From: Catajapyx aquilonaris
Taxonomy: Eukaryota
Direction of reading: 5' to 3'
NCBI GenBank assembly: GCA_000934665.2
Contig: JYFJ02001629.1
Coordinates: 1 to 64,000 of the forward strand
Length of the DNA: 64,000 bases
In this document: one piece after another, positions 1 to 64,000 of the stretch
Numbering within the stretch: the stretch's first letter is position 1
Layout: every line of letters starts with the position of its first letter
Program-made: the position numbers and the translations under genes
The notes under the pieces: generated by a model
Databases searched by the model: none
Seen by the model: only the letters and a program-made list of their open reading frames with translations
What the model was told of the DNA's origin: nothing

Positions 1-41
1 TTATTTCTAAAGCATGTACTACACTAACAACATCCTCTCAC

Positions 42-199
42 CACCGCTTTCTTCTTCCTCCAGGTAATACACCCTTGGAGTCGCCATTGCCACTGCCACA
101 AGGACCACCAACTGTCAACAAAAAATTATTATTAGGCCTACCTCTTGAAATGCAATTCTATGTGTTGAACCTTACCATGAAGAGAACGAGTCGTGTCAT
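42..199 (-). CDS. 5' exons of a small secreted protein, possibly another cuticular protein; gene probably continues beyond the left edge
   Basis: Exon 1 199..176 (MTRLVLFM, then GTAAG donor); 64-nt intron ending TGACAG; exon 2 111..42 (LVVLVAVAMATPRVYYLEEEESG, then GTGAG donor). Together these give a signal peptide. TATA box about 40 nt upstream. The tiny signal-peptide first exon matches the layout of the neighbouring cuticle gene. If the second donor is not used, the frame stops a few codons later. Confidence 0.7.
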
Positions 200-237
200 C
201 TTGAACCAGCGTCTGCAAAATTAAGATGTGCTCTTTC

Positions 238-246
238 CTTTATATA
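238..246 (-). promoter_or_regulatory. TATA box of the left-edge secreted protein gene
   Basis: Minus strand reads GTATATAAAGG about 40 nt upstream of the ATG at 199. Confidence 0.55.
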
Positions 247-2099
247 CACAACTGACCATCGGTTGGATGCATCCCCCTTTCTCATCCAGTAGTCTCTCTT
301 CCCCTAGTAGCCTACTTTAGGAAGCCACGGCCAGGTGGTGCATCGTCCGTCACGCGTCGACGGAAATCACGACAAAAATTCGCGCCTTCATGACCCAAAC
401 TGTCACGTACACCAGCGTACACTACCGTATACTCTGCATGTAAAAAAAATTATTTGGATCTAAAAAGAAAAACACAGTGCGCGGTGTCAGGTGAAAGTTG
501 GCTCGAAATGTCCTCCGTAACCATGCTGGATGGGTGTGGAGTTGGGGTAGGGTTTGTGTGTGTATATATATAAATGTTTGCATGTTAGACATCGACGCGT
601 TCTACTTGCTCCTGATCCATTGGGAGAGTTTGGAGTTTTTGATTGACGTCGTGTTACGCACGTTCACTATGACTTTCTTTCTTATACTATTGCCCCTTAG
701 GGTAGACGTTCCCTCCTTGTGCAAATCTTGAGCCAGGGAGAGTGGAATGGAATTGGGGGGGAAAAAATTGCCCTCGTTTGGTCATAATATTGCTAATTAT
801 GCCAATTTGAGAGTGCTTTTTAAAAATGTGATTGACCAACTATGGCGCGATAATTATGGCCTGGTTTTGCGCTCCTTAGCACGCAATTGTACGTATAGCA
901 AGCTAGAATCGTACGAAAATTGAAAGGGTTGACTGCAACTATTTTCCCAATAATTTGCTTGATAGAAAAATGATTTGATAACATTTGCTGCCAAACGATT
1001 TTGCAAATGAAGGGGGTTAAATTTCGAAGGTACTGTATATTAGAAGCAAGCATTTTTGAACATTACCCCGATAGTGTCAAAAGTGTATGCCCAGATTATC
1101 AATTTTTTAGATTTGATTGGTAGTCCAGAAAAATGACTTATAGAGGATTTAAAACGATGGTTTATGTAGAATATTTCATCACGGAATAATTGCTTTAAAA
1201 TGTATGATGTTTTAATATTAATCGTCCTTATTATGGGGCTTGTAACACTTCTTCCCTGAAATATTCTCAATATTTTAAAATTCCACGGATTGTTGGAGAT
1301 GAAGGAGCGGCATCTAGTGGCCATAAAATGAAAGATGTGAATTTGAGGGTCTCGATAAACACAATTATTGAGAATATACGTATTATATGGCAGGTACCCA
1401 AAAAGTACGTATTCCAGGTAATGACGGAGTATAATTAAGTTGTAGGCACTAAATGACTAGCAAAATTTTCGTACAAACACATTAAAGAGTACACAGCAAC
1501 ACAGGAAAGCATTTGTCTCATTTTTTTATTCCTCTTTCTATGTACATTTCAAGTAAAAACAACTTGCAATACATGACATGTGCAACAACGCCTGTTATAC
1601 TCGTTACTTTTATTACTTCCTGTGGATCTAGTCCGCTTCCTCATGCTTTTACCTACCTGTGGTGAGAGGCCCAAATAATGAATGGTTCGAACCTTCTCAT
1701 ATATCAAAAAAAAGGAGCAAGGTGGGCGGTATTCTGAAAATTAGGCTCGTAATGTTCCACAGACAAGTTCACACGCGCGCATTACAAATAATAATATGTT
1801 TTAAAAAAAACTGTAAAAACGAGTGACGTAAATCAATTAACAGACACTTTCAAAACACCCCGCCGCTTCCTTCCTACAATAATTTACTGTTGATAAGTAG
1901 CCTGCAAACCGGACATTCCGGCCGTCAAAACAGATTATAAAAAGGCGAAAGTGGTTCAGTAGATGAAGCAATGAGAAAGTGATTTTTGTTTCAAGTAGGA
2001 AGGACAGCTTGGGGGCTTAACACAAAAAGGGACATTGACATTGCGATTACACAGAATGGACTTTATAAAAAAAATCATATCACAGTTTTGTCCAGTGGC

Positions 2100-5000
2100 T
2101 TACTGCTGGTGCTGAGGCACGAATGTGTATGCTCCCTGGTGTGGGTGCCTGAGAGCCAGACGCTTGGGTGCCACTGGCACCAGAGTGTATGCGCCAGAAT
2201 GTGTGGTTGCATCTGGCTGCTGGGCATATGCAACACGGACCGCGGGCCGCACCACTTTCACGTGACGGTCCTCCTCCTGAGGCTGCGGTACGGGGATTTT
2301 CACCTGGATGTCTGTTGGTTCTCTCACCACCTGCAATGGATTTACTTTTACTTCAGATCCACACTGTTAGTGTCATACAATGTTGATTTCTGATATGCCC
2401 CAGGAACTGCATGACAGTGATAGATCAATGCAATCATGAGCGATGAGACCGAGTCTAGACCATGTCCGGTATTATTTTGTTTGCTATGGTTACAGTACAG
2501 GCTACAAGTATATGCGAGTACCAAACGAAGTGTATTATTTAAATTCATGTTGATGTACTGTGTAGTGATGGAAATAACGAACAGCCAAATAGTGGTTCAT
2601 AATATTATTTTTGGTGTAGTTTATTCAAATGTGACGGCAAGTAGAGAAATTACTGAATCAACGAGCCAAACAAATATTTTACGTCAAATAATGGGACATT
2701 TACACAGAGCCCTTGGCTGCCAAGTGAAATGTTGCCAAGACAAAGAAAAAAACTGACCATCTGATAGCATGTAAACATGGAGAAACTATATGTTAGTACC
2801 TTCTGGCTAATTTGTTTGTTGCAAACATAATATTCTTCTTGTATACACAATCAGACGATCGGTCTCTGTCTTGGCAATACTGTGCTTGGATTAATTTTTT
2901 AAGTGTTTCCTGTAGTGTCTTGTTTTAATTATTATGACCATATATTTTACTAATGCTGGGTATTAAAACATGACTCGTCATACCTTAGCTTGGAAACCGT
3001 GTATTGGATCTGCAGTGTAGGTGACCGTACGCACGTATCCGTCAGAGTCGACGACGCTGTAACTTCCCTTGATGATGTCTCCATCTCGGTTCTCCTGTCT
3101 GTTCTGGTAATTGGTGTACTCGTCGTCTCTCACGTCGAAGGAGAAGTTGTACTGAGGATTCGGCTGAAATCGGGAACACAAGTTAATATAATTACAATCA
3201 CATACAAATAGGAGCTAAGTCCGTCCTGAGTTCGTTCTAAGTTCGTTCAAGTAAGCAGACCTTCTACTACATTCATCACGAGTATACAAAAACATTTGTC
3301 AAATTTTATGATGGAGTATAATATTTCTATTACGTCAATGTCTTCCTCTTCCGATTGCTCCTCCGATGAGTGACCTTGCTGCAGTTGCTGGGCCTTGACC
3401 CTGACTGCCTTCAGGTGGTGACCTCCAGGGCTGACCACCCTCTGGATTGCGTAGGTAGGTGCTCCTGTGGCTGACACAGGTACATATCTCACTGGATGTG
3501 GGTGGTGACCTCTGGCTGGAGCTGCTGCCGATCCTAAATCACAAATAATAATATTAAAATATAATAAAATATTGAGAGCGAATAAGAAGTGAATAAGAAA
3601 GTGAAGAAGTGTATAAAAAGTGGAGCGAGCTTACTGTATATTCGTCTTTTTTAAAACAAGATGTTAATCACCATTTTCACATTTTACTTGGCTTATATGC
3701 TTTTCGACCTATTTCCTTAATCACTTCGAAAGGATCGAATGGCAACTATACGCAATTCGTGCACTATTTCTCACTATTGTTTGTACTGATTGATATCTCC
3801 GGGACTAATTAATCGAGCCATCCGAAAGTTGCAAATTTTCAAATGAAAACAAGCGAGATTACGATGGTTCTTGACCTCAGATTATCACAGCAGCAAACTC
3901 CTGGTTAAACCAACCTTATCACACCTTTTTTTTTCTCTCTCTCTCTCTCTCATTAAAGCAATCACAATCATCATTTGCTGAGTGCCATAACAGCTAATGC
4001 CGAGGCGGAGAAAGTGAACTTAGATGGCTTGTTCTCTCACGTTTTCGCTGTCTGACTGCGATATATCCCACTTAGGTCCGATTTCGCCCGGAGCTAAATA
4101 GAAGGTAAGAACTGCTTCATGAGAGCACAATTTCATAATAAGAAAGGAGGCTTAGTCATTAAAAACGATTTTTAAGCCATCTAAAAAGTAATGTAATGAT
4201 CTCCAATGCAGTTGGTTTTCTCTCCAAGAATTATTGTCTCCTTTTTAAATTTAAGATGAAAGTTTGATTTACTTTTACTCATATTTATCAAAGGTGAGCT
4301 AACTGGAGATAACCAGATATAACGTTTTTTTTGTAATTCAACCTTCAGTATACATAATTTCCCGTATTCCTTACTTTTCTCTTGTGTAAGTATATGATAA
4401 AACCAGAATGTGCAGAAAAGTATGTTATGCTCCAGTAGTTTGATCCGGAAAGTTGAATTTTTAAAATCTGCATTTAGTCCAAGTGCACACCCGATTTTTA
4501 AGGAGAGGTTTTTCTTCATTTTCACTTATGAAATCTGGCAGTGAAACTATGCCCATAGCTTTCCCCATCAGACACTGTTGCTTTCTTCCTAAAACCAGCC
4601 AAATTGGTTCGCAGAAGAGTGAACAATCCGGAGTCGTTGAAATTATCCACGAGTAAATATGAAGAAGCATAAAAGTTCCCATTAGTACGAGAATAAAATT
4701 AATAACCATTAATATGATAATAAAATTAATAAACATTAATACGAGAATAAATTAATAAACCTTAATACGAGAATAAAATATAATAAAATAATGTGTTGGA
4801 ATTAGGCGGCCTATATATTTGAACTGAACCACACAAAGACCTAGAATGCGAAAGGCACTGGATTGACTTTGATAAATTAATAATTTAATTAATCCCCATG
4901 GTGTGCTTTATAAAAAAAAAATAATTCTAATTGATCAATCAGGAAATAGTCTGAACCATCCGACTAAGCAATTCCTAAATAATTATGTATCTCATAGTTC

Positions 5001-5619
5001 TGTGTTTTTTTTAAAGTTTTCCTCCATCAATCTCATTTGGACTTAACCACAATTATGTAAAGTACCAGGGGCATGCAAGCATGACCCAAGTCCACAAATG
5101 AACAATATTTTTATTTATTTATTTATTTACCCCAAGAATGAACCATATATATTCAGACATAAACTCTGATTTTTAAAATGTTTGGACTGACCTCAATGAC
5201 ACCGAAGAACTGTGATGAGTTCACCCCAAATTTGTACTTGGACTTTTTTTCTCTCCTTATTTTCCATACGATGTACTCACCTCTTCTGTACGTGATCGCT
5301 TGCCCAGGGGCCGAAGACGAGTAGGCGGTGTACGGGTAGCCTCCGTTTGGATTGACCGTGGTCGCGATTTGAGCCTGAGGCAACGCCAGTTGCTCCCTGT
5401 ACACGGGGTCGTACACTGCATGGTGTTGCGCCGGTACCTGCAGCAGGGCTCCATTCACCCTGGCCGCCTTGTGCCGGCTCTGCGGGTATCCCCATGTCAC
5501 CGACCCCATCCACACCACCAGCACGAGACACACCTATTGCGCAATTCATGAAGAGGGTTGTCGCAATCAGTGAAAGGCACAAGCCCAAGCGAAAGGAAAA
5601 AACTTACCTGCAACTTCAT
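2100..5619 (-). CDS. Cuticular protein, CPR family with RR-2 chitin-binding domain (291 aa, 5 exons)
   Basis: Exons 5619..5608 (MKLQ), 5533..5281, 3533..3334, 3163..2984, 2330..2100. All introns are GT-AG with consistent phases; total 876 nt. Signal peptide MKLQVCLVLVVWMGSVTWG. Rebers-Riddiford RR-2 motif PQYNFSFDVRDDEYTNYQNRQENRDGDIIKGSYSVVDSDGYVRTVTYTADPIHGFQAKVVREP. Ala/Pro/His/Val/Gln-rich flanks. Confidence 0.95.
4687..4790. repeat. Degenerate AT-rich tandem repeat (ACGAGAATAAAATTAATAA-like, about 3 copies) in cuticle gene intron 2
   Basis: ACGAGAATAAA recurs three times, separated by AT-rich spacers. Confidence 0.55.
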
Positions 5620-5721
5620 ACTTCCACCGGTTTAATATGTACTGATCAAAGCTAAACACAACCGAGAACCACTCTGCTCGAAATGCGGTCACCTATTCTC
5701 CCACTTCCGCACATCTCTTGG

Positions 5722-5730
5722 CTTTTATAC
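5722..5730 (-). promoter_or_regulatory. TATA box of the RR-2 cuticle gene
   Basis: Minus strand GTATAAAAG about 105 nt upstream of the ATG at 5619. Confidence 0.65.
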
Positions 5731-8700
5731 GGACCCCTGTGCTTGCAGGGGCGTGGTCTTCTTCTCATGGAAAGAGAAACGGATTCTCTTTTTTTTCTTC
5801 TCCTTCTCAGTCCAGGGGCCACATGAAGGAGGTGGGTGGGTGAAAAGAGAGACAACTGGAAAACTGGAGAGGAAGAGGTTGGAAAAAGGGTCCGTTGTGT
5901 GATTATTGGAGAGAAAATGGACCGACACTTCTGGTCTAATTGGGACAGGTTGACTCCATTATCTTCCTTGTGGAGTGGTAATCAGTGTTACGACATCTGG
6001 GTGGTGCATATTTTGGAAGCTGAGTACATGAGACGACACGATGTCCTGTTGATTTTTATATTTCAGAAGACAACTGTAAGTTTCGGCTACTGTAGAAAGA
6101 CGGAAGCGGAAGACATGATGATTAATTATTTCAGCGCATTGTGAAGATGTCATGACCATATCATGAGCACATTAATTTTTCTTGGGAATACACTAATTAG
6201 GAAATTTACATCTAGAAAATGATGTTGAAATCGGTCATTCGGCATGAGAAAGGTACCAAAAATTCATATAGTGTTTCTTGATAGTTCGTAAAAGAAATCG
6301 GATTTTTTTGTATACAAAAATGGGCGTGCTGTGCCCAAAAATGAGACAAAGGGTCCTAATATGTGTAGATTTGTAGATCTGGAACTTTTAAAATATTCTG
6401 GGAACCGGTACAGCACACAAACATTCCCAAATTTCTGTAAAACATTTCGTGTGTGAATTAGTTTAGTAGGAGTTGACCGATTTCCATATATTTTGCTCTG
6501 TACTGAGAAGATCCAATTGTTTTTACTTTCAAGAACACTTTTACATGCAAGCCATTCGTAGACCAATAGTGGATTCGATGTGATTAAATAACTCGATAAG
6601 AAGCAAACAAAATGGGCTCTGATTGTTGAAGCTTTTAAAACTAATTTCTATATATACATGTGTACGATTGTATCTTCTTCAACCTTCAGAAGTCACGTTA
6701 CATAGATAACACTTTTGACTTTTTAATTTTTTTTCTTTTATAGTTGAGCTGGAAGTTGAATGATAAAAGAAGCCGATTAGCAACTGGAACGGCCCACTTC
6801 TTTCAGATGAAGACAAGTGCAAAGAAGTGCCGGAGCCATATGAGTATTCCGGTATATGGAAGGGGGGGGGGGAAAAAAAAGAAGGTTCCTTCTTCCTGCA
6901 ATTGAGAGTGAAAAGTGGGTACCTTTTGTTCTCCCTCTGGATCATTCCTGCACCACAAGAGTCGCATCACAGCCGCAAAAGAAAATCACCAGTTCTCACC
7001 ATTTAGATACTATCTCCTTTCCGTCGCCCTATTTATTTATTTATTTTTTTCCCCCTTTCCATCCTAACCGTTGGGAGCTTTTCCTTCTCTGTTAAGTCGG
7101 AATTAATCAAGTTGTGGGCCAAAGTGTTGCAATAAAATCTGAACGTTTCAAGCCCGGAACCACAGCTACTGGTTATTACGCAACTGGAGACAGTAAAAAG
7201 AGCAGGGTTTTATTCCTTTAGAAAATATCGGATGGAAAACATGACAAAGGGATAACGAAAGACGGTATTATAAATCCGGCAATAATTTCTCTCTCTCTCC
7301 TAAGGATATTGTGACCTACTAAAATTGGGCAAATTTCGAGGCCGGTCACCTGGGCGTGTGCAAATAAGAGCGGGATTGCGTAAGGTTTCATTGTGAGGAG
7401 ATTTTTTTTTTTACTGCGATACATTCCATTGATTAGAACGTCACTCGTGATCAGGCTCCTAAAACGGTATAGGGTATTGCTAATATAATAAAATATAAAT
7501 GTAAATAATATAGCAATAAGCAGGAAATTTCGTTAGGAACAGTTGTAATTTTTCATAAAGCTATTGGATGAAACCCTGTACTGTAAAAGTGATGGATCAT
7601 ATTGTACCACATCTGAACAATTAATTTCTCAATCACATACGATTAATAATCCCTATTATGTGGAGAAATAGATCGGAAAAGAATGATGGTATCCGATTCA
7701 GAGATAATCAGTGCTCTATCCTCTGCCAGGTCATGCGAAAAGGGCAGCTGAGTTAACCCTTTTTGTGTCGGAGTCGACACCACTTCTTGGCTCAATTAAC
7801 CCACTTGTTAATTATTTTTTTTATTTCACTTTTATGCGGCATAATATAGCCTGGTGTTGCCGTAGAGAAGGAGAGAGTGGTGTGTATGAGTGTGTGGAGA
7901 ATATGAGTGAGAGTTAATTCGGGGGCTAAGGTTAAGGTGCTGTATAGCATGGAAGCCTCGTGAGCATGAAGGTCTCTGCCAACGGAATTTTTCTCCTTTA
8001 TTTCTTCTTCTTCTTTCTCTTCTTTTCTTGGAGGTGAGAACAAGACGAAAAAGGCAGTCAGTCAAAAATCCAAGGATTCATCTCCCACGCTCTGGGTGAA
8101 AGCTGGCAAGCATTTTTGTTCGTCAACCTCTCTCGGAATGTGACCAGTTGTCGAAAGCTGCTGCTGTGGGAATAAGGCGCATGTTATGCGCCTACAAACA
8201 CCATTATAGCTCATTGACTATGACCCCTACTATAATATTGAAGCCAACTCTTGAACTGTGTAATAAAGTGCCTCAAAAAATGCAGATTAAAGGGATTCAT
8301 AATGCAACATTTCGATTGCTTATAGAATTAATTACCAACATGCCTGAATAGTTTGAACATATTATAATAACACTGAATTTTACGTTTAATAATCACTTTG
8401 AAGGGGGACTAGTCGCAATTACACTCAGAGCAGATGCAACCAAAAATCATAAGGAAGAGACAGTGTTTCCTGACTTTCGCGGAAAAGACACGTAATCGTA
8501 GGTAAATAGGCGCATTTCCTTATATGTGCTCGGTGCAGTCGACGTATGTTGCTGATGAGATGAGAACAGCACGCGCAATTAGAAAGTCCTTTTGTTTTTT
8601 TCCTTGCCAGAGAGGAAAAGTTTACAAGTGCAGGCGACCTAGGCCTACAGCCCCAGGAGGATTTCCTTCCAACTGTTTCCGTGCCTATTGCTCTATTTAC

Positions 8701-9696
8701 TGCCATTAAATTCAACTTACATCTACTCAATTAAACGATCATAAGATGCAGTCAGTTTGCACTTTTCGTAACATGCAGGGCCTCAAATCGCAAAAAAATT
8801 TGGCAAAGTGGTGCGGTTCTTACTACAGAAACTTGCATTATACTGATGAGTAATACAGGGTATCAAATTTATTAATTTTATGGGCCAAGAGAAATGAAAA
8901 ATGTATAACGATAATATGTAGTCCAGGTCACCATAAGTGAGATGGGAGAAAAGTGAATTTTTTTGTTTCAATTTTATTCATTGTTATACGCATAGTTCAC
9001 ATAGGTGTAAATGGAATTTGCATTGTTATTTAGTCGGGCAAATATGATTTGTAGCAATTAAAAAGTGACATCATTCACACATGTTTTTCCCCCCTCACAT
9101 TATATTTGTTGGCCTGAATCACATATCGTCACTCTACATTTTTGGCCCATGTGTCTTGAAGTTATGAAGCAGCATTGTATTTTGTGCAAAAATCAAAGGC
9201 GACTCAGGTATTCAGGAAGTTCAATACACAAATGACCCACTCTCGCACAACAGGTAGTAACACATTTCCATTAAAATAATCCATTTTTATGATCATTTTA
9301 CCAGAAGTGATTACATCTACAATACCAGCAGTTTCCTTAGCCACATGTACCGGTTCTGAGTTCTCATTTACTGTACACTGCTGCACTGTAGTGTTCTTGT
9401 CCATTCCGGCTTGCTGCAGACAGTATGACAGAAGTGTACCGAGGCTTACTTGTCACGTACTCATTCAGTGACATTCCCTGCTGCTTATCTTAGGTTAGAA
9501 ACACTGCTCGTGTCAGTCTTATCTTGAGGTGAAAATGAACGGGCTTTAAAAGCCTCGGGTGTGGTATCACGTAAAGTGTTTCGCTGTCGTACAGCACGTA
9601 CTAACCGTAGTACAGCTCTTTGCAAGAGACGTCATGCAATTTTTGAGCAAAAGTTTTTTTTTCTGTCACGAGCTTTGCTGGTGACGCAATGTTTTT

Positions 9697-12690
9697 TCAT
9701 CCGGCTTGGCGAAGTATGGTCGATGGCCTCGTGCTCTCGGAGTAATACCAGGTATGGTGGCCGCACAACGACGACGATGCGATGACTTTGCCGCTTACCA
9801 GTAGACACAACGCACCTGAAAATCAGATCAATTATTCACTGGTACAATGAGAGAAATATACATATTAAAAATTGAGAAAAGTGCTGTGATTGTTATAGTA
9901 CCCAACAAGGTTTAATTAGACTTTAGAGGAAGGTATCTGCATGCAGCATATTGATGACGTATATGCCATTTAACAAATAAACGTCAACATACTTCAAGGC
10001 GTTTACAATTTTTTGAAAGAAAAATTCTGAATATATTTCCACTTGGGATAAAGGGTTGGAACACAAATATTGTGATTGATTCTCACGCGTTTCATTTTTT
10101 ATAAAGCCAGTTGTGATTATGTGGAAGAAGAGAGGTCTTCGTTTGAATATTGAAACAATTTTAAACTGTAGACTGATATAAATATTATCAAGTCTATGAT
10201 TATTTCAGTGGGGGAATATGTTAGAGAAATGAAGACCACTTTCATTCCTCTCTGTTTTATGTGGAATATAATATCGTCATAGCCATTAAGTAAAGGGGGC
10301 AGCGTTGGATGTACTTGACTGGGAAATGGAAAATGAAAGCATCACGTCATTTGAAGGTCACTTGAAGGGAGTAATGACTTCGTTAACGCCCACGTAAACG
10401 ATGCCTTCAACGCGTAAACAAATAAACAAAGTACCGGGTAACAGAATATCCCCCAGTGGTTAAGAAAAACAATTCAAAAGTGCACGGTGAGTAAACAATG
10501 TAACAAATAATATGACACTGGCACGTATGTCCTATCTTTGGACGTGCGTTTTTTCCATTCAAAACTTAAGTAGGCTATTTGATGTTATAATTATTAAAAG
10601 CATTAATTGCTGTAAGTAAAATACTGAAAGTGTTGAAAATGGTCATATTATTAATATTGATATTACGACTAAAATCGATAAAAATAGACCCATATAGTGC
10701 ACAGTACTAATTAGCAATTGTTACTCGTGGACAGATTTGTGCCAGTTACCACCAGTTCTTTTGACAGGTCATACACGAATTATTGTGCAGAAAACACACA
10801 GGTCACGCAATATTCTCAATGTTCACGTCCATGATTAATACGGCCGACCTTATGAAACCTGCCGACCTTCCATCCGTCGTCATTTCGACCTTTTGACCTC
10901 GCTTCATTTTTTTCTGTTTGTAATACAGCTTTGATTCGAATGTTATGTGCGTGTATACCCATGAGGATTGCTCCGTAGAATGCGGACCCGTAGTGGAGAA
11001 GCAGCCAGTTGGACTGGAAGGGAATGGCCAGGTGTTGTTGGGTCCTGATGAGACACAGGTGGTAGCAGAGAGAGGCGGCCATGAGGAGGACCCCTCCGCC
11101 CAGCAGGAGAAATATATGGCTTTGGTGTTGCTGCTCCACCAAGGCGATCACGTTCGACATGCAGCACAGTACCAAGCCACACCTGGAATGAATAAAACAA
11201 GCACCAAGAATCACCTGACTTCAGTCACCGAAATAAAACGGGCAGGGGTCAGGCAACAGGAAGGTGGCGATAAAAGGCGTGGCTCAAAGACGTTCACCTT
11301 GCTTCCAAAGCACATCATCGAAAATTTATTTGGTTGTTTGGTACGTCAAAAAACATTACTTGCAAAATCCGCTTAATTGCATTAACGCTCCGGTTAATTG
11401 CATATGGCGCTCCGGTTAATTGCATATGGCGCTCCGGTTATTTGCATAACTCATCCGGATAATCGCATAAAATTCGAATCATTTTATTTTATGTAATTTT
11501 AAATTTATAAACAGGTGTCATACCCACCATAGGAGGATTGTGGCGATGTGTCCGGCCATTTGTAGCCTGTTTCCCCAAAAGGGCGGGTCCTCAGGTCGGA
11601 AATATTCCAAGGCGGTGAGGATTGGAAAAGGAAGGCCCTGATGGAGTCCGGCCCGAAGACATTCTTCTCCTGTACAAAAGAAGAAAGGGAGAGTTTTGTA
11701 TATATGGTGGTGATGATTTTTTGGTGACATGGTCTCAAGGCAACCTGTCCCAATCCGCACGATTCGATTAACCGTGGTTTTGGCCAAGGACGGATTTGCA
11801 CTAAACAAAAGGGAGATGATGAGTGAAGCGGGCCAGTGCTTTTGATGGGAAGGTGGGAAAGGTGTTTGAGAAATTGCAGCAGTCATTCTGGAGGTTGGAC
11901 GAGAAACAAATAGGTGTGGAAAAGCGGCGGTTTTCCCAAAAAGAAGCATTTGAAAAAATTTTAGTGGACAGTTATTGGAGGTCAGGATAAATGTAAAAAA
12001 GGGCGAGCTGCAAGGCTGCCTGTTTAAGCCAAAACAAAAATTTTAAATGGTCATACGTTCAAGGACAAGCATTGGTAATGACTTGTAATGGCCCATAAGC
12101 AAGGCTTCTTTTCAGTTGTTTTCCTCTGAAATTCTGCAGGTGTAGTACACTGCGTTCCTATACGTTACAATAATGTCTTTTGATTTGATAGTATCAACTA
12201 AACATAATCTGAAATTTTGTCTTAATTTTCAGCTGGCTTTTAGTCGGAGGCGCAAACTCTCTATTGCATAATTACAGGAAAACTAGCGTGTGGGCGTTAT
12301 GTAAACATTGCCCCCACGGTTTCCCCCGACTAAAAAATATCCGCACAAAAAGGCTGGGCACTTTCACAAGCAAAATCACTCGTTATCTTGATTCTGATTG
12401 CAAATTGAGGCTTCCCTGGGTTTTCCATACGAGACAAAAAAAAGTGTTAATTGCAGTGATTGTACTTGCTGATTTTGATATAACTATACCTTGGTCCCAT
12501 GTGAAGCTCTTCCGGTAGTGGATGGGCACGGCTACCTCTGGCCCCTTGAGGTTTCCTTCCAGGTGTATTTCCGCCCCCTGCAGGCCGATTCGGATGGCTA
12601 GGTGCCCTCGAAAGAAGCCTCTACTGGTTGGTCCCACCGCCTCTTGCAAGGGCACCTCACCTCTCTGCCACTCGGGCCACCACAGCAAAT
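9697..12690 (-). CDS. DUOXA: Divergent dual oxidase maturation factor (DUOXA / NIP / moladietz-like); N-terminal exon(s) not resolved
   Basis: Four phase-compatible GT-AG exons. 12690..12490: LLWWPEWQRGEVPLQEAVGPTSRGFFRGHLAIRIGLQGAEIHLEG...IHYRKSFTWDQG, cf. DUOXA EWSVGQV...IGLQVGLGGVNITL...INYNEEFTW. 11669..11528: EECLRAGLHQGLPFPILTALEYF...WGNRLQMAGHIATILLW, cf. ALEKGLPDPVLYLAEKF...YRLAGHYTSAMLW. 11182..10959: two TM helices plus LAIPFQSNWLLLHYGSAFYGAILM, cf. LHTHHGPAFWITLTTG. 9815..9697: GALCLLVSG...stop. Reference sequences are from memory. The last exon is the least certain. Confidence 0.85.
11368..11470. repeat. 22-bp minisatellite (TCCGGTTAATTGCATATGGCGC), about 5 copies, in a DUOXA-like intron
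   Basis: Two identical units at 11389-11410 and 11411-11432, flanked by three degenerate units. Confidence 0.9.
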
Positions 12691-15600
12691 CTATTTTGAG
12701 GAAAAAATACCCAAAAAATAACATTTTTTGGGATGTATGGGGCCATTAACATCATTTGAGCAATTTAGTACCATGACGCTACCGATAGATGGCGCACATG
12801 TTTAGTTACACGACGCCACCGCACCATGGCGCCACATTTATAGGACCCGACATTTTATGTGCCTTATTATTCGTCCTCCAAGCTCATTTGCTAGGGATCC
12901 GCCTTACTTAATCTGCATCTTTCGCATCTTTGGGCCTCATCGTCCTTGGAAGCGTGTAACAACACACGAAATAAACATTCGGCAGTTGGGGTAGGCCAAA
13001 GTGCCTCGCAGGATATGTGTCGGAGCCATCAGAGTCAAGGCCGTTCAAGGATTCAAGGTCGGCCTCCTTTTTTTCTTAGATACGATCGTCACACATCGTG
13101 ACTTTCTGAATGAAACAAAACTTGAAGAAAAAAAAATCAACCACTCGAGCAATATAGGTGAGAGTCTGGTAAATAAAAAAAAAAACTTGGGTCGAAGAAT
13201 CCGGAGGCACTTTTTTGGCGGCGGCAATAGCTCCTCAAGGCTGACCTTGTGGTCAGGCGACAGAAAACGAGAGTGATGATGTGACTGGGCAAAGAGGGAG
13301 ACAAGTCCATCTTTAGAAAAGAGAGGCATAAAGGCCTCTGCGGGTAGCTGATGGAGGTACTATGCATTATAAGTGCTAATAAAGAGGTGCACTTGCCATC
13401 CTTGGTAGGAGGGGTTAAGAGGAGGGGTCTTCAAGGCCTTTGATCACTTATTATCGTTGCTGCAAGTCTACTGCATCACGTTGTTGAAGACTAAATTAAC
13501 ACCCTCTTGTCGCTCGCGGACATGTCAGTCAATTGTAATCAAAATGGGATGCTGATTGGTTCAGGTTTACGTTGCTCACGACCCTAATTATTAAAAGTCA
13601 GTAGCGATCGATGGGTAAACACCTTTCGGGTTTTGAAAGTATGTTAGACTGGAATTTATAACTAAGAAGAAGCTTGGGGCTTAGATCTCTCATTCCTCTG
13701 TGAGGCATGTAGCCCCTACGTATTTTTCTTACTTTATTGTGATAAGTGATATCAATTTTTTGGGATCATTGTTGAGCTACACTGACATGCCTGTTTGCAT
13801 GAGGACATTCAAGTTATTGTGTGTAACATACGACATATATTGTCATGGGAATCACGGTACATGCAATTATGGTGACTCTGTAGTGTTATTCTGTGTGGTT
13901 TGCAATTTTTTTTTGCATTGAATGTTGCCTATGCAGTGTATTGCATGAATGTCAGTCACTTTTTTTTGTCTATTTCCGTTGCTTAACTAGCCCCTTATTC
14001 GATGCTGATTACCCCTTTTGCAGGGAAATGTCGTGATGTTGTTATTACGTGTCTTAACAACATCGCAGATAGCATGAGACACGTACTCGTAAAATTTATA
14101 ATTAATAACAAGTTCCATCACTATCCAAAAAAGTTTTTATTGCCGCACAAAATGCGAAACATTAGAGACTATTGTTGTAATAAAAAATGACTATAGAACT
14201 CCTTTCAGAATGTACTGTAGGCCTACTACAAATATGTGCGTAACATAATCTACGAATGAGTCACATCTGACTGTGAGACAACTTCTATAGTAGTCTACTA
14301 TGGCGCATTTGTATTGTGCATAGTAATTTAACACTGACTTAAGCATTTCCTCCTAGTTGTAGTTACATCATGCACAGGAGGTATAGCTAAATGACTATAA
14401 AAATTGTTCGCACCTTGATAACATCATATAGATAGTAAACGACTATTTTTGAAGTTTTTATGACGCGATTTTACACCCATAATATATTTTCATACCCAAT
14501 TAAAACCACTCGCTGGTCTTCTGTCGAGATGAGTTGCGGAAAACCTGGCTACCTATTGTATAACCCATCATAACAAAGGACCATTTATAGTGCTTTCAAG
14601 GCTCACTTATTACGCCCTATAGCAATCCACAAAATTGTCCGAAAAAGATGAATTAACCTTGACCGAGACACTTTCACTCTCTACCTTTTATTTCGCAGGT
14701 TGACGACAGGTCTGTTGTCGCCACCTTTTTGTCCAATTGTCTCTGGGAATACCGCACTAAAATTTATCCAGTTTTTTATTTTTATTTCAAAGGTTGAATG
14801 TGGTCCACGGACACCTCAAAATTGCATACTAGTTGGCTGCTGGGGCTGTGTTCATCACGAATTCCGACACGATTCATTTTCCTTGTGACATGATGGCATT
14901 GAATATGGACCATCAGTGCCCGGTCGTCTTCTTCAGGCCGGAACACGCAGCAAAAATGATGTTTCGCCCTGATCTTATGTAACTAAGGTATTGTTCTTTC
15001 AAGGGCGGGATTTGAAGATGACTCGGTGCTGTGTTGCCGACGATAATGAGACTTTCACTCCCCCCACAGAAAAACCCGGCAATGCGCAAAAAAGTGGAAC
15101 GACCTCTTATGAAATTATTATTTTTCGCATCCTCTTCGGGCCATTTTCAAATTTTTCTCGGGCCAATTGTTGACAGCCAACAAAGTGATGACGTCAAGGG
15201 TCAAGCACAGCTTCAAAGAGATCCGACGCAATTTGCATATATATGCTAAGGAGTCCGCGGCCTTCCTGTTCAATGTCCCGCAACCGAAATGCCACCGGTA
15301 CAAAAAAAAAAAGTAGCGTCCTTCACAAGTACAGATACTGTATCTGAGGTACCATCACATGCAATGGGGAGGGAAGTAACTTACAAAAAAATTAGGGTTG
15401 AGTAATGGGCTTTGAAGCCTGAGGGCACTTTGAGCACGGATTCTCAATGTCAAGGAGATTTTGGGAAACTTTCCGTGTGTTTCGAAATATTTTTTTGCGT
15501 TTCAGAGATTTGCTCCAGGAAATTGTGAGAAAATTCTGGAGATCCCGCTCTGATATTATTGAATGCATAAAATTTCTGACCAAAATATTCAGTGGTAACG

Positions 15601-18600
15601 TTCATGCAAGGAATCGATCAGAAAGTTGTTCAAATATTTAGTGGCAAAAAAGCTAAAAATGCTAAACGTCCCAAACATGTGTACAATATTCAACTACCTT
15701 CCTGCCAGTGACGTTCAATAATTTTTCAGAAAGGATAATTTTGCGCTGATCTGCTCCTTTTTATTCAAAACGAGACAAAAGTATCTTATGAATTTAAACA
15801 TTCAGAATATTTAGTCAGTTCGAAACAATTTAAAGGCATTCTCCTTATTGTTGGTGATTATTCATTGCTTCTTTAATTGCAAGACCACACGCCTTTTGGG
15901 TGAAGTTTTTATCAACTAGGCTAATTTGAGAAATCTTTCGTCGCCATGATTTAAAATTGCATCCAAATCGGTAAAAAAAATTAAGCCGAAACATTCCGAA
16001 TAGGCTTATGTTTTAGTACCTAAAATGATAGGCGATTATTTTTTATTCTAACTTGGTTCGATGCAACAGGCCATACAATAATTATGGCATATTGTGTTTT
16101 TATTATTTTTCCTTGCTTATCATATACCTGTATAACCGATTCTGAGACGTAGTTGTTTTGGGAGCAAATATATGGAATAGGTATTCACAAAACAAATTTC
16201 TCTAAATTTACAGTATGTTGATATAACATAGGCTTAACTGTCCATTCAGGCCATTCAGGCCAAACCTATCGCCAGTAATGTATATACACAATACAAAAAA
16301 ACGATAACAAACACCGCCATTATTAACGGCTCTGTAAAAGTCACCTGCGGCAATGAGCAAACCCACTGCACTCATAAACCACCAACTAACGTGACCCGCA
16401 CAAGAAAAAGGGCCACGGATAAAAGGTGCAAGCAGGTCACGACCTTGTCCTCCGTCGCTGCCCTCAGTCCTTCACTTCCCATCTAGAAAGTGAAGCTCTC
16501 TCAAATAGCTTTATACTCCTCCTCGTCTTAAATAATAAACCGAAGATGGTTTCCTTTGGAGCATTGACCCTCCTCCCACCACCGGTCGGTCAACTAAACG
16601 TGGCACACTGGTCACCATCACTGGTCACTTACACAGTATGAATGCAGTCCCGCACACTCGGAAATACATCGAGGGCTATAAGCACTTGGCCTCTGTCTTG
16701 CTGGCCAACATGGCTAAAACTGAAGGCATCTCCTTCTTCCTTCCCTCCTTCTCTGGACTGGGGGCCGACCATTCTCGTGTCAGGTGCCCTGTGGCGTCAC
16801 CACTCAAGGTCACGGAGAGCCAGGTTACGTACCTGCGCAAAGAGGATTATCCGACCCAACCCCCTAATCTACACAACATAGGATTAACCTCAGGTCTGCT
16901 TACCTGAAATAATTGGACATTGCTAGTTACACTCATTGGCAACACTGTGACTGAAACATTTTATTAAAAATTGCATTAAAATATTTCGCAAGATCTGCAA
17001 GTAATCTGACTTGGATGATTCGGATTGGACAGCGGATTTTGGCCATAAAGTTGCGGTTTAGAAAGTGAATTGTTATTGCCTTGTTTGCTTATAGAGCGAG
17101 GGTTTTAGAGTAATTTGATTTGTGTAAATTGGCCTGTTAGCCTTTTTTTTTTTAAAAAAAAAAAAGCTGCGCAAGTTGTTCCAGTGGTTGTCAAAATTTG
17201 GAACGAAGGTTGAGAACTTGAAAGCGTTACGGTTCAAATCGTTTGGCTTAAAAAGATTCGTGGTTTCGGCCAAGGTCACCTTTGCTGCACATTTTTTTTT
17301 GCGAATTTTCATTTCAAAACGGATTTCAGGTGAAAATCCTGTCTTCATGCTAATATTACGCCGCAAATTACAAAAATCATTACTTTTAATAAACCACTTC
17401 ATATTGCAGATATTTTTTTCCAACGGCATCACGAGTAGGTCACCTTTTTGAACTTGGCGCAGACAACCTGGGAGGGCCCTCCCTTTTATTTACGAGGTTA
17501 GAAATCGCCAATAATTTGGCAATAAATTACACCAAACGAAGCTTCACGCCCAGGCAGTTAGTGTCCATAATGCATAACAATGCCCACCAGAAAAACAGTG
17601 TAATTACAACGCATGCATTTCTGCCCATGACCACTGTATGATACTTGACCCCCGTGTCTTATGTCAGCCGATTATGGATAATAAAAATGGCACCGCATTT
17701 TCAACGTGTCTCGTAATTATTCATATAACGTAAAAACCATTGGAACTACGTGTGTTCAATTACAAATTATATTTATTGAATATTTTGGTAATAAGTATGT
17801 GCCTCAACAAAATGTGATCTGATGCCCAGAAGTCCATGTTATGAAACACCCTGTATATCCAGGCTCGTCCTTCTGTATTGGCCCTTTTTTTTTCTTATGA
17901 CGTACTACAGCACGAGTTCAGCCACATTACATTAGGTTCAAGGATCCTTTTCTTCTAACTTTTTTTTCGTCCTTTACCTCTCCCTATAGCTTTACAACCT
18001 GGCGAATTTTTATTCGCGACACTGTACTTTAGGGGTTTGAATTGGTAATGCTCTCAAATTGCAGCTTTGTGGTTGCTGAGTTAAGAAGTGAAGAAAAAAG
18101 TAGGCTACATAGTTTGGGTGCTGTCGATAATTCCAAACTCATTGACAGGTTCGACCCTCTGGGACACAACGGTATCTCCATTTGGCGAGACAGTAGCTTG
18201 AAAAATCCTGACTGCTAAAACCTTGGGAGTGAGATGCTGCCCCATATTTTTTGAATGGTTTGCACGCTTCTTATTTGCATGTCTCTGTACAGGACTGTGA
18301 ATCATCTAACGGTACAGTCGCTGTATTTTTGGCTTACACCGACCGGATAATTGAACGCAATTTATCAACAAAATGATGAATTACCTCGAGTACTATTATT
18401 ATTCACATCGCGTAGTTCACAATAATTGAAGGCGTGCATCGCACATCGACTGTGATTATTCACTTTCGATCATATACATTTGTATAGGCAATAAAAGGTA
18501 AGGTACCCATCAGATAAAAGCTGATTATTGTCCTTGAAGCAGATGGAGGCCGTGGTAAAGCAACCCCCATAATAACGCACTTTGCTAATTGAATGATAGA

Positions 18601-20166
18601 GGGCACTTTGACTATGCGAATTAGCTGTAAATAATTCTAAGAAATTGTAGAAGGGGTCGTGTTCATGACCGGCTGATAAATGTGCGCAGAGGTTAATTGT
18701 ATTTTCATATACAGCGGTATGGGCTCCACAAACAGATAAATATCTCAGCGAATGTGTCGCGCACTGAAAAAGTGACTACGCCCATCTTCCAACCTCCTTT
18801 CACTTCTGTATTTTTCGAGGAATGGGCATGACACAATCGGCGTATCTTCCGGTGCAAAAATTTCCCATCAATCATATTATGCATCTCTCCCCTCTTTCGG
18901 AAGTCAAGGGCTTCCCCCCACGAAAAAAAAGTCGGTCAAAGTCACCTCGAAACAAAAGGTGAAAAGACGCATGAAGTTTGCAAGTCACATCTTACAGTGC
19001 AAAAAAAAAGAAGCAATCTCGATTACCCAGAAGGAAGATGCATCACCTTCAAATGTTGCCCAAAAAATTGGTGACAATGCCAAGTCAGGTGGAAGATGGT
19101 GAAAGTGGTGCAATCGGATGACAAGTGTGTTCGTTGGATATTCCTACCAGGTCACTAATATTGGATAGTAGTTCATGGTCATCCCCACAGGCATCACAAT
19201 GTGGTCATCTCATCTTACACAAACTCAGATGCTGACCAGCGCAACTCGTGACCTCTTGACCCTCTTCGGAACAGTGTCAGCGGACATGCCAAGTAATATT
19301 AAATTGCCACCAACGCTCTACATTGTGATCTCTATTCTCTCTTGAATGTCATATACATGACCACTCCCATATAGCAAAAGAATAAAGAGAGTGAATAACT
19401 GAGGGGGCTGGACGCGACTACTAATGATTCGCAAGCAGAGTTTATCTTTAGCAAAACCGGTCAAGGTGGCGTGTGTCACTCCATAACGAGTCAGAAAGGT
19501 GCTGGTCGGTTCATGACCTTCCCGTTGTATGATCGGGGGGAAAAAATCACTTATTCAGATGCGATTATGACAAATGTCCGAGGATTTGACCCAACCAAAA
19601 GAAGGACACTCTTTTTATTGCCTCGTCTTGACCTCTGCTGTGGCGACGACGTCAATACGCAGCGGAGTTTAATCCTGAGCGAGGACACATTGCAATTTAT
19701 CCTCATTTGCATGAGATCATTATCGGCAAGTGACGGCCAGGGGTTAATCGCATAATCGTGTTGTGAATTAGAGGCGTTGCACCCTGGTAGCAGCCCTAAA
19801 CCAAGGCGCATTGGCCGTAATAATTACTTGCTCATGTATCGAAAGAGATTGGTCACATGCGCCATTCTGACGTCGGATCAACTCTCTCAATTCTGCACGA
19901 AATCACTTTAAATCCATCAGTTGAACAAAGGCCCAACTCCACAACTGTTCTGGCAATTGCGAAGTGTCGGCAGGGGGCTCTGCCCTTGGCTCTGCCAGTC
20001 CCCGCCATTGCGGTATCAAATATACGGTAATAAATACACGAACACACGTAGCTAGTGCGGTCCAAAAAGAGTCAATTAATTTGTGTCGGATAAAGAAAGG
20101 CGAGCATATATGCTCGGGGCATACATGTTTTTTTAAATGAGTAAAACATGGTGGAGTTGTGCCATG

Positions 20167-20641
20167 TGGGGTGAGATTGTGCCAGAGCATTTTTTGGGGC
20201 AACAGTGCGTCCTAAGGCGAATTTTACTCGTTATTTCCAACTTTGACTATCCCTCAATGTATACAGGGTGTTTCAGAACTTTTTTGTCCGAACAGTTATC
20301 GGAAAATTGCACGTAGCTGCTACTTTATAAGCAGTGACTTGCAACCGGTGATTTGTCGGAGGAATGGGGAATGGGGAAAAAGAGGGTCACACATCCCATG
20401 GCATGTGTGACCATCAGTTTTCAGTGAGCAGCACGTATGCCGCTTCAATCTCCGAAAAATCACCGTTTGCAAGTCACTGCTTACAAAGTAGCAGCTACGT
20501 GCAATTTTCCGGTAACTGTTAGGACAGAAAAGTTGAAACACCCTGTATAATAGTAAAACATGCCTATAAATTCGCTAGTTTACGCCTGCTGCCAGTAGGG
20601 CGCACTGTTGTCCAAAATTGCGTTGGCACAATCTCACCCCA
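20167..20641. mobile_element. MITE family B copy, interrupted by a nested Tc1/mariner-type MITE
   Basis: Ends TGGGGTGAGATTGTGCCA ... TGGCACAATCTCACCCCA. The internal sequence (GCCAGTAGGGCGCACTGTTGTCC etc.) is shared with the copy at 28701-28890. Confidence 0.75.
20264..20545. mobile_element. Tc1/mariner-type MITE, 282 bp, TA target-site duplication
   Basis: TA|CAGGGTGTTTCA ... TGAAACACCCTG|TA. Long imperfect inverted arms of about 95 bp (GGAAAATTGCACGTAGCTGCTACTTT / AAAGTAGCAGCTACGTGCAATTTTCC). Confidence 0.9.
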
Positions 20642-21158
20642 CCAGGTATAATCTCATCACGTTTGCGGGGTATGTTCATTAAATTATTTTATAGATATTT
20701 GCCACCTGTTCTGTCCAAGTTACGTGTGTGCCAAAAATGCTGGTAGTAGGCCTACATGAATGGTTCTGTGCGAGCCAGCTGGCTTTTCCAACCCTCCGAC
20801 ACGACACTTGCCATCATGAAAGGGAGGGGGGGCTGGGGGGGGGGGGGTACCCTTCTCATCAAGCCTGATTACTGACCATCCAAGCCCTGGCTGGCAACAC
20901 TAAGGGGAAAGAAGCAGCCAGTCCCAGGGCGCCGCCATTTAGTTGGCTGGCCTGCAACTCGGGCACATCTCTCTGACTGCGGCAGGGTCCCCACTTGAAA
21001 CAATCCTCCTCTTGTGCGCGATCAAGCGGATCACCCCCTGGGGGACAATTTGTTTCGTCTCGATGTGCTTATAGTCGAGAGGAAGAGGGCAACTCGTGTG
21101 CCGGCCATGCGCCTGTGGTGATGCGGTACCGGACACACCACCACACAAGACCCCCGCC

Positions 21159-24100
21159 ATGGCCGTCCTCCATCTGAGGCCGCCCATCTTCCTCCTCAGG
21201 CTATTGCTGGTCACCGGACTCGTTTGGGGGCTGCCCGGAGGAGAACCAGGAAGAAGCTGCCTCCGGAGATGTCACCGGATACTCGTAAGTTCAGCAAGCC
21301 CGGAAATGGCTGGTTGTACCACCTCTAGAAAACATATCCGACTGAAAAAGAGACAGAAAAGTTGAGTGATTTTTTTTTTTTTAAAGACAGTCAATGATGA
21401 TAGAATCAGGAATTCAGAGAGGTTGGCTAACTTTAATCGGGCAGTTTAATCTGCTGACATCACCAGAGAAATTATGATTTAGACGCCAGCCTATAAAGTT
21501 AGACTATTTCTCTGATTTCGTCATTCACTTGCATAGAATGAATGCTCCATATTTTAGAAAGAGCCTTGACAATATTTGTAGTTACTCAAGCAGATGACTT
21601 CATTTATTTTCTGTGTTATTACATGCTAACATCTGCATAGTACTTGTGTCTTTTTGCTAAAACACTCCCAAATCGGCGATATTTTTGAAAACCATAATGA
21701 CGTCAATAGCTTTTGTGCAAGGAAACATTTTGCATCCCATCAGAAGGTCTGAATAATTGTTCTTCTTCTTCTTTCTGATTGGATGTGGTAATTTTTCTAC
21801 GCACTTTGCTTACATTCTTTCTCCACGTGCTCTACGTATATACTTTATCCGACCTTGGAAGATTCGGACACGGTTGGTGTCTTGGGACGTGTACTCATCA
21901 GACACCTACCGCCATTGTTGTGCTGTTAAAGCGCAATTCACGTGGGCTAGAGTAGCGGCTTTTTGAGTGACCTCACTCATTTCTTCTGTTGATTAAAACG
22001 AGAGTAATAACTGCAGGCGTCCATCAGAATGATGGCCTCTTCTAGTTGAAGGCCTTCTTGTGATGTAATAGCTGGTCACATGATACAATCCCGCCAATCA
22101 GGAGCAGCCTCTCCTAAGCACAGCCTGATTGGATGGTTTGGATCACATGACTGCAGGGGTGCCAATGTAACAAGTAAGAAGGCAGTGTGTCAATGATACA
22201 TGACAATCATTTGTACCTTCAAAGACGATAATTACAGCCACATGATGTCCTTTTTAATACTAAAAGAGCTGTCAGGCAATTACACAAACGGCACTGACTT
22301 CAAGGGAAAAATTTGCATGACCCTATACGAATGAATTACATGGAAGCTGAGTCAGTACCCCAACGTCTGTGTCCATTAAAGTGTTGCCATCCATCCCTGC
22401 CACACAAATTCCATTATCCGCAACCCAAGCCCAACTCCCCCACACACACATATGTAATATACTGTGTGTGTATATACACATGCTTACTAACCCCTACGCA
22501 CACTTTTATAAACTCGGGGTTGGGGTCAACCATTTCTAACGAGCTCCCTTGATTCGTGTATCGCACTCGTACTTTTTGAAAGGTTAAGACATGTCAACAG
22601 ATCCGTTGTATCTCTCAGGAACCGCTGGGTTCAGGAGGAAAAAAAAAATAATAGAGAGAGGAAGAGAGACCAGGGACGAGGGTCACACAAGAAACAGGAC
22701 GCTTCTTATTGGTGGGGAGGAGGAAATCCGCCAAAATTTGGCCACGTTGACACATGACCCCAGCCAGTCTCCCCACAGTCAAATGTTACCAAACTTCTTT
22801 CCAACAACTGTTCCTTGATGTTTCCTGTCGCCTCAATTTTTGTCCTCCAAATTTGCTGGGCCACAAAAAGGGGTTTTAAGGCCGCACAAAAATTGAGTGT
22901 GACTAATAGCTCATAGCACGTGCTATTTGAGTTACAATTATTTTTTTTCTTTCATCCCACTAGTCAGTTCCACCGCCCAATGTAATGAGGAAGCCATTTC
23001 ATAGCTTCCCTTCATCCAATTCCAACTTTGATTCTGGTATAAAGCAGCTCCGGCTCAATTCCGATCCCAATTATTCAGCAATGTCTGCACACCGATTAAA
23101 GCAAAACCGGAACATTCCGGCATGTTCCGGTCCACTTCTTCAAGATGGCAACCATTTTGTCATATTATATCCTTTTTTTATTTTTATTTTCCTTTTCCGA
23201 GAGACTCTGAGGGCCCTCCCTTAGCCAAGTGTAGCAGCAGGCAGCGCTCGCCGCCGGCCTTAATTGCTCTTAATAAGGAAATGGTCCATCCGCGGGAGGA
23301 TGGATAGGATAGGAGGATGGATAGGGATGGGTTGGAGGAGAACTTTCGCTGGAAGAGTGGGGGAAAAAGTACGTTGAGAGGAGGAAGAGATCCGTACTTT
23401 TTTTTTATTCTTTTCAGGGACATAGCTGCTGGGTATCACTGAAGGTTGCTGAACCTGTTGGAGATGTATCGGGACAGATTGATTTGTGATGACATGCTGT
23501 GGGGTGTCGTATTTTTAAGGGTTGCCGGAAGAAGCTTAACGGCGCAATGACAATGATGGGGGGTGTAATTTTCTATAGGATTTGACAAGGTCGAGCTGGC
23601 TGCTTGAATATTCAGATCGTCATATTATTCGAGACGTCTTCAGAATTAATGAGGCAATACCGTTCTTTCTTGGTAAATGATTCATGAAGTGCATACCAAT
23701 TTGTTTTTAAAAAAACGAATACATTTTAAAATCTGGAGCAATTACCTAGCTTTAAACTTCAATTTCAACTGACATAAACACTCTTTAATTGCGCTTCAGC
23801 TTTAATACACAAAAATGTGGGCCAAGTGCAGTACAACCACTCAATTTCGAAACCAAGGTGAAGGGCCCCCCCTTTCCAACTCACGCTACTAACACACTGT
23901 CAGACTTGCAAAAAAAAAATAGTGAAGCGAAAAAGATGCAAACTTCATTCATTGTGAGGGCCAATTGAAGTAGGGGAGAACAGCAGTGGATTTTCCCACC
24001 GTGTTTCAGTCCACCTGTTACACGTTATGCTCCAGTGCATGGGAACGTCCGACCGAGCAGAACATCGCAAACGGTGTCCAATCGGGACTACCAGATATTA

Positions 24101-27100
24101 TCATCGCAATTTTCAGCGTATAATCCATCCAATCAATCGATGTGTTCATAGACTGGCCAGTGTGCTATAAAGTTGATATCCAGAAACAGGATGTATGTGT
24201 TTTTTTTGGGGTGTATATTCTAACGTTGGATTCTAGTGTGCGTGACGTGGGAAGTCGGGTGTGTCCACAGTCATTTTTTTAAGGACGGTGTGTGTACGGG
24301 TATTCTGAAAAAGACCCCTTCTCCGGAAGTTATGTCCCGACGTGGCGGAAGCGATGTTCAAAAAGCACTGCGGGGTCAAAAAGTTACCGGAACTGATACA
24401 TTGATTTTAGAGGGCCAGGATGGAGGGAAAGAGGGGGGGAACCTTAATTGGGTTTTCTTTCCACACAACAATGCAGCCGTTAGTGAATTGTTCAAGTAGC
24501 AACATTTGGCTAAAGATGCATTTAAAATATTGTTTGATTGGGAAGGAGCCAAACAAACTGTGGGTATCTGGCTTGTTTTTAGAGAAAAATATTGAAATAT
24601 GGAACACCCTGGATTATTTGGAGGTTGAATATTGCAATATTCTTGAGTGGACAATATTTTATGACTCTTGCAGAAAATGGGATTGATTAGCTCGTCATTA
24701 GCAGACAAACATAAAATTTCACTATGTACTTTCAGAAGCCATCAGCAACTGAAATAATAGGCTAACGTCGTGTCGAATACAATGTATACTAAGAAATCCC
24801 ACGATTATTAAGTAATTATTAGGTGAAATTCAGTATATAGTTTGACAAACTACTACAGGACAGTTCGCAATTACATACTTTCCCGATAGAAAGCAGCCCA
24901 TAAAACCGTGCATAAAAAGTGTCTAGAACAACACAACTGCAATATAAAACGCATTAACAATTACAATGCACGCAAACAATTGCTTCCCCATCCACACATC
25001 ATGCAGTCCTATTTTCACTCACTGATTTCAACAACCTCTTGTAGAAAAAAATAACAGCGCAAGTGAAACCCAACCCTTCATACGATTTAACACTAGAAAA
25101 TGAGCTTTGATCGAGATGATCCACATGTTTAGAGAGCGATACAAAAAGAAGGGTCTGACTAGGAAATGATAATCGGATGAAGGAAATGCCTTAGGAAGTT
25201 CCCCTCCAGTTAACAATTTTGGCAGATGTCCACCCTTGCTATTTTTTTTTGCGATTTTTTTGGGGGAGGTAGGGGGACCATCCCCATATGCATGGTGATT
25301 GGCGATGAGTGACAGTAGCTTGTTGGTGCTCGATGCTCATGCACGTGTGAGGAAACATTTAATAATTTCATTATTCGTCTCACCCCCCCTCCCCTCCTTG
25401 CCCTTCTCCTGCCAACAATTAAGCGCAATTAATTAGCACTATTTTGCACGCTATTCGTGACCAGCCTCGTTTCGAAGCGCCGTCTTCGGTGGACATGCAA
25501 ACCCGAGAGTCCGAATGGTTTCATCTAGATGGCAGTGGAGTCCTTAGCTCGTATTTCAAAACTTGGTTAGGCGCCAATTGGACAAAGTAATGTACGGAGC
25601 AATTATGCAATTAGAGTTGTGTGGAAGGTTGCTCCCGCGTCCTACTATTTGTCTAATGAGCTGTTATAAAAAGTTTATACCACTGCCAATTACATCGTTG
25701 TTGTCCTGTAAATGCTCACACACTCATTACGCCTTCAGGGTGGGATTGTAAAATGACCTGCTCTTATATGGAGCTGCTTCTGAAGGAATGCGAGTCAGGT
25801 TTTCCCAAGCTTTGCAATGTACATGGTGTTTTCGGATGGTCCAAAAAAAATATGGAAAAAGCAAGGGTCGAAATATTCGGATGCGCACTCCAAACTGAGC
25901 CTTGGAGTGCAAACTTTGCACTCTTGCTTTTTAAATATGGCTTAAACCACTAATTAAAAATTGAAGCCCTCCGAGTAAGTAATAAATTTGCACTCCATAT
26001 GAAAAGTCTGTGCAAACTTTTCACCTGGACAAAAATGTTAAGATTCGACCCTCGGAAAAGTCGTCCAGTGCATGTCACTGCTTGGCCTTTTGGGAGGTTA
26101 AAAATTGTGCCAATGTCCGACACAATGATGGTCTAATTCCTTTAATAACAGCATAATAATCCACCTCTAACTATTGCAAATTGACCGTTATAATCGCATG
26201 CAGCGCTGTACTAAAATAATTAGTGATGTTTAATTATTATTTTTTTGGAACGCTTTCTTATAGTGCATCATTGTCTCCAACCGATCCTTAAGATCTTATC
26301 TCCTTTAAGTCGTCCAAGTCTGGTCCAGCACTTTGCCAATAAGTCTATTGTCCAGCAGTGCCAATCAAGAGAGGCGAAGACGCGGCTGTGCAGATTTCCG
26401 TCCACTCACACCTATCAAGACTCGATTGGCTCTCATGGGCACACAAATAGTCCTCAGCTCTTTGATCGGGACCTCCAGAAAAGGTGCACAGCTCAAGTTG
26501 TTTACTCCAGCAACCAAAATCTGTGGGCTTCACCTGGTTCGAACCCTCTATAATTTGTTCCGGAAAACGGATGTTTTTATACAGAAAATCTTTCGACTAG
26601 GGTAAATCTCTGAACAAAAACAAACTCCGGAAAATTGTTACCTCCTGTCCTATACCCCTGCCCTCCCCTCTTTTGCTTGCTGTCAACTACAAGATCCATT
26701 GAGTGTAATGGCGGTTCGTTAGGGTCAATTTCCATCTAGGCATCATCCATCCATCTATCCCGTCTGTTCACGTGACGACCTCGCTTTCGCATTTGCCAAC
26801 CCCCCCTCTTTTTGTGCCGTTATAACAAGAATAGTATGTGTTCCGGGGCGGGGGATATCCGGGGATATACCACAACAGGAAAAAGAAGACGCCCATTTAG
26901 ACATCCTCCCCTAAGCATGCATGTCGCCATAAAAAGTGGGCACATCACTGCGAGGTACAGATTTCAACTGAAAAATTATTGTGGGCAAAATCAATAGACC
27001 GAATAATTCAAAAATATTGCAAGAAATCATGCGCCTATTTTTTATAAATATTTTGATCTAAAGGACCATTTTGGCAAAAACGAGTTCCAATAATTTAATT

Positions 27101-30100
27101 TTCATATTACTTTAATTATAATAAAATCAACCAGCGTATTAAAAAAAAACACTGACAGTACATCAGTCGACTGCTATTGCAAAAAACAAATTGGTCAATT
27201 AGGCAACAATACGGATTGGATTGTTACAAGCTTACACAGTCACTTGGCGCAACAATCCTGCTGTCACCACTCGCATAATCAGAATAAGCCCTACCTAAAA
27301 ACATAACGGGCCGGTTAATCAAAACGAACTTCTAATTAGGCCTGCAAAATGATAGCTGCAACAATCCGGCTACCCCCAAAAACGTCCGGGCTAATTCGTG
27401 GAAAAGCTCATAAAACTACGGGGCCGGCTCAACCAATCGGTCCTGGATAAACAATGGGCTATAAATCAATCCGGTTTTTTGTTTTGGAAAAAGAACATGG
27501 TTGTAAAACCGACTATTTTTAATTCATCGCTTCGTATATGATTCACACAGTTGAATAGAAAGTTACAGACCAACAAGCTGCTATTTTCAGCTGATTGTTT
27601 GGCCACCCTGTACTGTGAATAAGCAAATTTGGATATAACTTGTGGAACACCCTGTAAACCGGAATCCCAGGGTCCGGAAGATGTAGTGTCCGATGCGAAT
27701 GGTCAGTTCTCACCACTGGACACACGATTTATGAGGTCCAATTGTCTCCGCGGGGAATCCCCTTCCCCCTCTCCTAACCGCGCTATAAATTGACCGCCTT
27801 TGGATTCACACGCCAAAAGGAGTGGTCTGGAGGAGGAGGGGGAGGGTTGGAAAGGGGTCAGAGGTCATCAGTTGTCGCAACCCACCAAGGCACAAATAAC
27901 CTAGCACAACAGAATGCGTGGCCATGGCCTTCAGCCCTTATGCTGCATAAATTGGTGTGATGCCAAGTAGGGTTGCGCACGATAGAAGAATCTACTTGAG
28001 GCCATCGTCTTCTGACTATTGCAAAAAAAAAGCAACAACTGTGACCAATCATGCTGAGAGTGCAGGTTACAACATTGACAATGTGTCTGAAACACTGTTT
28101 CAAAATCAACTGTTGGCATTTTTTCTATGGCGAAGGTATTTTTTTTCTAGGCCTGCGGATTGTGATGATGTAGGCAGTATTATCGCTTCGTACTTGGCCA
28201 GTCATGATCCCATGGATCAAATAACCATGCTCAAATCAAAGGCATATGTTGACCTGGCTGTATCAACAATCCCCAAGCGACAGTTTGGATCTGGACGATA
28301 AAACCTTCTTTTTTTTCCCCCTAACGAGCTCCATCCATCAGAGGTGACAGATCAGAATCGAACCCTGGAGTCCCCAAGAAGAAAGGCGGCGACAATCTCA
28401 ACCCCGCAGCATCGGGAAAGACTAATGGTCGACTGCGGGAAAAAGAAGCGACTCGAAAAATGTTGGACGCAAATAGCTGCACAAAAGAAACTGTAACCAT
28501 CCAGCCTTTTTCGGTCGACACGCGCCCAAAGATGAGGCGCTGAGAACTGGGAAGTCCTCAATCTCACTCACTCCAGCAACCTCCCTAGCAAAAAAATAGG
28601 CAATTCGTCGCATGTCATCAACACTCTCCTCTCTAGAGAGCCATTCACAAATCGGAGCCTCAAAAATAAAGCTTCAATCATTACAGTGTGTTGATAGGGT
28701 GTCAATTGGGGTGAAATTGTGCCAGATGGTGTGAGATTGTGCCAGCGCATTTCTTAGACATCAGTGCGCTCTACCGGGAATTTTATTCGTAATTGTCAAC
28801 CGTGACCGTACCCCCAATGTGGTTCGTTTGATGCCAGTAGGGCGCACTGTTGTCCTAAAAATGCGCTGGCACAATCTCACCCCATTTGACGGGTATGTCA
28901 GGAGATAGAAGTGTCGTAGAGTGTATTATCATTACTGTGAGTCTATGTATAGAACAGGTGGGTTGGAATGACGCGGCGGAATAGATCGTGACAAATTCGG
29001 TTGCTTTTGAACAATAGAAACGATGCATTCATCAAGTAGTTTCCGATTGAAAGAGACACGGTGGGGGTGAGTTGTCAATAGTGTCAATCATGTAATTGAT
29101 TCGAAGGGGGACAGAACTGAGGGGAACTGTGGGTTGAGGTAGGTTTATGCCACCTGATTCACATTAAAGGTGTTAAAATATTGTGATTCATCAGGTAACA
29201 GTAATTGCCACCCTCTACATACAGTATGTCCCTTGGCAGCAGCGGAACTCGGGTGGTTTCGGTCGAGTGCTCCAAGCTGTTGGTTGGCTGGTTGGTTGTG
29301 CTGGTGGGGGATGGGGAGGGTTGGAAGAAGAAGAAGAGAGTTGGAGAAAAAAAAAAAATGCTGTCATGATCAGTTGGCGGGACAGGCAGGGAGGGACTGG
29401 TCATGGCTGCCCTCAGCTCAGGACCACGTGTTGGTCACTGGCGAAAATGGCCGTGGGTGTCGGAGGAGGAGGACATTCCGACACTCTAATGAAGATTGAT
29501 TTCCACGCCTTCTTGTAGTTTGCCTACCTCACTATATAGTTTAAGAACTGGAGTGTATAGTGTTGTGTGTGTGCGTGTTAACCAAGCATGCTCCTGTGGG
29601 TCATGCTGCTTCTGGCACACCCTGTGGCGGCCGGTGATGTTCAAGGAGAGTGCATCGAGATATGTCCCCTGCAGGTGAGGAGGTCGACCACGTGCCGGGT
29701 GTCAACATGCTGGGGTCAACAACACATATATAGACTAATACAAAAAAAGAGAGTGGTCGGCATGTAAATTACGAGTGACAGGCCGTCGGGGATGGGCTGT
29801 CAAAACAAGGTTGATCGATATAAATGTCACTGGTTACGAAATTTTGGTGACGCATTTTGGGAAAGAAACTTAAAGGTCGAGTGAAGTTGCGGAATTGGCA
29901 ATAATTTTAATTCAAACTGTACGTGTTAGGAAAATGGACAGACGAGGAGTATTCATTTAAACTGATTTAAATTGGGTTCACATATTCATGGAAAGTTGTT
30001 GGTTCAAAAATATTTTAAGCGTCTCTTTCTCTCTGGTGTAGGATCATATTATATCTCATCCGTAGCATTTTTTGGTGTAGCTGCAGAAGCTCATTACAAC

Positions 30101-33100
30101 GATAACCCTCGACGCACTTTGGCCTCTTCCACGACGGGGGTGAGTGTCGTCGCGAGATACGCTCCAATTTGGAGGACATTTTTTGACGAAGCTCAATTGC
30201 CACCATTAATTTCGGTTCTTTGCTATACGATCACTGGTTGTTGTTGGTTTTTTCCGTCGTGATTCTCCGTCGGAAAATGGCTCACAGGTTAGAAGAGCAA
30301 CAGGTGCGTGACCATACCAACGACAACACAAAAAGAGGCGTCCTTTTTTAGGAACGTCGCAGGAAATTACATGAATGAAAGTTCTCCCCCCCACCAACCG
30401 TGCCTTTCATAGAAAACGATGCTCAGATCTGACCTCGGTTTGGCATTTCACAACACAATTGCGAGCCTAAATTATTCTACAGTAGAAATTATTCAGCCCG
30501 ACTTATCTGTAAATATTCTGGGCCATAGATCAATTTGATTTTATCTAGAGGTGGCTCAAGTAATTGCTTTTGTTTAATAAGTCAAAACTGAAGTGTTTGT
30601 TGACGATATTTTGGCACCAGTTATTAATTTATCAGAATATTAACTGAATATATTAGGATGATTTGACACAGCACTTCATCCCCTGAATTTGCATAATGAA
30701 TTGTACAGCTTAGAAATTGAGAATGACCCATATTGACCTCGGATGGCATTGGGTTGAACCCATATTTTATTCGGAAAAGCCAGACCCCCCATGCAGTGGC
30801 TGGATCCGTCCATTATATCTCCCAAATCTACGTAATATGCAGCTCTATTCATAAGCTATAAAAGCAACTAGCTTTTAATAAATAATTGTTAAAATAAGTA
30901 AAAATTAAACTATTGTCATAAAGCAGGATAGTACTTAATAACAAGCACAATTGTAAAAAAAATTGCTAACTAATATGTGCTTCAATTGGAACATAGTGAA
31001 GTAAAACTCTTCCTTACAACGATGGGAAAATAATGGGCTATTTAAAGTAGGTTAGCCACATTATTTATAGAGTGTCCACAGCATTTTCTTTTAGATCGTG
31101 TGTATTTTCAAGGATGGGTTCGGGATGTTGTCCTGACAGGCCGCAGTATACAATTTGGAATCTCACTAAATCCAGGAGACGCTGTTAGTAGGCAGAAAAG
31201 CCCCAAATCTTCTCTCTCCGGGGTGTCCTCAACCCCCTTAGCTGGGATGAGGGGGGAACAGAAACCCCCATTGAAAAAGGGGCAGAGATACACAGTTGAG
31301 CCCTCCGAAAATTTCCCCAAGCACGTGGTCAGTGTACAACATCACAAATGAGTCCACATGTCCACCACTTAAACTTGTCTATATGATGGGGGAAAGGGGC
31401 TCATCAACTTTTTCTCAACTTATCTATAGAAGTATACCCACCCTCCTTTTGGGGTTTTTTTGAGGGTGGAGGACCCCCCCTCTCATTTTATCTCTATGGG
31501 TGACACACGATCCGGGTTCCTCTCTCGACCCGAAACTGCCGAGGTCCTCTATGTGTTTTACGGGCAGATACTCTTTCAAAGAAAGCTAGTTTGGGGGGAT
31601 CCGAAGAGCGTGTCGTAAACCGCCAATAAAAAAAAAGTGCATTCCTAACTTTGGTACAAATTTTGACTGTATCCTCCTATTTTGAACCTGTTCGGCCTAT
31701 TTTTGGGGAAGAAAAGTTTTACTAAACTATTGGAAGACAGAAAATGGTGGCAATAAACCAGATTTATATCGGAAGCATTGCCTTTGTTACCATTGAATTT
31801 TAAGGCCTTAATATCGGTATTAGGGGTTTGAATACTAGTATTACTATGGTTTTTGAAGGGAATAAAATAATGTTTCAAGTCTTAGGGCCGGTTTCACCGA
31901 GCTCAGTATATGATAAAACCAGGGTATTTCTCAAAATCCCTATCTATTTGTATGAATTTTCCTAAAGAAACCTGGTTTTATCATATACCAAGCTCGGTGA
32001 AACCGGCCCTTAAAACTGGGAAATAAATAGCAGTTTTCCCTGAAAAGTGTGCCATTTTAAGTGAAGAAAGAGGCGGCAAAAATACAGAAAATAGTTATTC
32101 AGATAGTCAAGTAATACCATTTATTCCAGCTTTACCCTTTTTTTGAAAAATATGTACTCCATACACATGACACAAGGGATAGCAATCCAATTTTTAAGTA
32201 CAATTTTAAATTAAACTTTTTTATCGACTCAGCCCCACAGCAGCCCCAATTTTAAGCAAGAACTGTGTGTGCTCATGAAATTTCCGATATGCAATCAGTG
32301 CCAATGAAATTAAAGTAAAAGTAATTTAGAATGCAGAAAAATTACATTATAAGCGGTATAAAATATTATTCAGATTCATTTGAAAGTCCGAAGTTTTATG
32401 CCTCATTTTCATGTCACATTAATTTAGACTTCCATAAACTTTCAACTGGCACAAAGTTTCACTGCATATATTGATAACAAGTCGAACCATTTTTAGGTCA
32501 CTAACTGATAGCGTCGTCGGAAAAGGTTAAGGTCATTCTCTTCCCCCCAGCTTTCCTTCTATGCAAGTCAAAGACAGTGCGACGCCACAACTTCACCTAC
32601 TGTACTTAAGCTACATCCTCCGAAACATGCCGGGCCATTTCCTAATTACCCTCAATTCTGCAAGGTTACACATTCTGAGACACAAGAAGAGGAGGCCCCA
32701 CACTCTTTTTTTTCTTCCTTTTATCCCTCGAAGATATCAAGGAAGATACACCACGGGCAGGGGGGAACACAAGCGTTTCTTTCAACGCGTCTAATTCAAG
32801 TTGCCGAAAGAGGAAAAGAAGTGGGTGCGCCTCAGACGTGTTAATCGCATAGGAACCCCCTCCGTTTCTTAAAGAAAAAAAATAACTGACCAGGAAGAAA
32901 AAAATCAACCTATAAAACACTCGAGATCAGAGTGGAATTTATCCCCTGCTTTCTTGCCTCTGAAAAAAAATATAGGTTCAACAACTGGTGTTGAAATTTC
33001 AACTGGGGGGGACTTGAAAAGTGAAATCTTGTTATGTTCTGAGCTTTAAGAGGACGATGACTGAGAAGCCCTGTGTTCTTGCCTCCCTATTATGCACAGC

Positions 33101-36100
33101 CAGATATGATTTATTTTAATTAAGGGGCAGCCAGCAAGTAGTTATAAGAGCTCCCCTTTTTTAAAGGTTCCGTCAAAGGGGGGGTTGAAGAATTAATAAG
33201 AATAATGAAGTTAAAGAGTAAAGCAGACGCCGAGAGAAAATTCGAGTATGGGAACATCAAGTAACTTTAATTTTGCGGCCCTGCACTCATCATATGTAAT
33301 GTTTTGTGTTTTTTTTAATGAAAATTTCAGCCAGAGTTTTGTTGGACGTCTCCTGCTCACACTTCGAATATAATTTTTAAACCATTTAAGTGTGTAACAT
33401 CACTTCAGCTCGACACGCTCAAGTACGTGCTCTGATGTTTAAAAAAATTCCTGGCTAACCCATTAATCAATTTTCTCACGCGAGTTTAGTCCCAAAAATA
33501 TGTGGCCCACTACCCCCTCTTCGAAACCCTACACCCACCCTGCAGCACCCTTGTCAATTTCAAGAGGTTCTTGAAAATCCGAATTACCCAACAGCACGTG
33601 CAATAAATAAACGAAGACGTTGACCTATAAACAGCAGGGGTCTTCAAAAAGAGTCAATCGAGTCCAATGTGACCTTTTGAAGGAGACTTCTTTAAAAAGA
33701 ATGCTCGCCAGGTGTGTCGACATGAATGGGCAGTAAGCGTCACATCTGCCTTATGGCGTAAGAAAGGTTTTCCAACTGACACGAAAGGAAGCTCTTCGTA
33801 TCCTGTACTTTTCCCGCCAACACTTTTTTTTCTTTCTTAGAAAAGAACAGGTCACCTTATTTCGTTAAGGGAATATTTATTTCCGAGTCTGGAAAAGAGC
33901 TCATGAGTATAGTTTTTGGGAGGAGGCATTCGTCTCCATGTCACCTTGCGAAGGGACGTTTTTCTTGATGACTTTTCCACTGGGAAAAGTGGGAAAAGCC
34001 TGAGAGGAGGGCGAGAACTAATAACTAAACAGAAAATGAGGGGGAAAAAATGAGCTGAGAAGAAACTAGAAAAAAAATGTGTGGGGGTTTCTAACAAATT
34101 ATATTTTTGTTTCTTTTACAGAACCGAACTGAAGGAACAGACTTCGACGTGAGGTGCAACAATTCCTGCAAAATTGAACAGGTGAGTTTCCTTTGCTTGC
34201 CATATGCTCGATCCACGTGGGGTTCCTTTTTGTTGTGGTCTAAAGAAGAGAGCCCGCCTTCCGTTCTTTCTTTGGCCCACTTCCTTCCTTTTTCCCCTAA
34301 CTTCCTTTTAACGCTTCTCGACACAGCTGACCTCTCAAAAAATAATTTGGGCATATTTGGGGCCACTTGCGCAACGCCGTACCTAACATGCAAAATATTC
34401 CAACAGATGCGTACATACACTCGGAAAATATTTACGTCATTATATTCTTACCACGTAGTAGCTGATGACCTTTTTGCTTAATGACGACGACTTCAAAATT
34501 AATCCTTGATCTTTGCTGCTAAGTGATTTGGATAAACACAACTTTTGCAGTCTGTGCCAAATATTTTTTTGCTGAACATCTCTGCAGACACTTCGTATCA
34601 AATGATAATTTTTGTAATTTGCATTAGTATATGCAGATTCTATGTCGCACCTGGTAATTACCCTGCATGACATAGCATTCTGTACGTGCCTACAAGATAG
34701 TCATCCCTTCCGACCGAAAAAAACGCGACTAGCAACGGATGTGATTTCAGGTCGCTTCCGTTCACCGTCACGATGATGCTTCACGCTCACCTGAGCCCCA
34801 TCTTCTGTACCTCATTTTCTATAAACATGCACTGTACATACATGCTCTATAGAACTGGTTGCTCTAGAAGCGGGCCATATTTTTTTTTTACCAGAGCAAA
34901 AGAGATGTGGTAAAAAAAAGTGAGCCTGATATGTTCCCCAGCAACTGGGTGCAGAGGAAATGAGGGTCAGAAAAGAGGGACCTCCACCCTTAGGTCCCTG
35001 TGATTGGAAACAATACCCATTTCAGAGGGTGAAGGGGAAAGAAGGGCTTGGGGTTGATGAGCTATTCTCTGCTGGATCCATTCTGAAATTATTATTACAT
35101 GGGACCGTGTATTCAATTATGTGGATGAGGGTCACACTGTGGAAATATGGTTTAAAGTGTGTGTAATTGACATATTATGTTGCACTAAACAGGGGATGAT
35201 AAGCCCACAGGTTTATACGAAAACAATAAATTAGTCACGCGTATAATATAATGTAGTTCAATGCATTGCAAGTGGTTTCCAAGTTAGTGAGCTAAAAAAA
35301 TGACTTTGAAATGTCTTCCTGAAAAGTCTATTTGGCCTATGAACTTATTTTTTTACTGCTATTTTAGCTTTCGGCAATATGTCATGAGAGGGATTACTGA
35401 TACGTTTCAAAACAATATTACGTACTCCTAACCCGATAATGTATCAGCCGACAATGTGTAATCAGCAATAGAAGTCGGCGCCACATAACATGAAGTGTCA
35501 CGAACCTGCTGGAAGTGATTTCATATATTTCAATCTGTGCTGATCGCAGAGACGCAGACTTTATTTTTAACATATGTCGCTAGCTCTTCATATCATTTTT
35601 TATACATAGCACAGCACAGAGAATCCACGCATTAAATTATAAAAATTAAATATTAAACGTAAAGTAATTATCAGGAGGGCCGCATTCCTGCAGGGGGAAA
35701 AAAATAGTTCTCAAGGAAGTAAACACGAGAGGTATGTACGACTGGCAGACAGGTGCAGTACCACACCTGGCTGGACAGTTTGCGTGACTGTCCGAACAGT
35801 TGCTGGAATCGTAAAAAAAAGTAGAAAATATGAGGCCTCTCCCTTCCTGTCGACTCGCACAAACATGACCCTGAGAAAATACAGAAGGAACCTTCATTTC
35901 ATTTGTAAGGTTTTCCCCCCGCCTCAAAGAATATTTAGACGTGATTTCGTTCGTAAAAGGTTAGGTTCTGAATTGCTGTGGTGCTGCTGCACGTGGATGA
36001 CAGAAACACGATCAGTCTCAATTGCGGAAACATTATTTGATACTCCAGACACGAACAATGTAGAATATTTGTTGCAGCACACTCAACATGTGGGTAGAAT

Positions 36101-39100
36101 TTCATACCCTCGAATATTGAAAAGCATTTATGGTCCAAATGATGATTGACAGCGACCTGAATACTTGAAAGTACTTAACACAGTTTCTTCAAAACAAGTT
36201 CAGGACAATTGAACGTGCACAATGAAAGTGATACATTTGCCGAGGAAAATAATATCCACGTGAAAAAGATTATTGTAATAATAAACTGTACTGTTTTATA
36301 CAGTAAACAATAACGAATTGACAAACAAAATTAATATGACAGAAAATAACATGTAACAAATTGTGTAAATAAAATTCAAATATAAAATTTAGAAATGTGG
36401 AATTTACGCCCACATATTTGAACCAAAAGATAGTTTCAGCTTAATTGGTAGGCTCAATTTCAGATTATGTTTCTCAATTACAACTATCACTTTTATGTGA
36501 AGGCTTTTTTTTGCCCTCCTGAAATTATCAAATATTTTTTTTCTTCTTCTTCTTCACCCAGGCCCTTAATTTATTAATTTTTCTCTTCCCCTTTCCCACT
36601 GTTGGTCCGTTCAATCTCAGCGGATAAGAAGCATCCATCTTGCACTGGTTTCATCTGTCATTTTTTTGCGTGATTGATGACACTAAAAAACGGGTCATCT
36701 CTAGCCCGAATTTGTTGTAAACAGGATAACCCACAACATTATACATATATTTTTTTCCCTCTCCTTCTCTCTGCGGCCTAGCCCGCGCAATGTTTTTGAT
36801 GGACATCAACCTTTGTGCCTTGGTTCTTGGCACATACAAAGTAGCACACACCATGATGGTCATCAAGCTCGAAAGGGGGGGGGGGATACTCTTCTCGAAT
36901 TTCTGTTGGTGCCCCTGCCTACAAGATAGGTTTTGAAAAATTCTTCAACTTTTCTCCCCCTCCTTCTTTTTTCCATGGCAATTTGGGCTCCCTTGGCCTC
37001 ATCGACCCCTCCTTCAAGTGTGGAAAGGAACGGACAACCCGCAGTATACATTATGCTTGTTTAGAACTGGGCGACCATCTAAACACTTTCTAGTTAAGAA
37101 AACGTCTCCGGCCAGACCTCCCAACTGGACACACACTGGAATTTTTCACAGTAACAATCGCAATTTATGTCCCAGCAGAGGAAATGTGGACGAAACTCAG
37201 TTTTGATCGCGGAATCATATATGACAAACTGGGCCTCCAAAAAAAACGATGTTTCGTGGGCGTCAGATCATCTAAAATAATCGTCATATTTATCATGGGT
37301 CCTGGTCCGGGTCCCATGAGAAGAGGCGATGATGGCCCTCAGCTTGGGGGAGAGCCCTCGACTGGGGGTTATTTACCTTCCCCAATGGATTGGATCATTC
37401 CCTCCCAAACTCTGGATCCCATCAACGTCAACCAAGCTATTTTATCTGGTATCCATCTTTACTGGACAGATGACCTGTATGGGACTTTGAAAGTGTATAC
37501 AGTATCCACAGCATATAACTTCTCAAAAACTAGGCGTGGGAAGGATTTCTTATGGACCCCACTGTACCCATGGGTACAGTGGGGTCCATAAGAAATCCTC
37601 TTTTGAAACCCTACCGTTGCAATATTTATGACGCGATTTTTGGGGGGGGGGAGAAGTTAGGTGGATAATTATTCAAGTTCAATTTTAATTACTTTTAATT
37701 AATTATTTAATTTAAGTTTCCTTTGCAAACCATTCATGCAAAGGAATCGCTTGAATTTATATTTAGTTTGAAAATATTATCGCAGATGACAATTACCACA
37801 ACTTGTTACTAGTAATGAGACCAAATTGTGGCCCGTCAAGACTGTTGCGAGATTTTTCCAAAATTATTTAAAAATAAATAAATTAAAATTAAATTTTAAA
37901 TAAACAAAAATCTAGCCATTAATAATGCATTTTAATAACTATGGGGCGTAAGTTATTTTAAGTATTAGATCAATTATTATTTTAAAATATTTTCTACGCC
38001 ATTATCACAATTTTCCCCCTAAATTTTCAAATTTCGTTGCCATGGTAACCAAACCAGGACAAGCAAACAAACAAACAGAAACAAACTTGGCCTTTTATAA
38101 TAGACCCCATAGAGATGGGGGTGTGATGGACATGGACAGTGCACCACACACTATTACAGGAGGACCCAGTGACAGTGATTTTGAGAGTTGTCCCCCCCAC
38201 ACTTTTCACTCATTTTCTGACGCCATATTTTTTTCCCCCTCCTCCTCACAGTGTACGAGGGGATGTCAGTTATGGAAGGAATCCCTGGAGTCCAGCTGTC
38301 AAGATGTCTGCGTGAGTATATGCCACGCACTGTTAAGGAGAGACTATTTGGCGACAGTCATCAGTCAACCATTATTGCCACTTTTTTTCAGAACGGGATC
38401 CAGGAGGTGCTGCCGGAAGACGAGATCTACTGCATGATGGGCTGCAACTTTGCGGTCAACTCGTACATCCAGCAGCTCAAAGGTGATTACGTAATGTATG
38501 ATAATAATATACAGAAAAAAAAGTAGAGCCTTATTTTCGATGCAAGTCTCGTTCGCGACTCGGGTTAAGTGAAATGGCCCCCGGAGATAGCATGTGTTTT
38601 TCAACCTAAGTCTCATGATAACAAAGCTGTGAAAACAATTTGTTTGCGTAGTGCAAGTCCTGTTGTTGTCATTGCACTGGTTACAACAATCCTTCATTTT
38701 GTACTGTACACCATATTGCACACCATTTTTGTGGGTTGACACATTATTGCATAGCACCGTCCATATATAACTCTCAGGTTCAAAGAGAACATCCCGGTAG
38801 ATCCCGATGTGTAGGCACGAGTGTAGTGCGCATGCGCGGGTAGTATATACTAGAGTGTGCGCATGCGCGACTGGAGAGACTAATCCATATCTTTTTCCCT
38901 CCATTTTTCTTTCTCCTTAGACGAGATAGGCACCCCTCCTCCTCCAGCCCTGGTGGCCGATTCTCTGACCAACGTGTCCCTGAGCCTGGAATGGGGAGGG
39001 TCACACCATTCCAACGTGGCTTACCTGCTCCAGTGGAGATACGCCTCTCTGCCAGGAACATGGCAGTACTTTGCTGACCAAGTTCCGAAGCACAACACGA

Positions 39101-42100
39101 CCAAATTCATCGACTGCCTCCGTCCATACACCAAATATATTGTAAATTCTTGTCTCTTTCTAACTAGAGTGAGGCTTATTAAATATGGCGAAATTTCAGT
39201 TCCGAGTGGCATGGCTCCTGGCGCCTGATAGAGAGCCTCTGATGTCTCGTCCGAGTGTGGTCATCAGCACAATGGCTTATGGGCCTCCATCCGCGCCGCC
39301 TGCGCTGACCACGGTAGCCGCAGTGGACGCAACGAGAGTCTCAGTTGCCTGGACGCCATCTCCGTTCCCAAACGGACCTGTCCTCTCATATGTGCTACAA
39401 ATCAGGGAGCTTCCAGCTGGATACTCAACAGTCAAGGTTTGTCACAATGACACACACCAGATGAATGATCTCTTCAAATGTTGCACTTTTCCTAAGCATA
39501 CGGCTGTCCGAAACATTTTATGCGTGCAGTATGTAATCTTGATTATTTTCACAGGATGTGCCAGCCTCGGAAGAAAACTTGTTCTACCTCTTCAGCGGAC
39601 TAAAACCGGGTACAAACTACAGCGTCTCAGTCGCGACTAGAAACAGCGCCGGAGAGGGACCTGCAGACGTCCGGGTCGTAACTACTCCTCCTCACATGGA
39701 AGGTAATTTTTTCTCCAACATTTTGGTACACCAAAGTGCAGTTTAAAGGTCTTGTTAACGGCCAGTTAAAATTGTTGGTTAAAACCAGGCACAATCCTAA
39801 CCGAACTTTCTTTCAGCCGTGAAGGATTCCCTGGAGCCCCATTTGATCCTGGGAGCTAGGCAAACCATAATTCGTCAGGGGCTGGACCTCTTCGAAGGTC
39901 TAAGCGTGATTTATAACAGCACAAGGGAAATCACAGGTTAGAAGCTTTAGAAGTGGGAGGAGACTGCTAATAGGCTGATTAACTACTCTTTTTTTTAAAT
40001 TGTAATTACGCAGGCGTGGCCGTACATGTCAGTAAGAAGTTACTCTTCGTGTCCGATTCGGCCGGATACATCATCATCAGCACATTGGGAGGTCAGGAGC
40101 CTCCAACAACCCTGCTGACCCCTGCCCACATGGGTTTCTCACCATCAGCTCTATCAGTCGATTGGCTCAACAATCACCTTTACATTCTGGGCAAGGTACA
40201 GTTCAAACGAGTTCTTTCTGCTATTCTGCTATTTTCTGTTATTTCCGTTATTCTGCTATTTTCTGTTATTTCTGGCGTTCTGAAACGTTCTGGAAGGTTA
40301 GTTAATTGTTAAATGAAATGATTTTATACTTTTGGCAAGGTGGTGCATTCGTCCGGGTCGGTATGGCAGATATCGAGGTGCTATTTCGACGGGAAGGGTT
40401 TGACTAATGTGATGCCTCGTCTGCCGAAGAAGCCGTTGCACTTCGAGGTGGATCCGTTCAATGGGAACCTGTACTGGGTACTGGTGGGGGTACCGAATGG
40501 AGGTTTGTACAAGCTGGACCTGGCAGACGTCGCGACTGAAAGGAAGAATCGGGAGGTACAACCGGAGCTGATACTGGAGGACCACGAGTTGGGGGCGTTC
40601 GCAGTGGATCACATGAACTTCAGGCTGCTCGTGTCGCACCAGACGCAGAACACGGTCATCTCTGTTTCGCTGGACGGAAGCGACGTGATGGACATCAGGG
40701 ACAACACACAGCAGCCCCGGTTCCAGAAAGTACTCTCGATGGTCACCTACAACGGACTGTTCTACTGGACCAACGGCCAGGAGGTGATCGGCGAAGAGTA
40801 CTTCCCACAGCAGGACAGCTACTTCCACAACAGCTATCCGTACCTGTCCTCCGACAAGCCCTTCAACAGCATCAGTCTGTTCCATCCCGATGCACAGCCG
40901 GTACCGATGCCAGTCAATGCGCCTAGGGGTGTACAGGCCATCTTCAGCAGCGAAGTGGCGAAGGTCAGTGGAAAGTGGACCTGGTCTAGACCGGGACCAG
41001 TTGTAAACCGAAACTTTTTGACAGGTGATGTGGAAGCCTCCTCAGCTATTGGGCGGTATCGGCAAAGGAGCATGGCAGAACTGGCTGTACGAGATGCACA
41101 TAACGGAGGTGAACGTCAGTCGGATAATTTACAGCAGGGACATCAACACTACGTTGTACACGGTGCACAACCTGAAGGAGAATACCGAGTATGCCATCAA
41201 GGTGCTGGCCTACTCATCCGCCGGGAAGGGACCGTGGTCACCAGAGTTCAGAGGTCACACGCTCAAAGCCACGTCCGAAGGGAAGTACCCGGTGTTCCTC
41301 TGGAGCGCACACGACGGACTCTTGAAGACTGACATACTCGGAGACAACGTGGAGACACTCGTGCACAAAGTGGCATTGCAGGTACTGTACACTTTACGAT
41401 TTGCAAACTCCAGAAACTACATATTGGCAAAATTGAAGGACGGAAACGAGCGGTACCACATAATGGACATTACGTGGTACAAGGACGCTCTGTACCTGGT
41501 CCTGAACAACAGCCAGGTCGTGTACTTCAACATGACTTCCCGAAAGGCTGAGAAGATGGACGACATCGACTCGGCCGGAAGCATCGCTGTCGACTGGATC
41601 GGACACAAGCTGTACTGGTCAAGCCCAAAGCATCAACTGGTACGAAAAAGTGTTACCCAATCTTCATAAACTGTGGTACAGTACATTGCGATTTATCCAA
41701 TAGATAACTCGAGCCAACCTGAACGGTAGTTACCAAGAGCCGTTGCCGATAATAACAGTCGCTAGAGAACTGAATGTGGACGCTGTTTCTGCCAACATTT
41801 ACTGGTCAACCGGACATTCGGTGGAGTGTGCCAAGTTGCACGGAGGAGATCAGCAGGTTTATTACCAAGCTGGACTCTTCTCTGGAAAGCAAGGTGACAA
41901 AATAATTATTCAAGTCGTAATAATTCAGGATGGGATTTAGCACAGAATTAATTGCAGTTATGGGATTGACTTTGGACTCGTTGCAACAAGACATTTACTG
42001 GATGGTACGTAGCTACGAAGGTTCGGTCCTGTTTCGAGCACCGACTGTTCCAAAAGCTACTAAGAAACTGAGCGAGACTATTGAGGAAGTTAGCAACTTG

Positions 42101-45100
42101 CAACACGCTGTTTTTCAAGGTATGCTCTCCATTTCTATTTTTGCAAGTTAGCCTGGAATTATAGAGCGATGTTTATTTGGCAAGGTCCACTTCGATGTTT
42201 TGGAAACCATCTGGTATGGCTACAGGACGAGGATAAGGTAATTATAGCTGACATGCAGGGACAAAACGCAGCTGTGTTGAGCAGCATGGGACTTACAGAC
42301 CTGAAGACAGTCGGAATAGTTGACTACATTTCGCGAGTATATCCAGGTAAAGTATGCCTGTGAACAATGAAGACAATGCATGACTTTTTTGCGCTTTTGC
42401 AGAAGGAACATCTGAGAGCACAATAAACGTGATTCCGAACCCGATCAGCGCTAGTTCCCTTGAAGTGATTGGAAACTGGGAGTCCTTCCTGATCTCCTGG
42501 GATCCAGTGACCAACGTGAACTACGGTCAGGTGTTTTATGAGATCAAGTTGGAAGGAGAGTACCCGAACCAATCGGTGGTGACGGACAAGTCGCAGTTCG
42601 CAGTTGAGAGTGCGTCTGTACCGCATCCGTACTCGGTCCTACAGGTGGTCCTAAGGGCATTCACTTATTGGGGGTCATCGCAAAGGACGGTGGCCAAACT
42701 GAGGTCACCACCTGGACCCCCATCGGTCGTGAGGCATCCTAGAGTCTTTGTGTCGTTCAGAGAAAATCCGATGACCGGAAATAAGGTAATTTCAAGTTTA
42801 AATTATTGACAAAGAGTGTGCGGTACATCCTTACATGTTGATTGCAGGGAATAATGGCAGAGTTCAGATGGGACGAGCCGTACAACTGCAACGGGATCAT
42901 ACGAGGGTATAGGGTCAAATGCTGGTTGGAAGACACGCCAATGCAACAATGCGAGGATGTGGTCATACCAGGCAGCCAGCATCACCTGATTGTGGAGTAC
43001 TTGTATTCCAACAGCACGTATTACTTTCAGGTACGTTAACACGCAGCCGAAAAAAAATATGTTGCGGACAATAATAATGTCCGGTGTTTTCAGGTCCAGG
43101 CGTACACTGACGGGGGTGAAGGTCCGTTTTCGGCTAAGATAATGGCCCAGAGTGGTGTCGAAATGCCGGTACCGAAGTTGCTGATTGCCACCCAGGATGC
43201 GGTTAAGATTACGGATATAGACAAGAAGGAGAATACGACATTGTCCAGAAACACTGTCCCGCCTGTGGACCTGGCCTACATCGGATTCGAGAACAAGTTC
43301 TTCTGGATCAACGAAGGACAGCAACTCATGTGCTCCATGTTGGACGGAACCAACAAAACCAGGGTAAGGCCCCCCCCTAATTAATTAATTATGAGGATGA
43401 ATGCTAATTGACTGTTTCTTACACAGATATTCACTGTGAACGGGACAGGACACAGCATAACTGTGGATTGGATAGGACGATACCTGTACTGGGCAGAGAC
43501 GAACGAGGAGAGTGGGACATCCGCAATCTATCGTCTGGATCTGAACCAAGATCTGACCAAGCAGCATCCGGACATTGTTGTCAAAAGCAACACTGATCGC
43601 ATCAGCTCCGTCGGTGTCGAGCCTCTCACCAGGTAAAAAAAAAATCACTCAACATGTTCAACACACAATCAGACATAAAATCCCCAATTTCTAATATAGC
43701 ATACGTATATAGGAAAAAAAACTCTAGTAAGTTCCGGAATATGGAAACCGAACCCGTTTCGGAACCGGTCCACAATGTTGCCAACTGATTCCCACACCAC
43801 CTTTTTGACTAATGATTGGGAACTGTATATAAATTGGGCCGGTTCCGAAACCGGTCAGGATGCTGTGTGAATGTCACCACCAGTGACATTATGGTTTCCT
43901 GTAGCTCACAAACCGTTTATGTTTGCAGCCAGCTATTTTGGACAGCCAATAAGAAGAGCGGGATTGGCGCACTGATGACAAGCAACGCTGACGGGTCTAA
44001 TCCTCGCAGATTCTTTCAGAGGAAGAGACGAACGTATGCTATTTTAAAAATAATTTCTTGCTCTTAATAATTTTTACGATCTGGATATAATTTTTTTTTC
44101 TTCTTTCCAAACCTGACATATTTTTAGAGCCAGAAGCGAGACCGGATTCCCTTGCACGTGCCCCGATAATCCTGCAGTTGGCAAGGTTCTCAGCGTGGAT
44201 CACGCTGATCCTGATAATCCACGGGTTTTGTGGGTGGACGGATGGCAAAACCATGTTTTCATGGCAGACATACACGGGTGTCACTGCACTGTGGTCGTCA
44301 ACGCCACCATTCACCCTCAAATAGGTGAGAGAAAAAAAATTATAGTCACGCCTCTAATAACAATGAGAGAGAGAGAAAAAAATATTATGCACATAATCAG
44401 AGAGTTTGCCTAATAACAGTCGATGCAACTGGTCCTTTGATCGTACTGTACATATCTACATATATATTATATAAAGGGCAAAGTTGCTTGTTTGTTTGTC
44501 AATTACATACCCATTTCATACCCATTTTAAATGTTTTTATATAGGTCTTCCACCTTCGTCTATGACGGCCGATCATGGTCATGTGTATTGGTCCAACTCG
44601 AGTCTGGACAGGGTGTACTTTATACAGAAACCGAGTACCAAAGTGGGTATGCTGATAGACGGTGTTAGCACCTTTCCGGTGAGAGGCATCAAGAGTGTCA
44701 GTGCATTGGGTGACCATCTTCAACCCTATCCAGGTTAGTAAACCTGAACAAAATATTTTTTTTGGGTCACATTTTCTTCATTACTAATGCGATGCAATAT
44801 AATTTTTGTACTTACAGTTCTGCGTTGCCTGATTCCTGAGCAGCAGCCGCAGTCTGTGACTTTGCACGCTTACACAGCAAATTCAATCACTCTTCGGATG
44901 CCAGCGTCGCAACGTTCGCCGTCCTGCCAGAACGTGTCACTTGCATCGGTACGGTACACCCTCCACTACGGTATGGTCGGAGCAGGAGGCCAATCGGACT
45001 GCACACCTGAAAGCGTGGAACAATGCCAGAATCTGGTAAGAGTGCAGTTGGCAACACACCAAGTACCAACGCGATAACTGAGTGCGATAAGACAATGAAG

Positions 45101-48100
45101 CAACAATTAAATTTATTTTTCAGACAACGTATAAGAAAATCCAGAGCATAGCCAAATTGCAAGCCTTTTCGGACTATGTGTTCTACCTGTCGTCCAGCAA
45201 CTATTACAGCGACCTCCTGGGGGTCGAGCCCATTGTTGGTTTCGCTGTGATTGTTAAGACGGCCGCAGGAGCACCTTACCAGCCCAGGAACCTGACTGTG
45301 GAGCCAGTGACGCCCAGTGCGATACATGTCAAGTGGTTGCCTCCGTCGAAGCTGAACGGACAGAGCGTTTGGTACGAGGTCCACTGGGGCACGCAGGCCC
45401 TAGGGGGTATCAAGCAAAAGGGAGAGCAGCAGCTGAGTCCACAGGACCAGAGGGCGTCACACGACAACAATGACCAGTGGACATTTGTCATTCAGAACCT
45501 GCTTCCGAGCCAGATCTATTCAGTTTGGGTGAGCGCCACAACTTAATTTGCTTTAAAAATCACACGTTTATTATACACGTTGTACACTGCAGGTACGGGC
45601 ATATTCGGAAAACGGCGATGCGTACAACGACACTAGAGAGGTGTCGGTGCACACCTACCCGGAGCCAAGCAACATCACGTTGCTGGAGACCACGTCGACC
45701 AGCCTAAATGTGTCGTGGAGCATACCTTCAGACGGAAGCATCGTCAGGTATACGGCACACTGCCTTATAGCCCCTAAACTGAAGTTCTAATAAGTGACTG
45801 GTATTGCAGCTGTGTCCTTCAGTACCAAGAGTTGGCAGTGAAGCGGTGGTACGAGGCAGACCCACCGACCGGAAAGCTCGTGTCTGAATCCCTGTACTAC
45901 CTGGCCGACGGACTGAAGCCGAAGACCCAGTACATCTTCAGGCTGAACCTGACCTACGAGAACTCTAGACTCTTCTACGTCTGGCCCAACGACGCAAGAT
46001 TCACATACGAGACTCTGGGCAAACGACCAGGTCCTCCAGGCACACCCGTGATACGCATGTACCAGAAGGACATCTACGAGATCATGTGGGAGCCATCCGA
46101 AGACAACGGAGGACGCATCGAAGTGTACGTGTTGGAGTACCGGCTGAACCACAGGGACAGAGAAAAGCGAGAGACAGTCGAGGAAAACAAGACCAAGAGT
46201 AAAGAGGAGACAACCATCAGCAACGAATGGCAAATGGTCTACAACGGTTCAGGTTTGTGCCATTATTTAATTAACCATCAATCAATTAATTAATTGCAAA
46301 AAAATTTGCGTGCAGAGAATAAGTGGTTGGTGACCGGACTGAGCTCGGACTTTCGTTACGTGTTTCGAGTCCAGTCTAAAAACGAGTACGGTTGGAGCGA
46401 CTACAGCGAGCTCAGCCAACCGTTCGATTTCACGGCTGCTGCGCTGATAGCAGACGAGCAGGAGCTGGGATTAGTCCTGGGAACGGCCATTCCCATCATC
46501 CTGGTCCTGGGATGCGTGTGCGGAGGGATCATTTTCATCGGTAAGTTCCATACATTATCACCTTATTAATAAGCCTTTGCCGGGGGAGGAAAAATGGGGC
46601 CAGATGGACTTGCATACTGGTGTACTATAAGCTGCTTATTTCAAACAGCTACTTAAATTAGCAGTTAATTTAAGCAGCTGCTATTTTAGCAGCTAATTTA
46701 GGTAGCTGCTATTTAAGCAGTTAATTTTATTAGCTGCTATTTTGGCAGTTAATTTAAGTAGCTGCTATTTTAGCAGTTAATTCAAGTAACTGCTATTTTA
46801 GCAGTTAATTCAAGTAACTGCTATTTTAGCAGTTAATTTCATTACCTGCTATTTTATTTAAGTAGCTGCTATTTTAGCAGTTAATTTTATTACCTGCTAT
46901 TTTATTTAAGTAGCTGCTATTTTAGCAGTTAATTTAAGTCGCTGCTATTTTAACAGTTAATTTAGGTAGTGGCTATTTTAACAGTTAATTTAGGTAGCGG
47001 CTATTTTAGCAGTTAATTTTATTACCTGCTATTTAAGCAGTTAATTTTATTAGCTGCTATTTGGCAGTTAATTAAGTTAGCTGTTATTTTCATTTCAAAT
47101 TGTGCGGCTTAAAGCTTATTAGAATTTGATCTGATCGTACTGATCCACTCTTCCTGTTCAGTGTTTAGGAAACGTGAGAAGGAAAAGAAGGCGCAGCAGG
47201 TCGCTGTGACCAACTCTACTCCTCGACCTGACCTGGAGTTGGCCACCTTGAGAGAGCTGCCCCAGCACAGCAGCTTCGTGCATCAAAACAACGCTCTTTA
47301 CACTGTTGCGGACATCACTTCGGACGAGGAGATCACTGCTTTACCTTTCATCAGGCGAGATCAGATCACGCTCACGAAGTTCCTTGGAAGCGGAGCTTTC
47401 GGTGAGGTCTTCGAAGGTGTGGCCCAGAGCTTGCCAGGGTTCAGCGAGCCGGAGACAAGGGTGGCCATAAAGACACTGAGGAAAGGAGCGAGCGAGCAGG
47501 AAAAAGTCGAGTTTCTGAAGGAGGCCCAGCTGATGAGCAATTTCAAGCATGAGCACATCATTAGCCTGCTCGGGGTCTGCCTCGATAACGACCCCATTTT
47601 TATCCTTCTCGAGCTCATGGAAGGCGGGGATCTTCTCAGCTACCTCAGGAACAATCGACCCACACAGTCTGTGAGTACTCATCTCCAAATAAAACTCGTA
47701 AAGAGCTATTTAGCCATTTTCGACCAACTGCTCTTACGTAAAAATCGCCGCTACTTATGAATCACTGCGTAGACTTCAAAAGAGCGGGTTAAAAATAACG
47801 CATACGTTGAACTTTAATTTTTGGTAATCGTTGCAGCCTATTGCGCTCTCGGGCAAAAACTGATCGACATGCATGCCATTATTGGCTATCATTTTGCAAT
47901 GTAAATTGCGGCTTACAGAATCCGCGATAGCCATCAGTAGTCGTTTCTCCCTGTCGGTGTTGTTAATAGCTGTGTCACTCTGCAAACAGATGAGTTCTGC
48001 TCACCTTTCGCTTCTGGACCTGCTGGACATTTGCGTGGACGTGGCCAGAGGATGCTGCTACCTTGAGGAAATGCACTTTGTTCATCGTGACCTGGCCTGC

Positions 48101-50020
48101 AGGAACTGCCTGGTGTCCTCGTCTGATCCGGTCAGCAGGATAGTCAAGATCGGAGACTTCGGATTGGCTAGAGACATTTACAAGAATGATTACTACAGGA
48201 AGGAAGGAGAAGGACTCTTGCCTGTTAGGTACGTACTGTATACACGCACATGTCAATCATAACTTTACAAAAGAAATTACCATCTCTTGACAGGTGGATG
48301 TCACCAGAATCACTAGTTGACGGGGTCTTCACCTGCCAATCGGACGTCTGGGCTTTTGGTGTCCTCCTCTGGGAAATAATGACCATGGGTCAGCAGCCAT
48401 ACCCTGCCAGGACCAACCTGGAAGTGCTTCACTACGTCAGAAACGGAGGCAGGCTGGACCAGCCCGGAAACTGTCCAGAAGACCTGTACGATTCATTTTA
48501 ATCACATTTTCCATCATTTTTGATCACTTATTACGACTGATATAATTTGCAGGCACCATTTGATGATGAAGTGCTGGAGTTACTCGCAGGAAGAAAGACC
48601 TACTTTCAAGTACTGTCTGGAGCAACTGGAGGAACTCAGGGAGAAATGTGCAACCGCTCCAGTCACATCAGTACACAACGGACAGTACATTGGTCATATG
48701 CCAGACGGTAAGTTTGTGGCGACATATTTTTAAATTAGTTGAGTACATACATTGTGAATGATACATGTTGCATCCTGTGCTTGTCAGCTCCAGTGCGTTT
48801 ACTAAAATATCGCCTGGTATGCAAATTAATTGTCATTGAAAAAAAACCCTGCTGAGTCGTGTTTGGCTGCTAATTAACAGTTGGAGCATTATTTTTTTGT
48901 GCATGATTCAATGTTCGCATCGTTTGTTATTGTCTGCCCAGCATGCTAATCCCTTGCTTGCTTTTTTTTGTCCGTTTCTCTCTCATTAGGAGCGTTTGAT
49001 AATCCAGGATTCTTTCACGATGACAAATATTTCGAGAGTTCAGGTACGGCACGCTTTCCCATTTTTTTATGTGTACAGTTTGCATGATATTTTATTCCAT
49101 TGTGGTTGATTTTCATTGCATTGTTTCAAATGACGGTATGTTCAATTTAAGGGACATTTTTTTCTCCCTGTAATTATCCGAATAAGAGATGGCGCCACGG
49201 AACTTTGCACGTGACGTCAGCCTTCCTCGAACAAACGCCACGAATTAACGACGGAAATTAAATGAGACTGGGGATGGTCTACAGCACACACATCCAATTG
49301 ACCCAGTTGTATTGTTCTAACATATATAGGCTTCCTTATGCTCGGATTGAAGGCGTCACTTTTCATTTGAACAATGCACAGTATACATACCATTTTTAAT
49401 AACGCGACGTTTATAATGCAGGAAGTTCATGGAAGACGAACCACACTGGCAGCGACAACTTCCAGCTGCAATGCAACGGAGTTATTGACGACGGTGCTGG
49501 CGTCAGCGGTACCCAACTGGACGCGATACCGTACGCCGACAGCATCTCTGACACCGCAACGTTGCCGTTCAGTAGCCTTGGAAGCAACGGCAGCAACCAG
49601 CAAGAGGAAAGTCGAGCCATACCACAGTACCTGGAGCTTCTGTCCGAAACGGACGCACCAGTGTCCCCGACCGGGTCAGACGGGTACGAAGTACCCAGGG
49701 TCAGCACCTTGGAGAGAGCACCGCATCGGACCAACTACCTGGACCTGAGGTGCAGATCCCACAGTGCATCATCGCCGGAGCCAGTGACCATTAGTGACAG
49801 TGACTACCTCAAACCGGACGAGGATGGTCACATGGTGAACGGTGAGAGTGACGTACCGGTACCGGTCACTAAGAAACTGTTCTTGACCAACGGAAACGCG
49901 ATACGTATCCAGGATGGGTTCAGGACTGATTCGGAAGAACCCTCGGCATGTCGGAACGCTGCTTGCGTCGGGTCACCACGGGTCAACCTTGACCACATCC
50001 CACAGTCGTCTTGGTGCTAG
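21159..50020 (+). CDS. sev: Receptor tyrosine kinase sevenless / proto-oncogene ROS1 orthologue (2555 aa with exon 1a; 2542 aa with exon 1b)
   Basis: Exons, all GT-AG with phases checked: 21159-21284 (1a) or 29588-29674 (1b), 34122-34181, 38252-38311, 38392-38482, 38921-39141, 39200-39436, 39555-39702, 39817-39936, 40014-40195, 40340-40963, 41025-41381, 41439-41639, 41704-41893, 41958-42119, 42185-42346, 42403-42785, 42848-43030, 43094-43363, 43427-43632, 43929-44033, 44128-44324, 44545-44733, 44818-45035, 45124-45528, 45593-45747, 45810-46252, 46316-46540, 47162-47670, 47990-48228, 48294-48485, 48553-48707, 48990-49043, 49422-50020. Domains: Cys-rich N-terminus, FN3 repeats interleaved with YWTD-type beta-propellers ([29 protein letters not shown]), [28 protein letters not shown], juxtamembrane [12 protein letters not shown], kinase GSGAFGEV / VAIK / HRDLACRN / [31 protein letters not shown], as in ROS1/Sev. 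Confidence 0.97.
28701..28890. mobile_element. MITE family B copy without nested insertion
   Basis: GTCAATTGGGGTGAAATTGTGCCAG ... CTGGCACAATCTCACCCCATTTGAC imperfect TIR with a duplicated subterminal motif; homologous to 20167-20641. Confidence 0.75.
29588..29674 (+). CDS. sev: Alternative first coding exon (1b) of sev/ROS1
   Basis: ATG...CAG|GTGAGG, 29 codons [29 protein letters not shown]: signal peptide plus CxxxC. Phase 0, in frame with exon 2 ([12 protein letters not shown]). Confidence 0.85.
31885..32009. mobile_element. PIF/Harbinger (Tourist-like) MITE, 125 bp, TTA target-site duplication
   Basis: 39-bp TIR GGGCCGGTTTCACCGAGCT(CA/TG)GTATATGATAAAACCAGG with 2 mismatches. TTA directly flanks both ends (31882-31884, 32010-32012). 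Confidence 0.9.
37542..37599. repeat. Perfect 58-bp palindrome with no spacer
   Basis: AGGATTTCTTATGGACCCCACTGTACCCA|TGGGTACAGTGGGGTCCATAAGAAATCCT, 29/29 complementary. Confidence 0.95.
40214..40274. repeat. Degenerate short tandem repeat (TTCTGCTAT / TTCTGTTAT) in a sev intron
   Basis: About 7 consecutive 8-10 nt units. Confidence 0.7.
43754..43855. mobile_element. Degenerate MITE remnant / inverted repeat in a sev intron
   Basis: CCGTTTCGGAACCGGTCC ... GGGCCGGTTCCGAAACCGG inverted arms about 65 bp apart; no clear TSD. Confidence 0.45.
46631..47090. repeat. About 28-bp AT-rich hairpin-unit minisatellite (GTAGCTGCTATTTTAGCAGTTAATTTAA), about 16 copies
   Basis: Fills most of the intron between the TM exon and the first kinase exon. 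Each unit contains the inverted repeat CTGCTA-TTT-TAGCAG. Confidence 0.95.
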
Positions 50021-50263
50021 TGATGACCCTTCAAGTACTGCGCATGTAGCTCATAAACAATCGGAACATGTCAGTGTGATGCGGACTCCATATTTTATCG
50101 CTAGTTAGAGTGAATGTTCTCGCCACATTTTAAAGGGAGAAAAAAAATGTCACATTGTCTTCCCCCATACCACCATGTACTATAACATTGTACATACCAA
50201 GATACTTTTTTTACTGTACTGTAAAATATTGTAAATATTGATACTAGTCACCAGAATGGAAAA

Positions 50264-50269
50264 AATAAA
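50264..50269 (+). terminator. Candidate polyadenylation signal of sev/ROS1
   Basis: AATAAA about 245 nt after the stop codon, following an AT-rich 3' UTR, with a T-rich tract downstream. Confidence 0.55.
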
Positions 50270-53200
50270 ACTTTTTATCTAGACCCCCCTTTGCTTCATG
50301 ACAAGTAGCAGAAAATGGGTATTAATTTGGCAAGTGGGATCGTACTTATCATGCGAAAAATTTGCACATACAGCATATGGTACTTCTTTTTTACAACCGA
50401 AGGTTATAGTTTAGAAATTGAAGCGTCAGCTGGAAGCTCCAGGGCAGATGTGGCATAGAAAATGTAATGTGCATGGCCTTCTCGTGGCCTCCATCGATCA
50501 CCTCTTGTCTAGCCCCACTATTTTTTAATCCAAAAAAATTGAAAGAAAACTCTCGAGCTGGTTATCGCTTTTCATCCATCACAGGATAGAAACAATAGTG
50601 TTACCTGGAGGCCATAACTTTTTTTTGCATCTTTAGGTTTTTCAGGCCGGTTTTCATATCCAATGGCCAACGATGCGGATGATTTAAGTTCAGAATCGAA
50701 AATTTCTCCAGGTAACAATATGTTCCAGCAGGGAGTATTTCTGCGGGGAATAGAACTTGGAAGAGTTATGACTATTATCTTTCAAAAGAGATATCCTTCT
50801 CCAAACAGACTGACACATTTCCACCATTCAACAAGTGACAACAGCCCTCCTCCTTCAGTCGTTACGCCTTCCATCTTCCTCCTTTTGAAAGAGAAGAAGA
50901 AAAAAAAAACCATCGTGACAAAAAAAAAAGGATTTCGCTTCCACCACATTTTCTCGCCTATTCTTTTGTAAACAAGCAAATCCAAACTAACGACTTGGGC
51001 TGGGTTTAAATGCACCGCACTATACTGCATTCAATTGCGGCTCGACTCTTCACAAAGTTTGAAAACTATTTTTTATTTCAGCGACTATTAAGATGACAAG
51101 TGCAGCTGACGTCTTGAAACCACATCACTTGATGGGCTGTGTCTTGGAAAATAGTCATTACCAAAAGCAAGGTAATTGGCTAAGCGCATATATACTGAAG
51201 TTTGAAATGGATTAATTCGCTAACCTTGAAATTATTAACTGAGTTGAAAAAATTGTTTTACATAACAGTAACTGGAAAGTGACATAACGCGAAGTCATTG
51301 TTTGTACAGTCTGCTGCTTTTGTTTTGATGATCACGCTCATCGTGCTCATACAGGTTGCGCACTTCCTTTCACGTACGACATATTTTGTTAGAAACATAC
51401 TGTATAGGTTTCACAGGGATGTTCAGCCCAAATAGCAAAGAATTGTCCTTCATGTCACGTAGGGGGTGTTCGACAGACGGTAGTTTGAAACCTTTTAAAT
51501 AAATTCCAGGAATCCGCGGACCGAATACGTGATATTCCTGTCCGCTTTTGATCCATTCCTCAGTCTGTATATATACGCACATCTCTCATCCTCTCGTATA
51601 GCCTTGGTTCAGGGCACGAATTTACAAATCAACAGACATATCCCGGAGGTTTGAAGCGTTACTCAGCATTAGAGAGCTCTTGGAGAGAGAGTTTGACTAA
51701 AAAGGGATCTCCGGATTGGATCCTACTCTAGGCTGCTCTCGGGATAATCATAGTCATAACCTGGCTTTGTGGGGGTACCCGACTCATCTTGGATCACAAG
51801 TGCCTCCAGGGGGTTTCCCAAACTAATACGAGTCTATGCCAAAGAGACCTCCGAAATTTCCAGTTCGCTCCTCCGATCCACACCACTTTGGATCCTAATC
51901 ATTATTCGAGTCGATAATCAAATGATCGCTCCAAACACAGTTTGAGAGGGTCTTAAGTTGGAATGAATGGCAAGGAAAAGATGAGGATGAATTGCATTTT
52001 GGCGATCAGTGTTACTTAACATTTAAGTGGAATAATTGAGAGGGGATTTTCATTACTTTAAATTAAACTGGACATAGTGAAGATTGCCCTGATTTGGTCG
52101 AAAAAACCAGGGTCCAAATTACATGCTTCTTTAAAATACAAATGATTTATCTCGAGTCATACAGTTCATGTAACACGTGAAAGTGTACTTACTCATTAAA
52201 ATGTGAGGTAAGTTAAATCAGATTTTTCCATTTTAAAAAGCCAATGAATTTCACATTAAAGTAAAGGTAAAGTTGTAATATACATAAATGAGAGATGTAT
52301 GATTAACTTATATAAGATCAAAATGCACGCATATTTTAATAAATTCATTTAAAAAATTGTGCGATGAAGCAGTTAATTTTGGACACATTTTGAACTTAAG
52401 CAATGGTTTAATATTTCAAGGAGGATTATAGGAAAGCGTGACATCCTCACCCTGCAAATGTCCTTTTAACACTCTGCAAACGAAAAAGTAATTCGATGTT
52501 TGTAATTAAACTTTCAAGCACATCAGCAAATAATCCCAGCTTAACCTAGGAAACACTAAATTGAGCCAGACAACCAATGGATAAAGCATGCAATGTACGT
52601 GTGCGTGTGCTTTTAAAGCAGTGAGTACTGATTAGTGTCGCTGTGGAAAATATGGGCATAAATTTATTTAGACTCCCGCGCAAAATGTAAGTGCGAACAA
52701 TTTAGCAAATCCATAACAAGCAGAGCGTTATCCTTATCGAAGTTATTGTGCAGGCGTTTTAGAGGTTCCTGAAGTGTAACAGGTGTAAGGGCTTAGTGTT
52801 GCTGTCAGACTTGATGCATGGTGTTGCTGTAGGTGAACCACCAAGTCAAGCCAAGTTTATCCAACCTGCTTATCACTTAATGTGAAGGTGTAGTTTGGTC
52901 TGTACTGAGACATACGCAATGTACGATTAAAGTTAGACTCCCTTTTTAAAAAATAGCGCATCTTGAGTGATGCGTGGTTGGCAGACGGCGGGGCCCAAAT
53001 AGCATATAGTGCAGGCCAATCGGAGGCCTTTGAATTGGCGGGGGATGGGTCCAACCAACATCTAGCTAGTACTACACGCTAGTCGGGGTCTAGCCCTCCT
53101 CGGGGACAGACGTGCTTCAGACGACCTAAACATTTAAAGTCTAAACCAATCAGTGTGGAACTTAAAAAAAAAACACTCCAAACACGTGTTGTGAATCAGA

Positions 53201-56200
53201 GTGAAAGTGGGAAATACCCTCCCCTTGAAATGTTTTCTCTCTCTCTCTCAAAAAAAAATTATGTAACTGGGTCAATGCTACTTCAATCCAGATAATTAGT
53301 AAGAGTGTGCAGGTTTTTATTTTTCAAGTTAGCTTCCGACACGCACTGGTTACGTAACCTGAATCGGGTCTGTGTGTGTGTGACATCGCGTGTTGGTATC
53401 GCATATCTTAGCACACTTTGTGTTAAGGACAACCGGCTATGGATTGCCTTGACCTTACCTGAAATTATTGGAAGAATTTCCTAGGGAACAAACGTACGTT
53501 CAAAAACAAGGTAAGTACACGTGTGTTTTCACTAAAGCAGTTTTAGCATATTGCACATAATTTAGGGCAATTATGATTAGCAATTTAGCAAATAATATGA
53601 TAAGAATCGGGTCGATATGCCCCACATTAGGCAGCTATAAATTCTCGCAGGCCAGACACACTCGTTAGCTTAAAGGACAAGGTCAGAGTCTCGCCATTTG
53701 TTCCGCCAATTTTTTTTATGCACGCACCTCGGGAGATGACTTGGCAAAATATTAAGCCGGACGATTTAGTAACTTGGTTTTGAGAGAGGGGCTATTACCA
53801 CAGGAGCAAACTGTACCAGTGCAATAACACCGCTCAAATTATCCGTGTGCAAATATTGCTTTAACGGGCGGTTGTCTGCGGCTAGCCAATGCTGATATCA
53901 GGATGCGCAATTAAACATTTTATTTGCGATTAATGTACTGAATTTTTGGTTGGAAAAATCTATACGAAACGTCAAGTCCGATATATTGCTGAATAACTTG
54001 TAAATTAAACTAAATATTGCACGAATTTTATTTAATCAATTAGCCACCAACGTTCATTGACTTTTTAAGAGGAGGACTTTGCTGTTAAAAACCCCGCACC
54101 TGCTATATTATTTCATCAGTCAACCTCAGAAACTCCTTGAGGATATAATCCGCCAGTGCCACTCCTTCATCATAAACTTTCATAAGTGACAAACTCAGTC
54201 GGGGGAAGAGAATCCCACGTGACTTATTAGCTGTCATCCTCAAGCACATTTCGCGACAACAACATATTTCGCGCCTCTCGCTACCTTGACCCTTAAGTAT
54301 TGAACCCAATCTGCTCAGGTTTAACTGATTTATTACGCTGGAAATAACAGACGCAATCAGTCCATTTATTTAAGTAATCAGTTATTTGTTAGTAGCAAAA
54401 TATTCGTCACTGCCTGTTGCCCAGTGTCTTATGAGTAAATGAATAAAAACCCTGACCACAAAACGTAGCCTTGAACTTAATCACCAGGTCCTATGTGATA
54501 TCCTGTGTCACATAAAAAATTCTCAGAAGCAACTCGAACCCTATCTTTTATTTTTTTTTACACGCGGAGTATACTCATCCCATGAAAACGAAACCAGGAA
54601 CATGAGAGTGAACCGAACACCTCAGGAATACACTATTACGATCCGTATTCAGTTCATGTCTCGGCCAATCCTGCTGCTGTCTATGGCTGCCCAATGCGCT
54701 ATAAAATATTCACTAAAATTAATTCATATGAAGCTATTTTGATATTGATCACAGTTATTTTTTTTCTGAACGGCTAGTTGCGTCAAAAATCGCTGTTTTA
54801 ACTCGACCTCTTGTACTATACGTGACTTTGACTCCGCTTGTTCCGCAGACAAAGTGGCGGAACTAAATCGGGTTACGTACGCCCCTGTGCAAGTTCGGGA
54901 TTGCGTGTCATTGGTGATTTATCCATATGCGGAGCCAAATGTAACCCTAGCATTTAATCAAGATTATGGCTTCCCCCCCAAAATCCTCTCAATTTGCGGC
55001 GCAAATTGACCCCGCCAGCTTGGGTCTGAAATAATTTCTCGGGAGATGAAAAATTAATCCGGTGGTTGATGCAATTGTCCTGTATATTAGCAACCAGATC
55101 CAGTTCTAAAATGGAAGGGGATTAAAATTATTCTGCAAAAAAGTTCGCAGCTGCGGTTCAAATACTGAACTTCACAAACTGACTAGATAACTTTTGAATG
55201 TAATATACAGCTGTTCATATATTTTCTCGGAGCAATATCACAAGATTTATGCTCTTTGGCACAATCAGTTCCATATATTTTCCTGAGATAATATTTTCGG
55301 GCCTGGTAGGAAATATATGCAGAAACAAAGCGACACTTTGCGAATTCTGATTTTAGCAACCCAACATCTGCTTTTGACAAAAGGGTCCAGTTTCGAGACC
55401 AGGACTCCGGTAAATTCAGGGCATTGCGATAATGGTGATGGCTGCCTGGAGTAACAAAAGGCAGAAAGGCAGTGTGTGTAATAATAATGGCCATTGTGAC
55501 CATTGCTATGCAGAATGGTCCAGGATGCTTCTGCTGCTGCGTCTCGAAACATGTCATTTGCATCGGGGATGTACCCAACTGTTTCAATTCAGACCCACGC
55601 TTGAAGGGTAACACTCGACTCGACTCGGATTATAATTTTAGCATAATTGCACTTTAACTAGTTGCAAATGAAACGAGTAATGGGAGTAACCCTGCCGATA
55701 AGGTGTCACATGCATGCGTCATTGCTGCTGTGTATTGACTAATACCAGAGAGTGCTCGTCTTCTATAATAAATTCAACACTTTTTTTTACGGCTGGTATA
55801 CACAGAGGTGTCATATTATATCTTAAAGAGTGAATTAGATGTGTAAAAAAAAGTTACAATCGTGGAGAGGTCGCAACCTTCACGTTTACAGAATACTAAG
55901 GGGTGAAAAAGTGTGGTTGTAAAAACCTGACGTTGGAAAAAGCACAGGATCTCCCCAGCAGTACCGGTAAAACTTCCTTTTAACGATTCCGTTTGAGCAT
56001 CAGTCTATTTCTAGTTTGCCATTTCGGACTCGGGTTTTACGGCGTCCGTCAACATCAGGTCGGCGATAAATTTTCTCATTTTTTCCCCCCCTCACTTTCT
56101 CATGTCTTCTTTTTTTTCCATTGTCACTTCCGTACAATATGTTCAACAGATTTGGTGGGCTTGATGGCCGCTTCAAAACTACGTCTGTTTCCAACCCCAG

Positions 56201-59200
56201 AAAATGATACAATGCGCAAGTTAAACCTGGATTAAACCGATTTACGCAGCTATATGTATAGTCTTGGAATTACTATAAGCTGCGTCAGATGGAAGCGCAC
56301 ACGGTTATGCACGTAAATCTAGTTAATGATTTTATAATTTATTTATGTGGAAACATGAAGCAGAAAACCAGTGCAACGTCCTATATTTCAAACTTCCGCC
56401 AGTTCCCTGAACTGACGTTGTATTTGTTTTGCTTAAAGTCTGCGATGTGGCGCGTAAATTTGGAGGAACCAGCAAAAAAAAAATGGAGGTTGGCTGAACA
56501 CACTGTAAGTTATAGTACACCAAAAGAGGGTCTTATCGGCGTATGCATTGCAGCGTCGAGTCGTTTCCAGCCGAGCATGAGCTGGTGGGTAACAAGCATG
56601 TTTTTCCACCCCTCAGTGAGGGTGTATAGTACACATAATAATAGTGCACTGCTTGCCGAGGCTTGGAAAACCTCAAGGCACAAAATGTTTACAGGCGTGT
56701 TCTACAGTGCAGACCATGATGCTGCTTACAACCATACATAATGCAGGGTCGTAAATGAAAACGCTCAAAGGTGTAAAGCTAACAGTTTTGCAAGCTAATA
56801 ACCTGCTTTATTATATGAGGTAAAGTGATTGTTGGGACCTACAGTACTAACTAAATTAAAATGCTATTCAAATGTTCAGTTGGAACTTTCTGCTAATTTG
56901 TAAAAAAAAAGTCTGATGAAAATGTCAGCATACCGCAAAAAAATGTGGCGTAATATGCAAAGTGACGCACATTTTTATTTCATAAAGCAAACAGAGCAGG
57001 AAGATGTAACGTGATGTCGGACACGAACGTGACCTGCCACATACACACAGCAGTATCGTGCCAAATGCTATGGTTTTATACAGGATGTTTCATAACCAAC
57101 TTTAGTCTGCTTAATAATTATGGGACACTCTGTACCATGATGTGGACAGGAAGCACCTGTCCCCCTGAACGCTCGAGTGGCTTCGAAGTTCCCCTTGACC
57201 AGAAAACCGTCCCATTTTGGGAGCCACGCTGAAGGCTTGACCACTTAGCAGGAAACCGAGTTAACATTCTGTCCTCTCCAAGTCCTAGGGATTTTTGCAT
57301 AAGTCTGACCCATCATCATCCCGTCTCCCAATTTCACTTCCAGGGCAGGTAACCAGCATTCATTTGATCCTTGATGAGACACGCATGCAGCGCAGACCAA
57401 CTCGACCAATCCTTATCGGGCTCAGCTCTCCACATTTAGTCTAGTTACGAGCTAAACTCTGAATTGTAATAAATTATTCATACTATAGTTACTCTTATGA
57501 AATTTTGAACTTTAAAAAAAGAATTTAAAGAAACTACGGTAAGGCAATAGGTGAATAAATCCATGTCATTCACGGTAGTGAGCCTGCCGTGCTTTATTGC
57601 ACTCTTTGATTGAAAAAAAACCCCTCCCGATTTATTAGGGCTTCTAATTAGCGGATCTAATTGGAGCCCTCCTCTTAGCGCAATGAAGCCAGATTTTCCA
57701 GGGGTAATCGACTCACGTCACTCGGATGGCTCTTAAAAGCCATTTTCTTTTCGCCTTCAGGAGAGCAGAAAGAATTAGTCCAATCCCCTCTCTGCACAAT
57801 CGCATCTCTACTATAATAGGCCCCTAGAGGCTATTACATGTCAGATAGTATGCCAAAAAAAAACATCGCAGATTTTGTCGAGGACCTACCTTGCATAAGT
57901 TGGCATTGGCGATCAAGGTTTTCTTACATGTCCACTATATTGGCCCACCTCCAGGTTTTCGGATCCTAAAATTAAAACTCGTCCCATGTCTATATAATTT
58001 TCCTCCAACTAACGGATTGATATAGACGGACGTGTACACTGCGTCACTGGCATTGTGCCCTATGGTGTGTAAGTACATCAGTATACAGAGCGAAGTTTTG
58101 CACAAAAAAAGGCATCATGTGACTTCCTTCCGGAATCGTCTTATAGTACTTGCCAAAATGTTGCTGGCGGGCTAAGATTAGAGTTGAGTTAAGATTTGGG
58201 GCAAGGGCAAACATGCTTTGAGATTACTACCAACTGGCCCGGATCCACCCAAATCTATTGTCCAGAGAGACATTTTTACAAATAGCTGGAAAATAAATAA
58301 AGAAAAAGCAACTAACGAGTGGGAGTGTACCGGTGCATGGCAGACAGCAGAAAAGTGGTTGCGGTTCCACTGCATTACGATATTTCAGGGCGATACAATC
58401 TGAATGGGAGCCATTTTGTTGGCTGGAGCAACTAACGCGAGAAAACACACGCTAGCACAGAGAGAACAAAACTGGCACAACATGAGAAAACTACTGCAGT
58501 GAGTTGATCTCATGGAAGCAGACAGTTATGCTGCTGTTTTTTGAAAAATAAAAAAATTCAACAACAGAGTGAAGACGGTAATTTTTTAACACACATAAAA
58601 GGCGGCTTAGATATCCATTTTAACGACGGGAAGAGCAGGTGAAGTACTGTTGGTTTCAGAGTACCACGCAAGCTATATAGCTGTCGTTAAACCAAGTTAT
58701 ATCATCTCCTGCTCAAATTGCTATCCAGCAGTTTACGACTGAATTAATTTATTTTCCAGCACATGATAGGCTTCCTCCCGTGAGCGAAAAACTATATAGT
58801 AAACAAGGCTTCATATATTGAAGGCTTCATATTATGTACAGGGTGGTTCACTATTTCTTCGAGCAACCAGAGCTTGAGATACAAACAATAATAACCTGAG
58901 TGAAAGCTGGCTGGATGCATTATCATAAATTAGATTTTATATGCTAGTTCTTCTCAGCGTGACAAATATTTTCATGCGGGTTTTTATATTTAAAAATTCA
59001 GTATGGCTTGGAAAACACTTCAAGAGATTGTGATGTAATTGCGAGTGCTTGGCAAACAGAAGAAAAATGACAAAAGCCTGTGCTTCAAAGAAAAAATAAT
59101 AGCATAATTGGAAGAAACGTTTCATTTATCATTCTCTCTAAAAGTGGTACTCGCGTTGTGCTGACCTTTTGAAAAATAATTTTAAGCCGGATTACTCAAG

Positions 59201-62200
59201 AACTTGCTGGGTTTTGCCCATCAGCGCACTGGAAGTCTACAGATGCCACATTTATTTATTTTTTTAAATCAGGTTTTTGGAGCGAACATTCCAAAACTTT
59301 TACCAATTGAAGTAGTACATCACCCTGTTCATGACACCATTTGTCCCTGGCTGCACATCTAATTGAAAAGAGGTCCCCTTGGTGCCCCCCGATCCGGCAA
59401 TATAATTGAGCCTCTCGTTTAACTACCGTGATGCGATCAGTGTCAGATTAAAAGTGAGAGATTTGTTGGCACCACCAATGGAGACAGCACTATTTTTCGG
59501 GTGACATTCGGCCACCAAAAACGGTTTCAGATGTAATTGCGCGGATATTTTTGCCTCGAAACTAATGACTGGGAAATTACTACCATATCCAGTCGTCAGC
59601 ATCTATTCACACTTAGTTTAGGCATGAAAACCGAGTCTATCGATCCCCTGGGGGGTTTTCCGCGGAGCAGAGATTTCCTTTTTTTTTACGGGTTGTGGGC
59701 ATTCCCCTGGATTGGCCCGATCTAATTACCGCCCATTTGAATTACGGAAACGCCGGTGGAAAGACACCGCTCGTCTGTTTTGGCCCGTGTAAATGGGCCT
59801 ATTTTTGCTGTTCCCTTGCTGGAAGCGGTTTCAAACCTGAGACAGCACAGCACAATTTAAAAACATAATGTGGTTTCATGACAGAAAATCCCAGACCAGT
59901 TTTGTTCATCCCGACACAAATAACAATCTCACGCAATGTTTTGACGAAAATGTAATGTTTCTGTTGCTGGCTAAAACAGCGTAACAATGTAAACAGAAGG
60001 CTGGTTGTTCACACGGGAACAAATTGGGCACAAAGCAGGACGAAACATCCTGGAACATATTATACAATATACAAGTAATTAACGCAATTTTGTCAGAAAA
60101 AACTATGCACTTATCCGCCAGAAATTTTTGACATAATATCTGCGTAATATAAAATTAAAGCCCTTAATTTTATGTTTTTGGCGACGCACGGATACTCCGC
60201 ACCAGGATAATCGGGAGTACAGTGTTCCATTTTTATTATGTTCTTAAGGATTCATTAATTTTATTGTGTTGTTAAAAATTCATCGACTTTCTTATTATAA
60301 GAGAGTGGAAATGATTAAGAGCCGAAGTGCCAGAATCTCACACTAAAATTATTACCACGTGAATATGAATATTTATGTGGCAGTTATGGATGCCCATATC
60401 CATTACAGGCGACAAAATTAATGTGTTAATTAATTAGTGCATAATCTTTAAAAAAAGATATATTTTTTGCCACTTAGGCCCTTTATCATTTCCACTCTTC
60501 AGATTTTGGACATTCGAGTCATCAAGATGATCCAAAAAAACTGACGCCTGTCTGACAAAAGCACTTTCTTTCACGTACTCGCAGCATCCCAAATTTGTTA
60601 TGATCTCCAGGAAGAGCGTGTCAAGCTTCAGTACAGTCCATATATATTATATATATATTTTTTGCGTGTGTATGATGCCATGGTTCCTTTTTTTTTGGGG
60701 GGGGGGGTTCCAAAGAGGCGGTAGAGATGCAGTGCACCCCGCCGAGCAAATCCATTTACGCTAGCAAAAATCCAATCCTTTCCCTCCAGGACACAAAAGC
60801 TTGCTTTCCATACTTCCCTCCCCATTGAAATCCCAGGTTCTCTTGTCCACTCGCCAAAAAAGAACTCCATGCCTTCGCACTCCAGGATTTTTGTGGCCCG
60901 TAGAAGAGGATAGATAATAGCAAGGAGAGAGAAAAAAAATGGAGAAGCCACTGAAAAGAGGACCACTCTATATAGTAGGTAGAGAGAGAGCACACACAAT
61001 ATGATGGGTTAAAAATTAACTGGCAGCTGTCAGAACATGGCTCACGTAATTAGAGGAATTAACACAGGTTTTTCGCATAAGTGCATGTGATCAAAATGCC
61101 CCCTTTTTGCAAGGCCGTTTGAATATTTTCGACGCCCGGAAATGAGTTTTGTCATAACGCAGTTTACTTGGATTAAACCACTTGGATGATTACAGGTATT
61201 ACGCCCCCGTCAAGTTCATTTGTTTTCGAAATTTTGTTTTCGACATGTTGTGCAGCTGCAGTGTCTGGGAAATTCGGTATCATACTTAATATTTTGTATA
61301 CAGTATATATAAAAAAGAGTATCCTTCCTTATGATAACAGCTCCAAAAATGGATTTGACAAATCGCGAAGCTTAAACCAACAACATGATTTTTTCCTTAG
61401 GGGAAAACCACAAGTTTTTGAGCCCAGCAAATCCTGTCAAAAGCATAGACATTATAAGACTGGCATCCTGGAAGTCAAAGCTCTTAAGCTCTCAATCCTA
61501 TTACGATTCCGGGTATTTTTTAAAATTCACTCTTCCGGTCCGGTCGACACGCTTTTGCCATTTTCCTAACTGCCTAAACTGTAGTTAGTGGATTAACCCA
61601 AGTTTCTCAAGCAGCATCACGCTCACTAACGGACACATTGTGTAGCCAACTTCTTCTGCACATTTTTTTTTCCTTTCCAAAAGTTTCCGCCAATCGTTGG
61701 GTGTTCGTGAAGTGACGAGCATGTCGCTGCTAGTTACGTTTGCTTCACCGAACAGATGTAGTTCTCAGCTTGTCAACAACACTTTTTTTTCGTTTTTAGC
61801 AGAAAAAACCAGTGCGTGCCAAGAAAAGCGTTGAAGAAAAAAAAATTTAACTGGCGAACACATGTCACTTCCAGACAACCAACGAAGCGAACCGCGATTA
61901 TTTTTTAAGGCCAAAAGTGACCGGATAAATCGCAGCTATAAGGCAGAAAAATAGCAGTTTTTTCACAGGAATAGCATTTCTCGTTCAATTCAATGTAACA
62001 ATGCGTTCTGAAAATTCAATTTCTTTTGCTAGTTGCACAGAAACGAATTCAACTCTGGTCATTAAGATTTCCGGAGTTGACTGACCTCGTCGTGTTAATC
62101 GTGCAAATTCTTTTTTTTTTTGCCAAATAGAGTAGGTCAGTGTTGGCGTGTTTAACAGCAGTTTGCGCTGGTTAATTTTTGCGCGGAAATGGAGCAGACA

Positions 62201-63602
62201 AGCTTATTTGTTTAGCTGGGCTCAGTTTGTGTAAAGTGTTCATAAAACGCTGGGAAACATTCGCTAACTATTTCACTAAAAGTGGATCAAATTATTATCG
62301 AGTGTACTGCCTGTAAAGTGTGATTAAACTAATTAAAATATCAGAGTAGAGTCAGGGTTTGTCCGAAAACTTTTTGATGTGCAGTATACAGTCGTAATTG
62401 TTGACTCTCACGTCTCGAGTTACACAAGAGTAATTTCACACGTTCTCGAGCAATTATTTCCATCCGGAAATCTATATTTTCTTGAAACCTTTGGCGTCAT
62501 CAGAAAGTTGGCCGAAAAGTCGGGCATTTTCAAAGTCAGCAAAAGAACGCAAACTTCTCTCGGGATGTATGCAAAGCGAATTCTTGATGTTTAACTTTGG
62601 CGTTTGAGACCCTTTGGTGCGAATTAGAAACTCAGAACCCATTTTTCACTTTTTTCCCCCCGTTTTTGTCTGAATAAGGTTCAGCTGTGCGTTTCAAGCC
62701 AGATCTTGCGTACACACACTGAACAAACCGAGTGGAGGCAACGAAACTTCAATATTCATTGCAGTCAATTGTTGTGTTAGTTACACACGAGAGCGAGAGA
62801 GCCCCCTATTTACCCAGCAGCATCCCCGGAATTTCATCATAGAAATGCCAAAAAAAAATGACGCCCGACCAATAAATATTTGTCCTTCGCATATAAATTC
62901 TGCGCACCTATAACACACAGAATGTTGGCAATAAAATCGCAAATTTCCTCCATCCAGAAGCCTTGTGGGGTTCAAAAGGCTGCAGTACAATAAGCTTGAA
63001 TATTCGATACCTAATTTGAGCAAGATTAATCAGTATGATCTGCCACAAAAGGCGATCGCTTTGATTGTTCATTAAATAGGAATTACTGGAAATCTAAAAG
63101 CTCATTTGATCGTACATAATCGACCATAATAATCCAGATATTTTATTGGGGCAACAGTACTGCGACAATTCGCACTTATTCTCGACAATAAACTATGCAA
63201 CATTTGGTCCATTGTTACAAAATAATTGTTGAATCAGTGGTACTGCCCAATATTTATTATTTTTTTTTTTTAAAAAAAAAGAGCAGCTAATTTTTAAACG
63301 AACGCTATCGAGTTCGCACCACAGTTCGCGCAACGTGCGCCGTTGGCATTACCAACTCACTGCACTTTTATTTCCAACGCTACGCTTGGGAAGGGGAACA
63401 AAATGGGCGACGTTTACGACGTTGCCAAGGCTCTGGAACGAACCTCAGAGGCTACAGGTGCGAATTTTGCCCCTGAGGAGTAAACTCTGGCAACACTGTT
63501 GTCGCAACAGAATGGAGCTGCGCGAGTGTGGGTGCGCACTCGGTTGCGCTCGTAAACAAATTCATATTCATCCTACATAATATCTGATCTCTGCAGGTAT
63601 GA

Positions 63603-64000
<398 letters not shown>

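Follow-up and report, generated by a model that had tools for sequence, protein, structure and literature searches.

A DUOXA-like gene of Catajapyx aquilonaris without the N-terminal peptide, first membrane helix, and glycan site of its family, in a genome with many divergent DUOXA-like and Duox genes

What can a DUOXA protein still do once the parts that touch its Duox partner are gone? In the human complex, DUOX1 is contacted by the N-terminal peptide of DUOXA1 (F8, F10, Y11, and K15), its lower TM1, its claudin-like domain, and its N109 glycan; changes to the peptide alter the superoxide/H2O2 ratio, and TM2 to TM5 resemble claudins (Wu et al. 2021, PMC7794343, in the portions consulted). 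The question is raised by a minus-strand gene in the 64,000-nucleotide stretch of Catajapyx aquilonaris DNA analyzed here (hereafter the window), which a first-pass annotation described as possibly a second, fast-evolving DUOXA that had lost its glycosylation sequons. We find that the gene is a real DUOXA by descent that fails three defining features of the family. Since the genome has multiplied both helpers and Duox copies that are apparently blind to their fuel, the role of this gene is probably not that of the textbook helper.

The gene had been proposed as four minus-strand exons (12690-12490, 11669-11528, 11182-10959, and 9815-9697) that join in frame. Sequence inspection bears this out: AG acceptors precede all four, GT donors follow the first three, and a single open frame crosses the joined exons to a TGA at 9699-9697. 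The proposed extent of 9697 to 12690 was too short, however, as an upstream exon at 16752-16633 had been missed. This exon appears in contigs of X1, one public run from a single study, its kind not on record, and the only run holding this stretch. X1 contigs exactly skip the introns at 9816-10958 and 11183-11527 and also skip a third at 12691-16632, all with GT-AG ends, which indicates that they are spliced RNA. Own-genome searches with exons 2 and 4 returned the window copy and contig C6968 only, with no second genomic copy, and thus no processed copy was found as a source of these joints. The predicted junctions 11528/11182 and 10959/9815 are therefore supported, while 12490/11669 is not bridged in X1, where two records extend 4 and 10 letters beyond it. 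The features of the gene are as follows.

16633 to 16752, minus strand: upstream exon (exon 1), 5' leader and first 12 codons; in X1 record 4, a GT-AG intron is removed between 16633 and 12690
16676 to 16729, minus strand: in-frame upstream open reading frame, ATGs at 16729 and 16711, stop TAG at 16678-16676
16667 to 16669, minus strand: inferred start codon; by alignment, the protein would start within the helix equivalent to DUOXA TM2
12490 to 12690, minus strand: exon 2, last part of TM2 followed by the extracellular claudin-like domain's beta-sheet, no sequon (PF10204 positions 65-126, E 0.014)
12640 to 12623, minus strand: AVGPTS, replacing YKAFS
12560 to 12586, minus strand: GLQGAEIHL, with Glu and His at the Asn and Thr of the sequon equivalent to human DUOXA1 N109
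12517 to 12503, minus strand: YRKSF, replacing YNExF
11528 to 11669, minus strand: exon 3, GLP-x-PIL helix, conserved Glu-Tyr-Phe, and start of TM3 (PF10204 E 6.4e-8; mouse DUOXA1 6wxr_B E 0.0024)
10959 to 11182, minus strand: exon 4, TM3, TM4, second extracellular loop, and start of TM5 (PF10204 E 0.0011)
9697 to 9815, minus strand: coding part of exon 5, end of TM5, tail of about 25 residues, and TGA
9350 to 9696, minus strand: 3' untranslated part, on the same spliced contig

The 5' end of the upstream exon at 16752 is the end of a contig, not a mapped transcript start. Record 4 has no letters other than those of the genome, and the TAG, two codons upstream of the main ATG, is present in both. 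The main ATG has a weak context and lies behind the in-frame upstream frame. Neither AATAAA nor ATTAAA occurs in 9200-9697. X1 contigs also cover 8405-8636, downstream of the gene, and 9884-10356 in its last intron (7 differences in 474 bases, depth 2.3), and an imperfect tandem repeat with a unit of about 22 bases lies at 11380-11450, between exons 3 and 4.

Membership in the DUOXA family is supported exon by exon and for the joined protein. Three of the four exons first proposed individually match PF10204 (DuoxA) at the E values listed, and the last alone has no Pfam match. Exon 3 by itself reaches 32.4 bits against a curated cut-off of 23.3. Against a profile built from 34 DUOXA homologs, the joined protein reaches 81.6 bits (E 2.6e-27). 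At uniform codon use, the probability that a frame stays open over 240 codons is about 1e-5. A homolog search with exon 3 alone gave one candidate and none at E<=0.01, which is weak evidence that there is no annotated copy or close ortholog.

The three substituted motifs are present as originally described, and exon 2 indeed contains no N-x-S/T, its sole Asn lying in GNLK. Such a loss is unusual for a DUOXA: the N109-equivalent sequon is kept in 172 of 182 homologs (a set of 37 and the best 150 matches, overlapping), with another residue in six and a gap in four, and 168 of 171 full homolog loops have at least one sequon. The first-pass annotation nevertheless overlooked the larger change. The 240-residue product starts at TM2 in the sole transcript seen, and it lacks the N-terminal peptide and TM1 in addition to the sequon. 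The five-TM topology with an extracellular N-terminal peptide is thus absent from the protein as read from a single transcript contig; TM1 is present in 147 of 166 Met-starting homologs, and some of the other 19 may be partial. Scanning 12.6-64 kb with a peptide-plus-TM1 profile gave scores of 16 to 20, against 15 to 19 for antisense controls and 61 to 65 for the canonical DUOXA genes on contigs C19 and C28, and the best ATG-plus-TM exon with a phase-0 donor scored 2.1, against 28 and 64 for positive controls. Counted from the inferred ATG, TM2 is short, with a best 17-residue hydropathy of 1.29, below the TM-calling threshold of 1.6. The protein keeps 17 of 25 near-invariant DUOXA columns (homolog median 96%), and five of the eight lost fall in the extracellular beta-sheet.

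The tail is short and has no NxxF, as first described. Fly NIP binds Numb through NxxF motifs; the word Numb occurs zero times in the mol paper that we searched. NxxF is found in only 46 of 148 homolog tails and its absence is therefore a poor marker, so that this part of the description says little. The tail of the C19 DUOXA has one such motif. The window protein has four Asn in total, none in N-x-S/T or N-x-x-F.

A PF10204 search of the genome contigs returned 25 matches on 14 contigs, from which we modeled 12 DUOXA-like loci: 2 canonical (C19 and C28) and 10 divergent. The window gene is thus one of 12 modeled loci, not a second DUOXA. Canonical copies, whose presence the first-pass annotation had proposed to check, do exist. 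The C19 gene is Mol-like, 61% identical to wasp and aphid DUOXA. It matches the family at 25 of 25 invariant columns, has both the peptide and TM1, carries two sequons in its loop, and lies about 45 kb apart from its Duox. C28 carries a second canonical DUOXA, head-to-head with a Duox gene. Eight divergent genes (C2314, C1527, C3659, C4071, C876, C541, C1582, and C4822) form a clade with SH-aLRT support of 100 that excludes the window gene. They are altered at the same extracellular columns as the window gene, and most of them have a long C28-type loop and a long tail that is acidic or rich in Ser and Pro. No modeled loop in this clade contains a sequon, and a peptide/TM1 exon was not found in the seven members scanned. 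The sequon loss of the window gene is therefore real but not peculiar to it, being common to the seven members of this clade with modeled loops. In C4071 and C1527, an in-frame stop lies just upstream of an ATG at TM2, and this shared arrangement makes a start at TM2 a recurrent state.

The members of this family differ in how completely they could be modeled. The model of C4822 is cut by the end of its contig, and a fragment on the 341-base contig C18443 was left out of the count. C876 (G000:C876:33350-33800, minus strand), counted among the 12, has no clear start and a doubtful N terminus, middle exon, and junction; it is possibly a broken gene. C1280 (L011, G000:C1280:45181-46080) is a second short-loop divergent DUOXA, coded mostly in one exon, which keeps a sequon; its frame is preceded by an acceptor, and its first exon was not found. 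Matches on C6968, C487, and C2738 were rejected as DUOXA loci, with scores of 16 to 23 and no coherent model. C2314 (L017), C1527 (L018), and C3659 (L019) share one Lys-rich, acidic, Cys-Trp-rich terminal motif; the tails that precede it differ greatly, that of C2314 being a Ser-rich repeat of about 1000 residues.

The most likely parent of the window gene is the Mol-like DUOXA of C19, not the eight-member clade. Its best match in its own genome is C19 (27.6% identity, E 2.4e-23), ahead of C28 (E 5e-16). A quick tree of 48 of 191 rows places it within a short-loop group (SH-aLRT 98), in keeping with its short loop without the Gly-Phe-Gly insertion, and gives it the longest end branch, as expected of the fast-evolving paralog first proposed. 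It is not grouped there as the sister of C19, which is the Mol/NIP ortholog. Three of its four intron positions are common to C19 and two of the four to C28, but some members of the other clade share these introns too, so introns do not decide the parent. AU tests on 30 rows rejected no grouping (window gene with the clade of eight, p 0.119; with C19, 0.135; with C1280, 0.305; the clade with C28, 0.156), and an origin independent of the clade of eight is thus favored, not proven.

The Duox genes of this genome have expanded in parallel. An FAD_binding_8 search found 12 loci, comprising the Duox genes of C19 and C28, a NOX5-like gene, another NOX, and eight divergent Duox genes. Two additional Duox halves, lying at contig ends, may belong to a single further gene, for totals of about 9 divergent Duox and about 11 Duox genes. 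Seven divergent models are near full length (1537-1587 residues). The divergent models are stop-free, as built by a gene aligner that has no frameshift state and penalizes stops, so that they may hide lesions. All four haem His are kept in eight of eight. None of nine has the NADPH motif GxGxTP, two of nine (C5764a and b) have GxGxxP, and the Cys-Gly and C-terminal motifs are also lost, the end of C2148 being uncertain. GxGxTP is present in 120 of 120 homologs, a circular figure because the homologs were fetched with that segment. From the conservation of NADPH-oxidase motifs (PMC1940245, in the part consulted), we infer that the divergent Duox proteins would be without oxidase activity. Rough and partly saturated NG86 estimates of dN/dS, from DUOXA-clade and Duox pairs only, are 0.25-0.53 in four tested pairs of the DUOXA clade of eight and 0.24-0.57 in six divergent Duox pairs.

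The divergent Duox genes form one clade (support 100). In the eight larger models, 7 to 11 introns are shared with C28 only, as is an insertion, and all of the divergent copies look derived from C28; the Duox tree itself does not join the clade to C28. In that tree, the Duox of C28 falls next to insect proteins (98) and barnacle sequences lie outside this group, which, together with the cuticle-protein gene adjacent to the window gene, marks the animal as a pancrustacean arthropod. One contig, G000:C4589 (1-16386), ends in the N-terminal half of a Duox, and another, G000:C3423 (1-23120), starts with a C-terminal piece; the two may be one gene, which would give a tandem array of three divergent Duox genes that are 82-89% identical. 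A tandem pair 51% identical lies at G000:C5764 5608-28606 (minus strand) and includes the sole copies with GxGxxP. The remaining NOX genes have canonical NADPH motifs: a NOX5-like gene at G000:C428:98982-103258 and a gene at G000:C2249:28869-31316 without EF hands in the modeled part, which by our own reading is NOX4-art-like. C1451 was rejected as a Duox and is a plain peroxidase.

Previous reports describe far smaller sets. A single DuoxA gene is stated for arthropod genomes (PMC12687331, portion consulted) and one to three Duox genes for eight arthropod genomes (PMC4833078, likewise in part), compared with 12 modeled DUOXA-like loci and about 11 Duox genes here. Our search of the open-licence literature found no paper reporting, for any arthropod, an expansion of DUOXA or a Duox altered at its NADPH site. 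Joint duplication of Duox and DuoxMF is established, with 0 to 12 Nox/Duox genes per species and 121 DuoxMF sequences across a set of 89 species, and six Sycon DuoxMF labels in figure text offer a precedent for helper expansion (Vullien et al., PMC11721785, sections consulted). The parallel duplication of enzyme and helper is alike here, with C28 head-to-head and C19 separated; truncated, unglycosylated helpers or NADPH-site-altered Duox are not described in those sections of PMC11721785.

Compared with human and mouse DUOXA1 (PDB 7d3e/7d3f and 6wxr), the window protein has a homologous TM2-TM5 and claudin-like loop, its exon 3 matches residues 144-183 of mouse DUOXA1, and its loop is of the short form without the Gly-Phe-Gly insertion. 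Unlike them, it has no peptide, TM1, or N109-equivalent sequon, its YKAFS and YNExF motifs are replaced, and its tail is short. It has the same short loop as the Mol/NIP-type DUOXA of C19, but of the two C19 alone keeps the peptide, TM1, and two loop sequons. With the clade of eight it shares the lack of a sequon and the apparent lack of a peptide/TM1 exon but differs in that most of their loops and tails are long and their clade is separate. Claudins, PMP22, and TARPs would be alike in the four-pass fold left after TM1 loss, but sequence and fold are far closer to DUOXA. In predicted models, the cores of C1280 and C4071 without TM1 fold like DUOXA1 (TM-scores of 0.86 and 0.78), with claudins and TARPs as the next matches at about 0.35-0.46; these are models of paralogs and were built from alignments that contained canonical DUOXAs.

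Our preferred reading, held tentatively and at a little under even confidence, is that the window protein acts as a four-pass accessory subunit of a Duox-family protein without supporting normal H2O2 output. It would be an expressed, claudin-fold DUOXA paralog, most likely copied from the Mol-like gene, whose retained membrane core and GLP-x-PIL helix may still fold and dock on a Duox-family partner but which would no longer be a textbook maturation factor. That partner could be one of the roughly nine NADPH-site-altered Duox proteins, in which case the window protein might chaperone or scaffold a complex that is non-catalytic or re-purposed. It could also be a canonical Duox, whose output an alternative subunit might damp or re-route. 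That divergent Duox and DUOXA genes have expanded side by side in one genome supports a docking role. Against it, the lost parts coincide exactly with those that contact DUOX1 in the human complex, a pattern that fits independence from Duox just as well. As the divergent Duox genes look C28-derived and the window gene C19-derived, there is no obvious co-duplicated partner, and no Duox gene is seen among the long open frames of the window. Glycan loss alone does not imply Duox independence, because in COS-7 cells DUOX1 reaches the surface at only slightly lower levels when DUOXA1 is unglycosylated, although in MDCK cells DUOX1 is then mis-sorted (PMC11555622, in the part consulted).

A broader version is doubtful but can be stated: the genome may hold a second Duox system that does not burn NADPH, built from about nine haem-keeping pseudo-Duox proteins and about ten four-pass, mostly unglycosylated mini-DUOXAs. 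The shortened helper would have arisen at least two times, from both ancient DUOXA classes, and the window gene would encode one such subunit. The complexes might be receptors, adhesion or scaffold proteins, or electron carriers from another donor.

That the protein is instead a Duox-independent tetraspan, a bare claudin/TARP-type fold that has been put to use at junctions or as an auxiliary subunit for some other membrane protein, we consider unlikely. Every change removes DUOX contacts, TM2-TM5 is claudin-like, and a co-duplicated Mol-type Duox was not found in the genome. Exon 4 also gives a weak Claudin_2 match in the Claudin/PMP22 (PF13903) test (12.6 bits, E 0.12), under the cut-off of 29.1, and the claudins and TARPs that follow DUOXA1 in the paralog fold searches point the same way. 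However, the DUOXA-specific columns, including the GLP-x-PIL helix, are retained, and the same losses recur in a clade of eight whose size matches the divergent Duox set.

Still less probable is a transcribed gene in decay, in which a once longer N terminus was recently cut off by a nonsense change, the TAG at 16678-16676, and little or no protein is made. Two upstream ATGs, one of which has a good context, open frames that close at this TAG. With the AG at 16692-16691 as acceptor, the exon would be 58 nt long and contain the stop, a length that exon 2 has in both canonical genes; the longest branch and an odd composition in the tree also fit. Yet the 240 codons hold no further lesion, the ends of four introns are intact, and an in-frame stop before a TM2 ATG is also found in C4071 and C1527. 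X1 differs from the genome at two coding sites, each of them synonymous, and the GC3 of the gene is 0.68 against 0.38 in its introns, weak signs that speak against decay. We regard as more improbable again an ordinary divergent DUOXA that matures an active Duox without a glycan and draws its peptide and TM1 from an unseen upstream exon spliced to the AG of the TAG, since the scans described above stay at antisense-control level and far below the positive controls, even though the 5' end rests on one contig of one run, an exon diverged like the rest could evade a profile, and glycan-deficient DUOXA1 and DUOXA2 retain part of their function.

Natural variants that lack the peptide, TM1, and glycan offer a direct way to test which parts of DUOXA are required for assembly, trafficking, and the output of H2O2 versus superoxide. 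If the window protein is paired with an NADPH-site-altered Duox, it would point to a non-oxidase role of the Duox-DUOXA scaffold; if it is merely drifting, the gene is another fast-evolving duplicate.

Its surroundings do not show the head-to-head Duox linkage of one ancient DUOXA class, the neighbors being a cuticle-protein gene and a receptor tyrosine kinase. The cuticle-protein gene, just downstream at about 2950-5550 (minus strand; Chitin_bind_4 E 1.6e-16), is probably a chance neighbor. Open frames at 13.0-13.4 kb have no Pfam family match. The large receptor tyrosine kinase gene, which has fibronectin-III repeats and which we take to be sevenless/ROS1-like, spans about 37000-50000 (plus strand), and the start of a class C GPCR, presumably metabotropic-glutamate-receptor-like, lies at 63603-64000 (plus strand; ANF_receptor E 5.5e-4).

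Follow-up and report, generated by a model that had tools for sequence, protein, structure and literature searches.

Two candidate first exons with oppositely charged CxxxC segments at the 5' end of an arthropod ROS1/sevenless gene

Could a single receptor gene begin with either of two first coding exons, so that the extreme N-terminus of the protein would depend on the promoter that is chosen? This question is raised by a locus of Catajapyx aquilonaris (contig JYFJ02001629.1), of which 64,000 nucleotides, here called the window, were analysed. Our preferred reading, drawn from the DNA alone, is that two small exons, 1a and 1b, may be alternative first exons of a ROS1/sevenless gene and old duplicates lying 8.4 kb apart, with a probability of about 0.5. 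The exons concerned are as follows, where a slash within a motif marks an exon border.

21159..21284, plus strand: candidate first coding exon 1a, 126 nt, 42 aa, hydrophobic leader, CxxxC, donor CTC/GTAAGT, phase 0
29588..29674, plus strand: first coding exon 1b, 87 nt, 29 aa, hydrophobic leader, then ...ECIEICPLQ, donor CAG/GTGAGG, phase 0
34122..34181, plus strand: common exon 2, 60 nt, 20 aa, phase 0-0, beginning N-R-T, remainder of capping loop 1 and second CxxxC (CNNSC)
38252..38311, plus strand: exon 3, 20 aa, phase 0-0, two CxxxC (CTRGC ... CQDVC), tblastn HSP to P0004 residues 52-73
38392..38482, plus strand: exon 4, fifth CxxxC (CMMGC), phase 1 end, HSP to P0004 residues 74-103
38921..39141, plus strand: exon 5, first fibronectin type III domain
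39191..48709, plus strand: remaining ROS1/sevenless coding exons, FN3 and YWTD ectodomain, transmembrane region and tyrosine kinase, ordered HSPs to P0004 residue 2305

This arthropod gene is orthologous to ROS1/sevenless, and the identity proposed for it in the first-pass annotation was borne out by a kinase match together with ordered HSPs to annotated ROS proteins. The C-terminal tyrosine kinase domain was found at 47161-47661 of the window (Pfam PK_Tyr_Ser-Thr, E=1.2e-26), and its tblastn HSPs against the P0004 kinase showed 65-83% identity. The ectodomain is collinear with ROS/sevenless, with 21 ordered HSPs over FN3 and YWTD units spanning P0004 residues 52-2305. Among the 13 proteins tested, P0004 was the top match, and the ROS of Bacillus rossius was the closest orthologue (46.1% identity over 2420 aligned columns). 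A 208-aa exon query retrieved 264 library proteins at E<=0.001, and the 20 representatives of these were labelled ROS, ROS1-like, sevenless, tyrosine-kinase receptor, FN3-containing, or hypothetical/unnamed. Single-exon protein queries, with a reach limited to proteins <=2000 aa, retrieved only the fragment P0001 for a large exon, which lacks the N-terminus, and only P0184 for exon 5, which begins within exon 4. An intron of 61 nt (40964-41024) lies inside the remaining coding exons. The CATCH domain at the N-terminus, which no Pfam model matched, has five CxxxC before the first FN3 domain, one from exon 1 (either copy), one from exon 2, two from exon 3 and one from exon 4, and their spacing is that of 10 orthologues.

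Contigs of a sequencing run, X1, which contained 0.24 of the words, were compared with the locus over 21000-40999. Two of these contigs break off where donors are predicted (39141 and 40965), which suggests that X1 is cDNA and supports these two downstream junction boundaries only. The contigs were short, and the bins with exon 1a, exon 2 and exon 3 were uncovered. The depth in bin 29004-29670 goes with a loose contig end at 29357 in low-complexity DNA, and is therefore uninformative on exon 1b.

The first-pass annotation had described two phase-0 exons about 8.4 kb apart, in frame with exon 2 and each supplying the first CxxxC of the protein, and all of this was seen exactly as noted, the distance from start to start being 8429 nt. 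Both exons are frame-compatible with exon 2, phase 0 joining phase 0 (a statement of compatibility only), and would share its acceptor, ...ttttacag/AAC at 34122. An in-frame TAA (29579-29581) stands two codons 5' of the 1b ATG, so 1b is unusable as an internal coding exon; when 1a is joined to the AG at 29517-29518, a TAG follows after 6 codons (read by eye). The claim that the mature segments are oppositely charged also held, with +3 in 1a versus -3 in 1b for a segment that includes the 8 residues preceding the first Cys and the 4 that follow the second. Cleavable signal peptides have a hydrophobic core followed by a site with small residues at -3 and -1. By heuristic only, the 1a leader has an uncharged run of 14 residues, a candidate site VWG/LPGG (here and below, the slash in a leader marks cleavage) and an Arg inside the leader, and the 1b leader has a 10-residue uncharged run and a candidate site VAA/GDVQ.

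Judged by its likeness to orthologues, 1b is the canonical first exon. The motif C-x3-C-P-x-Q / N-x-T across the border of 1b and exon 2, which in 1b itself reads C-x3-C-P-L-Q / N-R-T, is common to insect ROS/sevenless orthologues. In Bacillus rossius redtenbacheri, ROS isoforms X1-X4 (XP_063241343-9) have the same domain order as the window gene, and their N-terminus, a leader and C-x3-C-P-L-Q / N-x-T followed by more CxxxC helices, is like exon 1b, with CI..CPLQ/N.T shared. The codon score of 1b is frame-specific (0.305, with -0.015 and -0.379 for the remaining frames), and the exon lies in a local GC peak (96.5th percentile of 400-nt tiles in the window). The following element lies upstream of it.

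29533..29538, plus strand: TATAWA match, 55 nt 5' of the 1b ATG, by pattern match only

According to the structural papers, the CATCH domain lies at the extreme N-terminus in both Drosophila Sevenless and vertebrate ROS1 and is built of helical hairpins that are stapled by disulfides (PMC11743138, PMC13100127, PMC13044245). Structures assign to it a part in keeping the ectodomain of ROS1/Sevenless folded over, in mammals as an autoinhibitory state (PMC11743138, PMC13100127), and the mammalian CATCH-FN1-FN2 arm is described there as autoinhibitory (PMC11743138, PMC13100127, PMC13044245). Capping loop 1, which comes straight after the first CxxxC and contains F231, L232 and F235, touches YWTD-B and FNIII-4 and, in Drosophila Sevenless, keeps the folded-over ectodomain together (PMC11743138).

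Helix 1 of this domain is where exon 1 of the window aligns, whichever copy is taken, and this helix leads straight into capping loop 1. A Culex orthologue aligned weakly (E=0.035) with Sevenless chain 9bfp_A, placing the exon-1 CxxxC on CVQRC, with ...DLFLDEF... coming immediately after. Alignments to mammalian ROS1 chains begin downstream of helix 1, and the human ROS1 motif put forward in the first-pass annotation was not confirmed by them. The loop that separates the second Cys from the following one has 14 residues if 1b is used and 15 if 1a is; both fit the family, as the loop has 14-18 in 10 orthologues (these loop lengths, like the orthologue charges given below, come from the 10 matched by pattern of 14 given). 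A swap of helix 1 could therefore matter.

The pair of exons stands out from the rest of the window. The features were combined as an ATG ORF of 15-80 aa with an uncharged run of >=9 residues in the first 30 aa and a CxxxC that is followed after 2-5 aa by a phase-0 GTRAG donor; by this composite, defined after the data had been seen, two ORFs were found on the plus strand (1a and 1b) and none on the minus strand, in 128 kb over two strands. In 1000 first-order Markov simulations of 20000-34121, the mean number of qualifying ORFs was 0.001. The 1a/1b pair exceeds chance.

In the wider interval of 20.9-34.1 kb, none of the 44 ORFs of >=70 aa reached a curated Pfam cutoff. One of them gave a sub-threshold match to DUF2842 (17.4 bits, cutoff 25). 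A second exon-2-like copy between 1a and 1b was considered and rejected, the best match (26954-27016, E=0.15) holding stop codons. A recent segmental duplication was likewise rejected, 20-29 kb and 29-38 kb sharing no match of more than 26 nt.

The alternative that survives best is that only 1b is used, and that 1a is an unexpressed relic of an old first-exon duplication that has retained its CxxxC codons and donor and whose open frame, with its leucine-rich stretch, is owed only to GC-/CT-rich DNA, which is possible but rather unlikely. It bears on a short element next to 1a.

21106..21139, plus strand: 1b-like stretch just 5' of the 1a ATG, resembling the first 35 nt of 1b from the 1b ATG

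The local alignment of this stretch with the start of 1b has a score of 31, with 26 of 35 columns identical, a score reached by 1.3% of 2000 dinucleotide shuffles and by none of 774 other window tiles (0/774). The likeness could be a trace, albeit weak, of a common descent of 1a and 1b. A 1-nt gap in it gives ATG CGC CTG TGG TGA, a 4-codon upstream ORF; as the remnant is frameshifted relative to the 1a ORF, the leader of 1a would not have been inherited, as could also be expected of a copy in decay. Upstream ATGs are at 21063, 21107 and 21121, the last of which opens a 19-codon ORF running across the 1a ATG (read by eye). A pattern search upstream of 1a gave neither a TATA-like nor an Inr-like match, and 1b, too, was without an Inr-like match. 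The three upstream ATGs, together with the lack of a core-promoter match before 1a, favour a relic.

The codon score of 1a points in the same direction. It is 0.155 vs 0.084 and 0.112 in the other frames and 0.224 on the antisense strand; as 1a scores no better than these, its score reflects GC richness only, in a test of low power in which the true exons 2 and 3 score just 0.08 and -0.16. Its charge of +3 is outside the helix-1 range of the 10 matched orthologues (-3 to +1). In favour of a used exon, C[IL]RRC is shared by 1a and the ROS of Bacillus rossius, and 1a, like 1b, lies in a local GC peak, falling in the window's most GC-rich tile (99.7th percentile for the 400 nt around it). A protein search with the 68-aa ATG-to-stop ORF of 1a, at similar lengths, gave no candidate sharing three words.

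A relic would also agree with the lack of a parallel among annotated orthologues. Annotated insect ROS isoforms that keep the N-terminus have one first coding exon per species and are without a second, basic helix-1 exon upstream. Isoform sets with two different leader+CxxxC first exons were found neither in 28 sequences from 7 insect groups nor in 21 sequences from 8 further groups. The sole different start among the groups compared was in an older ROS model of Onthophagus taurus, XP_022900026.1 (P0179). P0179 and the current models (P0016 and others) have different predicted leader+cysteine segments, both attached at one place ahead of N-H-T. That of P0179 bears a weak likeness to Kazal domains (Kazal_1, E=0.046, below cutoff) and has been left out of the four current isoforms, which makes it probably an exon from next door joined in error rather than a duplicate of helix 1. 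Some models also skip small phase-0 CATCH exons as units, such as one of Culex that is without the equivalent of exon 2 and one of Scylla that is without that of exon 3.

Against the relic stands the fact that the 1a ATG, 42 open codons, the 14-residue uncharged run, both Cys codons, the phase and the GTAAGT donor are all intact together. The nucleotide likeness of 1a to 1b is nearly gone, yet all of these features are kept, which is unlikely under neutral decay, and the simulated expectation given above also speaks against it.

It is also conceivable, if distinctly improbable, that 1a belongs to another transcript, such as a small secreted-protein gene or a non-coding RNA, or that its ORF is incidental to the promoter of a DuoxA-like gene on the minus strand in the GC island at ~21 kb. 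DuoxA-like exons were observed on the minus strand at 10.8-12.7 kb. No N-terminal DuoxA-like exon was found in the 15 minus-strand ORFs of >=70 aa and 64 of 35-69 aa at 12.7-21.4 kb, so the 5' end of that gene could lie as far right as 21 kb, and the antisense frame over 1a does score as well as the sense frame. However, no more coding exon was detected at 21.3-29.5 kb, and the phase and CxxxC position fitting ROS1 exon 2 would have to be a coincidence. A minus-strand ORF at about 20939-21271 overlaps 1a and is without a Pfam match, which likewise weighs against another transcript.

That 1a is like 1b purely by chance, without shared descent, is very improbable. The definition made after the data were seen, and the long open frames on both strands of GC-rich DNA, such as this same minus-strand ORF, would favour it, but 0.001 such ORFs were expected in simulation with no other in 128 kb of two strands, and the weak nucleotide likeness to 1b begins exactly at an ATG. 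Least probable of all is an assembly artefact, in which a collapsed or misjoined haplotype placed a second 5' gene end upstream, because alleles or recent duplicates would be near-identical and the exons and flanks are nearly without nucleotide similarity (best matches between 20-29 kb and 29-38 kb <=26 nt).

If 1a and 1b are alternative first exons, the first coding exon would exist in two copies, each with a start codon and donor and both spliced to exon 2, and two promoters would presumably drive them, 1a being an old, remodelled duplicate of the ancestral 1b. The product of each copy would comprise a signal peptide, the CATCH domain's helix 1, putatively stapled by a disulfide of the CxxxC, and the beginning of capping loop 1. 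If the distal promoter is chosen, the receptor would have a basic (+3) helix 1 without the conserved Pro-x-Gln, and a loop one residue longer; if the proximal one is chosen, it would have the usual acidic (-3) form. As one possibility, the folded-over, autoinhibited ectodomain might change in stability. A fuller version, in which a lineage-specific first-exon duplication gives two promoters and two receptors differing only in helix 1 and the first capping loop 1 residues, acidic versus basic, with fold-over strength or pH sensitivity set by tissue, is unlikely.

Were alternative first exons to be used here, an isoform pair that swaps just helix 1 and the first capping-loop residues, with the charge reversed, would be a ready-made experiment on the fold-over mechanism, and would be a first case of promoter-dependent variation of the ligand-independent 'self-ligand' of ROS1. 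If 1a is silent, this is an ordinary ROS1 gene with a decaying first-exon duplicate.

The Sevenless/ROS1 CATCH papers describe one N-terminus per species, whereas the gene studied here would have two forms of helix 1. Literature searches turned up no description of such a first-exon choice for Sev/ROS1, in agreement with the first-pass annotation, which knew of none. In clustered protocadherins and UGT1A, variable 5' exons with their own ATG, donor and promoter are spliced to common exons, and promoter choice sets the N-terminus. Compared with these systems, there are just two candidate exons here, both very small, and what each would provide is less than a whole domain, namely a signal peptide plus a single helix.

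A ROS1/sevenless-type receptor tyrosine kinase gene occupies roughly 21-50 kb of the window on its plus strand, and its kinase domain was detected by Pfam. The closest full-length protein found was P0004, 'proto-oncogene tyrosine-protein kinase ROS isoform X2' of Bacillus rossius redtenbacheri, which was the best of 13 compared proteins (46.1% identity over 2420 aligned columns) and matched the window by tblastn in 21 ordered HSPs at 38246-48709, covering P0004 residues 52-2305.

Exons of the ROS1/sevenless gene discussed in the text
21159-21284, plus strand: exon 1a, candidate first exon, read from the DNA
29588-29674, plus strand: exon 1b, candidate first exon, read from the DNA
34122-34181, plus strand: exon 2, common exon, read from the DNA
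38252-38311, plus strand: exon 3, read from the DNA
38392-38482, plus strand: exon 4, read from the DNA
38921-39141, plus strand: exon 5, read from the DNA
40340-40963, plus strand: large exon (208 aa), with a 61-nt intron directly after it

The first-pass annotation proposed that the gene carries two mutually exclusive first exons, both in frame with exon 2, whose CxxxC segments are basic in 1a and acidic in 1b. Both exons are present as described, each readable from the DNA as a candidate first coding exon; both end in phase 0, compatible with exon 2, which also begins in phase 0 after a strong acceptor, and the opposite charge of the helix segment was confirmed (+3 in 1a versus -3 in 1b). 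Exon 1a has 42 codons and the donor CTC|GTAAGT, and exon 1b has 29 codons and the donor CAG|GTGAGG. An in-frame TAA stands two codons 5' of the 1b ATG, so 1b is usable as a first coding exon only. Low-complexity DNA occurs near both candidate promoters, as a G-run at 20826-20850 upstream of 1a and as a purine-rich GAA and poly-A tract at 29325-29360 upstream of 1b.

Further downstream, the intron at 40964-41024 (plus strand) is only 61 nt long (GTCAGT...ACAG) and interrupts an apparent single ORF of 336 aa. A contig from sequencing run X1, which was compared with window positions 21000-40999, departs from the genome exactly at the donor of this intron; it is one of two X1 contigs that stop at predicted donors, 39141 and 40965 (that is, 40963 plus two ambiguous letters). 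These ends suggest that X1 is cDNA and support the downstream exon model only. The X1 contigs are short, and exons 1a, 2 and 3 lie outside their cover. Within the intron between 1b and exon 2, X1 contig depth is far higher at 31880-32012 (bin mean 40, pieces up to 23), with small indels and a 41-nt skip; this stretch is probably a dispersed repeat.

A whole-library protein search with the 208-aa exon (40340-40963) returned 264 proteins at E<=0.001, with a best identity of just 61% in short fragments, indicating that the searched library contained no protein of the same species or genus. Neither the 1a ORF nor exon 5 gave a useful match as a query. The N-termini of 35 matches were inspected, 14 of which begin, by reading, with a hydrophobic leader followed by CxxxC; the N-terminal pattern fitted 10 of the 14 proteins to which it was applied. 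Insect orthologues carry C-x3-C-P-x-Q followed by N-x-T (CIRRCPLQ|NQT in Bacillus), and 1b joined to exon 2 yields the same motif. Orthologues show a spacing of 14-18 to the next cysteine, where 1b gives 14 and 1a gives 15, and the charge of orthologue helix 1 ranges from -3 to +1. On this comparison 1b is the canonical first exon. Exon 1a, which shares C[IL]RRC with Bacillus, would be compatible with the fold, yet more basic than every orthologue examined.

When the two exon regions are compared, the best local alignment matches the opening 35 nt of 1b, starting at the ATG, to 21106-21139, just 5' of the 1a ATG (26 of 35 columns identical, one gap). Its score was reached by 1.3% of 2000 dinucleotide shuffles and by none of 774 other tiles, which supports the view that the first exon was duplicated long ago. 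The 1b-like stretch now reads ATG CGC CTG TGG TGA, in a frame other than that of the 1a ORF as it stands today, which shows that the inherited start of the upstream copy is broken and that the present 1a leader is a replacement. Exon 1a can thus be read as a remodelled old duplicate of the first exon and a candidate exon itself, and the trace of common descent cuts both ways with regard to its function.

We place the probability that 1a is a working alternative first exon at about 0.5. For this reading, its feature set is complete and the surrounding 400 nt have a GC content of 0.60 (99.7th percentile; no class of tiles in the window is richer in GC); the tile around 1b lies at the 96.5th percentile. 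Against it, ATGs precede its start at 21063, 21107 and 21121. No TATA-like match was found upstream of 1a, while TATAWA occurs at 29533 before 1b. Codon usage was scored after training on 2339 downstream codons, a weak test given that the genuine exons 2 and 3 reach 0.08 and -0.16. The score of 1b is frame-specific (0.305, a value reached by 1.0% of stop-free null windows, versus -0.015 and -0.379) and that of 1a is not (0.155, a value reached by 3.3% of null windows, versus 0.084 and 0.112, antisense 0.224). The broken ancestral start, the upstream ATGs and the missing codon bias argue for decay, and 1a could be a relic of the duplication, which we regard as the less likely reading. However, despite the old divergence, its ATG, open frame, cysteine codons, phase and donor are all intact, which argues for selection on 1a.

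That 1a instead belongs to another transcript is improbable. Also in favour of a working 1a, there was no sign of a rival gene between 20.9 and 34.1 kb, where none of 44 ORFs reached a curated Pfam cutoff, and a search for a second exon-2-like sequence found none. On the minus strand at 10819-12745, three ORFs match positions 184-253, 133-180 and 64-128 of the DuoxA (dual oxidase maturation factor) profile; an exon for positions 1-63 could not be located as far as 21.4 kb. The 5' end of this DuoxA-like gene may lie close to the GC-rich island holding 1a, and its promoter perhaps does too.

Other neighbours are a cuticle-protein exon at 2981-3214 (minus strand; Chitin_bind_4, E=1.6e-16) and, near it on the same strand, a Pro/Tyr/Gly-rich ORF at 5153-5533; both fit an arthropod genome. 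Roughly 13 kb beyond the ROS1 gene, an open-ended ORF at 63603-63998 (plus strand) opens a class-C GPCR-like gene, with a leader followed by the start of a ligand-binding region (ANF_receptor, E=5.5e-4, below cutoff). BOSS, the ligand of Sevenless, is described in PMC11743138 as a metabotropic glutamate receptor relative; the proximity of the two genes may be a coincidence.

A pure chance resemblance is very unlikely for 1a. Under loose criteria (a phase-0 ORF of 15-80 aa from ATG to GT, then a hydrophobic 9-mer, then CxxxC near the donor), the plus strand gave 761 ORFs, 36 with the 9-mer and two also with CxxxC, namely 1a and 1b; the minus strand gave 827, 65 and two, the last nested at one poor donor, GTTTTA. 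When a GTRAG donor was required, 1a and 1b alone remained on both strands of the window. First-order Markov simulation of 20000-34121, run 1000 times, led us to expect on average 0.001 such ORFs with GTRAG versus the two found, and 0.117 with any GT as donor; these figures are generous, since the criteria were framed after the data were seen, but the margin is nonetheless large. Exons 1a and 1b are therefore a real, non-random pair of first-exon candidates in the ROS1/sevenless gene, and an assembly artefact is the least credible explanation of the pair.

Exon 1 falls in the CATCH domain, the N-terminal cysteine-rich domain of CxxxC-bearing helices. According to PMC11743138, the CATCH capping loops of Sevenless (F231, L232 and F235 in loop 1; F279 in loop 2) touch YWTD-B and FNIII-4 and keep the ectodomain folded over. 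The same domain is described in mammalian and chicken ROS1, and in the mammalian work the CATCH-FN1-FN2 arm is reported as autoinhibitory (PMC13100127, PMC13044245). The N-terminus of the Culex orthologue aligned weakly to Sevenless chain 9bfp_A (E=0.035), with cysteines in register: its exon-1 CxxxC meets CVQRC of 9bfp_A and is followed at once by ...DLFLDEF..., which fits the loop 1 residue spacing in PMC11743138. From this alignment, exon 1 would encode a putative signal peptide followed by helix 1 and the opening three or four residues of capping loop 1, and exon 2 the remaining loop and the next cysteine-bearing helix. With 1a in place of 1b, helix 1 would change the sign of its charge, the conserved Pro-x-Gln would be lost and the loop would gain one residue; we infer that the swap might affect the fold-over contact.

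Isoform sets from cluster look-ups covered seven insect groups (28 sequences) and eight further groups (21 sequences; millipede, spiders, horseshoe crabs, crab, mite and two molluscs). Within each species, every model that keeps the N-terminus uses one first coding exon, and other variants start internally at M-G-C of the exon-4 equivalent. A full-text literature search on sevenless/ROS1 gave nothing relevant on an alternative first exon, alternative promoter or signal peptide; the sole mention, in the accessible part of a 2026 Sevenless review, is of the internally displaced signal peptide of dipterans. In the isoform sets and the literature searched, no description of first-exon choice in this family was found, nor a second example. 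Some annotated models skip a small phase-0 CATCH exon of 20 aa, namely the exon-2 equivalent in Culex pipiens pallens isoform X3 (P0160) and the exon-3 equivalent in Scylla paramamosain isoform X2 (P0041). Each skip in these annotated models loses one or two CxxxC helices and would leave an odd cysteine set. In one older Onthophagus model (P0179) the first segment is a different one, with a weak resemblance to Kazal (E=0.046, below cutoff). If 1a is used, the gene would be a new example of alternative first exons, a well-known mechanism, acting at a structurally interesting spot, helix 1 and loop 1 of the CATCH domain.
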